Part shown: positions 1-43,354 of the stretch, one piece after another | How the letters are laid out: every line of letters starts with the position of its first letter | Position numbering within the stretch: the stretch's first letter is position 1 | DNA from: a virus | Length of the DNA stretch: 43,354 bases | IMG/VR virus record: IMGVR_UViG_3300045988_068374 | Direction: 5' to 3' (one strand) | Translations under genes and position numbers: made by a program | Notes under the pieces: generated by a model | What the model was told of the DNA's origin: nothing | The model's input: the letters and a program-made list of their open reading frames with translations, nothing else | The model's database searches: none

Positions 1-138
1 ACGGCGCATGGCAACAGCTCCGTTTCGGCGTGTGACAGCAGCTCCGTTACGGCGTGTGACAGCAGCTCCGTTACGGCGCATGGCAACAGCTCCGTTTCGG
101 CGTGTGACAGCAGCTCCGTTACGGCGTATGGCAACAGC
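1..138 (+). repeat. 24-nt tandem repeat array (second half), coding
   Basis: Units such as acggcgcatggcaacagctccgtt and tcggcgtgtgacagcagctccgtt repeat head to tail. The phase equals the reading frame. Confidence 0.9.
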
Positions 139-621
139 CAAATTGTAAACGTTGCACGAAATAACAACATCAAAGTCAGCGGCAATGCACGTATAGTTTA
201 CAATCCTTCAAACATTGATGAATACATAGATTTTCACGGGTTGGACGCGAACGGTACAACGGTCAAGCTGTATAAAGCCGTGCATTTCTACAACGGCGCA
301 TATCACGCAGACTACGACAGTAGTTTTATCTACACCATAGACGAAACTGTTACACCCAATAACGGTTTTACCGACAGCGTACTAAGCAACTGCGGTGCCG
401 GTATCCATCTTGCGCACAAGGCGTGGGCTATCAGCTACGGTGCAAACTGGTCTGATCTTGCGATTTTGGAATGCGAATGCGAAAAATCCGATGTGCTTGT
501 GCCGCTGTATGGTGACGGCAAAGTCAGGGCACGCAAAGCAAAGGTGCTGCGCGAAGTGCCGCTTGAAGAATGCGGACTGTACGGCAAAATAATTGCGAAA
601 AGGCGGGCAAACAATGAATAA
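1..621 (+). CDS. octapeptide-repeat protein, C-terminal part (continues from 43079..43354 across the window junction)
   Basis: Frame 1 is open from base 1 to TAA 619-621. It begins inside the repeat TAHGNSSV SACDSSSV TACDSSSV, identical in unit and phase to the ORF that runs off the 3' end. C-terminal globular domain carries a CGAGIHLAHKAW motif. Confidence 0.75.
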   Translation, partial: TAHGNSSVSACDSSSVTACDSSSVTAHGNSSVSACDSSSVTAYGNSQIVNVARNNNIKVSGNARIVYNPSNIDEYIDFHGLDANGTTVKLYKAVHFYNGAYHADYDSSFIYTIDETVTPNNGFTDSVLSNCGAGIHLAHKAWAISYGANWSDLAILECECEKSDVLVPLYGDGKVRARKAKVLREVPLEECGLYGKIIAKRRANNE

Positions 622-1126
622 ATACACGATCTTCATAGCGCAGGTGTGCGCGGTGCTGCTGGCGCTGATAGTCATGATACTGCTTGCCCTTGACGGCGGT
701 GAGGCCGACGCGGACGGTGTACCGCCCGAGGTTGATACGAACGGATTGTGCGTAGTGGAAGTGGCAGAGCCTGAGTACGAAATGTACTTTACCGAGGCCG
801 ATGTGATAGCCCTTGCGCAGATGCTATACGGCGAGGCTCGTGGCTGCACGGTAGACAATCAGGCAAAGTGCGTGTGGTGCGTACTTAACCGCGTGGACGA
901 TGCACGGTTTCCCGATACCATCATCGGCGTTGTATCGCAGTCCGGCCAGTTTCACGGCTATAGCCCGTATTTCCCCGTGTGGGACAACCTGTACGCCGTC
1001 GCGCTCGATGTGCTTACACGCTGGAGCATGGAAAAGCAGGGCGCGGATGTGGCAAGGGAGCTTGATGCAAGCTTTGTATGGTTTACGGGCAATGGCGTTG
1101 AAAATGTGTTCAGGGGGGCGTACTGA
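614..1126 (+). CDS. SleB-type cell wall hydrolase (Hydrolase_2-like) with N-terminal membrane anchor
   Basis: MNKYTIFIAQVCAVLLALIVMILLAL is a hydrophobic anchor. The motif LYGEARGC...VWCVLNRVDDARFPDTI..VVSQSGQFHGY is typical of SleB/CwlJ-family hydrolases. The ATG at 614 overlaps the upstream stop. Confidence 0.75.
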   Translation: MNKYTIFIAQVCAVLLALIVMILLALDGGEADADGVPPEVDTNGLCVVEVAEPEYEMYFTEADVIALAQMLYGEARGCTVDNQAKCVWCVLNRVDDARFPDTIIGVVSQSGQFHGYSPYFPVWDNLYAVALDVLTRWSMEKQGADVARELDASFVWFTGNGVENVFRGAY

Positions 1127-1942
1127 ATGCTGAAATGCGAGATTTACCACGATAATTTTCAAAACTTCAAAAAGTACAACATCCCCAAAGCCCAGCTTGT
1201 AATCGCGGATATCCCCTACAACATCGGCACGGATGCTTACGGCAGCAATCCCAATTGGTACAACGGCGGCGACAACAAAAACGGAGAAAGCAAGCTTGCG
1301 AAGAAATCGTTTTTCAACAGTGACGGTTATTTCAAGATAGCGGAATATATGCATTTTTGTAGCCGCCTGTTGAAGCCTGAGCCGAAAGAAAAAGGTAAAG
1401 CGCCGGCAATGATTGTATTCTGCGCGTTTGAGCAGATACAGACCGTAACCGAGTACGGCAAGAAATACGGATTTAACAATTCATTTCCGCTGTTTTTCTG
1501 CAAAAACTATTCCGCACAAGTGCTAAAGGCAAATATGCGTATTGTCGGAGCTACGGAGTTTGCCGTTGTGCTGTACCGCGATAAGCTGCCCAAGTTTAAT
1601 AACGGGCGGCAAACAGACCCTGAAACGGGCAAGCCTATACGCGGCACCGGGCATATGATTTTTGACTGGTTTACATGGGAACGCGACGGAAAAGACATTC
1701 CCAAAATACACCCTACGCAAAAGCCGATTAAAGTGCTGCAAAGGCTGATAGAGATATTCACCGACGAGGGCGACGTTGTCATAGACCCGTGTTGCGGCTC
1801 GGCTTCTACACTTCGCGCAGCACGGGACATAGGACGGAGCGCATACGGCTTTGAGATAGATAAAAACTTTTATGCCCGCGCAAAATCGGAAATGCTCGTA
1901 CCGTCTGCGCAGATAGAAATGGGGGACATACTGAATGGCTGA
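1127..1942 (+). CDS. DNA methyltransferase (N6-adenine/N4-cytosine family, beta-class motif order), orphan
   Basis: Catalytic-type motif VIADIPYN (a DPPY variant) sits near the N-terminus. SAM-binding motif VVIDPCCGSASTLRAARDIGRSAYGFEID sits near the C-terminus. No adjacent restriction enzyme gene. Confidence 0.85.
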   Translation: MLKCEIYHDNFQNFKKYNIPKAQLVIADIPYNIGTDAYGSNPNWYNGGDNKNGESKLAKKSFFNSDGYFKIAEYMHFCSRLLKPEPKEKGKAPAMIVFCAFEQIQTVTEYGKKYGFNNSFPLFFCKNYSAQVLKANMRIVGATEFAVVLYRDKLPKFNNGRQTDPETGKPIRGTGHMIFDWFTWERDGKDIPKIHPTQKPIKVLQRLIEIFTDEGDVVIDPCCGSASTLRAARDIGRSAYGFEIDKNFYARAKSEMLVPSAQIEMGDILNG

Positions 1943-2282
1943 ATACATAGACAGAGATGCGATATATACGGCATTTGCGAATGCTTGTACAGACGTACTC
2001 GAAAGAGCATCCGAAATTGATTATATTGCTGGCTTTAGCGATGAACTCGTTATAGAAATACTGGACAATATACCTACCGTCAACGTCGCGCCTATAAAGC
2101 ATGGACGGTGGGATGACATACCGAATGCATACATGTCTGTAGTAAGTAAAACCGGGGCATATCACGGGAACGCTACAACTTGTTCAGTGTGTCTTGAGGT
2201 AAATCCGAACGCATTCAAGACCAACTACTGCCCCAACTGTGGGGCAAAAATGGCCGGAGGCAACACAAATGAGCCTGTTTAG
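1935..2282 (+). CDS. hypothetical protein, MAEYIDRDA family (paralog A), C-terminal CxxC...CxxC zinc ribbon
   Basis: ATGGCTGA overlap with the methyltransferase stop. The N-terminus MAEYIDRDA..NIP..V.VAP is shared with 3162..3410. C-terminus has CSVC...CPNC. Confidence 0.65.
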   Translation: MAEYIDRDAIYTAFANACTDVLERASEIDYIAGFSDELVIEILDNIPTVNVAPIKHGRWDDIPNAYMSVVSKTGAYHGNATTCSVCLEVNPNAFKTNYCPNCGAKMAGGNTNEPV

Positions 2283-2505
2283 CGACTACGAAGCAGAAAG
2301 GGCATTTGCTGAAAACTATCCGTTTGGTGTGCCGGGTGACGTATGGCAAACCAAAGACGGCACGAAGATCAAAGTATCAAAAATGACCACACAGCACATC
2401 AAAAACTGCATGCGAATAGTCGGTGTGGCCGATGGCTGGTATGCGGTGTTTCAGGAAGAATTGAAAAGGAGGGTATCAAATGACAGACGAAACAATAACA
2501 TATAA
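2269..2505 (+). CDS. hypothetical protein
   Basis: Internal ATG (MSLFSDYEAE) of track ORF 2239..2505. It overlaps neighbouring genes in operon style. Confidence 0.5.
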   Translation: MSLFSDYEAERAFAENYPFGVPGDVWQTKDGTKIKVSKMTTQHIKNCMRIVGVADGWYAVFQEELKRRVSNDRRNNNI

Positions 2506-2656
2506 GCCCGCGAGAAACATATCAATTGAAATTTCGGATTTTATGGACTGGTTTTCAGGAGAAGACCCCAACGAATACGAAAAAGGTATAGTGGTAGGTT
2601 TGCACATTGCGCGGACGATTGCCGAAGTCGTAGAGCGAAGAGGCGAGGAGGACTGA
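2480..2656 (+). CDS. small hypothetical protein (58 aa), paralog of 3392..3592; below the ORF-track length cutoff
   Basis: ggagggtatcaaATG context is almost identical to that of 3392. Translation MTDETITYKPARNISIEISDFMDWFSGEDPNEYEKGIVVGLHIARTIAEVVERRGEED aligns along its full length with the 3392 product. Confidence 0.65.
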   Translation: MTDETITYKPARNISIEISDFMDWFSGEDPNEYEKGIVVGLHIARTIAEVVERRGEED

Positions 2657-2658
2657 CA

Positions 2659-3012
2659 ATGGCTGATATCATTCACAAGCCTACAAAAAGCGAATTCAAG
2701 CGCATGGCGGCACAGCTGGGCTATGCCCGCCTGTGCGAGTTAGCCGAGGCAGACAGAGACGGGCGCGTAGTGGTGCTGCCGTGCAAGGTGGGCGATGTTG
2801 TGTACGGATTCCACGGGGAAAAGACCATATTGCCGATGGTGGCAAAATGGATCGAAACGAACACTGACGGATGGTGCATTGCAGTACAATACACGCCAAT
2901 GCCCCCAAGGTTTTATCGGTTTTCCGATTTTGGCAAGACCGTATTCCTGACCCGCGAGGAGGCGAAAAAAGCATTGGAGGCAAGGAAAGATGGCGTCGAA
3001 ACTGATCTGTGA
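2659..3012 (+). CDS. hypothetical phage protein
   Basis: 117-aa ORF tightly packed in the operon. Motif DRDGRVVVLPCKVGDVVY...VFLTREEAKKALE recurs in Firmicutes phage early regions (from memory). Confidence 0.6.
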   Translation: MADIIHKPTKSEFKRMAAQLGYARLCELAEADRDGRVVVLPCKVGDVVYGFHGEKTILPMVAKWIETNTDGWCIAVQYTPMPPRFYRFSDFGKTVFLTREEAKKALEARKDGVETDL

Positions 3013-3169
3013 CCGCTGCGGCGCGGAGATAAACCCAATGAGCTCCGTGACCTACGCAGGAATGCGACGGCTTAAAATGGACATAAACGACAACGACTAC
3101 GAGCTGTGCGTTTCGTGCGCGCACAAGCTGCGTGAGTGGCTTAGTGGGAAGGAGAGCGAAGATGGCTGA
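2990..3169 (+). CDS. small zinc-ribbon-like protein (59 aa); below the ORF-track cutoff
   Basis: Translation MASKLICDRCGAEINPM...YELCVSCAHKLREWL has two CxxC pairs. It overlaps both neighbours (ATGGCTGA junction with 3162). Confidence 0.5.
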   Translation: MASKLICDRCGAEINPMSSVTYAGMRRLKMDINDNDYELCVSCAHKLREWLSGKESEDG

Positions 3170-3410
3170 ATACATAGACAGGGACGCGGCGCTTACAGCT
3201 GTTGATGAAACATACCTTGATTACTTAGTTGTTGTTCGAGACGCAGTACTAAACATTCCTGCCGCTGATGTTGCGCCGGTGGTGCGCTGCAAGGACTGCA
3301 AACAACTTCAATGCTGCAATTTCACACAGTTTCTTGGGGCCGATGGGTATTGCAGTTACGGAGAATATAAGCGCAACACGGAGGGTATCAAATGGCAGAC
3401 AAAACGATAA
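3162..3410 (+). CDS. hypothetical protein, MAEYIDRDA family (paralog B)
   Basis: Internal ATG of track ORF 3132..3410. The first 27 nt are nearly identical to 1935. Contains the NIPAADVAPVVRCKDCK motif. Confidence 0.65.
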   Translation: MAEYIDRDAALTAVDETYLDYLVVVRDAVLNIPAADVAPVVRCKDCKQLQCCNFTQFLGADGYCSYGEYKRNTEGIKWQTKR

Positions 3411-3592
3411 TGTATAAACCCGAAAAGAGCATTTCGGTTGAAATCTTGGATTTTCTCGATTGGTTTTCAGATTTTCTCGATTGGTTTTCATCGGACGAGC
3501 CTAACGAATACGAAAAAGGCATTATGATAGGTTTGCGTATAGCACAGACGATTGCCGAAATCGTAGAGCGAAATAACGAGGTGAACACATGA
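3392..3592 (+). CDS. small hypothetical protein, paralog of 2480..2656, with an internal 7-aa duplication
   Basis: MADKTIMYKPEKSISVEILDFLDWFSDFLDWFSSDEPNEYEKG... Same RBS context as the paralog. Confidence 0.65.
   Translation: MADKTIMYKPEKSISVEILDFLDWFSDFLDWFSSDEPNEYEKGIMIGLRIAQTIAEIVERNNEVNT
3449..3490 (+). repeat. perfect 21-bp tandem duplication inside a CDS
   Basis: gattttctcgattggttttca occurs twice back to back (3449-3469 and 3470-3490), encoding DFLDWFS twice. The paralog at 2480 has one copy. Confidence 0.9.
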
Positions 3593-4245
3593 CAGCAGCA
3601 GAAGCGAAAAGGATTATACACCCCGACACTACAGCAGAAGCGCTTGCAGAAATCGAAGGCCAGAGCGCAAAAGTTACCGCAGTTGATGAGGCTTGCTTAG
3701 TGGCCTGCGTCGCGCTTGATAAGCAGATACCTGAAAATCATTTTCAAAATGAATGTGAGTGTGTTGTTGATTACGGGATGTTGTACAAGTCTATTGATAA
3801 TAAATGTAGAAGCCAAAACTGCTATCTACACAATGAGTACAGAATTGTTTTGAGAAATGGCTATCCTACCGTTTGTATCAACAGACAAAGATGTTATGTT
3901 CATATTCTTATTGGTGAGCTTGTATACGGAAAAATACGAAAAGGCTATGTTATTCATCATAAGGATAAAAACAAGTTAAACGCTATGCCTAACAACCTTG
4001 AACTTATGACAAGTTATAAACATTCTAAAATACACGGTGAAGAAAGAAAAGGAATAGACCTGAGAAGTGAAGAAGGCAAACAGAAAAGCATAAATGCGGC
4101 AGCAAAAGCAAGAAAAAGAAGTGATGTAACTATCGAAAAGGTAGAAGAACTTAGACGAAACGGCTTTACAATACCTGAAATTGCAAAAAAACTTAATTGT
4201 GGAGTGAATACTGTAAGCCGCAGATTAGGAATGAAAGATTATTAG
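3589..4245 (+). CDS. HNH homing endonuclease with C-terminal HTH, fused in frame to about 50 N-terminal residues of a GC-rich phage gene
   Basis: HHKDKNKLNAMPNNLELMTSYKHSKIH is an HNH_3-type motif. The C-terminus GFTIPEIAKKLNCGVNTVSRRL is an HTH. Sequence turns visibly AT-rich from about 3735 onward. Confidence 0.8.
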   Translation: MTAAEAKRIIHPDTTAEALAEIEGQSAKVTAVDEACLVACVALDKQIPENHFQNECECVVDYGMLYKSIDNKCRSQNCYLHNEYRIVLRNGYPTVCINRQRCYVHILIGELVYGKIRKGYVIHHKDKNKLNAMPNNLELMTSYKHSKIHGEERKGIDLRSEEGKQKSINAAAKARKRSDVTIEKVEELRRNGFTIPEIAKKLNCGVNTVSRRLGMKDY

Positions 4246-4262
4246 GACTGGGGTGATATCAA

Positions 4263-4493
4263 ATGACACGCGGCGAATACATGCGACGCGCTCGCAGAAA
4301 CGCGGAGCTTACAATCAAGCAGCTTGCAGCGTTATCGGGCGTATCGGCAAACGCGATAGGCGGCCTTGAGCGCGGCAAAAGAATTAGCGGCCAGTACATG
4401 ACTATTGAAGTATTGGCCGACGCGCTCGGACTTAGCATCGATGAGTACACAGGCCACCGCCGGAGGGCAAGCAATGTCACGCAAAAGGATTAG
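4263..4493 (+). CDS. XRE-family HTH transcriptional regulator
   Basis: LTIKQLAALSGVSANAIGGLERGKR is a classic HTH_3 pattern. Confidence 0.8.
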   Translation: MTRGEYMRRARRNAELTIKQLAALSGVSANAIGGLERGKRISGQYMTIEVLADALGLSIDEYTGHRRRASNVTQKD

Positions 4494-4647
4494 GAACAAG
4501 CGCTGCCCATATAGTGCAAGCTGCTTTACCTGTCCGCTGCGCGACTGCATCATATACGCTCCGGCACAGATAAATTGCCTGCCTGTTGATTTTGAGCAAG
4601 GCAACATAAACAGCGATATTGTAAAGGAGGTAAAAGCGCATGGGTAA
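4474..4647 (+). CDS. small Cys-rich protein (57 aa)
   Basis: Internal ATG of track ORF 4405..4647. MSRKRIRNKRCPYSASCFTCPLRDC carries four Cys. Operon-style overlaps. Confidence 0.45.
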   Translation: MSRKRIRNKRCPYSASCFTCPLRDCIIYAPAQINCLPVDFEQGNINSDIVKEVKAHG

Positions 4648-4963
4648 GCAATCAGCATTTGCAAAGGCTGTGCAGCGTGAAGTTAACATCCAGCTACAGC
4701 TTTACGGGCGTAACCGCATGCAGCTTGCGGAGGACGCTGCTTTTATGGCCGCTAATGAAGTGCTGGGCTTAGGCTCAGGCCGTGCACGGGCATTCGGTGA
4801 GGCGTTTGTAAAGTATTCAAACGAGATCGCGGACTTGGTAGTAGAGGACAGCAAGGCCGACGACGAGATCGTATATGCAAAGGCTGTACTTGATCGGCGC
4901 ATCCGTGAAATAGTGGGCGAGGAAAACTTCTCGCCATTCGATGAAAGGTATGGTAGGCGATAA
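4640..4963 (+). CDS. hypothetical protein
   Basis: AAAGGAGG lies 9 nt upstream of the ATG at 4640. 107-aa ORF. Confidence 0.65.
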   Translation: MGKQSAFAKAVQREVNIQLQLYGRNRMQLAEDAAFMAANEVLGLGSGRARAFGEAFVKYSNEIADLVVEDSKADDEIVYAKAVLDRRIREIVGEENFSPFDERYGRR

Positions 4964-5124
4964 TGGCAAAGAACGTAGGCTGGGAGGCCAAAAGCAACCA
5001 CGATGGCAGCTATACAGTAACCGTTAACGGTAAGCAATACTATTGTGCAGATACACATGAATTTCTTCATTTTTTAGAGGATATCGGGGAAAGGTGGGAG
5101 GACAGTGAAATTCGAAAAAGATGA
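4963..5124 (+). CDS. possible small protein (53 aa)
   Basis: TAATG coupling to the upstream stop. Translation begins MAKNVGWEAKSNHDGSYTVTVNGKQYYCADTHEFLHFLEDIGERWED. No family recognised. Confidence 0.35.
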   Translation: MAKNVGWEAKSNHDGSYTVTVNGKQYYCADTHEFLHFLEDIGERWEDSEIRKR

Positions 5125-5458
5125 ACGCCGCGAGTTTTCGACCGGCGCTGTAAGGGATAAGGCCGACGGGAAAGGTCGCTATGATCTTGCGCCGTGGGGA
5201 GCGATACACGCCCTTGCACAGCACTGTGAGCGCGGTGCTATCCACTACGGGGAACGCAACGTCGACAAAGGCATACCCCAGCACAGCTTGATAGACAGCG
5301 GCATACGGCATCTTAGCCTGTACATACAGGGCGACGCGGAAGCGCATCACCTTGTAGCGGCGCTGTGGAATATAGCGTGGGCTGTGGAGCAGGAAATAAA
5401 ACGGCCTGAAATGGTTGATTTGCCCGAACGCGGCGAACATTCGGGCATAGCATTTTGA
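5105..5458 (+). CDS. DUF5664 / dATP-dGTP pyrophosphohydrolase-like (MazG-related) protein
   Basis: GTG start 5 nt after GGGAGG. Motifs STGAVRD...GKGRYDL.PWGA...LA.HCERGA..YGERN..KGIP...IDSGIRH...GD.EAHHLVAALWN match my memory of that family. Confidence 0.55.
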   Translation: MKFEKDERREFSTGAVRDKADGKGRYDLAPWGAIHALAQHCERGAIHYGERNVDKGIPQHSLIDSGIRHLSLYIQGDAEAHHLVAALWNIAWAVEQEIKRPEMVDLPERGEHSGIAF

Positions 5459-5491
5459 AAGAAATTGCAAGTAAGGAGGAAGGAAAGAAGA

Positions 5492-5773
5492 ATGAAGATC
5501 TACATAGCCGGAAAGATCACCGGCAAGCTCAATTACAAAGAGGAATTCGATATCGCCGCGACGAGCCTTGAGGCGCAGGGACATATCGTATTAAATCCTG
5601 CTGAGCTGCCGGAGGGCATGCTCCCGGCAGACTATATGCGCATCTGCTTCGCAATGATAGATACGGCCGACGCGATCTACCTGCTTAAGGACTGGTGTAG
5701 CAGCTTCGGCGCTTTTATCGAGCGGGACTACGCAATGTATACCGGCAAGTCAATACTTACTGAAGGAGAATAA
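5492..5773 (+). CDS. DUF4406 / nucleoside 2-deoxyribosyltransferase-like protein
   Basis: MKIYIAGKITG... is the N-terminus characteristic of DUF4406. Internal ATG with an AGGAGGAAGGAAAG purine-rich RBS region. Confidence 0.6.
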   Translation: MKIYIAGKITGKLNYKEEFDIAATSLEAQGHIVLNPAELPEGMLPADYMRICFAMIDTADAIYLLKDWCSSFGAFIERDYAMYTGKSILTEGE

Positions 5774-5775
5774 AC

Positions 5776-6066
5776 ATGAAAAGATTACTATATATAATAC
5801 GCATGTGGCTGCTTGATGTTCTCGGGGGTGTGTCAAAGCCGCATTATGATTATTTATATGGCCTGCTGCATAGCGAACGCAGAGACCACAACATGATATG
5901 TTGCGAATACGATGACGAAATACGCGACTACCGCATAGCCGTGCGCGAGATATGCCGTCGTAGCGAAACTACATATTACGACTGGTGCTGCGATCAGTGC
6001 GCTTGCAACTGCGATAAGCGCAACGGCTGGTGTAACGATTTTGAGCCTGTGCGCTATGAAAAGTGA
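5776..6066 (+). CDS. Cys-rich hypothetical protein
   Basis: 96-aa ORF with Cys clusters CCEYDD...WCCDQCACNCDKRNGWC. Confidence 0.55.
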   Translation: MKRLLYIIRMWLLDVLGGVSKPHYDYLYGLLHSERRDHNMICCEYDDEIRDYRIAVREICRRSETTYYDWCCDQCACNCDKRNGWCNDFEPVRYEK

Positions 6067-6271
6067 TTGCCGTAATTGCCCGGATCGGACTGTGAAATGC
6101 CATGCAACGTGCGAACGGTACAAGGCGTTTTGCGAAAGAAACGAAGCTATCAAGGCCGCAAGGCGGGAAGATTATTCAGCAAAGGGCATATTGGTTGCAG
6201 GCTACATAAAACGAGCTAAGGCCGTGCGGACGAAAACACAAAAAATGGTGTGGAGGTATCGCGGAACATGA
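6056..6271 (+). CDS. Cys-rich hypothetical protein
   Basis: Internal ATG. Translation begins MKSDCRNCPDRTVKCHATCERYKAFCERNEA. Confidence 0.5.
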   Translation: MKSDCRNCPDRTVKCHATCERYKAFCERNEAIKAARREDYSAKGILVAGYIKRAKAVRTKTQKMVWRYRGT

Positions 6272-6492
6272 ACAATCAATGCAGGCGCATGATAACACAC
6301 ATGCGGGAACACGGCAGCATATCCAGCCTTGAAGCGCAATCGGAATACGGTATTATGCGCGCGTCCAGTCGCGTCTACGATCTGCGCAACATGGGCTTTG
6401 AAATCAAAACCACAATGGAAAAAGGCCGCAACAGGTACGGCGAGGCGACAAGGTACGCAAGGTATACGCTGGGGAGGAATGGCGGTGGCTGA
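6268..6492 (+). CDS. winged-helix DNA-binding protein (HTH_39-like)
   Basis: ATGA overlap with the upstream gene. Pattern GSISSLEAQSEYGIMRASSRVYDLRNMGFEIKT resembles helix-turn-helix family HTH_39. Confidence 0.6.
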   Translation: MNNQCRRMITHMREHGSISSLEAQSEYGIMRASSRVYDLRNMGFEIKTTMEKGRNRYGEATRYARYTLGRNGGG

Positions 6493-6712
6493 TTATGGCG
6501 ATTATAAAGTGCTGTGTCCGTTTTGGTCGAAGGGCTCGGCGCGAGAAAACAAAATATTCTGCGAGGGCTTTTGCCCGGATGCACGGTTGCAGCTATGGTT
6601 TAAAGGAAATGAAAAGAAGCGCAAGGCATTCATCACAAAATATTGCAGCAATAGTTATGCCATGTGTCCGGCGTACAAGATCACGGAAGCAAAATACAAC
6701 GAAAGAGGGTAG
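6479..6712 (+). CDS. Cys-rich hypothetical protein (start may be GTG 6485)
   Basis: GGGGAGG precedes the start. Translation DYKVLCPFWSK...IFCEGFCPD...YCSNSYAMCPAY. Last gene before a terminator. Confidence 0.55.
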   Translation: MAVADYGDYKVLCPFWSKGSARENKIFCEGFCPDARLQLWFKGNEKKRKAFITKYCSNSYAMCPAYKITEAKYNERG

Positions 6713-6740
6713 CGCATTATGCGTTACCCTTTATTTTTTC
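6707..6740 (+). terminator. rho-independent terminator ending the early operon
   Basis: GGGTAGCGC-attat-GCGTTACCC stem (one G-T pair) followed by TTTATTTTTT. Confidence 0.7.
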
Positions 6741-6789
6741 GGCAAGGGTGGTGTTACATTGTGCGCCCTTTGTATTTCATAATGGTGAT

Positions 6790-7269
6790 ATGGATATTTG
6801 GGATGATATCAAAACTGAATACATTACATCAGGCATCGGTACACGGCCGCTTGCTGCAAAATATAAGGTATCGTACAGCACCTTGCGCAAACGTGCGCAG
6901 AGGGAGCAGTGGGCGCAGGAAAGGACGCAGTTCAGGGCGCAAAGGGACGCAGACCGTGTAAAAGCACAATGCGAGATAGCATATCAGGAATACAAAAGCC
7001 TGTTGGAGGCCGCAGGGCTGCTTTCAAGCAAGATATGCAGCGCTGTAGCGCAGATAACGGATGAGGATATTCTAAAGGATAAACGCGGCTTACGCAGCCT
7101 TACAGGGGCTATGAAGGACTTGGCCGACATTCAGGGCGTGAAGAGCGACGCGGACAAGCGCGAGCAGGAGGCGCGGATCAAAAACCTTGAACGCCAGGCA
7201 GCGCCGGATGCACAGCCGGAGCCGGTGCGCGTTATCATTGCCGGTGCGGACGGCTTTTGCAGTAAGTAG
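6790..7269 (+). CDS. terS: terminase small subunit
   Basis: Internal ATG. N-terminal HTH-like DDIKTEYITSGIGTRPLAAKYKVSYSTLRKRAQREQW, then a coiled-coil. Lies immediately upstream of TerL. Confidence 0.75.
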   Translation: MDIWDDIKTEYITSGIGTRPLAAKYKVSYSTLRKRAQREQWAQERTQFRAQRDADRVKAQCEIAYQEYKSLLEAAGLLSSKICSAVAQITDEDILKDKRGLRSLTGAMKDLADIQGVKSDADKREQEARIKNLERQAAPDAQPEPVRVIIAGADGFCSK

Positions 7270-7271
7270 CT

Positions 7272-8729
7272 ATGCCGGAATACTATATTGATTATTTAAG
7301 CCCTACGCAGAGCGAGTTTTTATCCGCTGCTGCAAAGTATGTTTTCTTCGGCGGTGCGCGAGGCGGCGGCAAAAGCTTTGTTGTGCGTGTGGCCGCTGTG
7401 CTGTACTGCTTCAAATACCCCGGCATAACGTGCATGATAGTACGTAAAACGTACCCCGAATTGCAAGAAAACCACATTGTGCCGCTTACAAGGGATTTGC
7501 ACTGCTACGCGCCCGAAAAGGCGCAGAGGCTTGCGCAATACAACGATCAGAAGAAAGTTATTACTTTCCCGAACGGCAGCCGCATTTTATTCCGATACTG
7601 CGATACGGATAAGGACGCGGAACGCTTTCAGGGCACTGAAACGGATATTTTATTTATTGATGAGGGCACACACCAAACAGAGGAACGTTTTCGTAAGCTT
7701 ACGGCCTGTGTGCGCGGCGCGAACGACTTTCCGCACCGCATTTATGTTACCTGTAACCCCGGCGGCGTAGGGCATGCGTGGGTAAAGCGGCTGGCGATAG
7801 ATCGCGTTTACAAGGATGGGGAAAGCCCCGGCGATTACACTTTTATTCAAAGCAAGGTAACGGATAACAAGCCGCTGATGGATGCAGACCCCGATTACAT
7901 ACGCAAGCTTGAAGCACTGCCGCCTAAGCTGCGCAAGGCGTGGCTCGAAGGCGAGTGGGATATATTCGACGGTGCGTTCTTCGAGGATTTCCGTGCAGCG
8001 CCCGACAGATTACTGTGCGAAGAGGCCGGAATAACGCCCGAAGAGGCAATAGAGCAGCGCAGATACACGCATGTTATCCCGGCATTCGATTTAAACTCCG
8101 GGCAGGCTCGCGGCTGGACGATATACAGATCATATGACTTTGGCTACAACAAGCCGTTTAGCTGCGCGTGGTGGGCTATCGACTACGACGGTGTGCTTTA
8201 TCGCATATTGGAGTTGTACGGCTGCACGGATACGCCGAACGAGGGCGTTAAGTGGACGCCGGACGAGCAGTTTAAGCGCATTAAGGAAGCAGAAGATACA
8301 CACCCGTGGCTAAAGGGCAGAAAGATATTGGGCGTGGCAGACCCGTCGATATGGGATGTATCACGCGGCGTATCGGTTGCGGAAACCGCCGAGAAATACG
8401 GCGTATACTTCGATCCCGGAGACAACAAGCGGCTTGCAGGCTGGATGCAGTGCCATTACAGGCTGCAATTTGATACAAACGGCTTTCCGCGCATGTATGT
8501 ATTTGATAACTGCAAGGGCTTTATACGCACGATACCGCTTTTGATGTACGACGAGCACAAGCCGGAGGACTTGGATACATCACTTGAGGATCATATCGCC
8601 GATGAGTGGCGCTATATGTGCATGGCACGGCCTGTAAAGCCGATAATACCCGAAAAACCGCGCGAGATCATTTCCGATCCGCTCAATCAATTTAAAAAGG
8701 ATGGATACAAAGCAAATGGATATCACTAA
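7272..8729 (+). CDS. terL: terminase large subunit
   Basis: Walker A-like motif FFGGARGGGKSF, Walker B-like motif ILFIDEGTH, C-terminal nuclease region. 485 aa, positioned before the portal. Confidence 0.9.
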   Translation: MPEYYIDYLSPTQSEFLSAAAKYVFFGGARGGGKSFVVRVAAVLYCFKYPGITCMIVRKTYPELQENHIVPLTRDLHCYAPEKAQRLAQYNDQKKVITFPNGSRILFRYCDTDKDAERFQGTETDILFIDEGTHQTEERFRKLTACVRGANDFPHRIYVTCNPGGVGHAWVKRLAIDRVYKDGESPGDYTFIQSKVTDNKPLMDADPDYIRKLEALPPKLRKAWLEGEWDIFDGAFFEDFRAAPDRLLCEEAGITPEEAIEQRRYTHVIPAFDLNSGQARGWTIYRSYDFGYNKPFSCAWWAIDYDGVLYRILELYGCTDTPNEGVKWTPDEQFKRIKEAEDTHPWLKGRKILGVADPSIWDVSRGVSVAETAEKYGVYFDPGDNKRLAGWMQCHYRLQFDTNGFPRMYVFDNCKGFIRTIPLLMYDEHKPEDLDTSLEDHIADEWRYMCMARPVKPIIPEKPREIISDPLNQFKKDGYKANGYH

Positions 8730-10641
8730 TCAGTATGATCCGCTCCGCGCGGAGGTGACGAATGCTCCCGAACAGGCAAACGCCGAGACAGCGGCGCAGG
8801 TGATGGGCGTTAAAGCGATAGGCGAGCAGCAGATAAATGAGCTTATGCAGGTGCTTACAAAGTACCGCGCGGGCAAAAACTCCGTTGATAGCCGCATTAT
8901 AGCCGCCGAAAACTGGTGGAAGCTGCGCAACGATGTTGAGGAGGATAAGGCCGGGCACGCAAAGCCCGGTTTCCGTTCAAAAAGCGGCTGGCTGCACAAT
9001 GTGATCAACAACAAACATGCTGACGCTATGGATGCATACCCCGAGCCTAACATACTGCCGCGTGAGCAGGGCGATAAGCTTGAGGCGGCTATGCTTTCAA
9101 AGATAATCCCCGTAGTGCTGGAAAAGAACCAGTTTGAAACTACGTACAGTAAAGTAATGTGGTCAAAATTGAAAACCGGCACGGGCGTTTACAAGGTGAT
9201 TTGGGATAAGAACAAGATGAACGGCTTAGGCGATATCAGCGTTGAGAAGTGCAACATACTCAATCTGTTCTGGGAGCCGGGCGTTGAGGATATCCAGCAG
9301 TCGAAATACTTCTTCGAGGTGGATTTTCAGGATGAGGACGATGTGCGCGAGATGTTTCCGCTTGAGCTGCCGGAGGGGAAGCAGATACCGCACGACTTTA
9401 TAACAAGCAAATTCCGCTACGACGATCATGTAGATACAACGAGCAAAGTGCCTGTTATCAGCGCGTACTACCACAAAAACGGTGTGCTGCACTACATTCT
9501 GTTTGTGCCCGGCACTGTGCTGTACGCGACGGAGAACGACCCCGAAAGGCTGCTGACGGGCTGGTACGATCACGGCAAGTACCCGTATGTGTTCGATGCG
9601 CTGTTCCCCATTGAGGGCAGCCCCTGCGGCTATGGCTATGTAGATTTGTGCAAAGCGCCACAGACGGAAATCGACCTTTTGAAAACTGCGTATGTTGAAA
9701 ATGCCATGGTAGGCGCAAAGCCGAGATACTTCAAGAAAGCAAACTGCGGCGTGAACATAGAGCAGTTTACTAATCTTAATGAATCCATTGTAAACGTAGA
9801 GGGCAGCCTTTCCGAGGATAACCTTGCACCGATAACGCACGATAATCTCGACGGCAACTATATTGAGATGCTGCAGCTCAGTATAAACGAGCTGCGCGAG
9901 ACTTCCGGCAACACGGAAACGGCGACGGGCACAACATCAAGCGGCGTTACCGCTGCATCGGCGATAGCGGCCTTGCAAGAGGCAAGCGGCAAGGGCAGCA
10001 GAGACAGCACCAAAGGCAGCTACAGGGCGTACAGCGAGGTAAACTACCTTGCAATAGAGCTGATACGCCAGTTTTACGATGCGCCGCGACAGTTCCGCAT
10101 TCTCGGCGACGGCGGGCAGGAGATGTTTTTAAGCTACTCCAACGAGGGCTTACAGCCTCAGCCGCAGACATTCAGCGGTTATGATATCGGCAGCCGCATC
10201 CCGGAGTTTGATATACGCATTGTGCCGCAGAAGCGCACGGCGTACACAAAGATGTCAAACAATGAATTGGCCTTGCAGTTTTACGGCCTGGGCTTTTTCA
10301 ATCCGCAGCAGACCGATCAGGCGCTTGCATGCCTTACGATGATGGATTTTGATAGCATAGACGATGTGCGAAAGACCATTAAGCAGAACGGAACACTATT
10401 TGAGCGCTTCAATACCCTGCTGCAGGTATCGGCAATGCTGGCAGCAAAGTGCGGCGACGCGAGATCGCTTGCGCAGATACAGATGCTCGCACAGCAATCC
10501 AACGCGCAGATGCCGACGGCACAGGTAGCGGCGGGTATGCCTCCGGAAGAACCGGCAAACGACAGGGAGCATGCACAGGTAAGCAATGCGCGGGCACAGA
10601 CGAGAGAGGCGGCAATGCCCGACGGAGGTACAGCATCATGA
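8701..10641 (+). CDS. portal protein
   Basis: 646 aa, immediately after TerL and before the protease, scaffold and capsid genes. Called by size and position. Confidence 0.75.
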   Translation: MDTKQMDITNQYDPLRAEVTNAPEQANAETAAQVMGVKAIGEQQINELMQVLTKYRAGKNSVDSRIIAAENWWKLRNDVEEDKAGHAKPGFRSKSGWLHNVINNKHADAMDAYPEPNILPREQGDKLEAAMLSKIIPVVLEKNQFETTYSKVMWSKLKTGTGVYKVIWDKNKMNGLGDISVEKCNILNLFWEPGVEDIQQSKYFFEVDFQDEDDVREMFPLELPEGKQIPHDFITSKFRYDDHVDTTSKVPVISAYYHKNGVLHYILFVPGTVLYATENDPERLLTGWYDHGKYPYVFDALFPIEGSPCGYGYVDLCKAPQTEIDLLKTAYVENAMVGAKPRYFKKANCGVNIEQFTNLNESIVNVEGSLSEDNLAPITHDNLDGNYIEMLQLSINELRETSGNTETATGTTSSGVTAASAIAALQEASGKGSRDSTKGSYRAYSEVNYLAIELIRQFYDAPRQFRILGDGGQEMFLSYSNEGLQPQPQTFSGYDIGSRIPEFDIRIVPQKRTAYTKMSNNELALQFYGLGFFNPQQTDQALACLTMMDFDSIDDVRKTIKQNGTLFERFNTLLQVSAMLAAKCGDARSLAQIQMLAQQSNAQMPTAQVAAGMPPEEPANDREHAQVSNARAQTREAAMPDGGTAS

Positions 10642-10946
10642 TAAATATATCTGTAAAGAGCCGCGAGGATATGATAGAGATATGCGCTCAAGGCCACGCA
10701 AACGCCGCTCCGAAGGGCGAGGACGTTGTGTGTGCGGCGGCGACGATACTTATAAGGACGCTTGCAAAAACGCTTGAGGCAGCAGTGCCCGATATGGTAA
10801 AGGCCGATGTGGGCGATGGCAAGGCGAGCATATCCGTAACAGGCTATGATCCCGTGGCGGCTGTCGCTATCGAGACTGTATGCACGGGTTTCAGGCTATT
10901 GCAGGAGCAATATCCCGAACATATAAAAATTTTTGCAGAAAAATAA
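10638..10946 (+). CDS. prp: Prp-like cysteine protease (ribosomal-processing protease / DUF464 family), phage-encoded
   Basis: ATGA overlap with the portal stop. AQGHANAAPKGEDVVCAAATILIRT carries the GHA....G.D.VCAA signature of Prp/YsxB. Internal start of track ORF 10449..10946. Confidence 0.75.
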   Translation: MINISVKSREDMIEICAQGHANAAPKGEDVVCAAATILIRTLAKTLEAAVPDMVKADVGDGKASISVTGYDPVAAVAIETVCTGFRLLQEQYPEHIKIFAEK

Positions 10947-10959
10947 AAAAAGTGGCTAA

Positions 10960-10990
10960 GGGTGGAGTGACATGCTCCACCCCTTTTTTA
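10960..10990 (+). terminator. rho-independent terminator (copy 1 of a repeated cassette)
   Basis: GGGTGGAG-tgacatg-CTCCACCC followed by CTTTTTTA. Confidence 0.8.
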
Positions 10991-11037
10991 TTATGCTTAA
11001 AGCGTGGACGCGGAACATAAGTTCACCTCCTTTAAGA

Positions 11038-11072
11038 GCCGCCCCGGCAGACGGCGGCATGAGTAGTCTGCC
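11038..11072 (+). ncRNA. candidate H-type pseudoknot in a non-coding leader
   Basis: S1 pairs GCCGCC (11038-43) with GGCGGC (11053-58). S2 pairs GGCAGAC (11046-52) with GTCTGCC (11066-72). The strands interleave with loops of 2, 0 and 7 nt. Confidence 0.3.
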
Positions 11073-11127
11073 AAACCTTTTTCTCCCGGACGGGGTGTCT
11101 CCCCCTTCGCCCCGTCCACTTTTATAT

Positions 11128-11194
11128 ACCGCTTTAGTTTAACGGTAAAACGCTCGGAGAGATAGAGATGCAGGTTCGAGCCCTGCAGGCGGTA
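11128..11194 (+). ncRNA. tRNA-like element: canonical acceptor, D and T arms, but no canonical anticodon arm
   Basis: Acceptor ACCGCTT/AGGCGGT (7 bp). U8, D stem GTTT/AAAC, loop AACGGTA with GG. T arm GCAGG-TTCGAGC-CCTGC. Only 18 nt (GCTCGGAGAGATAGAGAT) lie between the D and T arms and cannot form a 5-bp stem. No encoded CCA. Confidence 0.45.
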
Positions 11195-11239
11195 CGACGG
11201 GCTCGCCCACCTACGGGCAAATAAATAGGAGGCATGTAA

Positions 11240-12259
11240 ATGCACAACAAATTCAAATGGCTGCAGCTTTTCGCGGACGGTACCGGCGAGGGCGGAGCGG
11301 CCGGATCGGGCGTTACTTCACCTGCCGACGCCGGGCAGGACACGGGCGTAAATGCGTCTGCCGTCGCCGGACAGACAGTTGAGCCGACTCAGGCGGACAG
11401 GCTCAGAGAGCTTGGAGTGCCGGAGGCAAAGCTTAAACGGGCGAAATACAGTCAGAAAGCTGCGCCGCAGAAGCAGCAGGAGACTACAGCGCAGGCCGCC
11501 GCTGCGGAAACACAGGAAGTCGCAGAGGAAACCAAGGACACCGCAAAGAGGCTCAGTTGGGATGAGATCATGGCAGACCCCGAATACAACGGGGAGATGC
11601 AGAAGGTAGTCAAGGCCGCAAAGGAAAAGCTCAAAACGTCGGCTGAGGGGCTTGAAAAGCTCACTCCGGCCATTCAGCTTATTGCGAAGAAATACGGAGT
11701 TGATGCCGGAGACTACGAGGCCATATCTAAGGCCGTTGTAGACGACGACGCATACTACGAGGAACGCGCAATGGAGCTGGGCGTTACCACCGATGTCGCA
11801 AAGCAGCTTGATAAATCGGAGAAAATGATGCGAGCCGCCGAGGAGCAGCAGCAGAAGTTTATCAACGAGCAAAAGCTCATGGAGCATATCGGAAAGCTTA
11901 ACCGGCAGGCTATCGAATTGCAGCAGAAATACCCTGATTTCAACCTCGGCAAGGAGCTTAACAATCCTACTTTCGCACGGCTTACCGCGCCTGATCTTAA
12001 TCTCCCGCTTGAGGACGCTTACGAGCTTGTCCACCGAGAGGAAATCAAGGAAAACATAAGGCAGGCAGCGCTAAAAGCGTCGATACAGCAGGTTTCAAAT
12101 GCGGTGCAGTCCAACAAAAACCGCCCTAATGATGGCGTAAGCAAGTCCTCTAACGCTTCCGTTCAGACGTTTAATTACCAAAACGCCACGAAAGCACAGC
12201 GAGAGGCACTGAAAGCCCGTATAAGATCGGGTGAAAAGATATTCCCCGGCCAGCTTTAA
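11240..12259 (+). CDS. scaffolding protein with Prp-type N-terminal leader
   Basis: AGGAGG lies 7 nt upstream. Acidic, Ala/Gln/Lys-rich coiled-coil composition. Positioned before the capsid gene. N-terminus is MHNKFKWLQLFA/DG. Confidence 0.75.
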   Translation: MHNKFKWLQLFADGTGEGGAAGSGVTSPADAGQDTGVNASAVAGQTVEPTQADRLRELGVPEAKLKRAKYSQKAAPQKQQETTAQAAAAETQEVAEETKDTAKRLSWDEIMADPEYNGEMQKVVKAAKEKLKTSAEGLEKLTPAIQLIAKKYGVDAGDYEAISKAVVDDDAYYEERAMELGVTTDVAKQLDKSEKMMRAAEEQQQKFINEQKLMEHIGKLNRQAIELQQKYPDFNLGKELNNPTFARLTAPDLNLPLEDAYELVHREEIKENIRQAALKASIQQVSNAVQSNKNRPNDGVSKSSNASVQTFNYQNATKAQREALKARIRSGEKIFPGQL

Positions 12260-12305
12260 GCGCTCCGTCGTTTCTTCGTGGCACAGCTATGAAAGGAAAC
12301 GATAA

Positions 12306-13460
12306 ATGATCGATTTTAATTGGCTGCAGCTTTTTGCAGATGCAGGCACTGTTGTTAACACCCTTGTAAACAACGGCACTTCCAACTACACCAACGCATA
12401 CACCGGCGACGCTGTTGCCGCAAGCCCCAGCACCAACACTCTGGCACCGGAGCTCAAGACCTTTTACGACACTGAGCTGCTGGAAAATGCGCGTACCGAG
12501 ATGTTCTATGCGCAGTTTGGCCGCAAGCAGCGCCTGCCGAAAAACGGCGGCACGACTATTGAGTGGAGAAAGTTCAACACTTTTGATCGCGCAAGCGAGC
12601 TCAAGGAGGGCGTGATCCCCACCGGCCAGCAGTTCGGCTCTTCGAGCCTTACCGCATCCATCTCGCAGTACGGCACTTACACCTCCATCACCGATAAACT
12701 TGAAATGCGAGCCTATGATAACGTCATTCTCGCGGCGACCGAGGAAATGGGCGCGTCCGCTGCGGCAACGCAGGAGACGCTTATCCGCGATGCGCTGCTT
12801 GTCGGCACTAACGTAATGTACTGCGATAACATCGACACCGACGGCAACAAGCTTTCTACGCCTACCACTCCGGCGACCATGGGCGCAGGCGGCAGCACTG
12901 CCGGTTCGGGCGGCGCTTCGACTCCTGACGGCTGGGCACTGCTTACCCCCACCATGGTAAACAAGGCAGTTACCAAGATGAAGAAGGATCGCGTACCTCG
13001 CATCAACGGCAAGTATTATGCGGTTATCCATCCCTCTGTTGCGTATGATCTGCGCCAGTCCAAGGAGTGGATAGAGGTACATAAGTATGCCGCTACCGGC
13101 GAGATATTCAACGGCGAGATCGGCGAGCTGCACGGCTGCCGCTTCATCGAGGATACCTTTGCTCCCATTCTCGGCGGCAGCTACATCTACTCCGGCAGCA
13201 CTACCTACAAGAACAAGTCCAACGGCGTTACCTATGCCACTTACTTCTTCGGCAAAGACGGCTTCGGTATCGTTGACCCCGAAGGCGGCGGACTTGAAAT
13301 GATCATCCACGATAAGGACGAGATCGGCGGTCCGCTCAATCAGTTCAGCACCATCGGCTATAAGTTTGAAACCAACGGTGCTACCATCCTGTACCCGGAG
13401 CGTGTGCTCCGCGTAATGTCCGTCAGCTCGTATTCCGCGACTGACGAGGAAAACAAGTAA
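12306..13460 (+). CDS. major capsid protein (HK97 fold; resembles the N4-gp56 capsid family from memory) with Prp-type leader
   Basis: N-terminus MIDFNWLQLFA/DAG. FYDTELLENAR..FAQFGRKQ.LPKNGG.TIEWRKF...L.EGV.P.G and QYG.Y.SITDKLE resemble the N4-gp56 family. Position after the scaffold gene. Confidence 0.85.
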   Translation: MIDFNWLQLFADAGTVVNTLVNNGTSNYTNAYTGDAVAASPSTNTLAPELKTFYDTELLENARTEMFYAQFGRKQRLPKNGGTTIEWRKFNTFDRASELKEGVIPTGQQFGSSSLTASISQYGTYTSITDKLEMRAYDNVILAATEEMGASAAATQETLIRDALLVGTNVMYCDNIDTDGNKLSTPTTPATMGAGGSTAGSGGASTPDGWALLTPTMVNKAVTKMKKDRVPRINGKYYAVIHPSVAYDLRQSKEWIEVHKYAATGEIFNGEIGELHGCRFIEDTFAPILGGSYIYSGSTTYKNKSNGVTYATYFFGKDGFGIVDPEGGGLEMIIHDKDEIGGPLNQFSTIGYKFETNGATILYPERVLRVMSVSSYSATDEENK

Positions 13461-13470
13461 TACGGCAAGG

Positions 13471-13490
13471 GGGAGGGGATATCCCCTCCC
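13471..13490. repeat. perfect 20-bp GC-rich palindrome just after the capsid gene (hairpin, no U-tract)
   Basis: GGGAGGGGATATCCCCTCCC. Confidence 0.85.
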
Positions 13491-13510
13491 TCCCGTGAAA
13501 GGAGGCAATT

Positions 13511-13744
13511 ATGGCAAACACCAAGAAAACGGAAGCGGAAGATAAGATCGAGGTATTTATACCTCGCGGCGACAGGAACAGCGATCCGAACAAGTATGTT
13601 TCGGTCAACGGCAAGAATTATCTGCTTCCCAAGGGAAAAACATCCCTTGTGCCCAAATGCGTAGCGGACGAGATCGAGAGATCCAACTACGCGCAGCGCA
13701 TGCTTGATGAGAGCATAGATGCGCTTAAATTCAATAATGCGTAA
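13511..13744 (+). CDS. small virion-module protein, function unknown
   Basis: GGAGG RBS. 77 aa, located between the capsid and head-completion genes. Confidence 0.6.
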   Translation: MANTKKTEAEDKIEVFIPRGDRNSDPNKYVSVNGKNYLLPKGKTSLVPKCVADEIERSNYAQRMLDESIDALKFNNA

Positions 13745-13774
13745 CGGCGGACACGCCATTAACACAAAAACAGC

Positions 13775-13803
13775 ACAGCCGCCTGCAATGGCGGCTGTTT
13801 TAA
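13775..13803 (+). terminator. rho-independent terminator
   Basis: ACAGCCGCC-tgcaat-GGCGGCTGT followed by TTTTAAT. Confidence 0.7.
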
Positions 13804-13818
13804 TAGGAGAATTACGAC

Positions 13819-14193
13819 ATGACAATTGCCGAAGCTATAGATTTAACCGATAAGCTCACACCAAATGCATATGAGGAAACCGATAAAGTACGCTGGCTGC
13901 TTGAGATAGACAGCCTTATATACAACGACCTCATAGCGACGCATGAGGGCGCTGAAAGCGTCAGCAAGCCCGAATACACGGCAGACGATATTGCCGCTGT
14001 GCTGTTAGCTCCCGAACCGTATGCAGAGGATATATACGTTAACTTTCTGCAAGCCAAGATAGCGCAGCAGAACAGCGAGGACGCAAAGTACAACAAGGCG
14101 GTGCTGTTTTACAACGACGGCTATACACGCTTTGCAAAGGCGTACAACGCGACGCATAGGCCGCTGCCGCAGGGTACGTATTTTAAGTTTTAG
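13819..14193 (+). CDS. putative head-completion / adaptor protein (function inferred from position only)
   Basis: 124 aa with an AGGAGA RBS. First gene after the capsid block. Confidence 0.45.
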   Translation: MTIAEAIDLTDKLTPNAYEETDKVRWLLEIDSLIYNDLIATHEGAESVSKPEYTADDIAAVLLAPEPYAEDIYVNFLQAKIAQQNSEDAKYNKAVLFYNDGYTRFAKAYNATHRPLPQGTYFKF

Positions 14194-14203
14194 GAGGGTA
14201 AAA

Positions 14204-16030
14204 ATGCCTACATATACCACTATTCCCGAAAGCACGTTAACGGAACAGTTAACGGACACTTTCGGAGGCTATAACCACAACCTCAAAATAGGCGACGGAG
14301 AGTTTTACGATATGAAAAACCTCACGTCGGACTATTACCCGTTAATGGGCAACAGGGCAGCACGAAGTCTCATTCAGAGCGGCGTGTTTACGTACATAGG
14401 TGGAATGACTGTAGACAGCAATGGAGATTTGTATATTATCGGGAACAAGTCCGGCGGCCAATATAGCTTAGAAAGACTTTATAAAATATACAAAAGCTAT
14501 TCGGCAGGCGATCCGGATTACAGTAGCCTCGAAGACATGACGGCTATCACATATGATGATTATGCGGATCTGGGAAACCTCTTGTTCTCCGGCAAAGTGC
14601 AATTACTTTTTTTTAACGATGATTTAGTTATATTCCCAACAGGCATTAAAGTGAAAACAAAGAAAAATGCCGATGGCCGTTATTATTCACACAGCCTTTC
14701 AATGTCCAGCCAGGTTGTTATGACTTCTGCCTCATTGCCTTATGTAAAGATAAGCCCGTGCGATTCGGACGGCAAAATTATAACTTCCGGGACAAGTACA
14801 TATGTGCGTATAACCATTGCTACGAATGGCAATGACATTTATTCATCGTATACGTTTCCGGCCGGTGATGCAGTAAGAATATCAACAACTATAAATAACA
14901 AAAAAGACACGATCGGCATAGAAGGGACGCACATAATAGTTAAGTCGTGGGTTGAAGGAAATAACACTGAGCATGTTATAGCCGGTACGATAAGCGCAAC
15001 TCAAACCATTGATTCAAGTGGCAGCATATTTCATATGAGCAGGGATGTCCCCGACATGGATTTTGTCATACAAGCGCAAAATCGGTTATGGGGTTGTCAC
15101 TATAGGAAGTCTGATAGCGCAAACATGAAAGGAATAAACGAGATATATGCCTGCAAGCTAGGAGACGCGACCAACTGGAACGTGTTTCAGGGCATATCCA
15201 CAGACAGCTATAAAGCATCGTGCGGCACACCGGGCAAGTTTACAGGCGCGGCAAACGTTAACGGATATCCGATATTTTTCAAAGAAAACTGCTTCCACAA
15301 GGTCTTTGTATCGTCAACAGGAGCGCATCAGATACAGGATAAAGCGATAGACGGCGTGCAGGACGGCTGCAGCGGCTCAGTCGCAATGGTCGGGAATGTT
15401 TGCTATTACAAATCTCGTAACGGCGTTGTGGCATTTGACGGTTCTACAACATATTCAACAGGGGACAACCTTGGAGATGAGCGTTACACAGATGCTGCCG
15501 GCGGCAGTGCTAACGGCAAATACTATATCTCAATGAAGAGCTCAAGCGGACAGTGGACGATGTTTGCTTATGACGTTGCAAAGGGATTGTGGCACAAAGA
15601 GGATGAAAGCCACGCGATGCAATTTTGCTCAGTGAACGGAGACACTTTATACGTAACGCAGGAGAGCGCTGATAGCTATGAAATACATCTTATAAGCGAT
15701 TACAACAAAACGAGCGCACAAGAGAGCGTCCCGGAGTGGGAAGCTGTCACGGGTCTGCAAGGCTACAGTTATACAGGGCAAAAGTACATCAGCCGTTTCA
15801 ACATGCGTATGATGCTGCCGAAAGGTTCATATATGGACATCTATATTGAGTACGATTCGAGCGGAAAGTGGGAGCATCAAGGACACATCAAGGGAACCGG
15901 CACAACTTCTTTCATGATTCCCGTAAGACCGAGACGATGTGACCATTTTAGAATAAAGCTCACCGGCAGCGGCGAGGTCAGGCTTTACAGCATGAGCAAA
16001 TTGTTTGAGGGAGGTACAGACATTCGATGA
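14204..16030 (+). CDS. large tail/virion structural protein (beta-rich)
   Basis: Internal ATG with a GGAGGG RBS (the track start at 14132 is an Arg-rich extension overlapping the previous gene). 608 aa, Ser/Thr/Gly/Tyr-rich. Confidence 0.6.
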   Translation: MPTYTTIPESTLTEQLTDTFGGYNHNLKIGDGEFYDMKNLTSDYYPLMGNRAARSLIQSGVFTYIGGMTVDSNGDLYIIGNKSGGQYSLERLYKIYKSYSAGDPDYSSLEDMTAITYDDYADLGNLLFSGKVQLLFFNDDLVIFPTGIKVKTKKNADGRYYSHSLSMSSQVVMTSASLPYVKISPCDSDGKIITSGTSTYVRITIATNGNDIYSSYTFPAGDAVRISTTINNKKDTIGIEGTHIIVKSWVEGNNTEHVIAGTISATQTIDSSGSIFHMSRDVPDMDFVIQAQNRLWGCHYRKSDSANMKGINEIYACKLGDATNWNVFQGISTDSYKASCGTPGKFTGAANVNGYPIFFKENCFHKVFVSSTGAHQIQDKAIDGVQDGCSGSVAMVGNVCYYKSRNGVVAFDGSTTYSTGDNLGDERYTDAAGGSANGKYYISMKSSSGQWTMFAYDVAKGLWHKEDESHAMQFCSVNGDTLYVTQESADSYEIHLISDYNKTSAQESVPEWEAVTGLQGYSYTGQKYISRFNMRMMLPKGSYMDIYIEYDSSGKWEHQGHIKGTGTTSFMIPVRPRRCDHFRIKLTGSGEVRLYSMSKLFEGGTDIR

Positions 16031-16863
16031 ATATTATTCCACCGCAATCACCTTTATTTAAAGGGACGCAGGAAGAAAACATAGCCGCAATGCAGAGATA
16101 TCTACTGGAATTATCGGATAACCTGCCGTATTTGCTTAACGACAGCATTGCAATTGATGATGCTTTAAGCGCAAGCAGCGCAAATCCTGTTCAGAACAAG
16201 GTTATCAAAGCAGCATTAGATGACAAGCTCAATAAGTCTGACGTTGAAGATAAACTGGACGGAAGCAGCAAAAATCCCGTGCAGAACAAAACCCTTACCG
16301 TCCAGCTTCAAACGAAATTTGATAAATACGGTGGTGATATAAACGGTGATGTTCGCTTGACGAACGTTAGCAGAATGAACACGGCGGCTAAAAAAATAGC
16401 GGTTTTCGATAACAGCAACATTATAGAATACCGCTCTGCCTCAGATCTGGCGGCCGATCTTGGAATTGGTGATGATCCCAGCAGCAGCATAGCAGACTTA
16501 GTATATCCAGTGGGCAGCATCTATATGAGCGTTAACAGCACTGATCCGGCCCAGCTATTTGGCGGCAGTTGGACGCAGCTTCAGGATAGGTTCTTGCTTG
16601 GTGCCGGTACTTCCTATACCAATGGCAGAATAGGCGGTGCCGCCACATGTCAACTAACTGCCGCTAATTTGCCAAGACATACCCACCCCCAATACGTTGC
16701 GACAAGCGGCGGCAGCGAATCAGCCAACTTGGACTATGCAAGCTATTCAACCAGCGCTAAAACGGTTGCCCAAGGCATTCCGACGGGTGCTACAGGCAGC
16801 GGAACGGCATTCGATATTTTACCGCCTTATTTAGTGGTCTATATGTGGAAACGCACAGCATAG
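16027..16863 (+). CDS. tail fibre / appendage protein with phage tail-collar domain
   Basis: SANPVQNKVI and SKNPVQNKTL repeats. C-terminus YPVGSIYMS...FGGSWTQLQDRFLLGAG...GG...LTAANLPRHTH...PPYLVVYMWKRTA is typical of the tail-collar fold. Confidence 0.8.
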   Translation: MNIIPPQSPLFKGTQEENIAAMQRYLLELSDNLPYLLNDSIAIDDALSASSANPVQNKVIKAALDDKLNKSDVEDKLDGSSKNPVQNKTLTVQLQTKFDKYGGDINGDVRLTNVSRMNTAAKKIAVFDNSNIIEYRSASDLAADLGIGDDPSSSIADLVYPVGSIYMSVNSTDPAQLFGGSWTQLQDRFLLGAGTSYTNGRIGGAATCQLTAANLPRHTHPQYVATSGGSESANLDYASYSTSAKTVAQGIPTGATGSGTAFDILPPYLVVYMWKRTA

Positions 16864-16903
16864 CACTTTGCAACTAAAGATTTAGATAAAGGAAGGCATA
16901 AAT

Positions 16904-18061
16904 ATGGCAATCAAGAAAACGACATATGATAGGGATACCGACTATCAGAAAAAAATAAACGATGCTGTTGCCGCTGGCAACTATACGGTAGCAGCAAAAT
17001 ATGAGCAGGCGCGAAACGCGAAAATTCAAGGTGAAGCGCTTAACTATGCCCAGACCAACAAATATTCTTCGTACCTTCCCAAAGAATACAACGGTGTTGA
17101 ATACGATAGCGGCACGGATTATATGAAGAAGATATACCAGGCATTTGGTAAAGGCGATTATACCGCAGCGTCTCAATACGAGCAGCAGCGCAATGCAAAA
17201 ATAGACGGTGAAGGGCTTCCAAACGCCAAGACCAATTACACCTATACTCCGCAGTATGATACACAGATAAATGAGCTTTTCAACAAACTCCTAAACAGAG
17301 AAAGCTTCAGTTACGACACCGAGACAGACCCTTTGTATAAGCTGTACAGGGAACAGTACATTAATCAGGGCAGACTTGCCATGCAGGACACAATGGGTCA
17401 GGCGGCGGCTCTTACGGGCGGCTACGGTTCAAGCTACAGTCAGGCAGTCGGTCAGCAGCAGTATGACGCTTATTTGCAGAAGCTCAACGGCGTTGTGCCG
17501 GAGCTTTACCAACTGGCATATTCGCGGTATCAGGATGAGGGCGATGAGCTTAAAGATCAGTATAACATGTATATGGCAAAGGATGCACAGGACTATGATA
17601 GAGCACGGATAAATTATGCACAGCTACAGTCTCAAATGAATGCGGCGGCAGATCAGGTCAAAGCAATACTTGAGGTTGGCGGCTCGCCTTCTGCCGATCT
17701 CGTTTTGCGTTCCGGATTGAGCGATGAGTATGTGCAGACACTTAAAAACTATTACGCACAGCTTGCGGCTCAGGCGGCTCAGACGGCGGCACGAAGCGGC
17801 GGCAGCTCAGGCGGCGGCGGTGGAAGCAGCAGAACATATTCGAGTGATAAGGATTACAAGGTCAATAAGGACGGAAGCGTGTCGGTCAAGAGAGTCCGGC
17901 AGCTCAATTACCAACCCGACGAGGGCGTTTTCAAGTGGAACGGTAATCAATATACGAGCGTTGACAGTTTGCTGGACGCATGGGAGAAAAAATCAGACCT
18001 TACCAACGATGATATTAGTATTCTCAAACGCAAACTTTATTCGCAGATGGGCAGAGGGTAA
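16904..18061 (+). CDS. virion-module protein of unknown function with an internal ~45-aa duplication
   Basis: TDYQKKINDAVAAGNYTVAAKYEQARNAKIQGE is repeated as TDYMKKIYQAFGKGDYTAASQYEQQRNAKIDGE. Also carries a Gly/Ser linker SGGSSGGGGGSS. Confidence 0.6.
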   Translation: MAIKKTTYDRDTDYQKKINDAVAAGNYTVAAKYEQARNAKIQGEALNYAQTNKYSSYLPKEYNGVEYDSGTDYMKKIYQAFGKGDYTAASQYEQQRNAKIDGEGLPNAKTNYTYTPQYDTQINELFNKLLNRESFSYDTETDPLYKLYREQYINQGRLAMQDTMGQAAALTGGYGSSYSQAVGQQQYDAYLQKLNGVVPELYQLAYSRYQDEGDELKDQYNMYMAKDAQDYDRARINYAQLQSQMNAAADQVKAILEVGGSPSADLVLRSGLSDEYVQTLKNYYAQLAAQAAQTAARSGGSSGGGGGSSRTYSSDKDYKVNKDGSVSVKRVRQLNYQPDEGVFKWNGNQYTSVDSLLDAWEKKSDLTNDDISILKRKLYSQMGRG

Positions 18062-18076
18062 TATGAGGTATAATGA

Positions 18077-21000
18077 ATGGCTAAAAAAATCAACAGGGAA
18101 GAAATAAAGGCCGAAGTAAAAAGACGGCAGCAAAACGCAGCGAGAGATTATGCCGAAAAAGCCGATTTGATAGCCGCCGGTTATAAAACCGCAAAAACAA
18201 ACAGCGCCTCCGGCTCTGCCGGTAAAAAGCCAATAGGAGCAAGCACTTCCAAATCGAACGTACTTTCTCAGATCGATGAGATACGAAACGAGCTCGGCAG
18301 CAGGAATAAACTTAGCGCAGATGCGCTTATTGCCAATAATCCGGCGTATGTATACACAAAAGCATACGGCGACGGGAAAACGGGTGCGGCGGCGAACAAG
18401 CCGGTAAAGGGCACGGCGACACCTCGCAGCCGCTTTGAGCCTGCCGACACCGGCAGACCGCTTGGCAGAGCATCGGCGCAAAGGGCTTTTACGTCCACGC
18501 CCACGGGCAATTTCAAGGGCGAGGCGGTTTTGAAGAGCGCACTTTCTTCAACGGGCGCGGCCTATAAGAAGCTGGGCGCGGATGTTACGTCCTCAACCGG
18601 CAATCTTTCAATGGGTGAGAGCGCACGGGCGGCGATAGGCGAGGCCAAGACTGCGAAAAAAGAGGGCAGGCAGGTCAAGCCGGGGCAGGCCCAGCGCAAG
18701 GCGGAGCAGGACAAGATAAAAAGCTTTAATGACGGCTGGGCAGGAGACTTCAAGCAAAAGCTGCTGGAAAGCGCCGAGGAAAGCTCAAAACGTGCGTATG
18801 AGTACGAGCAGGAAGCTAAAGAGGGCTTGGGCAAATTCGGTCAGGGCGTTGTTGACTTCGGCATAGCGGGCGCACAGTTTGCCGGTGATGCGCTGCTTAA
18901 CGCTGTTGCGCCCGGCACAGGTCTTGCGGCAATGGCAGGACGAGCATACGGTTCTGCCTCACTGGACGCACAGCAACGCGGTCTGAGCGAGGGTGAGCAG
19001 CAGATATCCGGCTTAAAGAGCGCGGCTATCGAAATGCTCACGGAAAAGCTTTTCGGTTCGGTCTCCAAGGTCGCATACGGTAAGGGCATTATAAAAAACG
19101 AAAGCCTTGTCAACAGCCTTGTAAACCGCCTTGCAAAGACGGACAGAGGCCGCACGGCGCTCAAGGTTTTAGTCGGCGCGAATGAAGAGGGCTTGGAGGA
19201 AGTGCTCTCAGATATCCTCAATCCTATCGCAGACCGCATACTCAAGCTTGATGACGGAAAAGGCGACTGGTCAGACCTTGCCGATGATTTTGACACTCAG
19301 CAGATGCTTGAGGACTACATCATAGGCGGTGCGCTCGGCCTCGTGGGTGCCGGCACAAACGTTGTGAGCGGCCAGTACAGAGCCGAGAACGCACAGCAGA
19401 GGGCGTATGAGGAATATCAGCGCCAGTTAGTCAATGCCGGTCTTGCCACAGAGCAGGGCGGCGACGCACAGCTTACGGCAGAGAAGTATAAAAACATCCT
19501 CGATCAGAGCACACAGCGCGGCAAGCGCAACCTCAGTGATAAGGAAACAGCAAACCTTGAGAGTTTGATACGCGGTACATATGCTCAGAAGGACGCAAGC
19601 GACGTAAGCACACGCCTTGCGCAACTGGGTACGGATGCTTCGGAGCAGACCGTAAATGCCATAGTCAAGGCCGTAAACGGCGAAACACTCAGCAGAGCGG
19701 AGCAGAAAGCATTTGATGCAAACCCATATTCTCAGCGCGTCGTTAACGAAATGCTCGACACAGAGGGCGTGACAAGCAACGAATGGTACGCAGACAGGGC
19801 AAGTGCGCAGAGCTTCACGCCGGAGGTCAGCAGCGGCATCAATATAGAGCAAGCACAAAATGTCCTTAACACCAGCACGGCTAACAATCCCCAATTTGTA
19901 AACAGCATGGCGCGGCAGTACGAAGTTGCGCCGGAAGTGGTCGAGCGCACATATAACCTCAATCCGACTGCACCGCAGGCGTTTGAGACGGCGTTTAACG
20001 CGGTTTATCAGATGGGACAGCAGGGGACGGACAAGGCCGCGCTCTACAAAGTGCCCGTGCTCAACACTGCACAGGCGAACATTGCGTATCAGATGGGCGC
20101 AGACAGCGTTAACGCGGCAGATGTGAGCACAGAAGCGCCCACACAGGCGGCAACTGTTCAGGCGGCAGCGCCGGTCACTATCAATAACACACAGGAGGTA
20201 AACGAGAATGGAGTACGTATACACAACGTCGCGGAGCGGATTAACGGTCAGAATACCGAAGGACAGATACGCGGAGTGGAAACAGGCGCAGGAGAAAATG
20301 TCGCCGGAGGAAGTCAAAAAGAACAAGGCGGCATTGGCACGGCTCAAATCAAAGCTGGCGAAAAAGTAAGCTACAAGGGCAAGCAGCAAAAGGGCGTTTA
20401 TTATGCCGCAGAGGACACCGAGGACATGAAAAAAGGCCGCGAGCTCGCGGAGAGCTACGGCTATAAGGTCATGTATTTTGTTGGCGGCAATATCCGCTAT
20501 GCCGGCGGCGAGTTCAGAGGCGTTGTTGACACGGCAAACAAGACCGTCATGGTAAGAGCGGATCATCCCGACTACACCGCAGAGCAGATAATGCGCCACG
20601 AGATGGGGCATGCGGCGTTTGAAAACGGCGATCTGAGCTTGAACGAGGCAAAAGAAATGCTGCTTGGCGACTTCACTGAGGACGAACTAAACGAGCTTAT
20701 CGAGATATACAGCAGCGAATACGGCGGCATTCTCAGCACCGAGGAGGCTTTTGAGGAAATCTGCTGCGACGCGCTGGGCAGAATGAACATCTTCGAGGGC
20801 ACGGATTTAAACAGCGAAAGCTACGGGAAAGCACAGGACACCGTGCGCAAATACGCCGCCGAGAGAACCGGCAGCAAGGGCAGAGCTCCGCCGAAAAAGG
20901 GCGGGGTAAAGTATAGCTATGCGGGCAAACACGCGCGGACAGCAGACCTTGAACAGCTTGAAAGAGCTAAACAAATGCAGACGCAAGGTGACGACATGGA

Positions 21001-24000
21001 GAATATCCGCAAGGCTACCGGCTGGTTCAAAGGCCGAGACGGAAAGTGGCGGTTTGAGATCGACGATAGCAAGGCGGAGTTTCGCAGAGACGGCGACGTG
21101 CGGCTCATGCAGGAGGAAGGCTATCGGCGTATGCAGGAGCTTACTGATAAGTGGATAGCAAGCATTAATGAGGGGACGGATTTCACAGAGGCTGAACAAG
21201 CCGAAATGGAACAGCTGGGGGAAAAATACTACGACACTGTGTGGGAAGAGAAATACATGCTGACAGACTTCTTGAAGCATGACGAGCTCTTTGAGGCATA
21301 CCCCCGATTGAAAGGTGTAGCGTTGCAATTTGACGATCTACCAGCCGGTACTAACGGCTTTTTCAGCAAGCGCAGCAACACCATAGTCCTCAGTGATAAG
21401 CTTTTCGGTAAGGAAGCTGATGTGCTGATACACGAGATACAGCACATCATACAGAATTACGAGGGCTTTACAAAAGGTTCAAACCCCCAGTACTGGAATA
21501 ATCGCATGGAAAACGGATATTCCAAACGGTGGAGTACGGGCGAGGAAATGATGCCGAGTGAGCTTTACAGGAACACGGCGGGAGAGATCGAGGCAAGAGA
21601 CGCAGCGAGCCGCCGTACACTGACACCCGAGGAGCGAAAAAATAAAGCCCCCGATCTCGGAGACGAGAATACTGTGTTTGCAGAGGACGGGGATGGCTAC
21701 GCCATGAGCCAAAGCGAACAGGACAGCGTGAAGGAACAGCTGCGGGAGCATCAGGATGCGCTGAACAATATGAAAGCCGTCGCCACAATTCGTGATAACG
21801 GCTGGAGAGGCATGAGTACCGGAGCGTTCCGGCAGAAGATCGTCAACAATCTGAAGAAGACAGGCTACCGCGTAGATAATCCGAGCATCGGCGTGATTGT
21901 CTTCGACGAGAAGCTGCTGAACCGAAGCTTAAATTACATTCAGACAGATGCGGAGGCGGCGGCATATCAGGCGCTGCCAATGGTGTTGAAACGCGGCATT
22001 GAGATCAGTGAGCATGGCAACCACAAGGGGAGAGACTATGAAACACTGACTATCGCAGCCCCAGTGGAGCTGAACGGAAAACGTGGAAATATGGCGGTGG
22101 TGGTGATGAAAACCAAGGGCAACCGCTATAAGGTGCACCGCATTCTGACCCCGGAGGGCACGGCTTTTGCGCTGCCGGAAATGACTAACGCAGAGCCTAC
22201 CACCGTCGGGGCTTTCACCAACGTAAGTCAAACGTTGGGAGGGAGCGCACCGGCCATCAGCTCTGCGTCTGAAAACAGTATACCTACAAGCAATCAGTCT
22301 GTCAAGCGCAATTATTCCCGCGAGCCGGAAAAGCTTAACGAGCTGCGGCGGCAGAATGAGCGGAAGCTTGCGCAGGCTACGGCAGAGGATGCCGCAAACG
22401 AGAACGAGCGCGGCCTTATACGCGACTATCAGAAGCAGTACAGCAAGGTCGAGGACATACGCGAAAAGCTCAGTGCGGCACAGCAGACGCTTACAGAGGC
22501 CGAGGACAGCGGCGCGGACTACGACACCACGACCAAGGCAAAAAACCGTTTTACGCTGTTGAGCAAGCAATATGCGCGAGAGCACCGCAAGCTTAACGGC
22601 TACGGCAGCACAAAGGCGCTTCAAAATGTGCTTGAGAGAGTCAGCGCAAGAACATCTAAGGATGCAGAGCATATTGACAACCGCAATTTCTCAAACGTGG
22701 GCGACCGAAGCCTAAAGCCGTTTCAGATGGAGCACCCGGAGCTGCACAAATATTATGAGGACATGGCGCAGACCGTGCTTTATGATATCGGAATGGCAAC
22801 TCAATTCCGTACTACGAACGGCTATCCTAAAACCAAGTTCACCGACGGCTTTAAGCGTGCGCTGGGCGGCAGTTCGTTTAATGACGGGCTTCAAGCGCTG
22901 CTCGACATTTCAAACGATCAGGGCAGCGAAAACTATGCTTTGGCAAAGCGCATGGAGCTGTTTTTGGACGATCTTCTCACCAACGGCTACAAGGGCGCAA
23001 GCGGCAACGCCGAGTACATACGCGCTAAAGAAAACATATCGGGCGGTAATACTGTGTGGGAAAACTTCCTTGAGGAAAACAGCCTTGCTATCGCGGATGG
23101 CCTGATAACGGAAAAGGAGCTATATAAGGAGTTTACACAGATGCGGTCTGACCTGCCGGAGGGCATGGGCGCAGCTTCCGCCAACTTCACGGGCGAGGAG
23201 GCTGTAGGCGAGCGCTGGGTAACAGAGGCTCAGGGCGAGGGCGACAGCGCCCTGCACCCGATAAGCAAGGAGCAGGAAGCAAACCTCGCCGAACAGCAGC
23301 ACAGAGCGCCGCAGGAGATACCCAAGAAAGATCTGAACGGCAAACTCACAAGCAAGCACGTTTCCACCATAGCCAACAGCGGCATGACACCGGCTGAATT
23401 CTCCGACGCGCTGAGAGAGGATGCGGCACTGGGTAAGTTCTCGCACATTGCATACTCCGACGAGGAAGCGCTTAAAAAGGCCGAACGCGCTATCTCTGAC
23501 GACGGCTGGGATCAGGCGCTTGCAAACTACAAGGCCGAGATAAACAGCGGCAGAGTATCGAAGGACAACACTGTTATGGGCATTGCCCTTTACAACAACG
23601 CCGTCAACAGCGGAGACTACGCAACGGCAATGGACATTGCCTCGCTCATGGTCAAAAACTCCACGAACACGGCGCAGTCATTGCAGGCCATGCGCATTCT
23701 CAACAAGCTCTCGCCCGAATGCAGACTGTACCTTGCGGCAAAGTCGATAGAGAACATCGAGGAAGACCTCAACGAGCGATACAAGGACAACAAGGCGGAT
23801 ATCCATGTTGACAAAATCCTTTACGATGAGTATGCCAAGGCGCTCAGGCAGGGCAATGAGGACGGCATAAAAACCGCGTGGGCGAACATAGAGCAGAGCG
23901 TAGCACAGCAGATAAACGCGACATGGTACGAAAAGCTCAACAACTTCCGCTATCTCGCTATGCTGGGCAATCCGAGAACGCATGTCCGAAACATCGTAGG

Positions 24001-25765
24001 CAACGCATTTTTCGTGCCCGTCAGAGCTGTCAAGAACACGATAGCATACGGCCTTGAGAATATAGCCGACGCGAAGATAAACGGCGGCATAGAGCGAAGC
24101 AAGGCAATGCTCAACTCAAGTAATGCGGCGGATGCGGCGCTTGTCAAATACGCAATGTCGGACTATGAGGCTGTGCAGGAGGTCATACTTTCGGGCGGCA
24201 AGTATGTCGATACATTTCAGGGCATCGACAAGCACAGGACGATATACAAGACCAAGATACTTGAGGCGGCACGCAAGGGCAACTCGGCAGCGCTTGACGC
24301 GGAAGACGCGTGGTTCTGCAAACCCGCGTATGCAAACGCGCTTGCCAAGTGGTACAAGGCAAACGGCATAAGCGCCGAACAGCTTAACACCGGCAATGTG
24401 CCGGAGGAGACGATAATCAAAGCACAGACCATTGCCATCAAGGAAGCGCAGAAAGCCACTTACCGCGATACCAACTGGTTTTCCGCTCAGGTCAGCAGGC
24501 TCGGCAAGGTGGATAACAAAGTTGCTGCTGTGCTCATTGAGGGCGTTCTGCCGTTCAAGAAAACCCCGGCCAATATCTTAGCCCGCGCTGTTGAATACTC
24601 GCCGGTCGGACTTGTAAAGTCCCTTGCGCTGGACACCAAAAAGGTCAAGGCATATGTAAACGGCGACGTTGAAAACGGCATGAGCCCCGCGCAGTTTATA
24701 GACGATGTTTCGGCAGGGCTTACGGGCTCGGCGCTTATGGGGCTGGGTATACTTTTAGCCTCATGGGGCGTTCTGAGCGGCGGTGATGACGATGACGAAA
24801 AGCAAAACTATTTCGACGATCTGAGCGGCAAGCAGAATTACGCCTTGAGCATAGGCGGTCTGAGCATCACGCTTGACTGGCTCGCGCCGGAGAGTATGCC
24901 GCTGTTTGTCGGCGTTGAGCTGTTCAACTCCCTGAGCAGCAAAAACGAGGACAAGGGATTTTTGCAGAACCTCATGAGCTCGGTCATGAGCCTGAGTACA
25001 CCGATGTTTGAAATGTCGATGCTGCAAAGCGTAAACGATCTTTTCGATAACCTCGCGTACATCAAGCAGGGACAGGGTACTTTTAAAATCGTATCGAGCA
25101 TGGCGGCAAACTACATATCGCAGTATTTCCCGACGCTGTTCGGACAGACTGAGCGCTCATTCGAGGAAACTCAGCGCGAGACGACATACATTGACCGCAA
25201 CAGCAAAGTCGGCTCTGAGATACAATACATGTGGGGCAAGATCGCAAACAAGATACCGTTTTACGATTTCAGTCAGATACCGTACATCGACGCATGGGGG
25301 CGCACGGAAGAAACCGGCAATCTCTTTGAGAGGATGCTCAACAACTTCATCAATCCCGCATATGTCAAGAAGGAGCGCCCGACGGAGATCGACGGCGAGC
25401 TTGAGCGGCTTTACGACCTCGGCGAAACGAGCGTATATCCCGGCCGCGCAAAGACGAACACCAAGATAAACGGCGAGTACCTGACAGCCGACGAGTATGT
25501 AAAATATGCAACGACGAAGGGGCAGACCTCATACGAGCTTGCGCAGGGCGTTATAAACAGCGCGGCATATTCCGGCGCATCAGACCCCGAAAAGGCGTAC
25601 ATGCTTAAATATGTCTATTCCTACGCCGATCATATTGCAAAGTACGAGGTCAACAACGACTATTCACTTGCAAAATGGGAGATGGCGGCATACAAGAGCG
25701 CAAACCCGATGCAGGCTATAATCGACCACGCACGGGAATATTACAATCCCGACAAAGAAAACTAA
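18077..25765 (+). CDS. giant (2,562 aa) multi-domain virion / ejection protein of polyvalent type
   Basis: Uninterrupted ORF. Gly-zipper hydrophobic segment around 18844-18955. Two HExxH motifs: HEMGH at 20597-20611 and HEIQH at 21431-21445. Hydrophobic helix LTGSALMGLGILLASWGVL around 24716-24783, followed by DDDD. Confidence 0.8.
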   Translation: MAKKINREEIKAEVKRRQQNAARDYAEKADLIAAGYKTAKTNSASGSAGKKPIGASTSKSNVLSQIDEIRNELGSRNKLSADALIANNPAYVYTKAYGDGKTGAAANKPVKGTATPRSRFEPADTGRPLGRASAQRAFTSTPTGNFKGEAVLKSALSSTGAAYKKLGADVTSSTGNLSMGESARAAIGEAKTAKKEGRQVKPGQAQRKAEQDKIKSFNDGWAGDFKQKLLESAEESSKRAYEYEQEAKEGLGKFGQGVVDFGIAGAQFAGDALLNAVAPGTGLAAMAGRAYGSASLDAQQRGLSEGEQQISGLKSAAIEMLTEKLFGSVSKVAYGKGIIKNESLVNSLVNRLAKTDRGRTALKVLVGANEEGLEEVLSDILNPIADRILKLDDGKGDWSDLADDFDTQQMLEDYIIGGALGLVGAGTNVVSGQYRAENAQQRAYEEYQRQLVNAGLATEQGGDAQLTAEKYKNILDQSTQRGKRNLSDKETANLESLIRGTYAQKDASDVSTRLAQLGTDASEQTVNAIVKAVNGETLSRAEQKAFDANPYSQRVVNEMLDTEGVTSNEWYADRASAQSFTPEVSSGINIEQAQNVLNTSTANNPQFVNSMARQYEVAPEVVERTYNLNPTAPQAFETAFNAVYQMGQQGTDKAALYKVPVLNTAQANIAYQMGADSVNAADVSTEAPTQAATVQAAAPVTINNTQEVNENGVRIHNVAERINGQNTEGQIRGVETGAGENVAGGSQKEQGGIGTAQIKAGEKVSYKGKQQKGVYYAAEDTEDMKKGRELAESYGYKVMYFVGGNIRYAGGEFRGVVDTANKTVMVRADHPDYTAEQIMRHEMGHAAFENGDLSLNEAKEMLLGDFTEDELNELIEIYSSEYGGILSTEEAFEEICCDALGRMNIFEGTDLNSESYGKAQDTVRKYAAERTGSKGRAPPKKGGVKYSYAGKHARTADLEQLERAKQMQTQGDDMENIRKATGWFKGRDGKWRFEIDDSKAEFRRDGDVRLMQEEGYRRMQELTDKWIASINEGTDFTEAEQAEMEQLGEKYYDTVWEEKYMLTDFLKHDELFEAYPRLKGVALQFDDLPAGTNGFFSKRSNTIVLSDKLFGKEADVLIHEIQHIIQNYEGFTKGSNPQYWNNRMENGYSKRWSTGEEMMPSELYRNTAGEIEARDAASRRTLTPEERKNKAPDLGDENTVFAEDGDGYAMSQSEQDSVKEQLREHQDALNNMKAVATIRDNGWRGMSTGAFRQKIVNNLKKTGYRVDNPSIGVIVFDEKLLNRSLNYIQTDAEAAAYQALPMVLKRGIEISEHGNHKGRDYETLTIAAPVELNGKRGNMAVVVMKTKGNRYKVHRILTPEGTAFALPEMTNAEPTTVGAFTNVSQTLGGSAPAISSASENSIPTSNQSVKRNYSREPEKLNELRRQNERKLAQATAEDAANENERGLIRDYQKQYSKVEDIREKLSAAQQTLTEAEDSGADYDTTTKAKNRFTLLSKQYAREHRKLNGYGSTKALQNVLERVSARTSKDAEHIDNRNFSNVGDRSLKPFQMEHPELHKYYEDMAQTVLYDIGMATQFRTTNGYPKTKFTDGFKRALGGSSFNDGLQALLDISNDQGSENYALAKRMELFLDDLLTNGYKGASGNAEYIRAKENISGGNTVWENFLEENSLAIADGLITEKELYKEFTQMRSDLPEGMGAASANFTGEEAVGERWVTEAQGEGDSALHPISKEQEANLAEQQHRAPQEIPKKDLNGKLTSKHVSTIANSGMTPAEFSDALREDAALGKFSHIAYSDEEALKKAERAISDDGWDQALANYKAEINSGRVSKDNTVMGIALYNNAVNSGDYATAMDIASLMVKNSTNTAQSLQAMRILNKLSPECRLYLAAKSIENIEEDLNERYKDNKADIHVDKILYDEYAKALRQGNEDGIKTAWANIEQSVAQQINATWYEKLNNFRYLAMLGNPRTHVRNIVGNAFFVPVRAVKNTIAYGLENIADAKINGGIERSKAMLNSSNAADAALVKYAMSDYEAVQEVILSGGKYVDTFQGIDKHRTIYKTKILEAARKGNSAALDAEDAWFCKPAYANALAKWYKANGISAEQLNTGNVPEETIIKAQTIAIKEAQKATYRDTNWFSAQVSRLGKVDNKVAAVLIEGVLPFKKTPANILARAVEYSPVGLVKSLALDTKKVKAYVNGDVENGMSPAQFIDDVSAGLTGSALMGLGILLASWGVLSGGDDDDEKQNYFDDLSGKQNYALSIGGLSITLDWLAPESMPLFVGVELFNSLSSKNEDKGFLQNLMSSVMSLSTPMFEMSMLQSVNDLFDNLAYIKQGQGTFKIVSSMAANYISQYFPTLFGQTERSFEETQRETTYIDRNSKVGSEIQYMWGKIANKIPFYDFSQIPYIDAWGRTEETGNLFERMLNNFINPAYVKKERPTEIDGELERLYDLGETSVYPGRAKTNTKINGEYLTADEYVKYATTKGQTSYELAQGVINSAAYSGASDPEKAYMLKYVYSYADHIAKYEVNNDYSLAKWEMAAYKSANPMQAIIDHAREYYNPDKEN

Positions 25766-25777
25766 ATAACATGCTAA

Positions 25778-25807
25778 GGGTGGAGTTACATGCTCCGCCC
25801 TTTTTTA
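25778..25807 (+). terminator. rho-independent terminator (copy 2 of the repeated cassette)
   Basis: GGGTGGAG-ttacatg-CTCCGCCC followed by TTTTTTA. The 43-nt cassette at 25773-25815 nearly matches 10955-10998. Confidence 0.8.
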
Positions 25808-25838
25808 TTATGCTTGAGATATAAGTGAAAAGGAGGCA

Positions 25839-27422
25839 ATGCCTTTGACAACTATAATGATCGGAAAGGCGCTGGCGGCGGTCACGGAAAACGAGACGCT
25901 TACCAGCGGCATGATAAACGCAAAGATCAAATTCGAGTTTTCCGAGGACTGGACTTCAAACATTTCAAAGACCGCGATATTCACGGCAGGCGACGTGACA
26001 AAGGTCGTGCTCGATTCGTACTGGGAAAACAATGTCTGCTCCATACCGCAGGAGTGCCTTGCAAAAAGCGACGAGATACTCATGGTCGGCATTTACGGCG
26101 CGGACAACGCAAACGTCGTTGCGATACCCACGGTGTGGGCGACGGTCGGCAAAATACGCAAGGGCTATGAGGGCTACGAGGACGTATCGACCGGCGCACT
26201 GCCTATATGGGCGCAGGTGCAGTCTGCTGCGGCGCAGTCGGCAACGGCGGCAAAGAATGCGCAGGACGCTGCGGAAGCGGCGCAGGGAAAGGCTGAGGAC
26301 GCACAGGCGGCAGCGGAGGCGGCACAGGCCAAAGCCGAGACCGCACAGAGCAAAGCGGAAACGGCACAGAGCAAGGCCGAGACTGCCCAGGGCAAAGCCG
26401 AAGCAGCACAAAGCAAGGCAGAAAGCGCGGCATCCTCGGCAGCAGGGTCGGCAGCAAGTGCGGCAAGCTCTGCATCGGCGGCATCGGCCAGCGAGACTGC
26501 AAGCGCACAGAGCGCTCAGACGGCCACGGAAAAAGCATCGGCGGCTCAGGCTGCGGCTCAGGCGGCACAGAGCGCCAAGGCAGACGCCGAGAGCGCGAAA
26601 GCGGCGGCAGTCACGGCAGGGGCAGATGCAGAGAGCGCGAATGCCTCCGCGCAGTCGGCAAAAACCGCAGCAGAGAGCGCAAAAACAGCGGCACAGGCGG
26701 CTCAGAGCAAGGCCGAAACTGCAAACACCTCGGCGCAGACCGCGAAAACTGACGCCGAGGCCGCGAATACTTCCGCGCAGAGTGCCAAGACTGCGGCAGA
26801 GAGCGCCAAGAGCGCGGCGGCAGGGAGCGCACAGAGCGCCGGAACGAGCGCGCAGAGCGCACAGACAAGCAGCAAGCTGTCCGAGAGCTGGGCGGTCGGC
26901 GGAACTGGGACACGAACCGGAGAGGACACGAACAACGCCAAGTACTGGTCAGAGCAGGCACAAAACGCGGCCGGCGGCGGCGTTTCAAGCTTCAACGGAC
27001 GCTCCGGAGCTGTTGCGCCTCAGACGGGCGACTACACCGCCGCAATGGTCGGAGCGGACGCTCAGGGCGCGGCACAGACCGTGCAGGACAACTTGAACAC
27101 CCACGCGCAGAACACCGCCATACATATAAGCGCCGCCGAGAGAACGTCGTGGAACGGCAAGAGCGGAAAGGCGGACTCCTTTACCGTGACGCTGACTGCG
27201 GCAGGGTGGAGCGCAGGCGCACAGACAGTCAGCAACAGCAAGTTTATCGCAAGCGGCTACGCCTATACGGTGTGCCCGGCAGGGGACAGCTTCAAGGACT
27301 ATGCCGAGGCGATGATCTACGCCGACAACGTGACAGCGGCGGGCAAGATGAGCTTTCACTGCGACGTAACGCCCACAAAAAATCTTACGGTCAACATTCT
27401 GAGAACGGAGGCAACGGCATGA
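25839..27422 (+). CDS. tail fibre protein (Ala/Gln/Ser-rich coiled-coil shaft)
   Basis: AAGGAGG RBS. AQSKAET heptad repeats. SESWAVGGTGTRTGEDTNNAKYWSEQA and VSSFNGRSGAV..QTGDYTAAMVGA motifs are common in phage fibres. Confidence 0.8.
   Translation: MPLTTIMIGKALAAVTENETLTSGMINAKIKFEFSEDWTSNISKTAIFTAGDVTKVVLDSYWENNVCSIPQECLAKSDEILMVGIYGADNANVVAIPTVWATVGKIRKGYEGYEDVSTGALPIWAQVQSAAAQSATAAKNAQDAAEAAQGKAEDAQAAAEAAQAKAETAQSKAETAQSKAETAQGKAEAAQSKAESAASSAAGSAASAASSASAASASETASAQSAQTATEKASAAQAAAQAAQSAKADAESAKAAAVTAGADAESANASAQSAKTAAESAKTAAQAAQSKAETANTSAQTAKTDAEAANTSAQSAKTAAESAKSAAAGSAQSAGTSAQSAQTSSKLSESWAVGGTGTRTGEDTNNAKYWSEQAQNAAGGGVSSFNGRSGAVAPQTGDYTAAMVGADAQGAAQTVQDNLNTHAQNTAIHISAAERTSWNGKSGKADSFTVTLTAAGWSAGAQTVSNSKFIASGYAYTVCPAGDSFKDYAEAMIYADNVTAAGKMSFHCDVTPTKNLTVNILRTEATA
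26322..26426 (+). repeat. five tandem 21-nt (heptad) repeats inside the tail fibre gene
   Basis: gcacaggccaaagccgagacc, gcacagagcaaagcggaaacg, gcacagagcaaggccgagact, gcccagggcaaagccgaagca, gcacaaagcaaggcagaaagc. Confidence 0.8.
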
Positions 27423-28771
27423 GCTTAGTGTTCAACATGGTCGGAGGCGGCGGAGACGTAAGGCTCGTGTCCATAGCGGTGACCACACCGCCGGCGAAAA
27501 CGGTGTATGAATACGGCGACAGCTTCCAGAGCGCCGGGATGGTCGTCACGGCGACATACAGCGACGGAGCTTCGGCGGCTGTAACTAACTACAGCATAAG
27601 CCCGACGACGTTTTCAAGCGTAGGAAGCCAAAGCGTCACGATCAGCTACACCGAGCACGGAATTACCAAAACAAGCACAACCGCCGTTACGGTCAATAAA
27701 AAGACCATTTCGGCCGTTCCGAGTCAGAGCGGAGCGCTGACCTATAACGGGAGCAGCCAGTCCCCCACATGGAGCGGCTACAGCGCGACGCAGCTGACAA
27801 TCGGCGGCACGACCTCCGGCACGAACGCCGGAAGCTACACGGCAACATTTACGCCGAAGGCAAATTACCGCTGGCCTGACGGCACGACGACGGCGAAGAA
27901 TGTCACATGGACTATCGGCAAGGCGAGCGGAAGCTTATCGATAAGCCCGACGACACTGACGCTGGACAGCAGCACAACGAGCGCGAGCATCGCCGTCACG
28001 AGAACGGGCGACGGGGTAATAAGCGCCGTGAGCAGTGCCCCGAGCATAGCGACGGCAAGCGTGAGCGGCAGCACCGTCACCGTTACGGGCAAGGCAAGCG
28101 GCAGCGCGACGATCACCGTGAGCGTTGCCGAGGGCACGAACCACACCGCGCCTGCAAGCAAGACCTGCGCGGTGACGGCGAATTTCCTCAACTCCAACTT
28201 TGCGTCAAACACGTGGGAGCAGATAATCGCTGCCTGTCAAGGCGGCAGCGTACCCGACACGTGGGTCGCGGGCGACAGCAAGGCTATGACGATAGACGGC
28301 GCAGACTATCCGGTCGATATCATCGGCAAAAATCACGACACCTACGCCGCAGGCGGAACAGCGCCGCTGACTTTCCAGCTGCACGACTGCCTTAACACCA
28401 CATATGTATGGCGGGCAACATGGGACGACCTCATTACAAAGCTGCCGGAGAGCATACAGAGCGCCATAAAGCCCGTCAGCAAAACGATAAACAACGAAAG
28501 CGTTTCCCCGAAGCTTTTCGGACTTACGGAAAACGAGGCGTTCGGCGCTAAAGTGTATGCGCAATACGCCGAGGGCACACAGTACGCCTACTACGCCGCC
28601 GGAAACAGCAAGATTAAGAAGAGAAACGGCGGCGCTTATGGGTGGTGGCTGAGTTCGGCTCTAGCCCAACAAGGCCTTACTTTTCATATATTTGTGACGC
28701 AAAAAGGCGCAACTGACTCGTCCTTTACGGCTAATGAATTCAAGGGCGTCGCTTTTGCTTTCTGTTTTTAA
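27419..28771 (+). CDS. Ig-like-domain adhesin / putative receptor-binding protein
   Basis: ATGA overlap with the fibre stop (the track start at 27149 is an out-of-context extension). Big_3-like segment VSIAVTTPPAKTVYEYGDSF..AGMVVTATYSDG. Segment LTYNGSSQSP...GTNAGSYTATFTP..NYRW. Big_2-like segment. C-terminus ...WWLSS...GVAFAFCF resembles DUF6273 (from memory). Confidence 0.7.
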   Translation: MSLVFNMVGGGGDVRLVSIAVTTPPAKTVYEYGDSFQSAGMVVTATYSDGASAAVTNYSISPTTFSSVGSQSVTISYTEHGITKTSTTAVTVNKKTISAVPSQSGALTYNGSSQSPTWSGYSATQLTIGGTTSGTNAGSYTATFTPKANYRWPDGTTTAKNVTWTIGKASGSLSISPTTLTLDSSTTSASIAVTRTGDGVISAVSSAPSIATASVSGSTVTVTGKASGSATITVSVAEGTNHTAPASKTCAVTANFLNSNFASNTWEQIIAACQGGSVPDTWVAGDSKAMTIDGADYPVDIIGKNHDTYAAGGTAPLTFQLHDCLNTTYVWRATWDDLITKLPESIQSAIKPVSKTINNESVSPKLFGLTENEAFGAKVYAQYAEGTQYAYYAAGNSKIKKRNGGAYGWWLSSALAQQGLTFHIFVTQKGATDSSFTANEFKGVAFAFCF

Positions 28772-28788
28772 TCCGGGAGGTGTAGATC

Positions 28789-29139
28789 ATGTACGCGATA
28801 AAGGTAAACAACGAAATCGCCGGATATTCCGATAGCTTCGTGTATATCCGGCTGCACACAAACGGCTGCTATGTGCTGTGCGACGAAGCGGAAGCGGAGG
28901 GCATATGCGCAAAGGTGGCAAAGGATTTTACCGACGCGGAGACCGGCGAAACGGTAACGCAGATAGCCGACACCGTATTCCGGCTTACCGATGACGGTCT
29001 GCACGGCACAGAGCCTAAGTGCGAGATCGAGGAAGTCAACGGCGCACAGGTTGTAGCGGACAAGGACAGCGAGCTGAAAAACGCCGTGAGCACCGATGAC
29101 CTTGAAAGCGCCTACAAGGAAGGAGTCAACAGCGTATGA
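28789..29139 (+). CDS. hypothetical protein
   Basis: GGGAGGTG RBS. 116-aa acidic protein. Confidence 0.6.
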   Translation: MYAIKVNNEIAGYSDSFVYIRLHTNGCYVLCDEAEAEGICAKVAKDFTDAETGETVTQIADTVFRLTDDGLHGTEPKCEIEEVNGAQVVADKDSELKNAVSTDDLESAYKEGVNSV

Positions 29140-29579
29140 CAAAGACAGAGGCCATGACCAAGATGAAGGAAAAGGGCGCGGACGATGCGCTCAATCTGCG
29201 CGGACGCGCAAGCACGATGGACGGTACGGCGATAATCGCGGAGGAAAGCAAAGTGCCCGACTTCGACGCGCAGAAGGATTACAGCGCATGCCCTGCCGGT
29301 ACGCCCGTCGCGGACGAGGGGCAGGTGTGGAAGCTTATACAGCCGTACAACGCCGCGAATTATCAGGGCAGGCCGTCAACGCTCCGCGCTCTGTGGGGGC
29401 TGTGCCACACGAAAGACCCCTCAAAGGCTAAAGCATGGGTAGCCCCTCTCGGCACAAGCGGCATGTACATGACCGGCGAATGCTACAAGGACGCTTCCGG
29501 CACTGTGCATAGGTGCTTACAGGATAACGTAGTACACGACGCGGCGGCGCTGCCGAGCGCGTGGGAGGATGCAACATGA
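29136..29579 (+). CDS. hypothetical protein (possible carbohydrate-binding-like C-terminus)
   Basis: ATGA overlap with the upstream gene. 147 aa. GQVWKLIQPYNAANYQGRPSTLRALW pattern. Confidence 0.55.
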   Translation: MTKTEAMTKMKEKGADDALNLRGRASTMDGTAIIAEESKVPDFDAQKDYSACPAGTPVADEGQVWKLIQPYNAANYQGRPSTLRALWGLCHTKDPSKAKAWVAPLGTSGMYMTGECYKDASGTVHRCLQDNVVHDAAALPSAWEDAT

Positions 29580-30277
29580 ACATTACCCCGAAACAGGTGC
29601 TTGAGCTGGCGGCAAAGTACATAGGCTACAGGGAAAAAGCATCGAACAAGGACTTATACAGCTTTGAGGACAATGCCGGACGGGGCAACTTCACGATGTT
29701 TCAGGCCGAGCTCGACAAGGCGAAGTTCTGGAACACGCCGAAGAACGGCTATGAATGGTGCACAAGCTTTGTAGCGTGGTGCTTCTGGCGCATTGCCGGC
29801 AGCGAGGCAAAGGATGTGCTGTGCCTCACCGGGCAGTACGGCGCAAGCTGCGTGAGCTGGGCGAAATACTACGCGGCACAGGCGAGGCTTTTCACCAAGC
29901 CGCAGGTCGGCGACCAGTTTTTCCAGCGCGACAGCCGCGACGGCCTGCCATGCCACACGGGAATTGTCGAAAGCGTGAGCGGCAATACCTTCGTTACCAT
30001 CGAGGGCAACGCCGGAAACGCCGTCAAGCGCGTGACGCACACACTTAACAACACGGTCTACGGCTTTGGTAGACCAAAATATGCAGCAGAAAGCGAGGAT
30101 GAAGAAATGGAAAGATGGAAAACGATAGAGGATGTGCCGGAGGGCTTTTACCGCGATACCGTAAAGCAGCTTATGGCCGACGGCATAATCAAGGGCAAGG
30201 GCAACGGCGTGATCGACCTGACGGAGGATATGCTCAGGGTAATGATCTTCTGCCAGCGCATTATGGGAAAGGCGTGA
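29576..30277 (+). CDS. CHAP-domain peptidoglycan hydrolase (endolysin) with a C-terminal wall-binding-like segment
   Basis: Cys motif NGYEWCTSFVAWCF and His motif LPCHTGIVESVSGNTFVTIEGN. C-terminus FYRDTVKQLMADGIIKGKGNG is SLH-like. Confidence 0.8.
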   Translation: MNITPKQVLELAAKYIGYREKASNKDLYSFEDNAGRGNFTMFQAELDKAKFWNTPKNGYEWCTSFVAWCFWRIAGSEAKDVLCLTGQYGASCVSWAKYYAAQARLFTKPQVGDQFFQRDSRDGLPCHTGIVESVSGNTFVTIEGNAGNAVKRVTHTLNNTVYGFGRPKYAAESEDEEMERWKTIEDVPEGFYRDTVKQLMADGIIKGKGNGVIDLTEDMLRVMIFCQRIMGKA

Positions 30278-30356
30278 TATTATGCCCGGATTTACGGTCG
30301 ATTTCGGCTACGGGCAGCGCTTCAAGGCCACACAAACATAACGGAGGATAAATCCC

Positions 30357-30647
30357 TTGACACAAACGATAATCACAACGGCTGCTCTTATCGCGGCGGT
30401 TATAGCAATCGCCGGGTACTATAACAAGGTATATAACTGGGTAAAGCACCAAGAGGAGCAAGATAAGCGCATGGACAGGATAGAGAGAGCTGCCGCCACT
30501 GAGCGGAAAGAGCTGACCCTGATAGTCTATGCGTTGTCGGCCTGCCTTGACGGGCTGGGGCAGCTCGGCGCAAACCACACAGTTACCGATGCAAAAACCA
30601 AATTAGATAAACACATCAATAAACAGGCACATCAACAGGAGGGCTAA
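30357..30647 (+). CDS. membrane protein with N-terminal TM helix and coiled-coil (holin-associated)
   Basis: TTG start 9 nt after GGAGG. IITTAALIAAVIAIAGYY is a TM helix. Adjacent to the holin gene. Confidence 0.55.
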   Translation: MTQTIITTAALIAAVIAIAGYYNKVYNWVKHQEEQDKRMDRIERAAATERKELTLIVYALSACLDGLGQLGANHTVTDAKTKLDKHINKQAHQQEG

Positions 30648-30649
30648 TT

Positions 30650-30913
30650 ATGAAAATCAACTGGAAGGTTCGTATTAAAAACAAGATGTTCTGGCTCGCG
30701 CTCATCCCCGCGCTGCTTCTGCTCGTGCAGGTAGTAGCGGCGGTGTTCGGCTACGAGCTGCAAATCGAGGCCATAGGCGATAAGCTCACGGCGGTAATCA
30801 ACGCGCTGTTCGCGGTGCTGGCTATACTCGGCGTAGTCACCGACCCGACGACCGCCGGTGTAAGCGACAGCAAGCAGGCTATGGAGTATGAAAAGCCGAA
30901 GTGTGATAAATGA
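30650..30913 (+). CDS. holin (phi LC3 / Phage_holin_1 family)
   Basis: MKINWKVRIKNKMFWLALIPALLLLVQ...VVTDPTTAGVSDSKQAMEYEKPK closely matches the family consensus as I remember it. Confidence 0.85.
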   Translation: MKINWKVRIKNKMFWLALIPALLLLVQVVAAVFGYELQIEAIGDKLTAVINALFAVLAILGVVTDPTTAGVSDSKQAMEYEKPKCDK

Positions 30914-31158
30914 CACAGGCACGTTTGAGGCTGCCGCCGGACATGGCGCTGCTGCCGCGTGAACAGTGGGAAAAGCTAATATACAGCTCAAACCTCGGAC
31001 GCGAGGGCAGCAAGATCGCTGATCTGTATTTCATACAGCAGATACCGCAGATAGACATTGCAGAGGAAATAGGGCTTGACCGAAAAACCGTCTCGAAACG
31101 CCTTTCTACGGCAAGAGCAAAAATTGAACACAATTACGAGCGGCTTTTCAAAAGCTGA
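30910..31158 (+). CDS. small sigma-70 region-4-like HTH protein
   Basis: ADLYFIQQIPQIDIAEEIGLDRKTVSKRLSTARAKI. Last gene of the late operon. Confidence 0.6.
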   Translation: MTQARLRLPPDMALLPREQWEKLIYSSNLGREGSKIADLYFIQQIPQIDIAEEIGLDRKTVSKRLSTARAKIEHNYERLFKS

Positions 31159-31186
31159 GAGGAGGCAAACACCTCCTCTTTTTTTA
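31159..31186 (+). terminator. rho-independent terminator ending the late operon
   Basis: GAGGAGG-caaaca-CCTCCTC followed by TTTTTTT. Confidence 0.85.
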
Positions 31187-31272
31187 CGCGCATATTCCCC
31201 ATAACACGGACATTGAGTACCCCCTTGAAATCGGAAAAGGCTTTAAGCTTTTAAGTACAAGGAGGCGGCGAA

Positions 31273-31656
31273 ATGTTCGTGTTTTTTAATCCCAACCCGG
31301 ATGCAAAGCGCGTGGGCGACTGCACCGTGAGAGCGATAGCCAAGGCGATGAATACCGTTTGGGATAAGACCTATCTCGCTTTGTGCGTTGAAGGTCTGAG
31401 AGTACATGACATGCCCTCGGCAAACAATGTTTGGGGTAGTTACCTTAAGGCCAACGGCTTTAGACAGCATGCGCTGCCGGACACCTGTCCCGAGTGCTAC
31501 ACAGTAGCCGCCTTCGCTAACGAACATCCGCAGGGCACTTATGTGCTCGCACTGTCCGGCCACGTCGTAGCGGTCGTAAACGGCGACTATTACGACACGT
31601 GGGACAGCGGGGACGAGGTGCCGGTCTACTACTTTGAAAAACGGGAGGAACAATAA
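31273..31656 (+). CDS. hypothetical protein with a Cys...His arrangement (possible papain-like fold), accessory cassette gene A
   Basis: GGAGG RBS. VGDCTVRAIAKA early in the protein and LSGHVVAVVNGDYYDTWD late. Confidence 0.6.
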   Translation: MFVFFNPNPDAKRVGDCTVRAIAKAMNTVWDKTYLALCVEGLRVHDMPSANNVWGSYLKANGFRQHALPDTCPECYTVAAFANEHPQGTYVLALSGHVVAVVNGDYYDTWDSGDEVPVYYFEKREEQ

Positions 31657-32018
31657 TGGCTTTTGGTTACAACACACCGTATGGGTATTATCAGCCGCCT
31701 ATGATGGACAACCTCGCGCAGATGCGAGCACAGCAGCCTGCACAACAGGGCATGATCTGGGTGCAGGGAGAGGCGGCAGGCAAGTCGTATCTCGTCGCAC
31801 CGGGCAATACAGTGCCACTGTGGGACAGTGAGCGGCAGACGATATACCTAAAGTCCGTAGACGCTTCGGGCATACCGGCAATGCGAATACTCGACTACAC
31901 GGAAAGAACGCAGTCAATGCCGGCTCCCGGCGTGGAGTATGTGACACGCGCAGAGTATGACGCGCTCGCAAAAAAGGTCGAGGCGCTTATACCGAAGGAG
32001 GAAGTAAACAATGGGTAA
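31656..32018 (+). CDS. hypothetical protein, cassette gene B
   Basis: TAATG coupling to the upstream stop. Gln/Pro/Tyr-rich N-terminus, then IWVQGEAAGKSYLVAPGNTVPLWDSE..IYLKSVDASG. Confidence 0.6.
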   Translation: MAFGYNTPYGYYQPPMMDNLAQMRAQQPAQQGMIWVQGEAAGKSYLVAPGNTVPLWDSERQTIYLKSVDASGIPAMRILDYTERTQSMPAPGVEYVTRAEYDALAKKVEALIPKEEVNNG

Positions 32019-32217
32019 TCCGCTTTTTCAGGCGCTGGGCGGCGGCATGAACCCGCAGTTTCAGAACCTTGTGCAGCGCTTCCAGCAGTTTAAGAGCACG
32101 TTTCAGGGAAACCCTCAGCAAGAGGTACAAAAGATGCTGCAGAGCGGCAGGATAACACAGCAGCAGTTAAATCAGGCGCAGGCATTTGCGCAGCAGTTCC
32201 AGGCACTTATGAAGTAA
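32011..32217 (+). CDS. small Gln-rich protein, cassette gene C
   Basis: GGAGGA RBS. 68 aa, about one quarter Gln (QFQNLVQRFQQFKSTFQGNPQQEVQKMLQ...). Confidence 0.55.
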   Translation: MGNPLFQALGGGMNPQFQNLVQRFQQFKSTFQGNPQQEVQKMLQSGRITQQQLNQAQAFAQQFQALMK

Positions 32218-32273
32218 GTACATTTTATCCGGCCGGGTATTTGTAAATACATTTTGAAAGGAAAAATTAAATC

Positions 32274-32990
32274 ATGGCTCTTTCTTCCGATGCGCCGGTA
32301 ATGACTATGCCGGTATCACCCTCCAACTCCGGCTGGGGCGGCTTTGGCGGTGATGGATGGTGGATGATCCTCTTTGTCATCATGCTTTTCGGCTGGGGCG
32401 GCAACGGCTGGGGCGGCAACAACGGCGGTGTTATGGACGGCTATGTCCTGACCTCCGACTTTGCAAACCTCGAACGCAAGCTTGACGGCGTTAACAGCGG
32501 TCTGTGCGACGGCTTTTACGCAATGAACACGGGTATGCTCAACGGCTTTGCAAACGTCACTCAGGCGGTCACAAGCGGCTTCCAGACCGCTGAATTGTCC
32601 AAGTGCAACCAGCAGGCCGCGCTAATGGCACAGCTTAACGCAATGCAGATGCAGGCGCAGGAGTGCTGCTGCGAGAACCGTGCAGCGATAGCACAGGTGC
32701 GCTATGACATGGCAACGCAGGCATGCGACACGCGCAACACCATTCAGAACAGCACTCGTGACATTATCGATAACGCCAACTGCAACAGCAAGGCAATTCT
32801 CGACTTCCTCGTGAACAGCAAGATGCAGGATCTGCAGACCGAAAATCAGAACCTCAAGCTTGCAGCTTCTCAGGCAGCACAGAACAATTACCTTGTCTCG
32901 CAGCTCAGGCCGTGCCCCACTCCGGCTTACATCACCTGTAACCCGTGGGCAGCGTCCGCACCTTACGGCGCTTGCGGTAACTGCGCATAA
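32274..32990 (+). CDS. Gly/Trp-rich membrane-anchored, Cys-rich coiled-coil protein, cassette gene D
   Basis: SGWGGFGGDGWWMILFVIMLFGWGGNGWGGNNGG N-terminus. ECCCENR triple-Cys motif. C-terminus PCPTPAYITCNPWAASAPYGACGNCA. Confidence 0.65.
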   Translation: MALSSDAPVMTMPVSPSNSGWGGFGGDGWWMILFVIMLFGWGGNGWGGNNGGVMDGYVLTSDFANLERKLDGVNSGLCDGFYAMNTGMLNGFANVTQAVTSGFQTAELSKCNQQAALMAQLNAMQMQAQECCCENRAAIAQVRYDMATQACDTRNTIQNSTRDIIDNANCNSKAILDFLVNSKMQDLQTENQNLKLAASQAAQNNYLVSQLRPCPTPAYITCNPWAASAPYGACGNCA

Positions 32991-33058
32991 CAATTGCACA
33001 GCACAGCTTTTTCGTGACTTCACGAAAATGATCGGGCTTTTACCGATACTAAGATCAA

Positions 33059-33090
33059 GCGGTGAGGCTCACGTCTCACCGCATTTTTTA
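33059..33090 (+). terminator. rho-independent terminator
   Basis: GCGGTGAG-gctcacgt-CTCACCGC followed by ATTTTTTAT. Confidence 0.8.
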
Positions 33091-33106
33091 TGAAAGGATA
33101 AACATT

Positions 33107-33334
33107 ATGGCTACTTGCAAAAGACTCAAAGATAAGTACATTAAGCACCTTATGAGCATGGACTTAGATAAGCTCGATATGACAGAGCTAAATACCTTTG
33201 CGTTCATCATCAAGACGCTTGATGAGACCGAGCGTGAAGATTATTTCGGCAGAATGCTCAAAATAATGCCTTGGAGTAACGGCATAGGCGCAGTTACTCG
33301 AGCAACCGACAAGGAGGATAAAACCGATGGCTGA
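33107..33334 (+). CDS. small hypothetical protein, cassette gene E
   Basis: Internal ATG of track ORF 33062..33334, just after the terminator. 75 aa. Confidence 0.5.
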   Translation: MATCKRLKDKYIKHLMSMDLDKLDMTELNTFAFIIKTLDETEREDYFGRMLKIMPWSNGIGAVTRATDKEDKTDG

Positions 33335-33749
33335 ATTCACAAACTCTAATATTGTGACCGTCGCAGCGGGGCAGAATGTGCCTCTGACGGAAACGGCGGT
33401 GCAGGGCAATTGCAGTATCGTACACCGTGAGGGCGCGGGCATTGTCACACTGCGCGGTCTGACAAACCAGTGCAGGGCGCGTTTCCGCGTTGCCTTCGGC
33501 GCGAACATAGCGATACCCACGGGCGGCACGGTCGAGGCAATAACCGCCGCTATCGCAATAAACGGTGAGCCGCTTACCGCTGCAACGGCGACTGTGACAC
33601 CGGCTGTCGTGGGAAATTATTTTAACATTTATGTTGCGGCAAATGTAAACGTTCCGCGTGATTGCTGCCTGACTGTGGCAGTTAAGAACACAAGCGGACA
33701 GGCTATTAACTTCGCAAACTCCAACCTGATCGTTGAGAGAATTGCATGA
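33327..33749 (+). CDS. stand-alone C1q/TNF-like (BclA C-terminal-domain-like) jelly-roll protein, cassette gene F
   Basis: AAGGAGGA RBS. Pattern ...FRVAFGANIAIP......AIAINGEPL......NVNVPRDCCLTVAVKNTSG..INFANSNLIVERIA resembles trimeric BclA/C1q-type head domains (from memory). Confidence 0.5.
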   Translation: MAEFTNSNIVTVAAGQNVPLTETAVQGNCSIVHREGAGIVTLRGLTNQCRARFRVAFGANIAIPTGGTVEAITAAIAINGEPLTAATATVTPAVVGNYFNIYVAANVNVPRDCCLTVAVKNTSGQAINFANSNLIVERIA

Positions 33750-33762
33750 GAGGAGTAAAACT

Positions 33763-34158
33763 ATGAGTATGAGATCACTTGAAAAACTTCGTGATATGCT
33801 GTGCGAGGAGCTTGACGATATCGCGGAACAGGGCGAACTGAATACAGGCGCACTCGATGTCATCGACAAGCTTGTACACAGCGTCAAGAACATCGACAAG
33901 ATCATGATGGCCGATGGCTACAGCCGTACCGGCGAATGGGACGCAGAGGGTTACATGCGCGGCAACAGCTATCGCAGAGGCCGCGACAGTATGGGGCGCT
34001 TTACCTCACGCGATGCCGGGTACAGCCGCAGAGGGTACAGCCGCGCCGACGGTGCGGAACACGCTATCGAGCAGCTTGAGGATATGCTCAAGGATGCGGG
34101 CGGCGAGTCTGAGCACATGGCGATAAAGAAAGCAATCAGTGTGCTGAAAAACGCATAA
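33763..34158 (+). CDS. hypothetical protein with helical ends and a central Arg/Gly/Tyr/Ser-rich region, cassette gene G
   Basis: GAGAGGAG RBS with an internal ATG. YSRTGEWDAEGYMRGNSYRRGRDSMGRFTSRDAGYSRRGYSR. Confidence 0.55.
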   Translation: MSMRSLEKLRDMLCEELDDIAEQGELNTGALDVIDKLVHSVKNIDKIMMADGYSRTGEWDAEGYMRGNSYRRGRDSMGRFTSRDAGYSRRGYSRADGAEHAIEQLEDMLKDAGGESEHMAIKKAISVLKNA

Positions 34159-34159
34159 A

Positions 34160-34182
34160 TTTACGACAAAATTTACGACAAC
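34160..34182 (+). repeat. arm-type repeat, left copy (two TTTACGACAA units)
   Basis: TTTACGACAAAATTTACGACAAC is identical to 34390..34412. Confidence 0.85.
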
Positions 34183-34215
34183 ACTAAAAAGTCTTGATTT
34201 ATCAACGTTTATAAA

Positions 34216-34252
34216 GCTGTGTGGATGGGTTCGAGTCCCACCACCGGCACCA
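34216..34252 (+). tRNA. 3' fragment of a tRNA gene (T arm, acceptor 3' strand, CCA); probable attP core, not a full tRNA
   Basis: TGGG-TTCGAGT-CCCA T arm, then CACCGGC-A-CCA. No matching GCCGGTG 5' acceptor strand exists upstream. Confidence 0.65.
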
Positions 34253-34259
34253 AGAAACA

Positions 34260-34300
34260 GAAAATCCCGTAGTTGTTCAAAATACGGGATTTTCTTTATT
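34260..34300 (+). terminator. rho-independent terminator following the tRNA fragment
   Basis: AAAATCCCGTA-gttgttcaaaa-TACGGGATTTT followed by CTTTATTTAT. Confidence 0.7.
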
Positions 34301-34389
34301 TATCAATGGCTTGCGGAGTTTTTGCATCATACACAAAACAACAAATAAATACATTTAACAGCGCAAAAATACATAATTTAATGCGCAAT

Positions 34390-34412
34390 TTTACGACAAA
34401 ATTTACGACAAC
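34390..34412 (+). repeat. arm-type repeat, right copy
   Basis: TTTACGACAAAATTTACGACAAC. It overlaps the integrase stop region. Confidence 0.85.
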
Positions 34413-35509
34413 GGAAGATAGAAGTTGCGCATAGTCTCCACATCGGCGTTTTTGTCTGTTTCGGAGAGTTTGATATATATTTCATGCACTATCTTCGGGT
34501 CACTCCATCCGCCGATAAGCATCGTCTGCCGCTCACTCCATCGGAGATGATAAGCAAGAGAAGCAAAGCTGCGCCTTAATCCGTGCAGCCCGACATTAGG
34601 CAAGCCGTTTTTGAGACAAACGCGGTGTATTCTGTCGCTGTGTGTGCCCGGATGTTCGGGGAGCAGCGGTTTATCATCGGGGATATCAAGACTGCTTATC
34701 AGCTCCGCAAGCCTTGGTATCATTATCGGCACATTGCGCCGCGATTTTTTTGTTTTGTTTGTGCTCTTGCGTACAAACCCACCGTCTTTGGAGGCTACCA
34801 CGCTGCCTCTTATGTGAATCATACCATCGTGGATATCTCGTGGAGTGAGGGCGATAAGCTCGGACCGGCGCAAGCTGTGAAGTGCTAAAAGCGCAGCAAG
34901 CTCACATTTTTCTCCCCGGGTAGCTTTTACAAACACTTCGATTTGGTTAAAATCAAGCCACGGCATTTCTTTGGGCACAACAGGCGGCAAAGCAACATTG
35001 TCGTGCTTTATACCGCATTTGTCCAGCACAGCGCTCATTAAGCCCCACTCGTTCTTCAATGTTTTTGCCGAGACACGCTTTGCTTCGCCGTTAACTACCT
35101 TCTGCCAGTCCTTTATGCTATATATATCCTCTCCGCAAAGGCTTGGGAATGCGTTGTTTTTTACCGATGTATAAGCCTTTAGCGTCGAGGGAGATATAAT
35201 ATTATCTTTACTGTTTAAATAATTGTCTATTGCTTTTTCCACAGTAAGAGATTGAGGCTTCTTGTCAACAGGCACAAAACCGGCGCGGATAGCCTGAGCT
35301 TTGGCTATGGCGGCTGCTTCCGTATCTTCAATGACCGTCACGCCCTCACGGCGAAGATCAACATACCACTTCTGCCCACGCTTACGCGGCGTGGGTATTT
35401 TTATTTCATCTCTCCTTTTGCGTTCGCGCTGAAGCTTCTCGCCGCAATAGCAGCAGTATACGGGATGAAGCTCATCCGGTATATCCGCTTTGCATTTTTT
35501 GCACTTCAT
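34403..35509 (-). CDS. int: tyrosine integrase with N-terminal zinc ribbon
   Basis: Internal ATG (MKCKKCKADIP...CCYCGEKL) with an AAGGAGA RBS. Catalytic-type motifs LHSLRRSEL, HGLRRSFASL and GGWSDPKIVHEIYIKL. Confidence 0.9.
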   Translation of the reverse strand: MKCKKCKADIPDELHPVYCCYCGEKLQRERKRRDEIKIPTPRKRGQKWYVDLRREGVTVIEDTEAAAIAKAQAIRAGFVPVDKKPQSLTVEKAIDNYLNSKDNIISPSTLKAYTSVKNNAFPSLCGEDIYSIKDWQKVVNGEAKRVSAKTLKNEWGLMSAVLDKCGIKHDNVALPPVVPKEMPWLDFNQIEVFVKATRGEKCELAALLALHSLRRSELIALTPRDIHDGMIHIRGSVVASKDGGFVRKSTNKTKKSRRNVPIMIPRLAELISSLDIPDDKPLLPEHPGTHSDRIHRVCLKNGLPNVGLHGLRRSFASLAYHLRWSERQTMLIGGWSDPKIVHEIYIKLSETDKNADVETMRNFYLPLS

Positions 35510-35573
35510 TATTCTCCTTAACCCCCTTAGATATTCGCCGAAAATAATTTTATAGCGAATAATGCCCACAGAA

Positions 35574-36152
35574 TTAATCCTGTGGGCGTTTTGCTGCTTT
35601 GGCATCATGAATTACGGTTTTCACCGCAAAGGAGATCAGGGCGACGGCAGCAAGCACCACGATAGCCAGGAACACGGCCAACACCGTTAAGCCGCCGGAG
35701 CGGAACAGACCGATGTTTTTAAGCTGTATATCAAATATTACATATCCGATGGTTGCGCATAGCAGGATAGCACATACACCTACAAGGCAGAAGATCAGCG
35801 GCCTGTAAACGGCGTTCATGCGCTTGTGGTACTCAACGTCCTTTTCCAGACATGCCGCTTTAACCTCCAATGCGTTTATCCGCTTTAGCTGGGTAACGCT
35901 GCCTTCTGTGTTTGTTATACCGAACAGCTCGTCTAAGGATAATCCGAGCGCTTTACAGGTTGCCGCAGAGTAATAAAGCAGCGGCTGCTTCGTAGTGCCG
36001 GAGTTGACGGAGCAAATGCTGTTGTAGGGAACGCCGCTTATCCTTGCCAGTTCTGCCAGCGTAAGACTGCTTGAAGCTCTCGCTTTTCGCAGCGCCTCAG
36101 GGTACTCGTCAAAATAAGATTGCATATCCTCCATTTTTGACACATTAAGCAT
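35574..36152 (-). CDS. membrane-anchored XRE-family HTH regulator (start uncertain: 36152, 36134 or 36125)
   Basis: LTLAELARISGVPYNSICSVNSG is an HTH. A coiled-coil follows, then two hydrophobic helices PLIFCLVGVCAILLCATIGYVIF and LTVLAVFLAIVVLAAVALISFAV. The track N-terminus is a translation of the upstream repeats. Confidence 0.7.
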   Translation of the reverse strand: MLNVSKMEDMQSYFDEYPEALRKARASSSLTLAELARISGVPYNSICSVNSGTTKQPLLYYSAATCKALGLSLDELFGITNTEGSVTQLKRINALEVKAACLEKDVEYHKRMNAVYRPLIFCLVGVCAILLCATIGYVIFDIQLKNIGLFRSGGLTVLAVFLAIVVLAAVALISFAVKTVIHDAKAAKRPQD

Positions 36153-36162
36153 CTCCCCTATT

Positions 36163-36283
36163 AAAATTTCTTGAAATACACGAGAAATTCTTGAATTACA
36201 CGATGAATTCTTGAAATTCACGAAAATTTCGGGTAATTCCCGAAATCGATTTCGGTTATTTCTTTAAGGTTTCGGTTATTTCT
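36163..36283. promoter_or_regulatory. 20-bp-periodic repeat array upstream of the membrane XRE gene
   Basis: TTCTTGAA[AT]T[AT]CACGA at 36167, 36187 and 36207. Palindrome ATTTCGGG-taatt-CCCGAAAT at 36226-36246. TTTCGGTTATTTCT at 36250 and 36270. Confidence 0.7.
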
Positions 36284-36351
36284 GCATGGACATTTATCAA
36301 GACAGATGCTACGCTATAAGTACAGCAAGCAACATTTTACAAACGCTGTGT

Positions 36352-36388
36352 GAAAAAATGTCCTGCCCTGTTGGCGCAGCGGCAGGAC
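36352..36388 (-). terminator. rho-independent terminator (minus strand)
   Basis: On the minus strand: GTCCTGCC...GGCAGGAC stem (inner CTG/CAG extension) followed by ATTTTTTC. Confidence 0.7.
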
Positions 36389-36412
36389 GGATTAAATTAA
36401 AGAGGTGCAGCA

Positions 36413-36568
36413 ATGAGAAACAACACGAAAAAAACTACGCCCGAACCCTTAAGGGCTAAGTGGCTTGCGAGAAACAAAACCATTATAATAATAACCGAGG
36501 CCAGCGACGAGCGCATACAAGAGCTTATGAGGCTGTTTGACGACAGTCACCGGTTGCCGGGGTCATGA
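36413..36568 (+). CDS. possible small protein (51 aa), convergent with the moron gene
   Basis: AAAGAGGTG lies 5 nt before the ATG. Translation MRNNTKKTTPEPLRAKWLARNKTIIIITEASDERIQELMRLFDDSHRLPGS. Below the track cutoff. Confidence 0.35.
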   Translation: MRNNTKKTTPEPLRAKWLARNKTIIIITEASDERIQELMRLFDDSHRLPGS

Positions 36569-37027
36569 AGAAGATTTCGCAATTCTTTCTCGTTCCCAAT
36601 TAAGACGATATTCAAACATCCTTAATGTATCGCTTTTTTCGGATGCATAATTAAGCGCATTAAGTTCCAAGAAATCAGCTAAAATCTCAAGCAAAATTAA
36701 ATGGCTTAATAATTCTGCGGGATAACTACCTGGCTGACCTAATACCAATTCAATGATGTAGGATGCAGTTTCGAAAGTCTTTTTGGATAGTTGTTTAAAC
36801 GAAATACTCTCGTCGCTTTCAAGGTATGATAATATGCCTTGAATAGCCTCTTCGGAGTCAATTGGTTTGTTTAATAACATGGCAATTTCGGCGGATATCC
36901 GTTTTGCGCTTGTTTTTATACAGAAATCATGCCTGATAGCACGCCAATACTCCCATTCTGCAAAAGCATGACCAAAAGCACGATTTTGTCTTCTTAATAA
37001 TGACAAGACAGGTGGCTCTAAAGACAT
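36563..37027 (-). CDS. AT-rich accessory (moron) gene, all-helical hypothetical protein (start 37027 or 37060)
   Basis: Visibly lower GC than its surroundings. GGAG lies 8 nt before the ATG at 37027. It has its own extended -10 promoter and terminator. Confidence 0.6.
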   Translation of the reverse strand: MSLEPPVLSLLRRQNRAFGHAFAEWEYWRAIRHDFCIKTSAKRISAEIAMLLNKPIDSEEAIQGILSYLESDESISFKQLSKKTFETASYIIELVLGQPGSYPAELLSHLILLEILADFLELNALNYASEKSDTLRMFEYRLNWERERIAKSSS

Positions 37028-37158
37028 AAAATTAACTCCGCAAAATAATAAGCCTTGCATTTTATATGCAAATGCGTTATTATCTAATCGAGATACAAAC
37101 CCATGCGAATGTATCCCGATTAGATATAACATGAGAAACACATTGAGTGTCAATACAC

Positions 37159-37167
37159 ATTATAACA
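37159..37167 (-). promoter_or_regulatory. extended -10 promoter element (TGTTATAAT on the minus strand)
   Basis: The reverse complement of 37159-37167 reads TGTTATAAT. Confidence 0.45.
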
Positions 37168-37256
37168 TTATCGTGGCAAAAAGACTATAAATATTTACAT
37201 TTTCGGCAGTTTGTCTGAAACGGGAGAGGGAAACTGCACAGTTTGCACAAAGTAAA

Positions 37257-37493
37257 TCAGCCAAAGCACTTTTCGCAAACGGTAAAGCCTTTGTCTATAG
37301 CTTCACTATAAGTCATGACATCATAGTATTTCATGCCGCTGCAATCATTGTAACGATGTATTTTGCCGCCGCTTTGACTGACATACACAGTTCTATTGTC
37401 GCCGGGCACAGTTTCGGCGCTATCCTTGGCACAAGCGCAAAGCGAAAACACCATACACAAAGCAAGCAACAAACAAATAAAACGTTTTTTCAT
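37257..37493 (-). CDS. small lipoprotein with a C-terminal Cys-containing domain
   Basis: MKKRFICLLLALCMVFSLCAC is a signal peptide with a lipobox-like LCAC. GGKIHRYNDCSGM....TYSEAIDKGFTVCEKC. Confidence 0.75.
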   Translation of the reverse strand: MKKRFICLLLALCMVFSLCACAKDSAETVPGDNRTVYVSQSGGKIHRYNDCSGMKYYDVMTYSEAIDKGFTVCEKCFG

Positions 37494-37541
37494 AAAATCA
37501 ACTCCGAAAAACTGATTATATAATAAGATGGGAGCGAGAAA

Positions 37542-37754
37542 ATGATACTAAGGGGCAAAACAGCGGAAGAATTTGCGAAACTGGACGAAGAAATAGACAA
37601 TTCGCTTGCGAGCTTTGCGGAATGGCAAAAGACAAGACCGCCGCGTGAGAACGTAAGCCGAGAGGAATTTGCCGAGGCGGTAAAAAAGATACCTGACGAA
37701 AAGCTTGAGCTTATAGCCAGGTACATAGATCGCATAGCCGGAGCTACTTTTTAA
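37542..37754 (+). CDS. possible small protein (70 aa)
   Basis: TATAAT at 37519-37524, GGGAG RBS, ATG at 37542. Charged helical sequence. Confidence 0.4.
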   Translation: MILRGKTAEEFAKLDEEIDNSLASFAEWQKTRPPRENVSREEFAEAVKKIPDEKLELIARYIDRIAGATF

Positions 37755-38223
37755 CCTCGTTGTAGTCGAATGCGTCATCAAGACTTGAAAGCTCTTCTTC
37801 CGATATGTAGTTAAGCAGAGCGCGGCGATATCTGTTAGCAAGCAGTTTGCTGTCGCGTAGGGCTTGAATATACATTGATTTGTAATGCGATCCGAGCGCA
37901 ATGTTTATAATAAGCAGTGCGAGAACTACTACTAAACCCCAATTGATATAACCAAGCACATAGCGTGACACGAATATTGGGATATAATACGCTGCCCAGC
38001 TTACAAAACGAGCAGAGTCTCCGGCTTCGGGATATTCTTTAGAGGCGATAATACTCATAAAGGCAGGTATGCCGAAAGCTAAATAAATCGTCTTTACAGC
38101 TTCCCAAATATCGTGCGTAATCAATGCGAAAATCGCAGAAATGACTATGAGCACAATATTTGCAATTGCGAAACTGCGCCAGTGAGGACGCTTATCAAAA
38201 AACGCTTTAATCGTCTTTTTCAT
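37744..38223 (-). CDS. integral membrane protein (about 4 TM), co-transcribed with the repressor
   Basis: Hydrophobic segments FAIANIVLIVISAIFALI, IYLAFGIPAFMSIIA, AAYYIPIFVSRYVLGYI and GLVVVLALLIINIAL. It overlaps the repressor's 3' end. Confidence 0.7.
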   Translation of the reverse strand: MKKTIKAFFDKRPHWRSFAIANIVLIVISAIFALITHDIWEAVKTIYLAFGIPAFMSIIASKEYPEAGDSARFVSWAAYYIPIFVSRYVLGYINWGLVVVLALLIINIALGSHYKSMYIQALRDSKLLANRYRRALLNYISEEELSSLDDAFDYNEVKK

Positions 38224-38566
38224 TTTGCATTACCTGAAACTCAATATAGTTCATAATGTTGCTGACCTGCTGCAAGCTGAGATCAGGGCATGATCTCAGC
38301 ACAGCTTCTCGCAGCTCCCACATAGCATCGTTTTTACCAAGCTCTTCATCCGTCGGGATGGAGGGCTCTTTTTTTATGCCGAAAAGCAGCTCCTCGGGAG
38401 TTGCGCCGAAATACTTAGCTATGCGCTCGACGGTCGCGGGGCGAGGTGTGGAGCCTTGCTTCCATTGAGTAACGGAACCGGATGCAATCCCTAATTCCTT
38501 AGCAACTCCGTTTGCACTTTTTCCCGCGGCCTTGCAAAGCAAGTTGTAGTTAGTGAAAAAGTCCAA
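38207..38566 (-). CDS. CI-like repressor (XRE HTH)
   Basis: TTG start 7 nt after GGAGGTG. GVAKELGIASGSVTQWKQG is an HTH. Divergent from the Cro-like gene. Confidence 0.8.
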   Translation of the reverse strand: MDFFTNYNLLCKAAGKSANGVAKELGIASGSVTQWKQGSTPRPATVERIAKYFGATPEELLFGIKKEPSIPTDEELGKNDAMWELREAVLRSCPDLSLQQVSNIMNYIEFQVMQNEKDD

Positions 38567-38582
38567 AATTGCACCTCCGAAT

Positions 38583-38676
38583 TTGTGAGACTTGACAAAA
38601 TCTCATAAAACATGAGATTTTGCGCAACAAAGTATTGACATCTCATAAAAAACGAGATATACTCACAAACTGTGAG
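38583..38676. promoter_or_regulatory. operator cluster of the genetic switch
   Basis: Half-site TCTCA[TC]A recurs. AAAATCTCAT-aaaac-ATGAGATTTT at 38597-38621. CTCACA-aac-TGTGAG at 38662-38676. Further copies near 38583, 38641 and 38769. Confidence 0.65.
38635..38663 (+). promoter_or_regulatory. sigma-70-type early rightward promoter
   Basis: TTGACA (38635-40), 17-nt spacer, TATACT (38658-63). Operator half-sites overlap the spacer and lie just downstream. Confidence 0.65.
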
Positions 38677-38801
38677 GTCAAACTCATGAAATATGAGACA
38701 ACGAAACAATTTGATTTGATTGGTGGCACATTCATAATAACTTATTGTTTCCGTTTTGTCAACATTAAATCTCACAAAAAGCAAGAAAGGAGGCAGAACA
38801 A

Positions 38802-38987
38802 GTGAATTTTAAGAAGGCAAGACTAGCGGCAGGGCTTACGCTCGACGAAGCTGCAAAAAAGCTCGGCTATGACCATACCGCTATTGTCGGATGGGAAAAA
38901 GGAAAGTGGCTGCCAAGGGCGGCAAAACTGCCGGAAATTGCGAAAGTCTACGGCTGCACCGTGGACGAGCTTCTGAAAGGGGAGTAA
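38802..38987 (+). CDS. Cro-like XRE HTH regulator
   Basis: GTG start 8 nt after AAGGAGG. LTLDEAAKKLGYDHTAIVGWEKGK. Confidence 0.8.
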   Translation: MNFKKARLAAGLTLDEAAKKLGYDHTAIVGWEKGKWLPRAAKLPEIAKVYGCTVDELLKGE

Positions 38988-38992
38988 ACAAA

Positions 38993-39235
38993 ATGCCGAG
39001 AACGCGATTTGGCAAAATCGACAGAGACCCGCTTAAGGAACTTGTGCTCGGGCGGAAAAGCGCGTTGCAGCTGAGCGAGGTCAAGCTTGCCGCCAAGATG
39101 GGCATAAGCGTAGGGCGTTACCGCTCGATGATGGGCGGAACGTCGGACGCGTGGAAGATCGGCGAGGTCAAGGCGCTGTCAAGGGCGCTGGATGTCCCGA
39201 TAGACGAGCTGAGGGCACTTGTGGGCAAGTGCTGA
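38993..39235 (+). CDS. HTH DNA-binding protein
   Basis: Internal ATG with a GGGGAG RBS. LSEVKLAAKMGISVGRYRSMMGG. Confidence 0.6.
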   Translation: MPRTRFGKIDRDPLKELVLGRKSALQLSEVKLAAKMGISVGRYRSMMGGTSDAWKIGEVKALSRALDVPIDELRALVGKC

Positions 39236-39249
39236 AAGGGGAAAGGACA

Positions 39250-39387
39250 ATGATACTGGTTTGGTTTTGCGTGGCCGTCATGGGCGTGGTGCTCACGATA
39301 GGCGGCATTGTATCGGCGCTTGTGTGGTTTGCCGATACTGCGGAAGCCGAGTGCGCCAAACGGCGCGGGAGATATACATTTAAATAA
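39250..39387 (+). CDS. small single-TM protein (45 aa)
   Basis: GAAAGGA RBS. Translation begins MILVWFCVAVMGVVLTIGGIVSALVWF. Confidence 0.45.
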   Translation: MILVWFCVAVMGVVLTIGGIVSALVWFADTAEAECAKRRGRYTFK

Positions 39388-39406
39388 CAAAAAGGAGGAA
39401 CAACAA

Positions 39407-39931
39407 ATGAACAATCTGTACTGGGTCGATAACAAGATCATGAAACTGTACGACCGTTTCACAGATGCCGAGACCGGCGAGCTGTGCGACTGGAAAGACG
39501 AAGACGGCAACGTCATAGCACCCGTCGAAGACTTTTTCACGCAATTAGAAGCGCTGGACATGGAGCGCAAGGACGTTATCGAAAATTTGCTGCTGGGCTA
39601 TAAGAACGACGCGGCAGAAGCCGAAGCAATCAAACTGGAAATCAGCCGCCTGACAGCGCGTAAGAAATACTGTGAAAAACGCGCCGAACGCTTCAAAGCA
39701 GCCGCCGCCGACGCGCTGGACGGTGAACCCTACAATTCCGGCAAGGTGGCCGTGCGTTGGACTACATCACATCCAGCGGCAAGCGACGATGAAAACACAG
39801 CGCCCGACGAATACATGCGCGTCAAGGTTGAAAAAAAGCCTGACAAAAACGCTATCAAGGCCGCTATCAAATCCGGCGTAGATGTCCCGGGCTGGTGGAT
39901 AGCTGAAAGAAAAAGTATGTCGGTAAAGTAG
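39407..39931 (+). CDS. Siphovirus Gp157-like protein
   Basis: AAAGGAGGAA RBS. Central coiled-coil. C-terminus KKPDKNAIKAAIKSGVDVPGWWIAERKS is typical of Gp157. Confidence 0.65.
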   Translation: MNNLYWVDNKIMKLYDRFTDAETGELCDWKDEDGNVIAPVEDFFTQLEALDMERKDVIENLLLGYKNDAAEAEAIKLEISRLTARKKYCEKRAERFKAAAADALDGEPYNSGKVAVRWTTSHPAASDDENTAPDEYMRVKVEKKPDKNAIKAAIKSGVDVPGWWIAERKSMSVK

Positions 39932-39938
39932 GTGCGGT

Positions 39939-40589
39939 ATGGGGAACAATATGATTTTTTACGACTACGGGCGCAGCGTTCCCGAAGTCGCTATGAAGCC
40001 AATAGACGCCGGGCGTTTAAAGGGCATGTCGGACATTAATCCGATGTGGCGCATCAAGACGCTGACCGAGATGTTCGGTCCTTGCGGTGTCGGCTGGTGG
40101 TATGAAATCATCGACAAGCGCCTTGAGCACGATCCTATAAGCAGGCAGACAGCGGCATTCGTGGAGATAAAGCTCTTTTACATAGACCCTGAAAGCGACA
40201 AGGAAAGTCACGGCATCCCCGGCCTCGGCGGCGCGAGCTTTGTGGCGCAGGAGCGCGGCGGCGCATACATGAACGATGAGTGCGAAAAGATGGCACTTAC
40301 GGATGCGATAAGCGTTGCGGCCAAGGCGCTGGGCATCGCGGCTGACGTGTACTTTGAAAAGGACAGAACGAAATACGATACACCGCAGCCGAAAGAGCCG
40401 GAAGCGCCGAAACCGGAAGCACCGAAAAAGGACAATATATCGCTTAAATGTGAAGAATGCGGAATGTTCATCGAGGATTACATTGCGCAGGACGGCACCA
40501 AGACCAGCGCGTTCAAGATAGCAAAGCTTACTAAGAAGGAAACCGGCAAGTGTCTGTGCAAGAGCTGCTATGAGGGACGCAAAAAATGA
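39939..40589 (+). CDS. single-strand annealing protein (Rad52/Sak-like) with C-terminal zinc ribbon
   Basis: INPMWRIKTLTEMFGPCGVGWWYE...ALTDAISVAAKALGIAADVY. CEECG...CKSC. Lies next to the Gp157, NinB and SSB genes. Confidence 0.55.
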   Translation: MGNNMIFYDYGRSVPEVAMKPIDAGRLKGMSDINPMWRIKTLTEMFGPCGVGWWYEIIDKRLEHDPISRQTAAFVEIKLFYIDPESDKESHGIPGLGGASFVAQERGGAYMNDECEKMALTDAISVAAKALGIAADVYFEKDRTKYDTPQPKEPEAPKPEAPKKDNISLKCEECGMFIEDYIAQDGTKTSAFKIAKLTKKETGKCLCKSCYEGRKK

Positions 40590-41113
40590 GGGCTGAGATA
40601 CACGATCTGACTTTCACGATGGACGGTGCGCAGGTGATATCTTTCCGCACAAAGGACGATTGCCGAGAGCTGTACGAAACGCTGAAAGGCAAGGATTTAG
40701 ATGTTACGGCCAAGAAACACCGCGAACCGCGCAGTCTGAACGCTAACGCCTACGCGTGGAAGCTGATAGACGAAATATCGCTTGCTACGCGGATAAGCCC
40801 CAAAACCGTATACCGCAGGGCGCTTGAAGATGTTCCGACGATACGCTACACGCTGCTTGTGGCCGATGAAGATGTAGAAAACGCTATAGCCGACTTTGTG
40901 CGCGGCCACATCGGGCGACGATGCGACAAGCAATATGCCTACACCGGCTATACGAACGTTACGTTTCACAGCGGCAGTTCCGATTTTGATACCCGGCAAA
41001 TGTCGATGCTGATAGACAATCTGATTCAGGACTGCCGGGCGCTGGGTATCGAAACAAGGCCGGTAGACGAAATAGAAGCTTTGTTGGAGGCGTGGGATGG
41101 AAAAATGGGTTGA
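40586..41113 (+). CDS. NinB/Orf-like recombination mediator
   Basis: PRSLNANAYAWKLIDEIS and GSSDFDTRQMSMLIDNLIQDCRALGIET parallel lambda NinB (RSLDQNRKLWA ... STSRM..GEF..L). Confidence 0.55.
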   Translation: MRAEIHDLTFTMDGAQVISFRTKDDCRELYETLKGKDLDVTAKKHREPRSLNANAYAWKLIDEISLATRISPKTVYRRALEDVPTIRYTLLVADEDVENAIADFVRGHIGRRCDKQYAYTGYTNVTFHSGSSDFDTRQMSMLIDNLIQDCRALGIETRPVDEIEALLEAWDGKMG

Positions 41114-41660
41114 TATAAAAGGCTATGAAGGGCTGTATATGATTTCTGATCAGGGTAATATCAAAGCTTTGCCTAAGTATGTGCCTTATACCCACGCGAA
41201 CGGCAAAAAGTGCTACAGGGCGGCAAAAGAACAAATCATGACACCCCACGATAACGGCAATGGTTATCAGTATATTACACTTCGCAAAAATAAGGTCAGG
41301 AAGAATTATTATGTACATCGATTAGTTGCTGAAGCTTTTTGCGAACATCCTGCTGGCTGCGATTATGTCGATCACATAAATAATGTAAAGACCGACAACA
41401 GAGCGGCAAATCTGCAATGGCTAACGCAAAAGGCAAATATATTGAAATCAGTTCCTAATATGCGTGTGCCGCGTAGCAGGTTTAAGGCAACTAACACAGG
41501 CCACAAATATATCAGTTTTCGGGAAAACAGGTATCGGTTCTGCTTTAAAAGCAAATCCGAAGGCATAAAAAATTACACTTCGCACAAGACCTTAGAGGAA
41601 GCGCTTAGGAGAAGGGAGGCGGTATTGAGTGGCACAAAGTATTATGCAGGCATCGCGTGA
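41097..41660 (+). CDS. HNH homing endonuclease (NUMOD4 + HNH_3)
   Basis: WVDIKGYEGLYMISDQGNI is NUMOD4-type. VHRLVAEAFC...VDHINNVKTDNRAANLQWLTQKAN is HNH-type. AT-rich island. Confidence 0.85.
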   Translation: MEKWVDIKGYEGLYMISDQGNIKALPKYVPYTHANGKKCYRAAKEQIMTPHDNGNGYQYITLRKNKVRKNYYVHRLVAEAFCEHPAGCDYVDHINNVKTDNRAANLQWLTQKANILKSVPNMRVPRSRFKATNTGHKYISFRENRYRFCFKSKSEGIKNYTSHKTLEEALRRREAVLSGTKYYAGIA

Positions 41661-41913
41661 ATGTTTTATCACCGGCAGCACAACAAATTTGGTTCGCCAC
41701 CATTAGCACATTTACGCGGGCGGCAGACGGCAGACTTCGGAAAAGTGGGGCTGTTGGGTGTGGCTGCGCTACGACTGGCACAACGGCGCAAGCTACGGCG
41801 TTCACTTCAACCGTGATCTTGATATCCGGTTAAAGCAGCAGTGCCAGGAACGATTTGAAAAACTATACGGACACAATAAATTCATGGAAGTGTTCGGCAA
41901 GTCATGGATATGA
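41644..41913 (+). pseudogene. small HNH-type (HNHc_6-like) nuclease gene interrupted by a single in-frame TAG at 41704-41706
   Basis: Translation MQASRECFITGSTTNLVRHH*HIYAGGRRQTSEKWG..WHNGASYGVHFNRDLDIRLKQQCQERFEKLYGHNKFMEVFGKSWI. The family consensus I remember is C.ITG....HHIF.G..R..SEK.G....H....GVH.N... Confidence 0.55.
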
Positions 41914-41929
41914 AAGGGGATAACACATC

Positions 41930-42328
41930 ATGTTGAATTCAACCACCATAATGGGGCGGCTTACAAAAACGCCCGAACTGCGATACACAAAGACGGGCGT
42001 ACCCGTCGTGTCGTTTTCCGTTGCCTGCCAGCGCGACTATGCAGGCTTGGAGGGCGGGCAGGCCAAAACCGATTTTTTCGGCTGCGACGCATGGCGCGGT
42101 ACGGCTGAATTTATCGCCAAGTATTTCGATACCGGCGATATGATCGTCGTTTCCGGCAGATTGCAGAACGACGAATGGACGGACAACGACGGCAAACGCC
42201 GCGTTACAACGAAGATCACCGCCGAACATGTCTATTTCGGCGAAAGCCGCAGAAGCAAGCAGGTAGCGGATATAAGCGCCGCAGACTTTGAAGACCTCGA
42301 CGATGACGGCGAATTGCCTTTTATTTAA
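41930..42328 (+). CDS. ssb: single-stranded DNA-binding protein
   Basis: OB-fold pattern IMGRLTKTPELRYTKTGVPVVSFSVA...DFF.C..W...AE. Acidic tail DDDGELPFI. Confidence 0.9.
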   Translation: MLNSTTIMGRLTKTPELRYTKTGVPVVSFSVACQRDYAGLEGGQAKTDFFGCDAWRGTAEFIAKYFDTGDMIVVSGRLQNDEWTDNDGKRRVTTKITAEHVYFGESRRSKQVADISAADFEDLDDDGELPFI

Positions 42329-42344
42329 GATGTAGGTGTAGGTA

Positions 42345-43076
42345 ATGGCAAAAAAATATGTCAAGGCCTATTTCGATTGGATCGAGCAAATGTCAGCTCT
42401 GTCAGATGCTGAAAAAGGACGGCTATTTACCGCCATACTTGAATATGCGCGGTCAGGCCGGGAGCCTGAAAACAGCGGACGGGAAGGGCTCGTATTTCCG
42501 ACATTCAAGGCGACATTAGACCGAGAAGCTGAAATTGCCGCTATTAACGCAGAAAACGGCGCCAAAGGCGGCAGACCAGTAAAACCGACTGAAACCGAAA
42601 ATAACCGAACCAAACCGACCAAAACCGAAAATAACCGAAAGAAAGCGGATGAAACCGAACAAAAGCCTACTAATAACACAAGACATAAGACACAAGACAC
42701 AATGACACAAGACATAGGACAAAAGACACAAGACAAAAGCGCGCGCACGCGCGATGCTGACGCATTTGCCGCTTTCGCGGCTGGTGATGGTGATCTTTTG
42801 GCAGTCTTAAAGGATTTTGAGAAGATGCGCAGGAGCATCAAAAAACCGCTTACCGACACAGCAAAGAAGCTTTTGGTAAACAAGCTTGAAAACAACTTCC
42901 CGCCGGAGCAGTGGAAGCCGGTGATTGAGCAATCGATCGTTAAGTGCTGGCAGGATATATACCCGCTCAAGGAGCAGGAGCAGCAGCGGTTGGGCGTTGT
43001 TGCGCACAGCGAAAAGGCAAGTGCGCAGCAGCTTGAAAGCCTTAAGGAAATCTACAGGAAAGTAAAAGGAGAATAA
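42345..43076 (+). CDS. replisome organizer / DnaD-like replication initiation protein
   Basis: N-terminus YFDWIEQMSALSDAEKGRLFTAILEYARSG. Low-complexity linker. C-terminus KCWQDIYPLK is typical of phage replisome organizers. Confidence 0.65.
   Translation: MAKKYVKAYFDWIEQMSALSDAEKGRLFTAILEYARSGREPENSGREGLVFPTFKATLDREAEIAAINAENGAKGGRPVKPTETENNRTKPTKTENNRKKADETEQKPTNNTRHKTQDTMTQDIGQKTQDKSARTRDADAFAAFAAGDGDLLAVLKDFEKMRRSIKKPLTDTAKKLLVNKLENNFPPEQWKPVIEQSIVKCWQDIYPLKEQEQQRLGVVAHSEKASAQQLESLKEIYRKVKGE
42581..42670. repeat. nine consecutive 10-bp-phased A-tract units (nAAAnCnnnn), including an 18-bp perfect repeat at 30-bp spacing
   Basis: aaaaccgact gaaaccgaaa ataaccgaac caaaccgacc aaaaccgaaa ataaccgaaa gaaagcggat gaaaccgaac aaaagcctac. 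AAACCGAAAATAACCGAA occurs at 42592 and 42622. Confidence 0.85.
42676..42735. repeat. four copies of ACACAAGACA (iteron-like)
   Basis: Copies at 42676, 42690, 42705 and 42726, followed by the alternating GC run GCGCGCGCACGCGCG. Confidence 0.85.
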
Positions 43077-43078
43077 CG

Positions 43079-43354
43079 ATGAAAGAAATCATATGTACAA
43101 CACAGGCCGAGCTTGATGCCGTAGCCGTAGATTTTGATGGCAAGGTAATTATCAAATTCGGCACACCGGATAATCGTGCGGTGGTGAATAGGCGATTTAA
43201 ATACCCTGTCAAGGCGCATGGCAACAGCTCCGTTACGGCGCATGGCAACAGCTCCGTTACGGCGTATGGCAACAGCAGCGTTTGGGCGCATGACAACAGC
43301 TCCGTTACGGCGCATGGCAACAGCTCCGTTACGGCGCATGGCAACAGCTCCGTT
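43079..43354 (+). CDS. octapeptide-repeat protein, N-terminal part (runs off the window end; continues at 1..621)
   Basis: ATG lies 2 nt after the upstream stop. 92 codons are open to the last base. Translation MKEIICTTQAELDAVAVDFDGKVIIKFGTPDNRAVVNRRFKYPVK, then AHGNSSVT units. Confidence 0.75.
   Translation, partial: MKEIICTTQAELDAVAVDFDGKVIIKFGTPDNRAVVNRRFKYPVKAHGNSSVTAHGNSSVTAYGNSSVWAHDNSSVTAHGNSSVTAHGNSSV
43214..43354 (+). repeat. 24-nt tandem repeat array (first half), coding
   Basis: gcgcatggcaacagctccgttacg units repeat head to tail to the last base. Confidence 0.9.

Follow-up and report, generated by a model that had tools for sequence, protein, structure and literature searches.

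The 293-nt gap at 10947-11239, which is free of ORFs and lies 5' of the scaffold and capsid genes of a gut prophage, is, on comparative sequence evidence, a conserved non-coding RNA leader with independently conserved modules. The window, meaning the whole 43,354-nt stretch of DNA that was analysed (IMG/VR record IMGVR_UViG_3300045988_068374), was read on one strand, 5' to 3'. The reading that we prefer, tentatively and with a confidence just short of even, is that the scaffold and capsid genes form a separate transcription unit with high expression, for which the gap supplies a modular non-coding leader at the 5' end, and that a tRNA-like element within it serves as a signal for RNase P and RNase Z, a function which was inferred. 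The roles offered in the initial annotation, a processing or stabilisation signal or an unclassified ncRNA, likewise remain inferences.

The gap follows the Prp gene (Pfam PF04327), which ends at 10946, and precedes the gene of a scaffold-like protein that matches phrog_13908 and has at its N-terminus an F-WLQ-FADG motif also found in the capsid protein. It was the longest stretch without an ORF in the late region, as had been claimed for the Prp-scaffold gap; the only larger apparent gap, 3' of the capsid gene, contains a real 77-aa gene (phrog_15239). The coordinates given earlier for all elements agreed with the sequence, and the view of the gap as non-coding was upheld. The two ORFs considered, 10972-11142 (+) and 10997-11245 (-), had no Pfam or PHROGs match, and both are broken by indels in relatives (10-nt and 6-nt indels occur within the gap in close relatives). 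Existence, strand, fold and purifying selection could be demonstrated for each module, and every stem substitution stays G-U compatible on the + strand only. A small minus-strand ORF was also rejected: the reverse complement of the CU tract described below reads as a textbook ribosome-binding site (RBS; AAAGGAGGTG) followed by ATG and a 20-codon ORF, but the 10-nt indel in the closest relatives shifts the start away, in L210 and L251 no start codon lies close enough to be used, and the adjoining stems change only so as to leave G-U pairs when read as the + strand and A.C when read as the - strand. A leader of 225-310 nt with the same architecture was common to relatives down to 37-44% scaffold identity, while the distant relative L007 lacks the whole leader and has a gap of only 75-85 nt; the leader is thus old and its modules swappable. 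The earlier suggestion that a 240-nt block had been inserted found support in the short gap of L007 but not in the relatives that share the architecture.

A sigma-70-type promoter was predicted at the head of the block, at 10967-10994 (+), with -35 GTGACA, a 16-nt spacer, -10 TATTAT and 10 of 12 consensus matches, and for this reason the block was taken as a 5' leader. Transcription would start at about 11000-11002. In relatives, a GGGRTAGAGA motif followed by a TATRCT hexamer occupies the same place. The scaffold-capsid unit was inferred to run from this promoter to a terminator at 13778-95. Promoter activity, like the cleavages and the regulatory outcome discussed below, was deduced from sequence alone. 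The terminator scan placed an intrinsic terminator of the Prp gene at 10960-10990 (+), with a stem-loop at 10960-10982 followed by a T-run; the predicted promoter overlaps it and had been missed in the initial annotation.

The first conserved element is a CU-rich, anti-Shine-Dalgarno-like tract at 11024-11033 (+) (CACCTCCTTT; CACCUCCUUU, with the core YCUCC), in which 0 of 10 columns varied in the window lineage. A CUCC core stands 1-10 nt 5' of every pseudoknot found. The pseudoknot itself, at 11038-11072 (+), consists of S1 (GCCGCC/GGCGGC, 11038-43/11053-58) and S2 (GGCAGAC/GTCTGCC, 11046-52/11066-72), with loops of 2/0/7 nt in the window (L1 at 11044-45; L3 at 11059-65, NNNAGUA) and of 1-3/0/7 nt across homologues. 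The interleaved helices had been proposed as an H-type pseudoknot, and comparison bore this out: compensatory changes were seen at 7/7 pairs of S2 across 16 variants (98% paired), and S1 was 99% paired, with no changes other than C-to-U substitutions that face a G. The search pattern had fixed the S1 sequence in part of the set. Covariance model R1 scored 52.5 bits at the window pseudoknot, its single copy in the window, and had no match in 1 Mb of unrelated viral loci. No known Rfam pseudoknot or cis-regulator family passed its gathering threshold, whether in the window or at the L256/L267/L261 loci, and a search of 10900-11300 at Rfam E <= 10 gave nothing significant for preQ1, SAM-II, fluoride, guanidine-III, EAR and others.

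Two further interpretations of the tract were discarded. A triple helix of CCUCC on the GGCGG strand of S1 is at odds with a spacing to S1 that varies from 1 to 10 nt, and by our reasoning would require four consecutive protonated C triples. An rrn boxA or a captured 16S-ITS-tRNA fragment misfits the order of the modules; there is no Rfam SSU match, and the likeness to boxA is lost in L236, where the tract UCACCUCCUUUCUA is identical to the 3' tail of Bacillus-type 16S rRNA.

The pseudoknot is followed by a pyrimidine-rich spacer at 11073-11087 (+) with a second CUCC-type motif; 13 of its 15 columns are variable, yet it is CU-rich in all lineages. Next comes a GC hairpin at 11088-11117, extending with its tail to 11127 (+), with arms GGACGGGG/CCCCGTCC at 11088-95/11110-17, a C-rich loop (U)CCCCCUUC and then ACTTTTATAT (tail ACUUUUAUAU). 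Its fold energy was -20.7 kcal/mol (z = -5.35), and the hairpin first proposed on pairing alone was substantiated by covariation of the stem among lineages (GGACGGGG, GGGCGGAG, GGGCGGGG, GCGCGGGGG), with the loop kept. From its sequence it looks like a terminator or attenuator. The tail has only 4 consecutive U and a simple terminator scan makes no call. In the minimum-free-energy fold the loop of the tRNA-like element (GGAGAGA) pairs with the CU-rich spacer, a pairing that was rejected, as haplotype substitutions break the pairs without compensation.

The YCUCC tract with its pseudoknot, which matched no Rfam family, recurs in several phage groups that are unrelated to one another, where it heads operons. 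It stands before TerS and TerL in the L256 group and before an HNH endonuclease gene in L288, and in several lineages an abnormal tRNA-like element lies 3' of it; the recurrent association of the pseudoknot with a tRNA-like element was demonstrated. Within the L256 group the same leader precedes three different genes, and two CU-tract variants combine freely with these genes and their RBSs. Because covariation is full in one helix, several unrelated phage groups carry the motif and no Rfam family covers it, the tract and pseudoknot are a candidate new class of regulatory RNA for late-gene control in phages of gut Clostridia; to our knowledge, little has been learned of how these phages regulate their late genes.

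A promoter followed in turn by pseudoknot, terminator-like hairpin and genes was found in the window, the L256 group, L288, L297/L304 and L309. This order, and the portability of the pseudoknot cassette between downstream genes, speak for the alternative that the 5' module exerts transcriptional control, as a conditional attenuator or as a cis RNA antiterminator that would carry RNA polymerase past the leader hairpin and terminators further on, the tRNA-like element being incidental. We regard this as unlikely, though it survives as well as any rival. RNA-only antiterminators are known: put (HK022), EAR and conAn2 are structured RNAs near a promoter, before terminators, at the head of mobile-element operons (PMC8191782). 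The leader shares their placement but resembles them neither in sequence nor in structure, no Rfam match to EAR or any riboswitch was obtained, and antitermination by it is hypothetical. No alternative antiterminator pairing that overlaps the hairpin was found, the U-tract is weak in L203, and L236, L242 and L251, unlike the put/EAR/conAn2 setting, have no terminator 3' of the pseudoknot.

It is equally conceivable, and again unlikely, that the 5' module is a stand-alone small RNA whose several C-rich anti-Shine-Dalgarno seeds act in trans on RBSs in the manner of LhrC, RoxS and RNAIII of Firmicutes, its 3' end being made by the terminator or by an RNase P cut at the tRNA-like module. Like those RNAs it has C/U-rich anti-Shine-Dalgarno motifs and, by prediction, its own promoter and a terminator-like hairpin; in L297/L304 a strong terminator lies 3' of the motif. 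In LhrC, C/U-rich motifs are laid out in a single-stranded 5' tract, a spacer and a terminator loop, and the three motifs of the window have these same positions. Rfam detected a weak likeness to LhrC (RF00616) of 15.9 bits, far under the gathering score of 110, so that the module is not a member and only the layout is similar. It differs from the LhrC type in its H-type pseudoknot and in lying co-oriented and directly 5' of structural genes. A near-perfect anti-Shine-Dalgarno seed would also have little target specificity, and no targets were identified.

The initial annotation had noted that the tract is complementary to the scaffold RBS, AGGAGG at 11227-11232. The minimum-free-energy fold of 10947-11260 does pair 11026-31 with 11227-32 (z = -3.06), but covariation gives this pairing no support. 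The corresponding alternative is a cis translational lock, in which the tract pairs with the RBS and closes the leader until it is opened, for example by cleavage of the tRNA-like element. The invariance of the tract would suit such a lock, as would L235, where an unusual RBS (GGGAGG) occurs together with a CUCCC tract. We nevertheless consider it quite improbable: a consensus Shine-Dalgarno sequence and its complement pair by default, the tract variants of the L256 group are mixed freely with downstream RBSs, the strong terminator of L297/L304 comes after the motif, and the spacing between tract and pseudoknot is not fixed.

The tRNA-like element at 11128-11194, as it had been described, was identified as a tRNA-derived cloverleaf (+). 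Rfam RF00005 matched it across the full model (positions 1-71) at 49.2 bits, where 29 is the gathering score (E = 1e-7), with ends exactly at 11128 and 11194, and the cloverleaf covaries: 96.8% of cells were paired, and double-sided changes occurred at 6 pairs (4/7 acceptor pairs), for example from A1-U72 to G1-C72. In common with phage tRNA genes it has a 7-bp acceptor stem (11128-34/11187-93), U8, a D arm with GG (11137-51, loop AACGGUA), a T arm with the loop UUCGAGC (11170-86) and an A15-U48 pair; G26 is at 11152 and the discriminator A at 11194. The remaining determinants of the L shape (A14, G18 G19, A21 and a T loop of the T54-Psi55-C56 type) are also intact. The module differs from those genes in the part between D stem and T stem, which in them usually takes 22-23 nt (position 26, anticodon arm, variable loop) and here exactly 18 nt (11152-11169), and in having no U33, no conserved anticodon and no encoded CCA. 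The sole possible stem there is a mini-stem CUC/GAG (11153-55/11165-67) with a 9-nt loop (11156-64). The earlier statement that the anticodon arm is lacking was right in that no 5-bp stem is possible, but the arm is shortened to 3 bp and 9 nt and not absent.

ARAGORN at default settings found neither a tRNA nor a tmRNA in the whole window. At 80% thresholds the sole candidate was a distorted 'tRNA-Ser(aga)', which has G at position 33 and two mismatches in its anticodon stem and the would-be anticodon of which differs among haplotypes (AGA, AUA, UGA); no intact tRNA had thus been overlooked under an alternative fold. Since the anticodon arm is collapsed and the loop varies freely, the module cannot decode, as first proposed; it fails the standard for a decoding tRNA, which is a 5-bp anticodon stem, a 7-nt loop with U33, a conserved anticodon and a purine at position 37. 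Elements of this kind pass Infernal as tRNAs and fail ARAGORN, and should be excluded from decoding-tRNA counts in phage censuses. A tmRNA or two-piece tmRNA was ruled out, ARAGORN and Rfam both being negative. An attP core or tRNA fragment was ruled out as well, since both halves of the acceptor stem are present and the integrase gene (34403-35608) is 23 kb away.

Of 38 relatives identified by their capsid protein, and thus independently of the RNA, every one has the tRNA-like element, and their changes are confined to G-C to G-U switches, D-loop positions 16/17 and T-loop position 59. Variable columns numbered 4/58 in the body of the element and 5/9 in its loop, and made up 45-87% of the spacers. 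Some of the tRNA-like sequences came from pattern searches in which T-arm or D-arm bases were fixed, and the capsid-derived set removes most, not all, of this bias. Identity between the two clades is 77% over the head module and about 55% over the Prp gene, and reaches 92-100% over 11120-11297. In the L203/L205 lineage (scaffold 64% identical), 24/26 nt of the 5' half of the element are kept, with a different short middle. From these comparisons, purifying selection on the body is clear, and it falls on exactly the parts by which RNase P, RNase Z and the CCA-adding enzyme recognise a tRNA, as in a natural 'minimal substrate'. The block of 92-100% identity could in part reflect recent recombination. 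This block continues into the beginning of the scaffold gene, on which a Prp cleavage motif imposes a constraint of its own.

In distant relatives the same slot holds other tRNA-shaped elements, among them near-normal tRNAs, most of them with defective anticodon or D arms: a 'Pro(cgg)' with a 3-bp stem and C33 in L242, an 'Ile(gat)' with C33 and C37 in L227, a Trp(cca) with a poor D arm in L236, an 85-nt element called by Rfam only in L376 and one with a 6-nt loop in L316. Several relatives encode CCA. In L251 and L362 a plain hairpin occupies the slot; with the absence of the leader from L007, this means that the module is dispensable or replaceable. A comparison of DNA with GenBank phages brought up nothing similar; the capsid proteins of the closest cultured phages are only 26-29% identical, and the leader is missing from two remote relatives.

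According to the preferred reading of an RNase P/Z signal, a 5' module of about 125 nt (single-stranded CU tract, H-type pseudoknot, CU-rich spacer and GC hairpin with U-tract) would probably act as an attenuator and/or leave as a small RNA. The collapsed-arm cloverleaf retains what tRNA-processing enzymes read, namely the 7-bp acceptor/T-arm stack, the D-loop/T-loop elbow and U at -1, and would most likely be cut by RNase P on its 5' side (11127/11128) and by RNase Z on its 3' side (after A11194). These cuts would part the 5' module from the mRNA and set the ends of both, leaving an operator-like mini-hairpin and a strong RBS before the scaffold gene. No terminator lies between the tRNA-like module and that gene, and the module meets the criterion of an acceptor/T-arm coaxial stack with elbow in a non-decoding RNA inside a longer transcript. 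In the window it is preceded by U at -1 and A at -4 (UAUAU, then A), which fits the 5'-leader preferences of bacterial RNase P; the elements of L242, L236 and L358 are preceded by AUAU or CUAU, then G. Against this reading, promoter, terminator and RNase sites lack any transcript or cleavage data, and the slot is not always filled by a tRNA-like element. The C after the discriminator (A, then CGA) is not known to be the preferred context for Bacillus-type RNase Z, and the CCA encoded in several relatives blocks this enzyme, so that 3' processing may differ between lineages.

Selection on the body with a free loop, and an intact L shape, would also be expected of a trans-acting tRNA mimic, a 67-nt RNA freed from the transcript, given CCA and kept as a stable small RNA. 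Its target could be a host enzyme or defence that reads the tRNA body (acceptor, T arm, elbow), towards which it would be a decoy or an inhibitor; alternatively, it could be a non-ribosomal aminoacyl carrier. This seems very unlikely. None of the known identity sets that do not depend on the anticodon is visible in the sequence of the module, which has no G3:U70, no G-1 and no long variable arm; a cis role is suggested by the fixed place between leader and RBS and by the simple hairpin that stands in for the module in L362/L251, and a decoy for anticodon nucleases is excluded because the loop is not conserved.

Least probable of all is a decaying tRNA gene, a functionless pseudogene that lost 4-5 nt of its anticodon arm and was kept by hitch-hiking or as a recombination linker: the slot of L236/L252 does hold a plausibly real tRNA-Trp(cca), damaged versions occur elsewhere, L251 and L362 manage without one, and short-armed tRNA-likes are sporadic in unrelated phages and genomes (L091, L155, L158), but useless DNA is rapidly deleted from phage genomes, whereas here the element is kept throughout the capsid-derived relatives and the L203 lineage as the most conserved stretch of the head module, with only structure-neutral changes in its body and compensatory ones in its acceptor stem, while the adjoining loop and spacers vary freely.

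The RNase P/Z signal that we favour has parallels elsewhere. Signals of tRNA shape are well known from organelles and from long non-coding RNAs of mammals; a search of the literature brought up none that had been described for the leader of a bacteriophage structural operon. Among the non-decoding tRNA-like substrates of RNase P and RNase Z are the t-elements of plant mitochondria, MALAT1/mascRNA and regulatory RNAs of phages (PMC4919922). As with t-elements and mascRNA/menRNA (of MALAT1 and MEN-beta), a non-decoding tRNA-shaped module lies inside a longer transcript, where its placement could define the 3' end of the structured RNA upstream and the 5' end of the next RNA. The MALAT1 type also has a stable tertiary element just 5' of the tRNA-like one, which in the window is an H-type pseudoknot and not a triple helix. 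Those systems are, however, eukaryotic or organellar, whereas the present module lies in a bacteriophage mRNA leader and its cleavage was inferred.

It is possible, but doubtful, that the leader is a two-part phage analogue of MALAT1/mascRNA, in which the RNase P cut makes the 3' end of a pseudoknot-protected regulatory RNA and frees the capsid mRNA. If so, the regulatory RNA would belong to a novel class of cis antiterminators or attenuators, or else would be a small RNA with several anti-Shine-Dalgarno seeds, and at the heads of late operons phages would repeatedly have made tRNA genes into signals for processing alone. The C4 RNA of P1/P7 and the CI RNA of P4 are small regulatory RNAs excised from their own operon leader by tRNA-processing enzymes. 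They mimic only an acceptor-like stem, whereas the near-complete cloverleaf of the window is a separate module beside the candidate regulatory RNA. 'Phage-induced regulatory RNAs' are listed among the substrates of RNase P (PMC4919922).

The leader ends with the Shine-Dalgarno sequence and the scaffold start ATG at 11240 (11227-11242, +). A conserved mini-hairpin, GCCC-ACCUAC-GGGC at 11205-11218 (+), flanked by CUC and AAA, stands 8 nt 5' of the RBS; it too had been missed in the initial annotation. It resembles an operator, is present in the minimum-free-energy fold, varies in 1/14 columns and covaries between lineages (GCCG/CGGC, GUGG/CCAC, GUCC/GGAC). A scan with the operator pattern returned the same phage group and one further contig, L279.

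All four elements that the initial annotation had proposed for the gap between the Prp and scaffold genes (10947-11239) were present in the sequence, namely a CU-rich, anti-Shine-Dalgarno-like tract (11024-11033), a pseudoknot (11038-11072), a GC hairpin (11088-11117), and a tRNA-like module (11128-11194), and the gap held no credible ORF. The Rfam tRNA model covered the whole tRNA-like module with a score of 49.2 bits, against a gathering score of 29, with the anticodon arm down to 2 modelled pairs and 9 nt. ARAGORN showed no tRNA or tmRNA in the window; lowering its thresholds to 80% brought up a ‘tRNA-Ser(aga)’ of distorted shape, in which position 33 is G and two stem pairs are mismatched. 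The tertiary-core nucleotides were present (U8, A14, G18, G19, A21, G26, the A15-U48 pair, and a UUCGAGC T loop). The shortened middle was also borne out, as 18 nt (11152-11169) occupied the anticodon arm and variable loop region against the expected 22-23 nt or so, and these could pair only as CUC/GAG with a 9-nt loop.

The 3' 25-mer of the module was present in 36 viral contigs. More weight attaches to the relatives collected through the capsid protein alone, without use of the RNA: where this protein was at least 86% identical, all 38 had the element. Between the two main clades, identity was only 77% over the head module (4.8 kb) and about 55% for Prp, yet 11120-11297, the best-conserved stretch of the head module, was 92-100% identical. 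Among 28 unique leaders, 4 of 58 columns were variable in the tRNA-like body, 5 of 9 in the 9-nt loop, and 45-87% in the spacers; of the four body changes, two fell in the acceptor stem, at positions 2 and 6 (C/U in both, with G as partner), one at position 9, and one at position 16 of the D loop. The lineage of contigs L203 and L205 (scaffold 64% identical, Prp 43%) kept 24 of 26 nt of the 5' half, with A1-U72 changed to G1-C72 and a different, still short middle (15 nt). In the cloverleaf, 96.8% of cells were paired, against 40-50% in slid controls, and 6 pairs showed double-sided changes; the would-be anticodon differed between haplotypes (AGA, AUA, and UGA). Judged from these alignments, the cloverleaf fold is under selection and decoding is not; a decaying tRNA gene is a rival reading. 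Some sequence sets were gathered with patterns fixing certain bases, and most of the lineages were sampled from a single large compendium of gut metagenomes.

In relatives at 37-44% scaffold identity, the Prp and scaffold genes were likewise 225-310 nt apart, and the parts in between followed the same order. The position of the tRNA-like element was occupied by a tRNA-Trp(cca) with a good anticodon arm and a poor D arm in L236 and L252, a ‘Pro(cgg)’ with a 3-bp anticodon stem and C33 (Rfam, 52 bits) in L242, L243, and L250, an ‘Ile(gat)’ with two acceptor mismatches, C33, C37, and an odd T loop in L227, and an 85-nt element scored at 50.8 bits by Rfam and not called by ARAGORN in L376. A plain hairpin without a tRNA-like element was found in L251 and in L362, a close relative of L376. 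The gap in L007 was only 75-85 nt, and the remote relatives L253 and L255 were without the leader. These varied contents indicate that the slot is an old, swappable cassette, which, as far as such predictions go, is usually filled by a tRNA shape decoding poorly or not at all. Outside this phage group, tRNA-like elements of 65-69 nt with shortened anticodon arms were observed in L091, L100, and L136 (about 10000-10066 in L091), L155 (3000-3044), and L158 (7359-7405); the settings are a low-GC phage, where the element comes after an SSB gene, a tRNA array of Companilactobacillus bobalius, where it has a 5-bp stem and a 3-nt loop, and a Coprenecus genome bin.

The pseudoknot consisted of helices S1 (GCCGCC/GGCGGC, 11038-43/11053-58) and S2 (GGCAGAC/GUCUGCC, 11046-52/11066-72) with loops of 2/0/7 nt, the last (11059-65) reading NNNAGUA. 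Every stem substitution in the window lineage replaced C by U where the partner was G, or A by G where it was U, and pairing is kept on the plus strand only. Across lineages S2 was fully rewritten (variants included GCCGGUG/CACCGGC, GCCGGGG/CCCCGGC, GCCCCGA/UCGGGGC, CCAGYCC/GGGCUGG, and GCCCCGU/ACGGGGC); in 16 variants of the pseudoknot, 98.5% of cells were paired (slid controls, 27-60%), with double-sided changes at 7 of 7 S2 pairs. S1 was invariant, and since the search pattern fixed it in part of the set, its support comes mainly from the wobble-only changes in independently found sequences. A YCUCC tract lay 1-10 nt upstream of the pseudoknot in every true case, and a cis lock, in which the CU tract would pair with the ribosome-binding site, is a rival reading. 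A covariance model scored 52.5 bits at a single place in the window and gave no hit across 1 Mb of unrelated viral loci, and no Rfam family matched the motif. The motif was also seen at the head of other operons. In the L256 group it stood before TerS, TerL, and portal genes, with one and the same cassette joined to three different downstream genes; elsewhere the motif preceded an HNH endonuclease gene (L288), a strong terminator (L297 and L304), a tRNA-like element with a 6-nt anticodon loop, called ‘tRNA-???’ by ARAGORN (L316), and another tRNA-like element (L358), so that an abnormal tRNA-like element follows the pseudoknot in several separate lineages. An RNA antiterminator is a further rival reading, for which put, EAR, and conAn2 are the comparison systems (PMC8191782). 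The L256 group (L256, L257, L264, L267, L269, L270, and L272) is an unrelated phage group with an SPP1-like portal, and its cassette holds the pseudoknot inside a structured stretch of about 330 nt (e.g. L256 8360-7990, minus strand) with its own promoter-like sequence and a terminator-like hairpin at the end.

Overall, the window is a prophage of uncultured gut Clostridia, temperate and podovirus-like. TerL (7272-8729), a P22-like portal (8701-10641), and the Prp cysteine protease (ending at 10946) precede the gap, a scaffold-like protein (11240-12259, phrog_13908) and the major capsid protein (12306-13460) follow it, and integrase and repressor-like genes lie at 34.4-36.2 kb. The leader was also found in many IMG/VR and ENA gut contigs and in 3 contigs of uncultured Clostridia genome bins from the human gut; GenBank phages gave no DNA match to the 400 bases around it, and the closest cultured phages showed only 26-29% capsid-protein identity. 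A sigma-70-type promoter was predicted at 10967-10994 (-35 GTGACA at 10967, 16-nt spacer, -10 TATTAT ending at 10994; 10/12 matches), embedded in the Prp terminator hairpin, and from its position, transcription likely starts at about 11000-11002, where the initial annotation had begun the block (10999). The scaffold gene, the capsid gene, and a 77-aa gene end at a predicted terminator (13778-13795), and the two signals bracket them as a separate unit, making the block its 5' leader. This unit is presumably highly expressed. Relatives kept a GGGRTAGAGA motif and a TATRCT hexamer at the promoter site. In L236, L210, L227, L235, L251, L362, and L376, GGGRUAGAGA lay just after the Prp stop, 16-18 nt upstream of the -10-like hexamer, and its 9-mer GAUAGAGAU recurs at 11161-11169 of the window, in the loop region of the tRNA-like module. 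In L250 and L252 the gap was about 660 nt: an extra ORF had been inserted after the Prp gene, upstream of the leader promoter, and the leader itself was intact.

The best-supported reading, inferred without expression data, is that the tRNA-like module punctuates the transcript. What the cloverleaf is inferred to keep is what RNase P, RNase Z, and the CCA-adding enzyme recognise, and the part that decoding would need is gone; its 5' flank is UAUAU directly before A1 (U at -1, A at -4). Structures of this kind are known as pure RNase P/RNase Z processing signals in t-elements, mascRNA, and phage regulatory RNAs (PMC4919922). Cutting at the module would separate the CU-rich/pseudoknot/hairpin part, a possible attenuator or small RNA, from the scaffold-capsid mRNA, and the layout of the putative 5' small RNA would be similar to that of LhrC. 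In lineages encoding CCA, the tRNA shape may instead stay on the mRNA as a protective 5' cap. A trans-acting tRNA mimic is the rival reading of the same cloverleaf.

The GC hairpin was stable (z = -5.35) and covaried in four versions with the loop (U)CCCCCUUC kept; its U-tract is only moderate, so it may be an attenuator. A mini-hairpin at 11205-11218 was almost invariant in the window lineage and covaried across all lineages (GCCC/GGGC, GCCG/CGGC, GUGG/CCAC, and GUCC/GGAC), and looks like an operator, e.g. for scaffold autoregulation. It has 4 bp and flanks (GA)CUC...A(A/G)A, lies 8-15 nt before the RBS, and also stands upstream of the scaffold RBS in L236, L227, L235, L210, L251, L362, and L376. 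A minus-strand ORF (11033-10957) with a textbook RBS AAAGGAGGTG, an ATG, and 20 codons was rejected, since close relatives do not conserve it; it probably arises by chance from the CU tract. The scaffold (MHNKFKWLQLFADG, 11240-11281) and capsid protein (MINFNWLQxFADAG, 12306-12350) share an N-terminal motif similar to the leader that Prp cleaves from ribosomal protein L27, and this likeness fits the phage's own Prp protease gene. A G/C-rich hairpin GGGGGAGGGGATATCCCCTCCCTCCC without a U-tract (13470-13495) lies directly 3' of the capsid stop, before the RBS of the 77-aa gene, and in the tail and virion region 18077-25765 is a single ORF of 2562 aa.

Follow-up and report, generated by a model that had tools for sequence, protein, structure and literature searches.

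A conserved frame with an exchangeable cassette slot in a giant polyvalent protein of a podovirus-like phage of Clostridia

With a probability that we put at about 0.7, the 2,562-aa protein encoded within a 43,354-nt stretch of viral DNA (the window, hereafter) serves a temperate, short-tailed phage of gut Clostridia as a packaged ejection protein, in which a conserved frame carries an exchangeable payload. Comparison with its relatives established its domain content, its family relationships, the polymorphism of its cassettes and the breakpoints that flank them. What is new here is the conserved frame with a recombining cassette slot.

Results

The gene for this polyvalent, internal-virion-type protein (18077..25765, + strand; from the ORF list and its translation) begins with ATG, has a GAGG ribosome-binding site 8–9 nt 5' of the ORF and occupies 17.7% of the window, as an earlier note on this DNA had stated (18%). 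Directly 3' of the stop codon, a terminator-like GC hairpin with a T-run (25778..25810, +) was seen by eye in the sequence. A motif check of the translation located all the motifs quoted in that note at the positions given there: the Gly-rich hydrophobic segment at aa 257–288 (nt 18845–18940), HEMGH at aa 841–845 (nt 20597–20611), HEIQH at aa 1119–1123 (nt 21431–21445), YRNTAGEIEARD from aa 1164, GNHKGRDYETL... at aa 1314–1361 (nt 22016–22159), PFKKTPANILARAVEYSPVG at aa 2159–2178 and DDDD at aa 2237–2240 (nt 24785–24796). Two HExxH motifs are far above chance, about 0.02 being expected from the composition of this protein. The identical 2,562-aa protein is found in 15 public contigs and at NCBI (DAI72993.1, 'MAG TPA: IrrE protein [Caudoviricetes sp.]'), and the ORF is therefore not an assembly artefact.

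The genome is that of a temperate podovirus-like phage of Clostridia, with an apparently Gram-positive host. Its genes run in the order TerS, TerL, P22-type portal, Prp protease, scaffold-like protein, N4-gp56-type capsid, fibre-like genes and the 2,562-aa gene, 3' of which lie two fibre/receptor-binding genes and then an endolysin. The polyvalent gene thus sits between fibre-like genes (matches to Gp10_C upstream and to Big_3/DUF6273 downstream), 3' of terminase, portal and capsid and 5' of the lysis genes, and this position in the late structural operon is conserved across loci. A relative, L011, has its polyvalent gene after the lysis genes, not within the tail genes. The earlier note had described an N4-type capsid, a collar-domain fibre and the absence of a tail tube or tape measure, and each description held: public sources label the capsid protein 'N4-gp56 family', the gene at 16027–16863 matches Gp10_C / tail-collar fibre, and no tube, sheath or tape-measure family was found in any sizeable ORF from 6664 to 30277. 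The nearest cultured relatives of the capsid are podoviruses, API480 and the Page group (PMC6937236). API480 and Page each carry a 1.6-kaa ORF immediately 5' of the lysis genes, and API480 gp16 was found by mass spectrometry with 71 peptides (PMC6937236).

These data bear on whether the protein could be the tape measure of a long-tailed phage whose tube gene was overlooked, a reading to which we give very little credence. The gene is the longest, its product is mostly helical, and peptidase domains are known in some tape measures; against this, no tape-measure, tube, chaperone, terminator or sheath family was matched in the structural region, the portal is of the P22 type, the cultured relatives of the capsid are podoviruses, and the C-terminal part matches internal proteins of Autographiviridae (below). 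Moreover, phages whose flanks are mostly 91–100% identical have versions of 2,061 to 2,825 aa, a spread that is incompatible with a length ruler.

Judged from sequence comparison, the frame consists of an N1 module (aa 150–480; 18524..19516, +), kept in 120/120 close homologues, and an 860-aa C-module (aa 1700–2562; 23174..25762, +). Aa 150–940 and aa 1700–2562 as a whole were common to 120/120 close homologues, and aa 951–1375 to 6–13 of them. N1 combines two Gly-rich hydrophobic segments (aa 257–288 and 414–430) with an invariant acidic motif, NEEGLEE (aa 369–375); its invariant residues are G302, E371, E374, E375 and G417. It was present in 195 of 260 members of the wider family in an iterated search and matched phrog_22978 (E 3e-6), and its AF2 model (pLDDT 55) was unusable. 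Upstream lies a variable N-terminal leader (aa 1 to about 160; 18077..18559, +) with at least three unrelated alleles among close relatives: aa 1–125 could be aligned in just 21–44 of 120 homologues, other leader versions were seen in the sequences of relatives, and DNA homology to one relative, L004, is absent over 17984–18559. Homology to L004 is also broken at an allelic sub-block (about aa 495–607; 19561..19898, +) within a lineage-specific helical region, where relatives carry other peptide versions. A conserved helical linker (aa 1415–1525; 22319..22651, +), found in 119–120 of 120 homologues, is probably a coiled coil. Between it and the C-module lies an optional domain (about aa 1523–1691; 22642..23149, +), which drew no match in family searches; it occurs in 51/120 close homologues, corresponds to a DNA gap against L004, and recurs in 19 of 149 representatives, where its position varies and, in distant relatives, lies elsewhere in the protein.

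The C-module contains five landmarks, all on the + strand: LPFKKTPANILARAVEYSP (24548–24604), the hydrophobic helix LTGSALMGLGILLASWGVL (aa 2215–2233; 24719–24775; Kyte-Doolittle 1.69), DDDD (24785–24796), QNYALSIGG..TLDWLAPE (24833–24892) and IPYIDAWGRTE (25277–25309). As LTGSALMGLGILLASWGVL is the sole 19-residue window above 1.4 on the Kyte-Doolittle scale in the whole protein, a channel-forming role would be weakly grounded, because one strongly hydrophobic helix alone is present. Searches of Pfam, NCBIfam, PHROG and PDB with the C-module gave no match, and its family spans 7,135 clusters (50% identity) at E<=1e-3 and 3,317 at E<=1e-30. Among the best 150 of the matches, it is C-terminal in proteins of 800–4,250 aa. 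The minimal forms of the family, of about 1,050–1,600 aa, comprise N1 and the C-module, most of them without a precomputed Pfam domain (cargo). One family member, P0152, has non-phage surroundings. The AF2 model of the C-module, of moderate confidence (pLDDT 71.5, pTM 0.55), is almost wholly helical, with no fibre, beta-helix or receptor-binding fold predicted.

When the C-module was compared by tblastn with 50,697 phage records, three matches were obtained in all (E 3e-4 to 7e-4); two of them carry the annotation 'internal virion protein D', and the remaining one, CRP-118, is labelled 'hypothetical protein'. Gene order was checked for two of the three, Roseobacter phage CRP-403 and Pelagibacter phage HTVC041P, whose proteins are known as 'internal virion protein' by annotation alone; in both, the matched gene is flanked by the tail-tubular genes on one side and the fibre gene on the other. 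A C-module HMM scored these two proteins at 41.1 and 37.9 bits, respectively. RYLAMLGN..TH.RN, LPFKKTPANIL and the hydrophobic helix align in both, with the hydrophobic segment at aa 2215–2233 (hydropathy 1.69) falling on the hydrophobic helix of the marine homologues, and GKQ.Y aligns just in CRP-403. Foldseek against BFVD retrieved an 'Internal virion protein' entry from Pelagibacter phage EXVC018P (E 1.7e-11), along with internal virion proteins of Synechococcus phages S-RIP1, S-CBP2 and S-CBP3 (E 1e-9 to 5e-11). By tblastn, HMM and Foldseek, then, the C-module shares homology with the internal virion proteins that marine Autographiviridae encode at the gp16 position, and this relationship is the best available support for a role in ejection. 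The C-module HMM gave negative scores against T7 gp15 and gp16, with no similarity detected; a PDB sequence profile search with the C-module found nothing, and Foldseek against PDB reached a best E of 0.25, with no solved fold matched. Because of these results, the tie to experimentally studied ejection proteins runs solely through the marine positional homologues. Profile searches found no lysozyme or transglycosylase family in the protein; the N-terminal peptidoglycan hydrolase of the T7 type is not conserved among gp16 homologues (PMC8954989). Monoderm hosts are without precedent here, because phi29-type phages of Gram-positive hosts are reported to lack ejection proteins (PMC8954989). From homology and gene position, we infer that the protein is packaged into the virion.

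The same evidence weighs on two other placements. The protein could be an external part of the tail (a central fibre, tail-tip hub or tail-associated lysin) whose enzymes act or are shed at the cell surface: its gene lies among fibre-like genes (Gp10_C, Big_3/DUF6273), and its zincins could attack the cell wall, as has been suggested for the metallopeptidase of gp47 from phi24B (10.64898/2026.04.10.717836). We consider this unlikely, since the ADP-ribosyltransferase (ART), PBECR RNase and SAM methyltransferase cargo of relatives needs cytoplasmic NAD, RNA and SAM, the C-module has homologues with an internal-virion annotation, and its almost wholly helical model contains no fibre, beta-helix or receptor-binding fold. 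Less probable still is a non-virion factor that serves the producing or lysogenic cell, for example in multi-enzyme anti-defence or superinfection exclusion, its place in the late operon being incidental. A family member outside a phage context (P0152) and the gene that comes after the lysis genes in L011 would suit such a factor, but the late structural operon position is conserved across loci, and the 860-aa frame, retained by clusters numbering in the thousands, has matches among internal virion proteins. Furthermore, polyvalent domains characteristically go with virion or T4SS delivery (PMC5512222).

Within the protein, a first zincin, Zn1, is resident upstream of the slot (20309..20878, +; HEMGH at 20597–20611, putative third ligand E894 at 20756–20758). 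Across 20 sequences, with identity down to 22%, D829, H841, E842, H845 and E894 do not vary. Zn1 matched nothing in Pfam or PDB, with zincin scores that were all sub-threshold; it is a zincin-type domain outside the catalogued peptidase families and a predicted metallopeptidase. It is followed by a GRAPP motif (20879..20893, +), which served as the upstream anchor for the slot in 115 of 121 close proteins; R[AG]PP follows Zn1 in many distant relatives (about 15 of 26 Zn1-bearing representatives).

In this phage the cargo cassette slot (aa 947–1412; 20915..22312, +) holds LPD23, a second zincin (Zn2) and LPD3, a content found in 6–13 of 120 close homologues. It opens at an upstream junction, K-Y-S|Y (aa 945–948; 20909..20920, +), placed by the end of homology and by junction motif statistics. 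LPD23 (aa 946–1002; 20912..21082, +) matched PF18838 with E 5e-26 (90.7 bits; cut-off 27). Zn2 (21257..21661, +; HEIQH at 21431–21445, GEIEAR at 21581–21598) is a DUF6782-like zincin: it scored 24.7–26.3 bits with PF20573 (DUF6782), slightly below the cut-off of 27, matched phrog_87 'metallo-protease' (E 3.6e-6), and aligned with the giant protein of F116-type phages at 29% identity (E 9e-26), HExxH and GE.EAR included. LPD3 (about aa 1250–1350; 21824..22126, +), with the segment scanned on its own, reached 31.0 bits with PF18798 (cut-off 27), and it aligned with the F116-type protein at E 2e-5. The slot closes at N-Y-S|R-E-P-E (aa 1412–1418; 22310..22330, +), where DNA homology resumes; ...[YF]SREPE[RK]LNELRRQNE is kept 3' of all cassette types.

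These assignments confirm much of the earlier note's account of a polyvalent protein with two zincin motifs. LPD23 and LPD3 lie above the Pfam gathering thresholds, and ART-PolyVal, PBECR3, PBECR5 and MuF_C occur in the slot of relatives; domains of disparate type (Zn1, LPD23, Zn2, LPD3) share one polypeptide. Both HExxH motifs fall inside conserved zincin domains, as seen from the invariant residues of Zn1 and from the family and F116-type matches of Zn2, and in each the motif is joined by a conserved downstream acidic residue; both are putative metallopeptidases. The segment once likened to Barnase/EndoU/RelE (PBECR) nucleases turned out to be LPD3 (PF18798, 31.0 bits). A PBECR identity for aa 1314–1361 was ruled out, as none of the Pfam families PBECR1–5 matched there and LPD3 did. 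Overall, the note's reading of a podovirus-like particle with a polyvalent protein for ejection and cargo is supported by the domain matches, the capsid relatives and the C-terminal relationship.

Among 118 relatives whose frame is mostly 91–100% identical, the slot at aa 947–1412 contained 21 cassette types in 33 arrangements, with up to four modules in series. The cassette domains of relatives include ART-PolyVal, PBECR3, PBECR5, a SAM methyltransferase, MuF_C, LPD3 and unknowns; cassettes I and F, for example, contain PBECR3 (67.9 bits) and PBECR5 (204.5 bits), and A, E and H are the three commonest types without a family match. DNA homology to both L001 and L004 stops at nt 20914 and restarts at nt 22310 (L001) or 22313 (L004), and in these two relatives the breakpoints coincide with [KR][YF]S|[RL]E[PV] junctions. 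C-modules (870 aa) that are 100% or 99.9% identical nevertheless accompany unrelated cassettes. Distant family members showed no enrichment of the [YF]S junction motif (12 occurrences, with 7.9 expected), and it may be just a linker for recombination, with no cleavage taking place there.

Could this diversity be an artefact of metagenome assembly, with chimeric contigs joined at a short common junction? Automated assemblies (sources 'lgn' and 'ena') supplied most of the relatives, and the junctions are short and conserved, of the type where assemblers mis-join. The same arrangements, however, recur in many independent samples (15, 14, 12 and 11 proteins for the four commonest), several proteins are present on multiple contigs and also in NCBI and JGI records, one cassette variant lies in a prophage inside a 130-kb bacterial contig, and the reading frame is unbroken at every cassette junction. 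We regard such an artefact as highly improbable.

Discussion

We favour a packaged ejection protein whose cassette modules probably enter the host together with the DNA and act there as weapons. In the course that we infer for its ejection, proteolytic release and effector targets, the protein would be synthesised late, co-packaged in the head and expelled through the portal and tail at infection; the frame would assist passage of the DNA across wall and membrane, and the cassette domains, possibly once Zn1 has released them at or close to the R[AG]PP / [YF]S linkers, would hit host targets during the first minutes of infection. Between near-identical phages, cassettes would be swapped by recombination at the conserved junctions, giving a rapidly changing effector repertoire. 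Very recent exchange, with unrelated cargo beside identical C-modules, points to strong diversifying selection, presumably exerted by host defence systems.

A bolder extension is tentative, and we doubt it more than we believe it: N1 and the C-module may define the principal ejection-protein family of short-tailed phages of Gram-positive gut Clostridia, where no ejectosome is known, with the slot as a dedicated diversification locus whose cassettes are shuffled at [KR][YF]S|[RL]E[PV] and freed by Zn1 (with R[AG]PP) as a strain-specific, injected anti-defence or host-takeover cocktail. If so, cassettes A, E and H would be new effector families.

The frame is among the largest uncatalogued phage protein families met in this analysis (>7,000 clusters at 50% identity). 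[quoted passage not shown] Setting a delivery frame apart from an interchangeable enzyme slot gives a concrete model of protein delivery by gut Clostridia phages. The slot itself amounts to a naturally assembled collection of candidate injected effectors, with ADP-ribosyltransferases, RNases, zincins and a methyltransferase as well as several unknown domains, and its junctions are possible insertion sites for foreign cargo in engineered protein delivery.

Polymorphic toxins also join a conserved delivery part to variable effectors that recombine at defined linkers, and the delivery part with effectors swapped at linkers described here resembles them by analogy only. Their variable part is C-terminal and paired with immunity genes, whereas the variable part here is internal and strings together as many as four modules; immunity genes were not noticed.

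Closer are the polyvalent proteins of phages and conjugative elements (Iyer, Burroughs, Anand, de Souza & Aravind 2017; PMC5512222), for which that paper predicts injection with the DNA and proposes that zincins process the protein. As in the proteins described there, several unrelated domains are joined in one giant polypeptide among virion genes, and LPD23, LPD3 and zincins are shared, with ART-PolyVal, PBECR3/5 and MuF_C in relatives. By contrast, the frame here (N1 and C-module) has no Pfam model and Zn1 lies outside the catalogued peptidase families. A single fixed slot, exact junctions and swaps between phages with identical C-modules are seen here and were not found in the portion of PMC5512222 at hand, from whose main text 'internal virion', 'gp16' and 'ejection' are absent.

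A precedent by analogy is gp47 of phi24B, a temperate Stx podovirus: a giant polyvalent protein of a short-tailed temperate phage, 2,811 aa long with LPD5, LPD1, LPD38 and MuF-C, abundant in virions by proteomics, not in the cryo-EM shell, and a proposed ejection protein (10.64898/2026.04.10.717836). It differs in its LPD domains and in the Gram-negative host of phi24B, and the accessible text reports no cassette polymorphism for it. F116-like Pseudomonas podoviruses (Hollowayvirus) encode a 3,782-aa 'PLxRFG domain-containing protein' (e.g. Baskent_P6 XPB66950.1), whose giant gene ends the structural module immediately 5' of holin and endolysin. It has in common with the protein here the LPD23+zincin unit (29% identity, E 9e-26), LPD3 (E 2e-5) and perhaps an N1-like N-terminal region (20.6 bits, but with a bias of 17.8). 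The C-terminal anchors differ: that of the F116-type protein is NCBIfam NF032893 'tail-700' (784 bits; membership at >100 bits), the protein here had no NCBIfam match at E<=1, and neither the C-module HMM nor hhalign (probability 0.12) linked the two C-termini.

The N4 gp50 virion RNA polymerase, a Schitoviridae ejection protein of about 3,500 aa and part of the ejectosome, is likewise a giant protein in an N4-gp56-type capsid (PMC13434306); N4-type vRNAPs are listed among polyvalent proteins, with a peptidase domain, in PMC5512222. Pfam, PHROG and PDB sequence searches found neither an RNA polymerase domain nor similarity to N4 gp50, and the genome here is 43 kb and temperate, that of N4 about 70 kb and lytic. 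The marine gp16-position proteins (CRP-403 gp34, HTVC041P gp36 and cyanophage 'internal virion proteins') agree with the protein here in size class and fibre-adjacent position. Unlike T7 gp16 (internal virion protein D), it has no lytic transglycosylase domain, and unlike the marine and T7 systems it belongs to a phage whose host is apparently Gram-positive. The marine proteins span 870–1,330 aa, and to this the protein described here adds about 1,200 residues of cargo and peptidase.

The giant gene and its public record

The giant gene is a single plus-strand ORF (18077–25765) that encodes 2,562 amino acids and takes up 17.7% of the 43,354-nt window, with a GAGG ribosome-binding site upstream and a GC hairpin and T-run directly 3'. 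The earlier note had picked out this ORF by eye, and its observation is confirmed: every motif quoted from the protein was found in its place, and an identical protein occurs in 15 public contigs and at NCBI as DAI72993.1, named 'MAG TPA: IrrE protein [Caudoviricetes sp.]'. Given these identical copies, the gene is not an assembly artefact. The protein carries two HExxH motifs, against 0.02 expected from its own composition, and a single strongly hydrophobic 19-residue window (aa 2215–2233; hydropathy 1.69). When 23 kb were compared by megablast with 50,697 phage records, no match was returned; hence a cultured close relative is absent from that collection.

A C-terminal module shared with internal virion proteins

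A full HMMER scan over 1.84 billion representatives with the C-module (aa 1700–2562), the C-terminal part of the conserved frame, defined a family of 7,135 clusters at E≤1e-3, 3,317 of them at E≤1e-30. In the best 150 of the 7,135 matches the module occupies the C-terminus of proteins roughly 800–4,250 aa long, and its three sub-segments are all present in 149 of 149 listed representatives. N1 (aa 150–480), the other part of the frame, was detected in 34 of these 149 by a simple search, and an iterated search recovered it in 195 of 260 family members. N1 matches phrog_22978, a 3,513-position family of unknown function; the C-module is covered by no Pfam, NCBIfam or PHROG model. A profile search also returned many forms of 1,050–1,600 aa, for most of which no Pfam domain had been precomputed; they consist of N1 and the C-module and carry no cargo. 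PDB sequence searches with the C-module profile and with the whole giant protein found no match, and an AF2 model of N1 (pLDDT 55) was judged unusable.

A cargo-free protein of 1,488 aa (P0272; locus L011, 2607–7073) is encoded by the last late gene of a 36.9-kb relative, which follows a CHAP lysin and immediately precedes the integrase; where the gene stands with respect to the lysis genes therefore varies within the family. A 1,241-aa protein on a bacterial contig (P0152; locus L012, 10001–13726) has LPD3 and the C-module but no N1; it adjoins genes for a group II intron reverse transcriptase and for a SpaA pilin, and no phage gene lies nearer than 10 kb. This copy is what is left of a decayed prophage, or else the module has a use outside phages.

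When the C-module was compared by tblastn with the 50,697 phage records, only three matches were returned: two proteins annotated 'internal virion protein D', from Roseobacter phage CRP-403 and Pelagibacter phage HTVC041P, and a 'hypothetical protein' of CRP-118. CRP-403 and HTVC041P are both classified in Autographiviridae, and their matching genes occupy the position of T7 gp16, with the tail-tubular genes on one side and the fibre gene on the other. An HMM built from the 149 C-module representatives scored 41.1 bits against CRP-403 and 37.9 bits against HTVC041P; the motifs RYLAMLGN..TH.RN and LPFKKTPANIL and the hydrophobic helix align in both, whereas GKQ.Y aligns in CRP-403 and not in HTVC041P. 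An AF2 model of the C-module from a 47-sequence alignment (pLDDT 71.5, pTM 0.55) is nearly all helical. It matched nothing significantly in the PDB (best E 0.25) but had 51 matches in BFVD at E≤1e-3, headed by gut-metagenome polyvalent proteins; next come entries named 'Internal virion protein' from Pelagibacter phage EXVC018P (E 1.7e-11) and from Synechococcus phages S-RIP1, S-CBP2 and S-CBP3. Similarity to T7 gp15 or gp16 themselves was undetectable by sequence and fold comparison. Thus, the C-module groups with positional homologues of gp16 and not demonstrably with T7 gp16 itself, in a group of proteins whose members have often been matched by size and synteny alone (Swanson et al., PMC8954989). 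Beside this homology to annotated internal virion proteins, an external tail protein or a protein with no place in the virion is the less likely reading.

A podovirus-type gene order

Family scans of neighbouring ORFs and gene calls in a related prophage gave the following order: small terminase (6664–7269), large terminase (7272–8729), P22-type portal (8701–10641), Prp-type cysteine protease (about 10638–10946; Pfam Peptidase_Prp in the related prophage L004), a 339-aa scaffold-like protein (11240–12259), the capsid protein (12306–13460; 'N4-gp56 family' in public sources), small proteins including a 124-aa ORF (13819–14193), a 608-aa protein matching phrog_511 'internal virion protein' (14204–16030), a Gp10_C or collar-fibre-like protein (16027–16863), a 385-aa protein without assignment (16904–18061), the giant gene on the plus strand (18077–25765), a coiled-coil protein (25839–27422), a Big_3/DUF6273 protein (within 27149–28771), an endolysin (29561–30277) and, on the minus strand, an integrase (34403–35608) and a repressor-like regulator (35574–36221). 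No ORF of the structural region matched a tail tube, sheath, terminator or tape-measure family, and a tape-measure role for the giant protein is correspondingly less likely.

The nearest cultured relatives of the capsid are podoviruses, namely Paenibacillus phage API480 (26.5% identity, E 5e-17), whose tail is short at 12 x 8 nm (PMC6937236), and the Bacillus megaterium Page group (28.6% identity, E 1e-27). A 130-kb bacterial contig contains one relative, inserted beside DAHP synthase and SAM synthetase genes, and relatives' MAG labels read 'uncultured Clostridia' and 'Lachnospirales'. Together, gene order, integration, MAG labels and capsid relatives point to a temperate phage, most likely with a short tail, whose host is a Gram-positive anaerobe of the gut. 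The capsid protein (12306–12345) and the scaffold-like protein (11240–11280) both begin with ..(K/N)WLQLFAD, the Prp-type cleavage signal described for L27 of Firmicutes and for staphylococcal phage 80alpha. With a Prp-type protease encoded alongside, these starts suggest that the head probably matures through Prp, which in turn would indicate a Firmicutes-type host.

Several other features of the genome were apparent. Both window ends (1–138 and 43213–43354) carry ~5.8 copies of a tandemly repeated 24-nt unit, approximately GGCGCATGGCAACAGCTCCGTTAC, and the first 24 nt equal the last 24 nt; closing the window to a circle would make one array of about 11–12 copies, which could be iterons, a packaging site or merely the point at which an assembler cut a circle. 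By the integrase gene, a segment of ~250 bp (34157–34412) flanked by copies of AATTTACGACAAAATTTACGACAAC has the opposite orientation in three relatives (L001, L002 and L004), and the bacterial flank of prophage L004 begins just past the corresponding segment; it is probably an attP or arm-site region, or an invertible piece. The gene directly 3' of the giant gene (25839–27422) has an unusually high GC content of 0.62, a strong AT skew and 21/42-nt tandem repeats (26271–26424) encoding an Ala/Gln/Lys-rich coiled coil; its product may be a fibre shaft or needle. A second hypervariable block (27157–29097) holds the receptor-binding-like Big_3/DUF6273 gene, which has no DNA homology to L004, L001 or L002, while its flanks are about 76–94% identical to them.

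Zincins and polyvalent domains

Whole-protein Pfam, PHROG and NCBIfam scans recognised LPD23 (aa 946–1002; 90.7 bits, cut-off 27) and the second zincin, the latter as the putative metallopeptidase DUF6782 (aa 1080–1134; 24.7 bits, under the cut-off of 27) and as phrog_87 'metallo-protease', and nothing further. When aa 1209–1414 were scanned alone, Pfam LPD3 appeared at 31.0 bits (cut-off 27). Of the LPD families, which the earlier note had named for checking, LPD23 and LPD3 are present above cut-off; the segment it had likened to Barnase/EndoU/RelE nucleases proved to be the LPD3 domain and not a PBECR domain.

The first HExxH sits in Zn1, a domain at about aa 745–934 that no family library recognised and whose profile found nothing in the PDB. 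Residues D829, H841, E842, H845 and E894 are invariant among 20 aligned homologues reaching down to 22% identity, a set that, judged from the alignment, is characteristic of a functional zincin. An R[AG]PP motif lies 25–40 residues past Zn1 in about 15 of 26 distant relatives.

A single slot for exchangeable cargo

Searching 5.8 billion proteins gave 871 matches, the best 120 of which (2,061–2,825 aa, on contigs mostly of about 8–50 kb, many near 40 kb) supplied a coverage profile. Their top local alignments are mostly 91–100% identical, yet for most span just 34–46% of the giant protein. Residues 150–940, 1425–1525 and 1700–2562 are common to 119–120, 119–120 and 116–120 of the 120 homologues, respectively, whereas aa 1–125 are shared by 21–44, aa 951–1375 by 6–13 and aa about 1530–1675 by 51. 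The protein's optional domain had no match in NCBIfam or PHROGs and sub-threshold ones only in Pfam in the whole-protein scan. The variable middle has sharp edges, ...GRAPPK.GG.[KM][YF]S upstream and [YF]SREPE[RK]LNELRRQNE downstream.

Cutting at [YFW]S followed by [RLMKQ..][EQD] yielded 226 pieces of 21 cassette types (A–U), which are combined in 33 arrangements, each holding between one and four cassettes. Family scans of representatives of types A–M and O–U identified a SAM methyltransferase (B), MuF_C (C and R), LPD3 with ART-PolyVal (D), ART-PolyVal (G, J and P), PBECR5 (F; 204 bits), PBECR3 (I), LPD3 (S and T) and LPD23 with zincin and LPD3 (K and Q, the latter being this phage's own). 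The C-terminal part of U matches P (ART-PolyVal) and its N-terminal part has no match; A, E, H, M and O matched nothing in Pfam, NCBIfam or PHROGs, nor did L in the family scans. Among the commonest cargo are the 201-aa cassette A with 30 copies, the 566-aa E with 18 and the 154-aa H with 13, carried for example by P0100, P0011 and P0004; these three are candidate new effector families. For the cargo of this phage (LPD23, zincin and LPD3), one biochemical function can be assigned, that of a probable peptidase.

At the DNA level, prophage L004 is 95% identical to the window over the structural genes. Blastn homology ends at nt 20914 both with L004 and with the MAG contig L001, and restarts at 22313 and 22310, respectively, at the two junction codons. 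Among pairs with equal-length C-modules, 100% identical 870-aa modules accompany cassette sets E and L-M-N-O, and 99.9% identical ones C-F-G and E. Measured against point mutation, cassettes have therefore been exchanged recently. That the cassette diversity is an artefact of assembly is the less likely reading. Distant family members show no enrichment of the junction motif (12 observed versus 7.9 in shuffles). This argues against a family-wide cleavage signal and suggests that the motif is mainly a lineage-specific linker where recombination happens; a role in cleavage is conceivable but not supported. Cutting by Prp cannot be claimed, since the junctions share with WLQLFA|D just an aromatic and then a small residue.

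A further variable block (17984–18559) spans the start of the giant gene and the final 78 nt of the gene before it (16904–18061), so the 385-aa protein varies at its C-terminus together with the giant protein's leader; this co-variation may reflect contact between the two. Two repeats, each about 40 aa long (DY.KKI....G.YT.AA.YEQ.RNAKI.GE.L), lie within the 385-aa protein.

Discussion

The best-supported reading is that the giant protein is a packaged internal (ejection) protein that also carries exchangeable effector domains. We infer that it would be packaged in the virion and expelled from it, that Zn1 would cleave, and that the cargo would act. Polyvalent proteins have already been described (PMC5512222), and the present sequence was public under an uninformative name. 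What is added is a frame of N1 and C-module tied to gp16-position proteins, an uncatalogued family, Zn1, accompanied by an R[AG]PP motif, and one sharply bounded cassette slot swapped among phages with near-identical frames.

Other podoviruses also encode giant proteins. Page and API480 have ORFs of 1,679 and 1,631 aa at the giant gene's position; homology was undetectable by HMM, which makes them positional analogues only, and gp16 of API480 has been detected by mass spectrometry (PMC6937236). In phi24B, a 2,811-aa polyvalent protein is described as abundant in virions and missing from the cryo-EM model, and is proposed as an ejection protein (10.64898/2026.04.10.717836). The 3,782-aa protein of F116-type Pseudomonas podoviruses, encoded just upstream of the lysis genes, shares with the giant protein the LPD23-zincin unit (29% identity, E 9e-26) and LPD3 (E 2e-5); an N1 HMM scored its N-terminus at a borderline, biased 20.6 bits (bias 17.8). 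Its C-terminus is NCBIfam 'tail-700/PLxRFG', a model that the giant protein does not match. Because the C-module has an LPFKKTP motif, it was compared with this domain and found distinct (no NCBIfam or HMM match; hhalign probability 0.12). The giant protein appears to follow the polyvalent-protein strategy outlined by Iyer et al. (PMC5512222), here on a gp16-position frame.

What the first reader, a model, noticed from the sequence alone, without database searches (positions are those of the whole stretch)
31273..34158. Seven-gene accessory cassette of unknown function between the lysis terminator and attP
After the late-operon terminator, and just inside attP (the classic moron / lysogenic-conversion position), lie two plus-strand units separated by a terminator at 33059. 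The first is A-B-C-D (31273-32990) and the second is E-F-G (33107-34158). The products are as follows. A has a Cys...His arrangement (GDCTVRA / SGHVVAV..DTWD) reminiscent of a papain-like peptidase. B has a Tyr/Pro/Gln-rich head plus IWVQGEAAGKSYLVAPG. C is a 68-aa protein that is about 25% Gln. D is a Gly/Trp-rich membrane-anchored Cys-rich coiled-coil. E is a 75-aa protein. F is a stand-alone C1q/TNF-like jelly-roll. G has helical ends around an RG/YSR-rich low-complexity core. None is a recognisable virion, lysis, replication or known defence component. Genes are translationally coupled (TAATG, ATGnnTGA overlaps), which implies stoichiometric co-production. The composition (Cys-rich cross-linkable protein, BclA-head-like trimer, Gln-rich and RGY-rich low-complexity proteins) is reminiscent of spore-coat or exosporium and other self-assembling surface layers. 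One hypothesis is a phage-borne surface- or spore-modifying module. Alternatives are a secreted or bacteriocin-like system processed by A, or accessory virion decoration.
Basis: inference. Interest (0 to 1): 0.7.

Follow-up and report, generated by a model that had tools for sequence, protein, structure and literature searches.

The report
Widespread six-gene late module of gut phages
The seven genes are real, but six of them form a block that thousands of gut phages, temperate and virulent, clostridial to crAss-like, carry at the end of their late genes, so it looks like an unexplained part of the phage's own programme and not a spore- or host-converting add-on.

Summary
The ORFs, both terminators, the overlapping start/stop codons and attP are all present as described. 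One correction: G starts at 33763 (131 aa) and does not overlap F.

None of A-G reaches a curated Pfam or NCBIfam cutoff, and none matches PADLOC. All PHROG matches are to families of unknown function.

F is a TNF/C1q-type jelly roll closest to BclA-CTD and ExsFA/BxpB. A is a minimal papain-like thiol peptidase with invariant Cys17, His97 and Asp108.

Comparative genomics changes the interpretation. A-B-C-D-F-G is present in 43-46 of 46 phage loci whose tail, lysis and integrase genes are otherwise unrelated. E is a variable insert (5 of 46).

The block occurs in Butyrivibrio phage Ceridwen, which has no integrase and was seen only in lytic growth. D homologues with every signature motif occur in crAss-like phages, a cultured Bacteroides phage and predicted archaeal viruses. 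The peptidase slot holds either A or a small HExxH protein, never both.

Lysogenic conversion and spore modification are therefore unlikely. My best guess, at low confidence (0.33), is a separately regulated late assembly of a D stalk, an F head and helper proteins, displayed on released particles. A membrane or egress role is nearly as likely.

The parts
30910..31158 (+). 82-aa sigma-70 region-4-like HTH protein, a candidate dedicated regulator of the module
   Evidence: Weak Sigma70_r4/r4_2 matches below the Pfam cutoff. The positional counterpart in L028 reaches Sigma70_r4 at E 3.1e-07 and matches PHROGs annotated as transcriptional regulator or activator. A homologue lies directly upstream of the module in 12 of 46 related loci and in several distant ones.
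31157..31180 (+). Terminator-like hairpin with a T-run between the HTH gene and A
   Evidence: Most other lineages also have a GC-rich hairpin plus T-run 20-40 nt upstream of A's ribosome-binding site, with different sequences.
31273..31656 (+). A: 127-aa minimal papain-like thiol peptidase, no signal peptide
   Evidence: Asn6, Asp16, Cys17, Arg20, His97 and Asp108 are invariant in both alignments, and Asn8 in the closer one. The AF2 model has pLDDT 94. The only credible PDB match is the Josephin-2 deubiquitinase (prob 0.94, TM 0.48). In BFVD it matches many small uncharacterised phage proteins, with weaker matches labelled C39 and Josephin. PHROG 3754, unknown function. It never co-occurs with a small HExxH protein in the same module.
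31656..32018 (+). B: Tyr/Pro/Gln-rich disordered head, a roughly 60-aa beta-rich domain, and a helix with the motif 'EYVTxxEF'
   Evidence: PHROG 21718. An iterated HMM finds it in 46 ORFs across the D-containing loci, always just upstream of D, including C. perfringens phage CPD1. No Pfam or PDB relative.
32011..32217 (+). C: 68-aa helical protein, 28% Gln, also Met-rich, with repeated 'NP' motifs
   Evidence: PHROG 22984. A protein of this type lies between B and D in every lineage inspected. Composition. The PDB hits to TALE repeats are an additive artefact.
32274..32990 (+). D: hallmark protein of the module. It has an acidic N-tail, a hydrophobic segment flanked by Gly/Trp (WWMILFVIMLFGW), a long helical Asn/Gln/Ala-rich region with an invariant CCC, and a Pro/Cys-rich C-terminus (RPCPxPAY..CNP..CGC)
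   Evidence: PHROG 16490. Alignment and invariant residues. It has 11 Cys and is the only protein of the seven with a membrane-like segment. The family has 1,620 clusters at 50% identity, always stand-alone at 118-333 aa. Homologues with every motif occur in crAss-like phages.
32991..33106 (+). D-E/F intergenic region with three hairpins, the last being the terminator-like one at 33059-33082
   Evidence: The three-hairpin layout recurs with different sequences in Oscillospiraceae-type relatives. It is absent from low-GC Bacilli-type relatives, where D and F are 16-38 nt apart.
33107..33334 (+). E: 75-aa variable insert, not part of the conserved core
   Evidence: Found in 5 of 46 related loci. 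Absent from the near-identical phages L136 and L138 and present in L135 and L137. No family match.
33327..33749 (+). F: 140-aa stand-alone TNF/C1q-type jelly roll with an invariant Cys-Cys pair. It is the most conserved protein of the block
   Evidence: AF2 model with pLDDT 92. Foldseek matches to F-BclA CTD, ExsF/ExsFA/BxpB, EDA and BclA at E 5e-07 to 6e-06 and TM about 0.62-0.76, and also to phage tail knobs. Median identity 77% across loci whose neighbouring genes are unrelated. PHROG 20016.
33763..34158 (+). G: 131-aa protein with helical ends around an Arg/Gly/Tyr/Ser-rich disordered core
   Evidence: Start codon. PHROG 28802, weak. Present in 46 of 46 related loci at a median 41% identity. 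Positional counterparts elsewhere carry Asp/Tyr/Arg-rich cores with or without DUF7841.
34160..34412 (.). attP region that bounds the module
   Evidence: A tRNA 3'-end-like core at 34224-34252 between 23-nt direct repeats. The integrated relative ends at two tRNA-Ser genes.

Best explanation
Shown: A-B-C-D-F-G is a self-contained phage module that moves between otherwise unrelated phage backbones. It sits at the distal end of the late (structural plus lysis) gene block and is often preceded by its own small sigma-region-4 HTH gene and a terminator. It is not host-derived cargo.

Inferred mechanism:
1. The six proteins are made late in the cytoplasm. None has a signal peptide.
2. D forms an elongated helical, probably trimeric, stalk.
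3. The Met/Gln-rich C keeps D's hydrophobic Gly/Trp-flanked N-terminal segment soluble.
4. The TNF-like F trimer docks on a peptide of D or B, as stand-alone ExsFA/BxpB docks BclA-type filaments.
5. B and G, each a folded domain plus low-complexity region, act as adaptors.
6. The small peptidase (A here, an HExxH enzyme in other versions) trims one component during assembly.
7. The Cys-rich assembly leaves the cell at lysis and oxidises outside. It most likely ends up as an accessory fibre or decoration on phage particles, with a conserved head (F) and fast-evolving attachment parts (B, G).

Steps 1-7 and the final location are inference. None was tested directly.
For: Mobility and conservation:
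- In 46 loci with D 55-85% identical, A is present in 45, B in 46, C in 43, D in 46, F in 46 and G in 46. Tail-fibre, CHAP, holin and integrase homologues are found in 0-5.
- G+C content is ordinary for the genome.

Role in the lytic cycle:
- The whole block is in Ceridwen, which has no integrase and was seen only in lytic growth.
- D is in crAss-like phages, in plaque-forming Bacteroides phage C3_41T2LP and in predicted archaeal viruses.

Late position:
- Upstream neighbours in 28 non-redundant loci are dominated by holins and wall hydrolases.
- Downstream neighbours are integrases, host genes or early genes.
- In L028 the block follows a 900-aa ORF that I read as a tail fibre from its size and position; it was not tested.
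- In Suoliviridae crAss-like phages it lies between lysis genes and virion structural genes.

Structural character:
- F has a TNF-like fold that also matches solved phage tail proteins, namely the phi812 spike knob and cyanophage A-1(L) and A4 tail proteins.
- GenBank annotators called D homologues 'viral fiber' or 'spike'.
- D, F and the alternative partner F2 are Cys-rich and lack signal peptides. From established knowledge, this is the pattern of particles and spore coats built in the cytoplasm and released by lysis.

Peptidase as an integral part: A and a roughly 100-165-aa HExxH protein are mutually exclusive, with 13 loci having A, 7 having HExxH and none having both (my Fisher's test gives about 0.007, uncorrected for shared ancestry).

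Conservation gradient: F 77% > D 64% > C 58%, A 57% > B 44%, G 41%.
Against: - D carries a strictly conserved hydrophobic segment of 13-15 residues that looks like a membrane anchor or insertion peptide. This is unusual for a fibre shaft.
- The block is separated from the structural genes by the lysis genes and a terminator. That suggests expression after, or apart from, virion assembly.
- The same block accompanies siphovirus-type, crAss-type and other backbones, so any attachment to the particle would have to be generic.
- F is far more conserved than receptor-binding heads usually are.
- D and F are not translationally coupled in this lineage, because a terminator-like hairpin lies between them.
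- No PHROG, Pfam or PDB sequence relative links any of the proteins to a virion component.
- There is no proteomic evidence.
Confidence: 0.33

Rival explanations
1. Membrane-anchored late complex acting in lysis or egress. D inserts into the cytoplasmic membrane through its Gly/Trp-flanked segment. By weak positive-inside bias the orientation is N-out, C-in, which puts its Cys-rich domain with the soluble partners in the cytoplasm. Alternatively the segment acts like a fusion peptide exposed by peptidase cleavage. The complex would work with the holin to breach or remodel the membrane at the end of infection. That step is common to monoderm, diderm and archaeal hosts.
For: - D is the only protein of the seven with a hydrophobic segment. 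The segment and its GG..GWGGNG flanks are the most widely conserved signature, from Firmicutes phages to crAss-like and predicted archaeal viruses.
- The flank charge is K+R 0.46 on the N side and 1.5 on the C side.
- Lysis genes are the commonest upstream neighbours. They include a lysozyme directly before D in a Prevotella-MAG contig and holin-containing lysis clusters just upstream of the module in two Suoliviridae subfamilies.
- Placement after the holin and behind an HTH gene plus terminator fits very late expression.
- The module is independent of host envelope type.
Against: - No holin, spanin or other lysis family matches D.
- Five soluble partners, including a TNF-like trimer and a peptidase, have no precedent in lysis systems.
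- In CPD1, C3_41T2LP, cr271_1 and csAssE-Sib the block is not annotated next to lysis genes.
- In Firmicutes phages, anything at the end of the late operon ends up next to lysis genes, so adjacency is weak evidence.
- The hydrophobic core is short for a transmembrane helix.
Confidence: 0.28
2. Superinfection exclusion or another lysogenic-conversion function. D would be a membrane protein expressed from the prophage that alters the cell surface or blocks incoming phage DNA.
For: The block lies at the prophage end next to attP, bracketed by terminators. It includes a membrane-type protein. Known exclusion proteins are small membrane proteins (established knowledge).
Against: - No promoter-like site precedes either unit.
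- G+C content is ordinary.
- The block is near-universal within its phage group, not sporadic.
- It is kept by an apparently virulent phage and by crAss-like phages.
- Six co-conserved genes are far more than known exclusion systems need.
- No PADLOC match.
Confidence: 0.1
3. Spore-coat or exosporium-modifying module. The phage proteins would be incorporated into the host spore surface.
For: F's best structural matches are exosporium proteins. L028's F-slot protein gives a sub-threshold BclA_C hit at E 0.012. The Cys-rich, Gln/Tyr-rich and Asp/Tyr/Arg-rich compositions recall coat proteins (the resemblance is from memory).
Against: - D is present in phages of non-sporulating Bacteroidota and in predicted archaeal viruses.
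- The whole block is in Ceridwen, which was seen only in lytic growth on Butyrivibrio.
- No Pfam spore or exosporium family reaches its threshold.
- In all 31 non-redundant loci inspected the neighbours are phage genes, or host genes beyond a prophage edge.
Confidence: 0.03
4. Secreted or bacteriocin-like product matured by A. A C39-like peptidase would remove a double-glycine-type leader from D or C, and the product would be released as an antimicrobial or signalling peptide.
For: A shares the Cys...His...Asp order and the 'DC' and 'HxVV' motifs with C39 domains (from memory). It gives a weak BFVD match to a C39-labelled phage protein at E 0.018. D and C have Gly-Gly motifs after short N-terminal segments.
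Against: - There is no ABC transporter and no immunity gene.
- There is no Pfam Peptidase_C39 match.
- Gly-Gly is unavoidable in the Gly-rich D, so the motif is not diagnostic.
- A is replaced by an HExxH protein in other versions.
- D is 200-330 aa and conserved along its whole length.
Confidence: 0.04

Closest known systems
BclA / ExsFA (BxpB) filament-anchoring pair of the Bacillus exosporium, including the F-ENA ExsF-F-Anchor complex (PDB 9h38, 9h3d, 7r1m, 8d02, 1wck)
   Same: F is a stand-alone trimer-type TNF/C1q jelly roll of 140 aa with no signal peptide. These proteins are its top structural matches. They are likewise built in the cytoplasm and released by lysis. Its partners are Cys-rich and low-complexity proteins.
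   Different: Sequence identity is only 9-17%, and no BclA_C Pfam match passes the cutoff. There is no collagen-like partner; the repeat protein at 25839-27422 is an Ala-rich coiled coil and is not co-conserved. The module is phage-borne and occurs in phages of non-sporulating hosts.
Phage accessory fibres with dedicated helpers (for example T4 fibritin or tail fibres with gp57A-type chaperones, and lambda stf-tfa next to attP). This comparison is from memory.
   Same: An elongated helical protein plus a globular beta head, small helical helper proteins and a maturation peptidase. All are late genes and dispensable-looking add-ons at the edge of the structural region.
   Different: No homology to any fibre, chaperone or decoration family. 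D has a membrane-like hydrophobic segment. The head is a separate polypeptide. The block lies after the lysis genes, behind a terminator.
Papain-fold peptidases of the Josephin and C39 type
   Same: The order and spacing of the catalytic residues, which are invariant. The predicted fold matches Josephin-2 (prob 0.94) and, weakly, viral proteins labelled C39 or Josephin.
   Different: A has only 127 aa. TM is 0.48 to Josephin-2. There is no Pfam match, no ubiquitin-like or ABC-transporter partner, and the substrate is unknown.
Spanins and class I viral fusion proteins (membrane anchor or fusion peptide, coiled coil and protease activation). This comparison is from memory.
   Same: A Gly/aromatic-rich hydrophobic peptide near the N-terminus, then a long helical region, then a Cys/Pro-rich end. 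A peptidase is encoded alongside. The genes are adjacent to holins. Others annotated crAss homologues as 'spike protein/glycoprotein'.
   Different: No lipobox and no two-component arrangement. The module is present in monoderm hosts that have no outer membrane. There is no sequence match to any spanin or fusion family.
Stand-alone PolyVal/SprT-type metallopeptidases and DUF7841 proteins of phages
   Same: Variant modules carry DUF7841 (PF25223) in the G slot and a small HExxH protein in the A slot. C3_41T2LP's copy is annotated as a PolyVal metallopeptidase.
   Different: The window's version has neither. Both families are themselves uncharacterised.

Membership tests
Moron / lysogenic-conversion cassette | Lies at a prophage end next to the attachment site | tested here: met
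   attP core and repeats at 34160-34412. In the integrated relative, tRNA-Ser genes and host genes follow G directly.
Moron / lysogenic-conversion cassette | Own promoter, expressed from the repressed prophage | tested here: inconclusive
   No sigma-70-type promoter was found in 31181-31272 or 33083-33106. A terminator lies only 20-40 nt before A's ribosome-binding site in most other lineages; in this window the gap to A's start codon is 92 nt. Expression itself cannot be tested with these tools.
Moron / lysogenic-conversion cassette | Sporadic distribution and atypical composition relative to the phage backbone | tested here: not met
   Present in 43-46 of 46 related loci whose neighbouring genes are unrelated. 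G+C content is 0.50-0.54, within the genome's range.
Moron / lysogenic-conversion cassette | Confined to temperate phages | tested here: not met
   Ceridwen has no integrase or excisionase and was seen only in lytic growth. D also occurs in crAss-like phages and in plaque-forming C3_41T2LP.
Exosporium BclA / ExsFA-BxpB family (F) | TNF/C1q-like jelly-roll fold | tested here: met
   Model pLDDT 92. Top Foldseek matches are 9h38, 9h3d, 7r1m, 8d02 and 1wck, at E 5e-07 to 6e-06 and TM about 0.62-0.76.
Exosporium BclA / ExsFA-BxpB family (F) | Sequence membership (Pfam BclA_C or a PDB sequence match) | tested here: not met
   No Pfam hit for F. No PDB sequence hit with the single sequence or the profile. 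L028's F-slot protein scores 15.9 bits against a cutoff of 38.
Exosporium BclA / ExsFA-BxpB family (F) | Occurs in spore-forming bacteria and is assembled on spores | tested here: not met
   Every F and D locus inspected is phage or prophage. D-based modules occur in phages of Bacteroidota. Assembly on spores is not testable here.
Peptidase C39 / papain-like thiol peptidases (A) | Conserved catalytic Cys, His and Asp/Asn with an upstream oxyanion Gln/Asn | tested here: met
   Asn6, Cys17, His97 and Asp108 are invariant in 18 diverse and 41 closer sequences, and Asn8 in the closer set.
Peptidase C39 / papain-like thiol peptidases (A) | Profile or fold membership | tested here: inconclusive
   No Pfam C39 or other peptidase hit above cutoff. 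The Josephin-2 match has prob 0.94 but TM 0.48. The BFVD protein labelled C39 matches at E 0.018.
Peptidase C39 / papain-like thiol peptidases (A) | Linked ABC transporter and a double-glycine leader substrate | tested here: not met
   No transporter is encoded in or near the module. The Gly-Gly motifs in D and C are not diagnostic.
Holins / spanins (D) | Membership of a holin or spanin family, or the lipobox / two-component architecture | tested here: not met
   No Pfam, NCBIfam or PHROG lysis family matches D. D has no lipobox (sequence). Adjacency to lysis genes is frequent but does not define membership.
Known anti-phage defence systems | Match to a PADLOC model | tested here: not met
   Only chance-level hits, at E 0.022 and 0.0021 over short stretches.
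Phage tail fibre / receptor-binding proteins | Homology to a fibre or RBP family, or location inside the tail module | tested here: not met
   The PHROG families matched by A-D, F and G are all of unknown function. In this window the block is separated from the tail genes by the lysis genes. There is only fold-level resemblance of F to tail knobs.
Endospore appendage (Ena, DUF3992) subunits | Pfam DUF3992 match, or an N-terminal Cys connector plus jelly roll | tested here: not met
   No Pfam hit for F or for the alternative partner F2. No PDB sequence hit for F2. F2's N-terminal CxxxCxxC is only a lead.

The most novel reading that the evidence does not exclude
Phages of gut anaerobes, across Firmicutes, Bacteroidota and possibly methanogenic archaea, share a dedicated very-late module that builds a new kind of phage structure. 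It would be one of two things. The first is an exosporium-like coat or nap that becomes cross-linked through cysteines on oxidation, anchored by an ExsF-type TNF trimer and carried on released particles. The second is a device that works regardless of host envelope type and ruptures or inserts into the membrane, centred on D's fusion-peptide-like segment and activated by the module's peptidase. Neither has a described counterpart in phage biology.
Probability: 0.2. Interest if true: 0.85.

Novelty: new variant of a known kind. Interest (0 to 1): 0.6.

Why it matters
This is one of the more common blocks of unexplained genes in gut phages.
- The D family alone has 1,620 clusters at 50% identity.
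- More than 7,900 clusters at 90% identity pass E 0.001, and that search stopped at its 8,000-candidate limit.
- The exact window protein is recorded on 294 contigs.

The block moves as a unit between unrelated backbones and is kept under strong constraint. Its hallmark protein D crosses the Firmicutes-Bacteroidota phage divide into Crassvirales.

A function would annotate thousands of phage genomes at once. It would also bear on an open question: what gut phages need beyond particle building and lysis. Candidates are persistence, adhesion or release in the anaerobic gut.

The comparative result also has practical value. Genes between the lysin and attP should not automatically be read as lysogenic-conversion cargo.

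Two cultured systems make the question directly testable: Ceridwen on Butyrivibrio fibrisolvens DSM 3071, and C3_41T2LP on Bacteroides uniformis.

Tried and rejected
- **Family searches.** Pfam, NCBIfam and PADLOC on A-G gave nothing above cutoff. All PHROG matches are to families of unknown function.
- **PDB sequence searches.** Single sequences or profiles of A, B, C, D, F and F2 gave no credible relatives. The low E-values of C against TAL effectors are sums of about 15 sub-significant repeat matches and were rejected.
- **Profile-profile tests across phyla.** F versus F2, F versus crAss gp44, and B versus the Bacteroides-phage 177-aa protein were all negative (prob <1%). Outside Firmicutes phages only D is shown to be homologous, plus DUF7841 in the G slot. 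The neighbouring genes are positional analogues only.
- **Collagen-like partner for F.** The high-GC gene at 25839-27422 is an Ala/Gln/Ser-rich coiled coil and is not co-conserved with the module (0 of 46).
- **Shared promoter motif.** No motif is shared between the module's intergenic regions and the rest of the window.
- **Rfam.** No family matched 30500-34600.
- **Literature.** Searches for DUF7841, TNF-like phage proteins, ExsFA/BclA in phages and C. perfringens phage proteomics found nothing relevant.
- **Double-glycine leader in D.** I did not pursue this statistically, because the region is Gly-rich throughout.

Full report
**1. Observation**

The seven plus-strand ORFs are present as described. 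A/B overlap by one base (TAATG). B/C and E/F overlap by eight bases each.

G is best started at the ATG at 33763, behind a GAGGAG ribosome-binding site. That gives 131 aa, as in public gene calls, so F and G do not overlap.

Terminator-like hairpins with T-runs lie at 31157-31180 and 33059-33082.

Upstream are a CHAP endolysin, a Phage_holin_1 holin and an 82-aa sigma-70 region-4-like HTH protein. Downstream is a tyrosine integrase on the opposite strand.

The window is a complete-looking temperate phage. It has a terminase, portal, major head protein and internal virion protein, and a 2,562-aa polyvalent protein.

attP is supported by a tRNA 3'-end-like core between exact 23-nt direct repeats. 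In an integrated relative the cassette is followed directly by two tRNA-Ser genes and host genes.

**2. What the proteins are**

None of A-G reaches a curated Pfam or NCBIfam cutoff, and none matches a PADLOC defence model. A, B, C, D, F and G match PHROG families 3754, 21718, 22984, 16490, 20016 and 28802, all of unknown function. E matches nothing. Public records call all seven 'hypothetical protein [Caudoviricetes sp.]'.

*F.* Modelled with 43 homologues, F gives a confident all-beta model (pLDDT 92). Its best PDB matches are the F-BclA C-terminal domain, ExsF/ExsFA/BxpB, EDA and BclA, at E 5e-07 to 6e-06 and TM about 0.62-0.76. Phage tail knobs follow. Sequence membership of BclA_C is not met.

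*A.* A has invariant Asn6, Asp16, Cys17, Arg20, His97 and Asp108 and a confident model (pLDDT 94). Its only credible PDB match is the papain-fold deubiquitinase Josephin-2 (prob 0.94, TM 0.48). In BFVD it matches many small uncharacterised proteins of diverse phages, with weaker hits labelled C39 and Josephin. A is thus a minimal papain-like thiol peptidase with an unknown substrate.

*D.* D is the only protein with a strongly hydrophobic segment. Its family signature is an acidic N-tail, then GG..G-[WF], then 12-14 hydrophobic residues, then GWGGNG. After that comes a long Asn/Gln/Ala-rich region with an invariant CCC, then ASQxAQ...RPxPxPAY..NP..CGC. The flanking charges lean weakly towards an N-out/C-in orientation.

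*B, C and G.* C is 28% Gln and also Met-rich. B has a Tyr/Pro/Gln-rich head, a small beta domain and a helix. G has helical ends around an Arg/Gly/Tyr-rich core.

**3. Comparative genomics**

All three families searched are large: the D and F searches each stopped at the 8,000-candidate limit, with 7,989 and 7,978 clusters passing E 0.001. The A search returned 4,321. An exhaustive search found 1,620 D clusters at 50% identity, all stand-alone proteins of 118-333 aa.

In 49 genome-collection loci and 80 IMG/VR loci the order A-B-C-D-(E)-F-G recurs. Across 46 loci with D 55-85% identical and at least 8.5 kb of upstream sequence, the counts are as follows:

| Gene | Loci with a homologue (of 46) | Median identity |
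|---|---|---|
| A | 45 | 57% |
| B | 46 | 44% |
| C | 43 | 58% |
| D | 46 | 64% |
| F | 46 | 77% |
| G | 46 | 41% |
| E | 5 | 56% |
| Tail-fibre, CHAP, holin and integrase genes | 0-5 | n/a |

E is also absent from two near-identical phages. The block is therefore a six-gene module that moves between unrelated backbones, with E as an insert. The small HTH gene precedes it in 12 of 46 loci and in several distant lineages. In L028 the counterpart reaches Sigma70_r4 at E 3.1e-07.

**4. Range**

The whole block, with an HNH endonuclease inserted between F and G, lies after the endolysin and holins of Butyrivibrio phage Ceridwen. The Ceridwen authors found no integrase or excisionase and saw only lytic growth (PMC7372960).

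An iterated HMM census shows that B sits just upstream of D in most D loci (46 B-family ORFs), including C. perfringens phage CPD1. By inspection, a C-type protein always lies between B and D.

D homologues carrying every signature motif occur in several further groups:
- crAss-like phages of the Suoliviridae and Intestiviridae, where the genes use recoded TAG;
- the crAss-like phage csAssE-Sib;
- the plaque-forming Bacteroides uniformis phage C3_41T2LP;
- viruses assigned by their depositors to Methanomassiliicoccales.

Outside Firmicutes phages the genes next to D are similar in size and composition. However, profile-profile tests did not show them to be homologous to F or B. Only DUF7841, which fills the G slot in some Firmicutes versions, is shared.

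**5. Module variants**

In some lineages F is replaced by an unrelated Cys-rich beta protein of about 130 aa with an N-terminal CxxxCxxC.

The peptidase slot is filled either by A or by a roughly 100-165-aa HExxH protein, never both. Thirteen loci have A, seven have HExxH and none has both. Two downstream neighbours hit SprT-like, and C3_41T2LP's copy is annotated as a PolyVal metallopeptidase. This replacement by an unrelated enzyme suggests that proteolysis is integral to the module.

**6. Position and regulation**

Upstream neighbours in 28 non-redundant loci are dominated by lysis genes: PG_binding_1 in six, five holins, lysozymes, amidases, CHAP, NlpC/P60 and XhlA. Downstream neighbours are integrases, host genes beyond a prophage edge, or early genes.

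The module therefore closes the late region. In temperate members that puts it next to attP.

In most lineages a terminator hairpin lies 20-40 nt before A's ribosome-binding site. Oscillospiraceae-type lineages keep a three-hairpin D-F spacer with differing sequences. Low-GC lineages lack it.

No sigma-70 promoter, shared motif or Rfam family was found.

**7. Interpretation**

Lysogenic conversion and spore-surface modification are disfavoured for four reasons:
- conservation of the block;
- ordinary G+C content;
- presence in virulent-type phages;
- presence in phages of non-sporulating hosts.

Two readings remain close.

(i) *A cytoplasmically assembled accessory structure released at lysis.* It would consist of a D stalk, an F head docking in the ExsFA manner, C as a holdase for D's hydrophobic segment, B and G as adaptors, and a trimming peptidase. 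It would most likely sit on particles.
- In favour: F's fold, which also matches solved phage tail proteins.
- In favour: Cys-rich proteins without signal peptides.
- In favour: the number of helper-like genes.
- In favour: a conserved head alongside fast-evolving partners.
- Against: D's membrane-like segment.
- Against: the position behind the lysis genes and a terminator.
- Against: independence of particle architecture.

(ii) *A D-anchored membrane complex acting at egress.*
- In favour: the universally conserved hydrophobic signature.
- In favour: frequent linkage to holins.
- In favour: independence of host envelope type.
- Against: there is no precedent for such partners in lysis.

I give (i) 0.33 and (ii) 0.28. 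Every mechanistic step is inference. What is shown is the gene content, two folds, the conserved residues and the distribution.

**8. Novelty and verdict**

The families exist in PHROGs as unknowns. I found no description of the module, its cross-phylum hallmark protein D, or the alternation of peptidases.

It cannot be filed under any known family. Several defining features of the moron, exosporium, C39, holin/spanin, defence and tail-fibre classes were tested and not met. I rate it a new variant of a known kind (a late accessory phage module), with about 0.2 probability that it is something categorically new.

Interest is moderate to high. The module is very widespread, strongly constrained and testable in two cultured systems, but it has no demonstrated function.

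Noticed in passing
window 34160-34412: attP architecture: a tRNA 3'-end-like core (34224-34252) followed by a terminator-like hairpin, bracketed by exact 23-nt direct repeats (TTTACGACAAAATTTACGACAAC) that are probably integrase arm sites. In an integrated relative the same repeat, in reverse complement, precedes two tRNA-Ser genes.
   Followed up: partly
L050 10157-10951; L051 6044-6667; L133 5006-5626; L022 11795-12628: HNH / I-HmuI-type homing endonuclease genes lie inside or right next to the module in unrelated phages: Ceridwen, CPD1 and C3_41T2LP. The L022 ORF looks similar by eye but was not tested. This suggests the conserved D region is a homing target.
   Followed up: partly
L052 (crAss-like cr115_1) 1586-6631: The D homologue and its neighbours contain in-frame TAG codons, and one neighbour has a TGA. 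This fits the stop-codon recoding known for some crAss-like phages. Translation with the standard table fails.
   Followed up: partly
window 32991-33106 and the equivalent spacers in L001, L006, L010, L013, L021, L004, L012, L018, L043: A conserved three-hairpin D-F spacer, the last hairpin terminator-like, keeps its structure while its sequence differs between lineages. It may be an attenuator or a processing site that sets the ratio of A-D to F-G. Low-GC lineages lack it.
   Followed up: partly
window 18077-25765: A 2,562-aa ORF is a polyvalent protein. The precomputed Pfam hits on record are LPD23 and only faint ones for LPD3 and DUF6782. Close relatives carry MuF_C, ART-PolyVal or PBECR3 instead, so the domains are swapped between near-identical phages.
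   Followed up: no
window 25839-27422: The high-GC (0.64), strongly AT-skewed stretch encodes an Ala/Gln/Ser/Lys-rich repeat ('AETAQSKAE') coiled-coil protein, not a collagen-like one. It is presumably a fibre shaft. It overlaps the start of the next ORF as listed (27149), so that gene probably starts later.
   Followed up: partly
L039 10646-11032, L045 10727-11119, L040 3575-3973, L051 7376-7753, L022 11123-11509: An alternative partner family ('F2') occupies the F slot. It is about 130 aa, beta-rich, with an invariant N-terminal CxxxCxxC plus a fourth Cys. It has no Pfam or PDB relative. It could be a metal-binding or disulfide-connector protein.
   Followed up: partly
window 35574-36221 (minus strand): The 215-aa gene next to the integrase combines an N-terminal HTH-like region with C-terminal hydrophobic helices. 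A homologue of about 30% identity was found somewhere in the fetched flank of 23 of 36 module-bearing loci; its position there was not checked. The integrase is not conserved in those loci. It may be a membrane-tethered repressor.
   Followed up: no
window 41097-41660: A 187-aa ORF in the early region corresponds to a NUMOD4/HNH_3 homing endonuclease in the near-identical contig L137. It is another mobile endonuclease in this phage.
   Followed up: no
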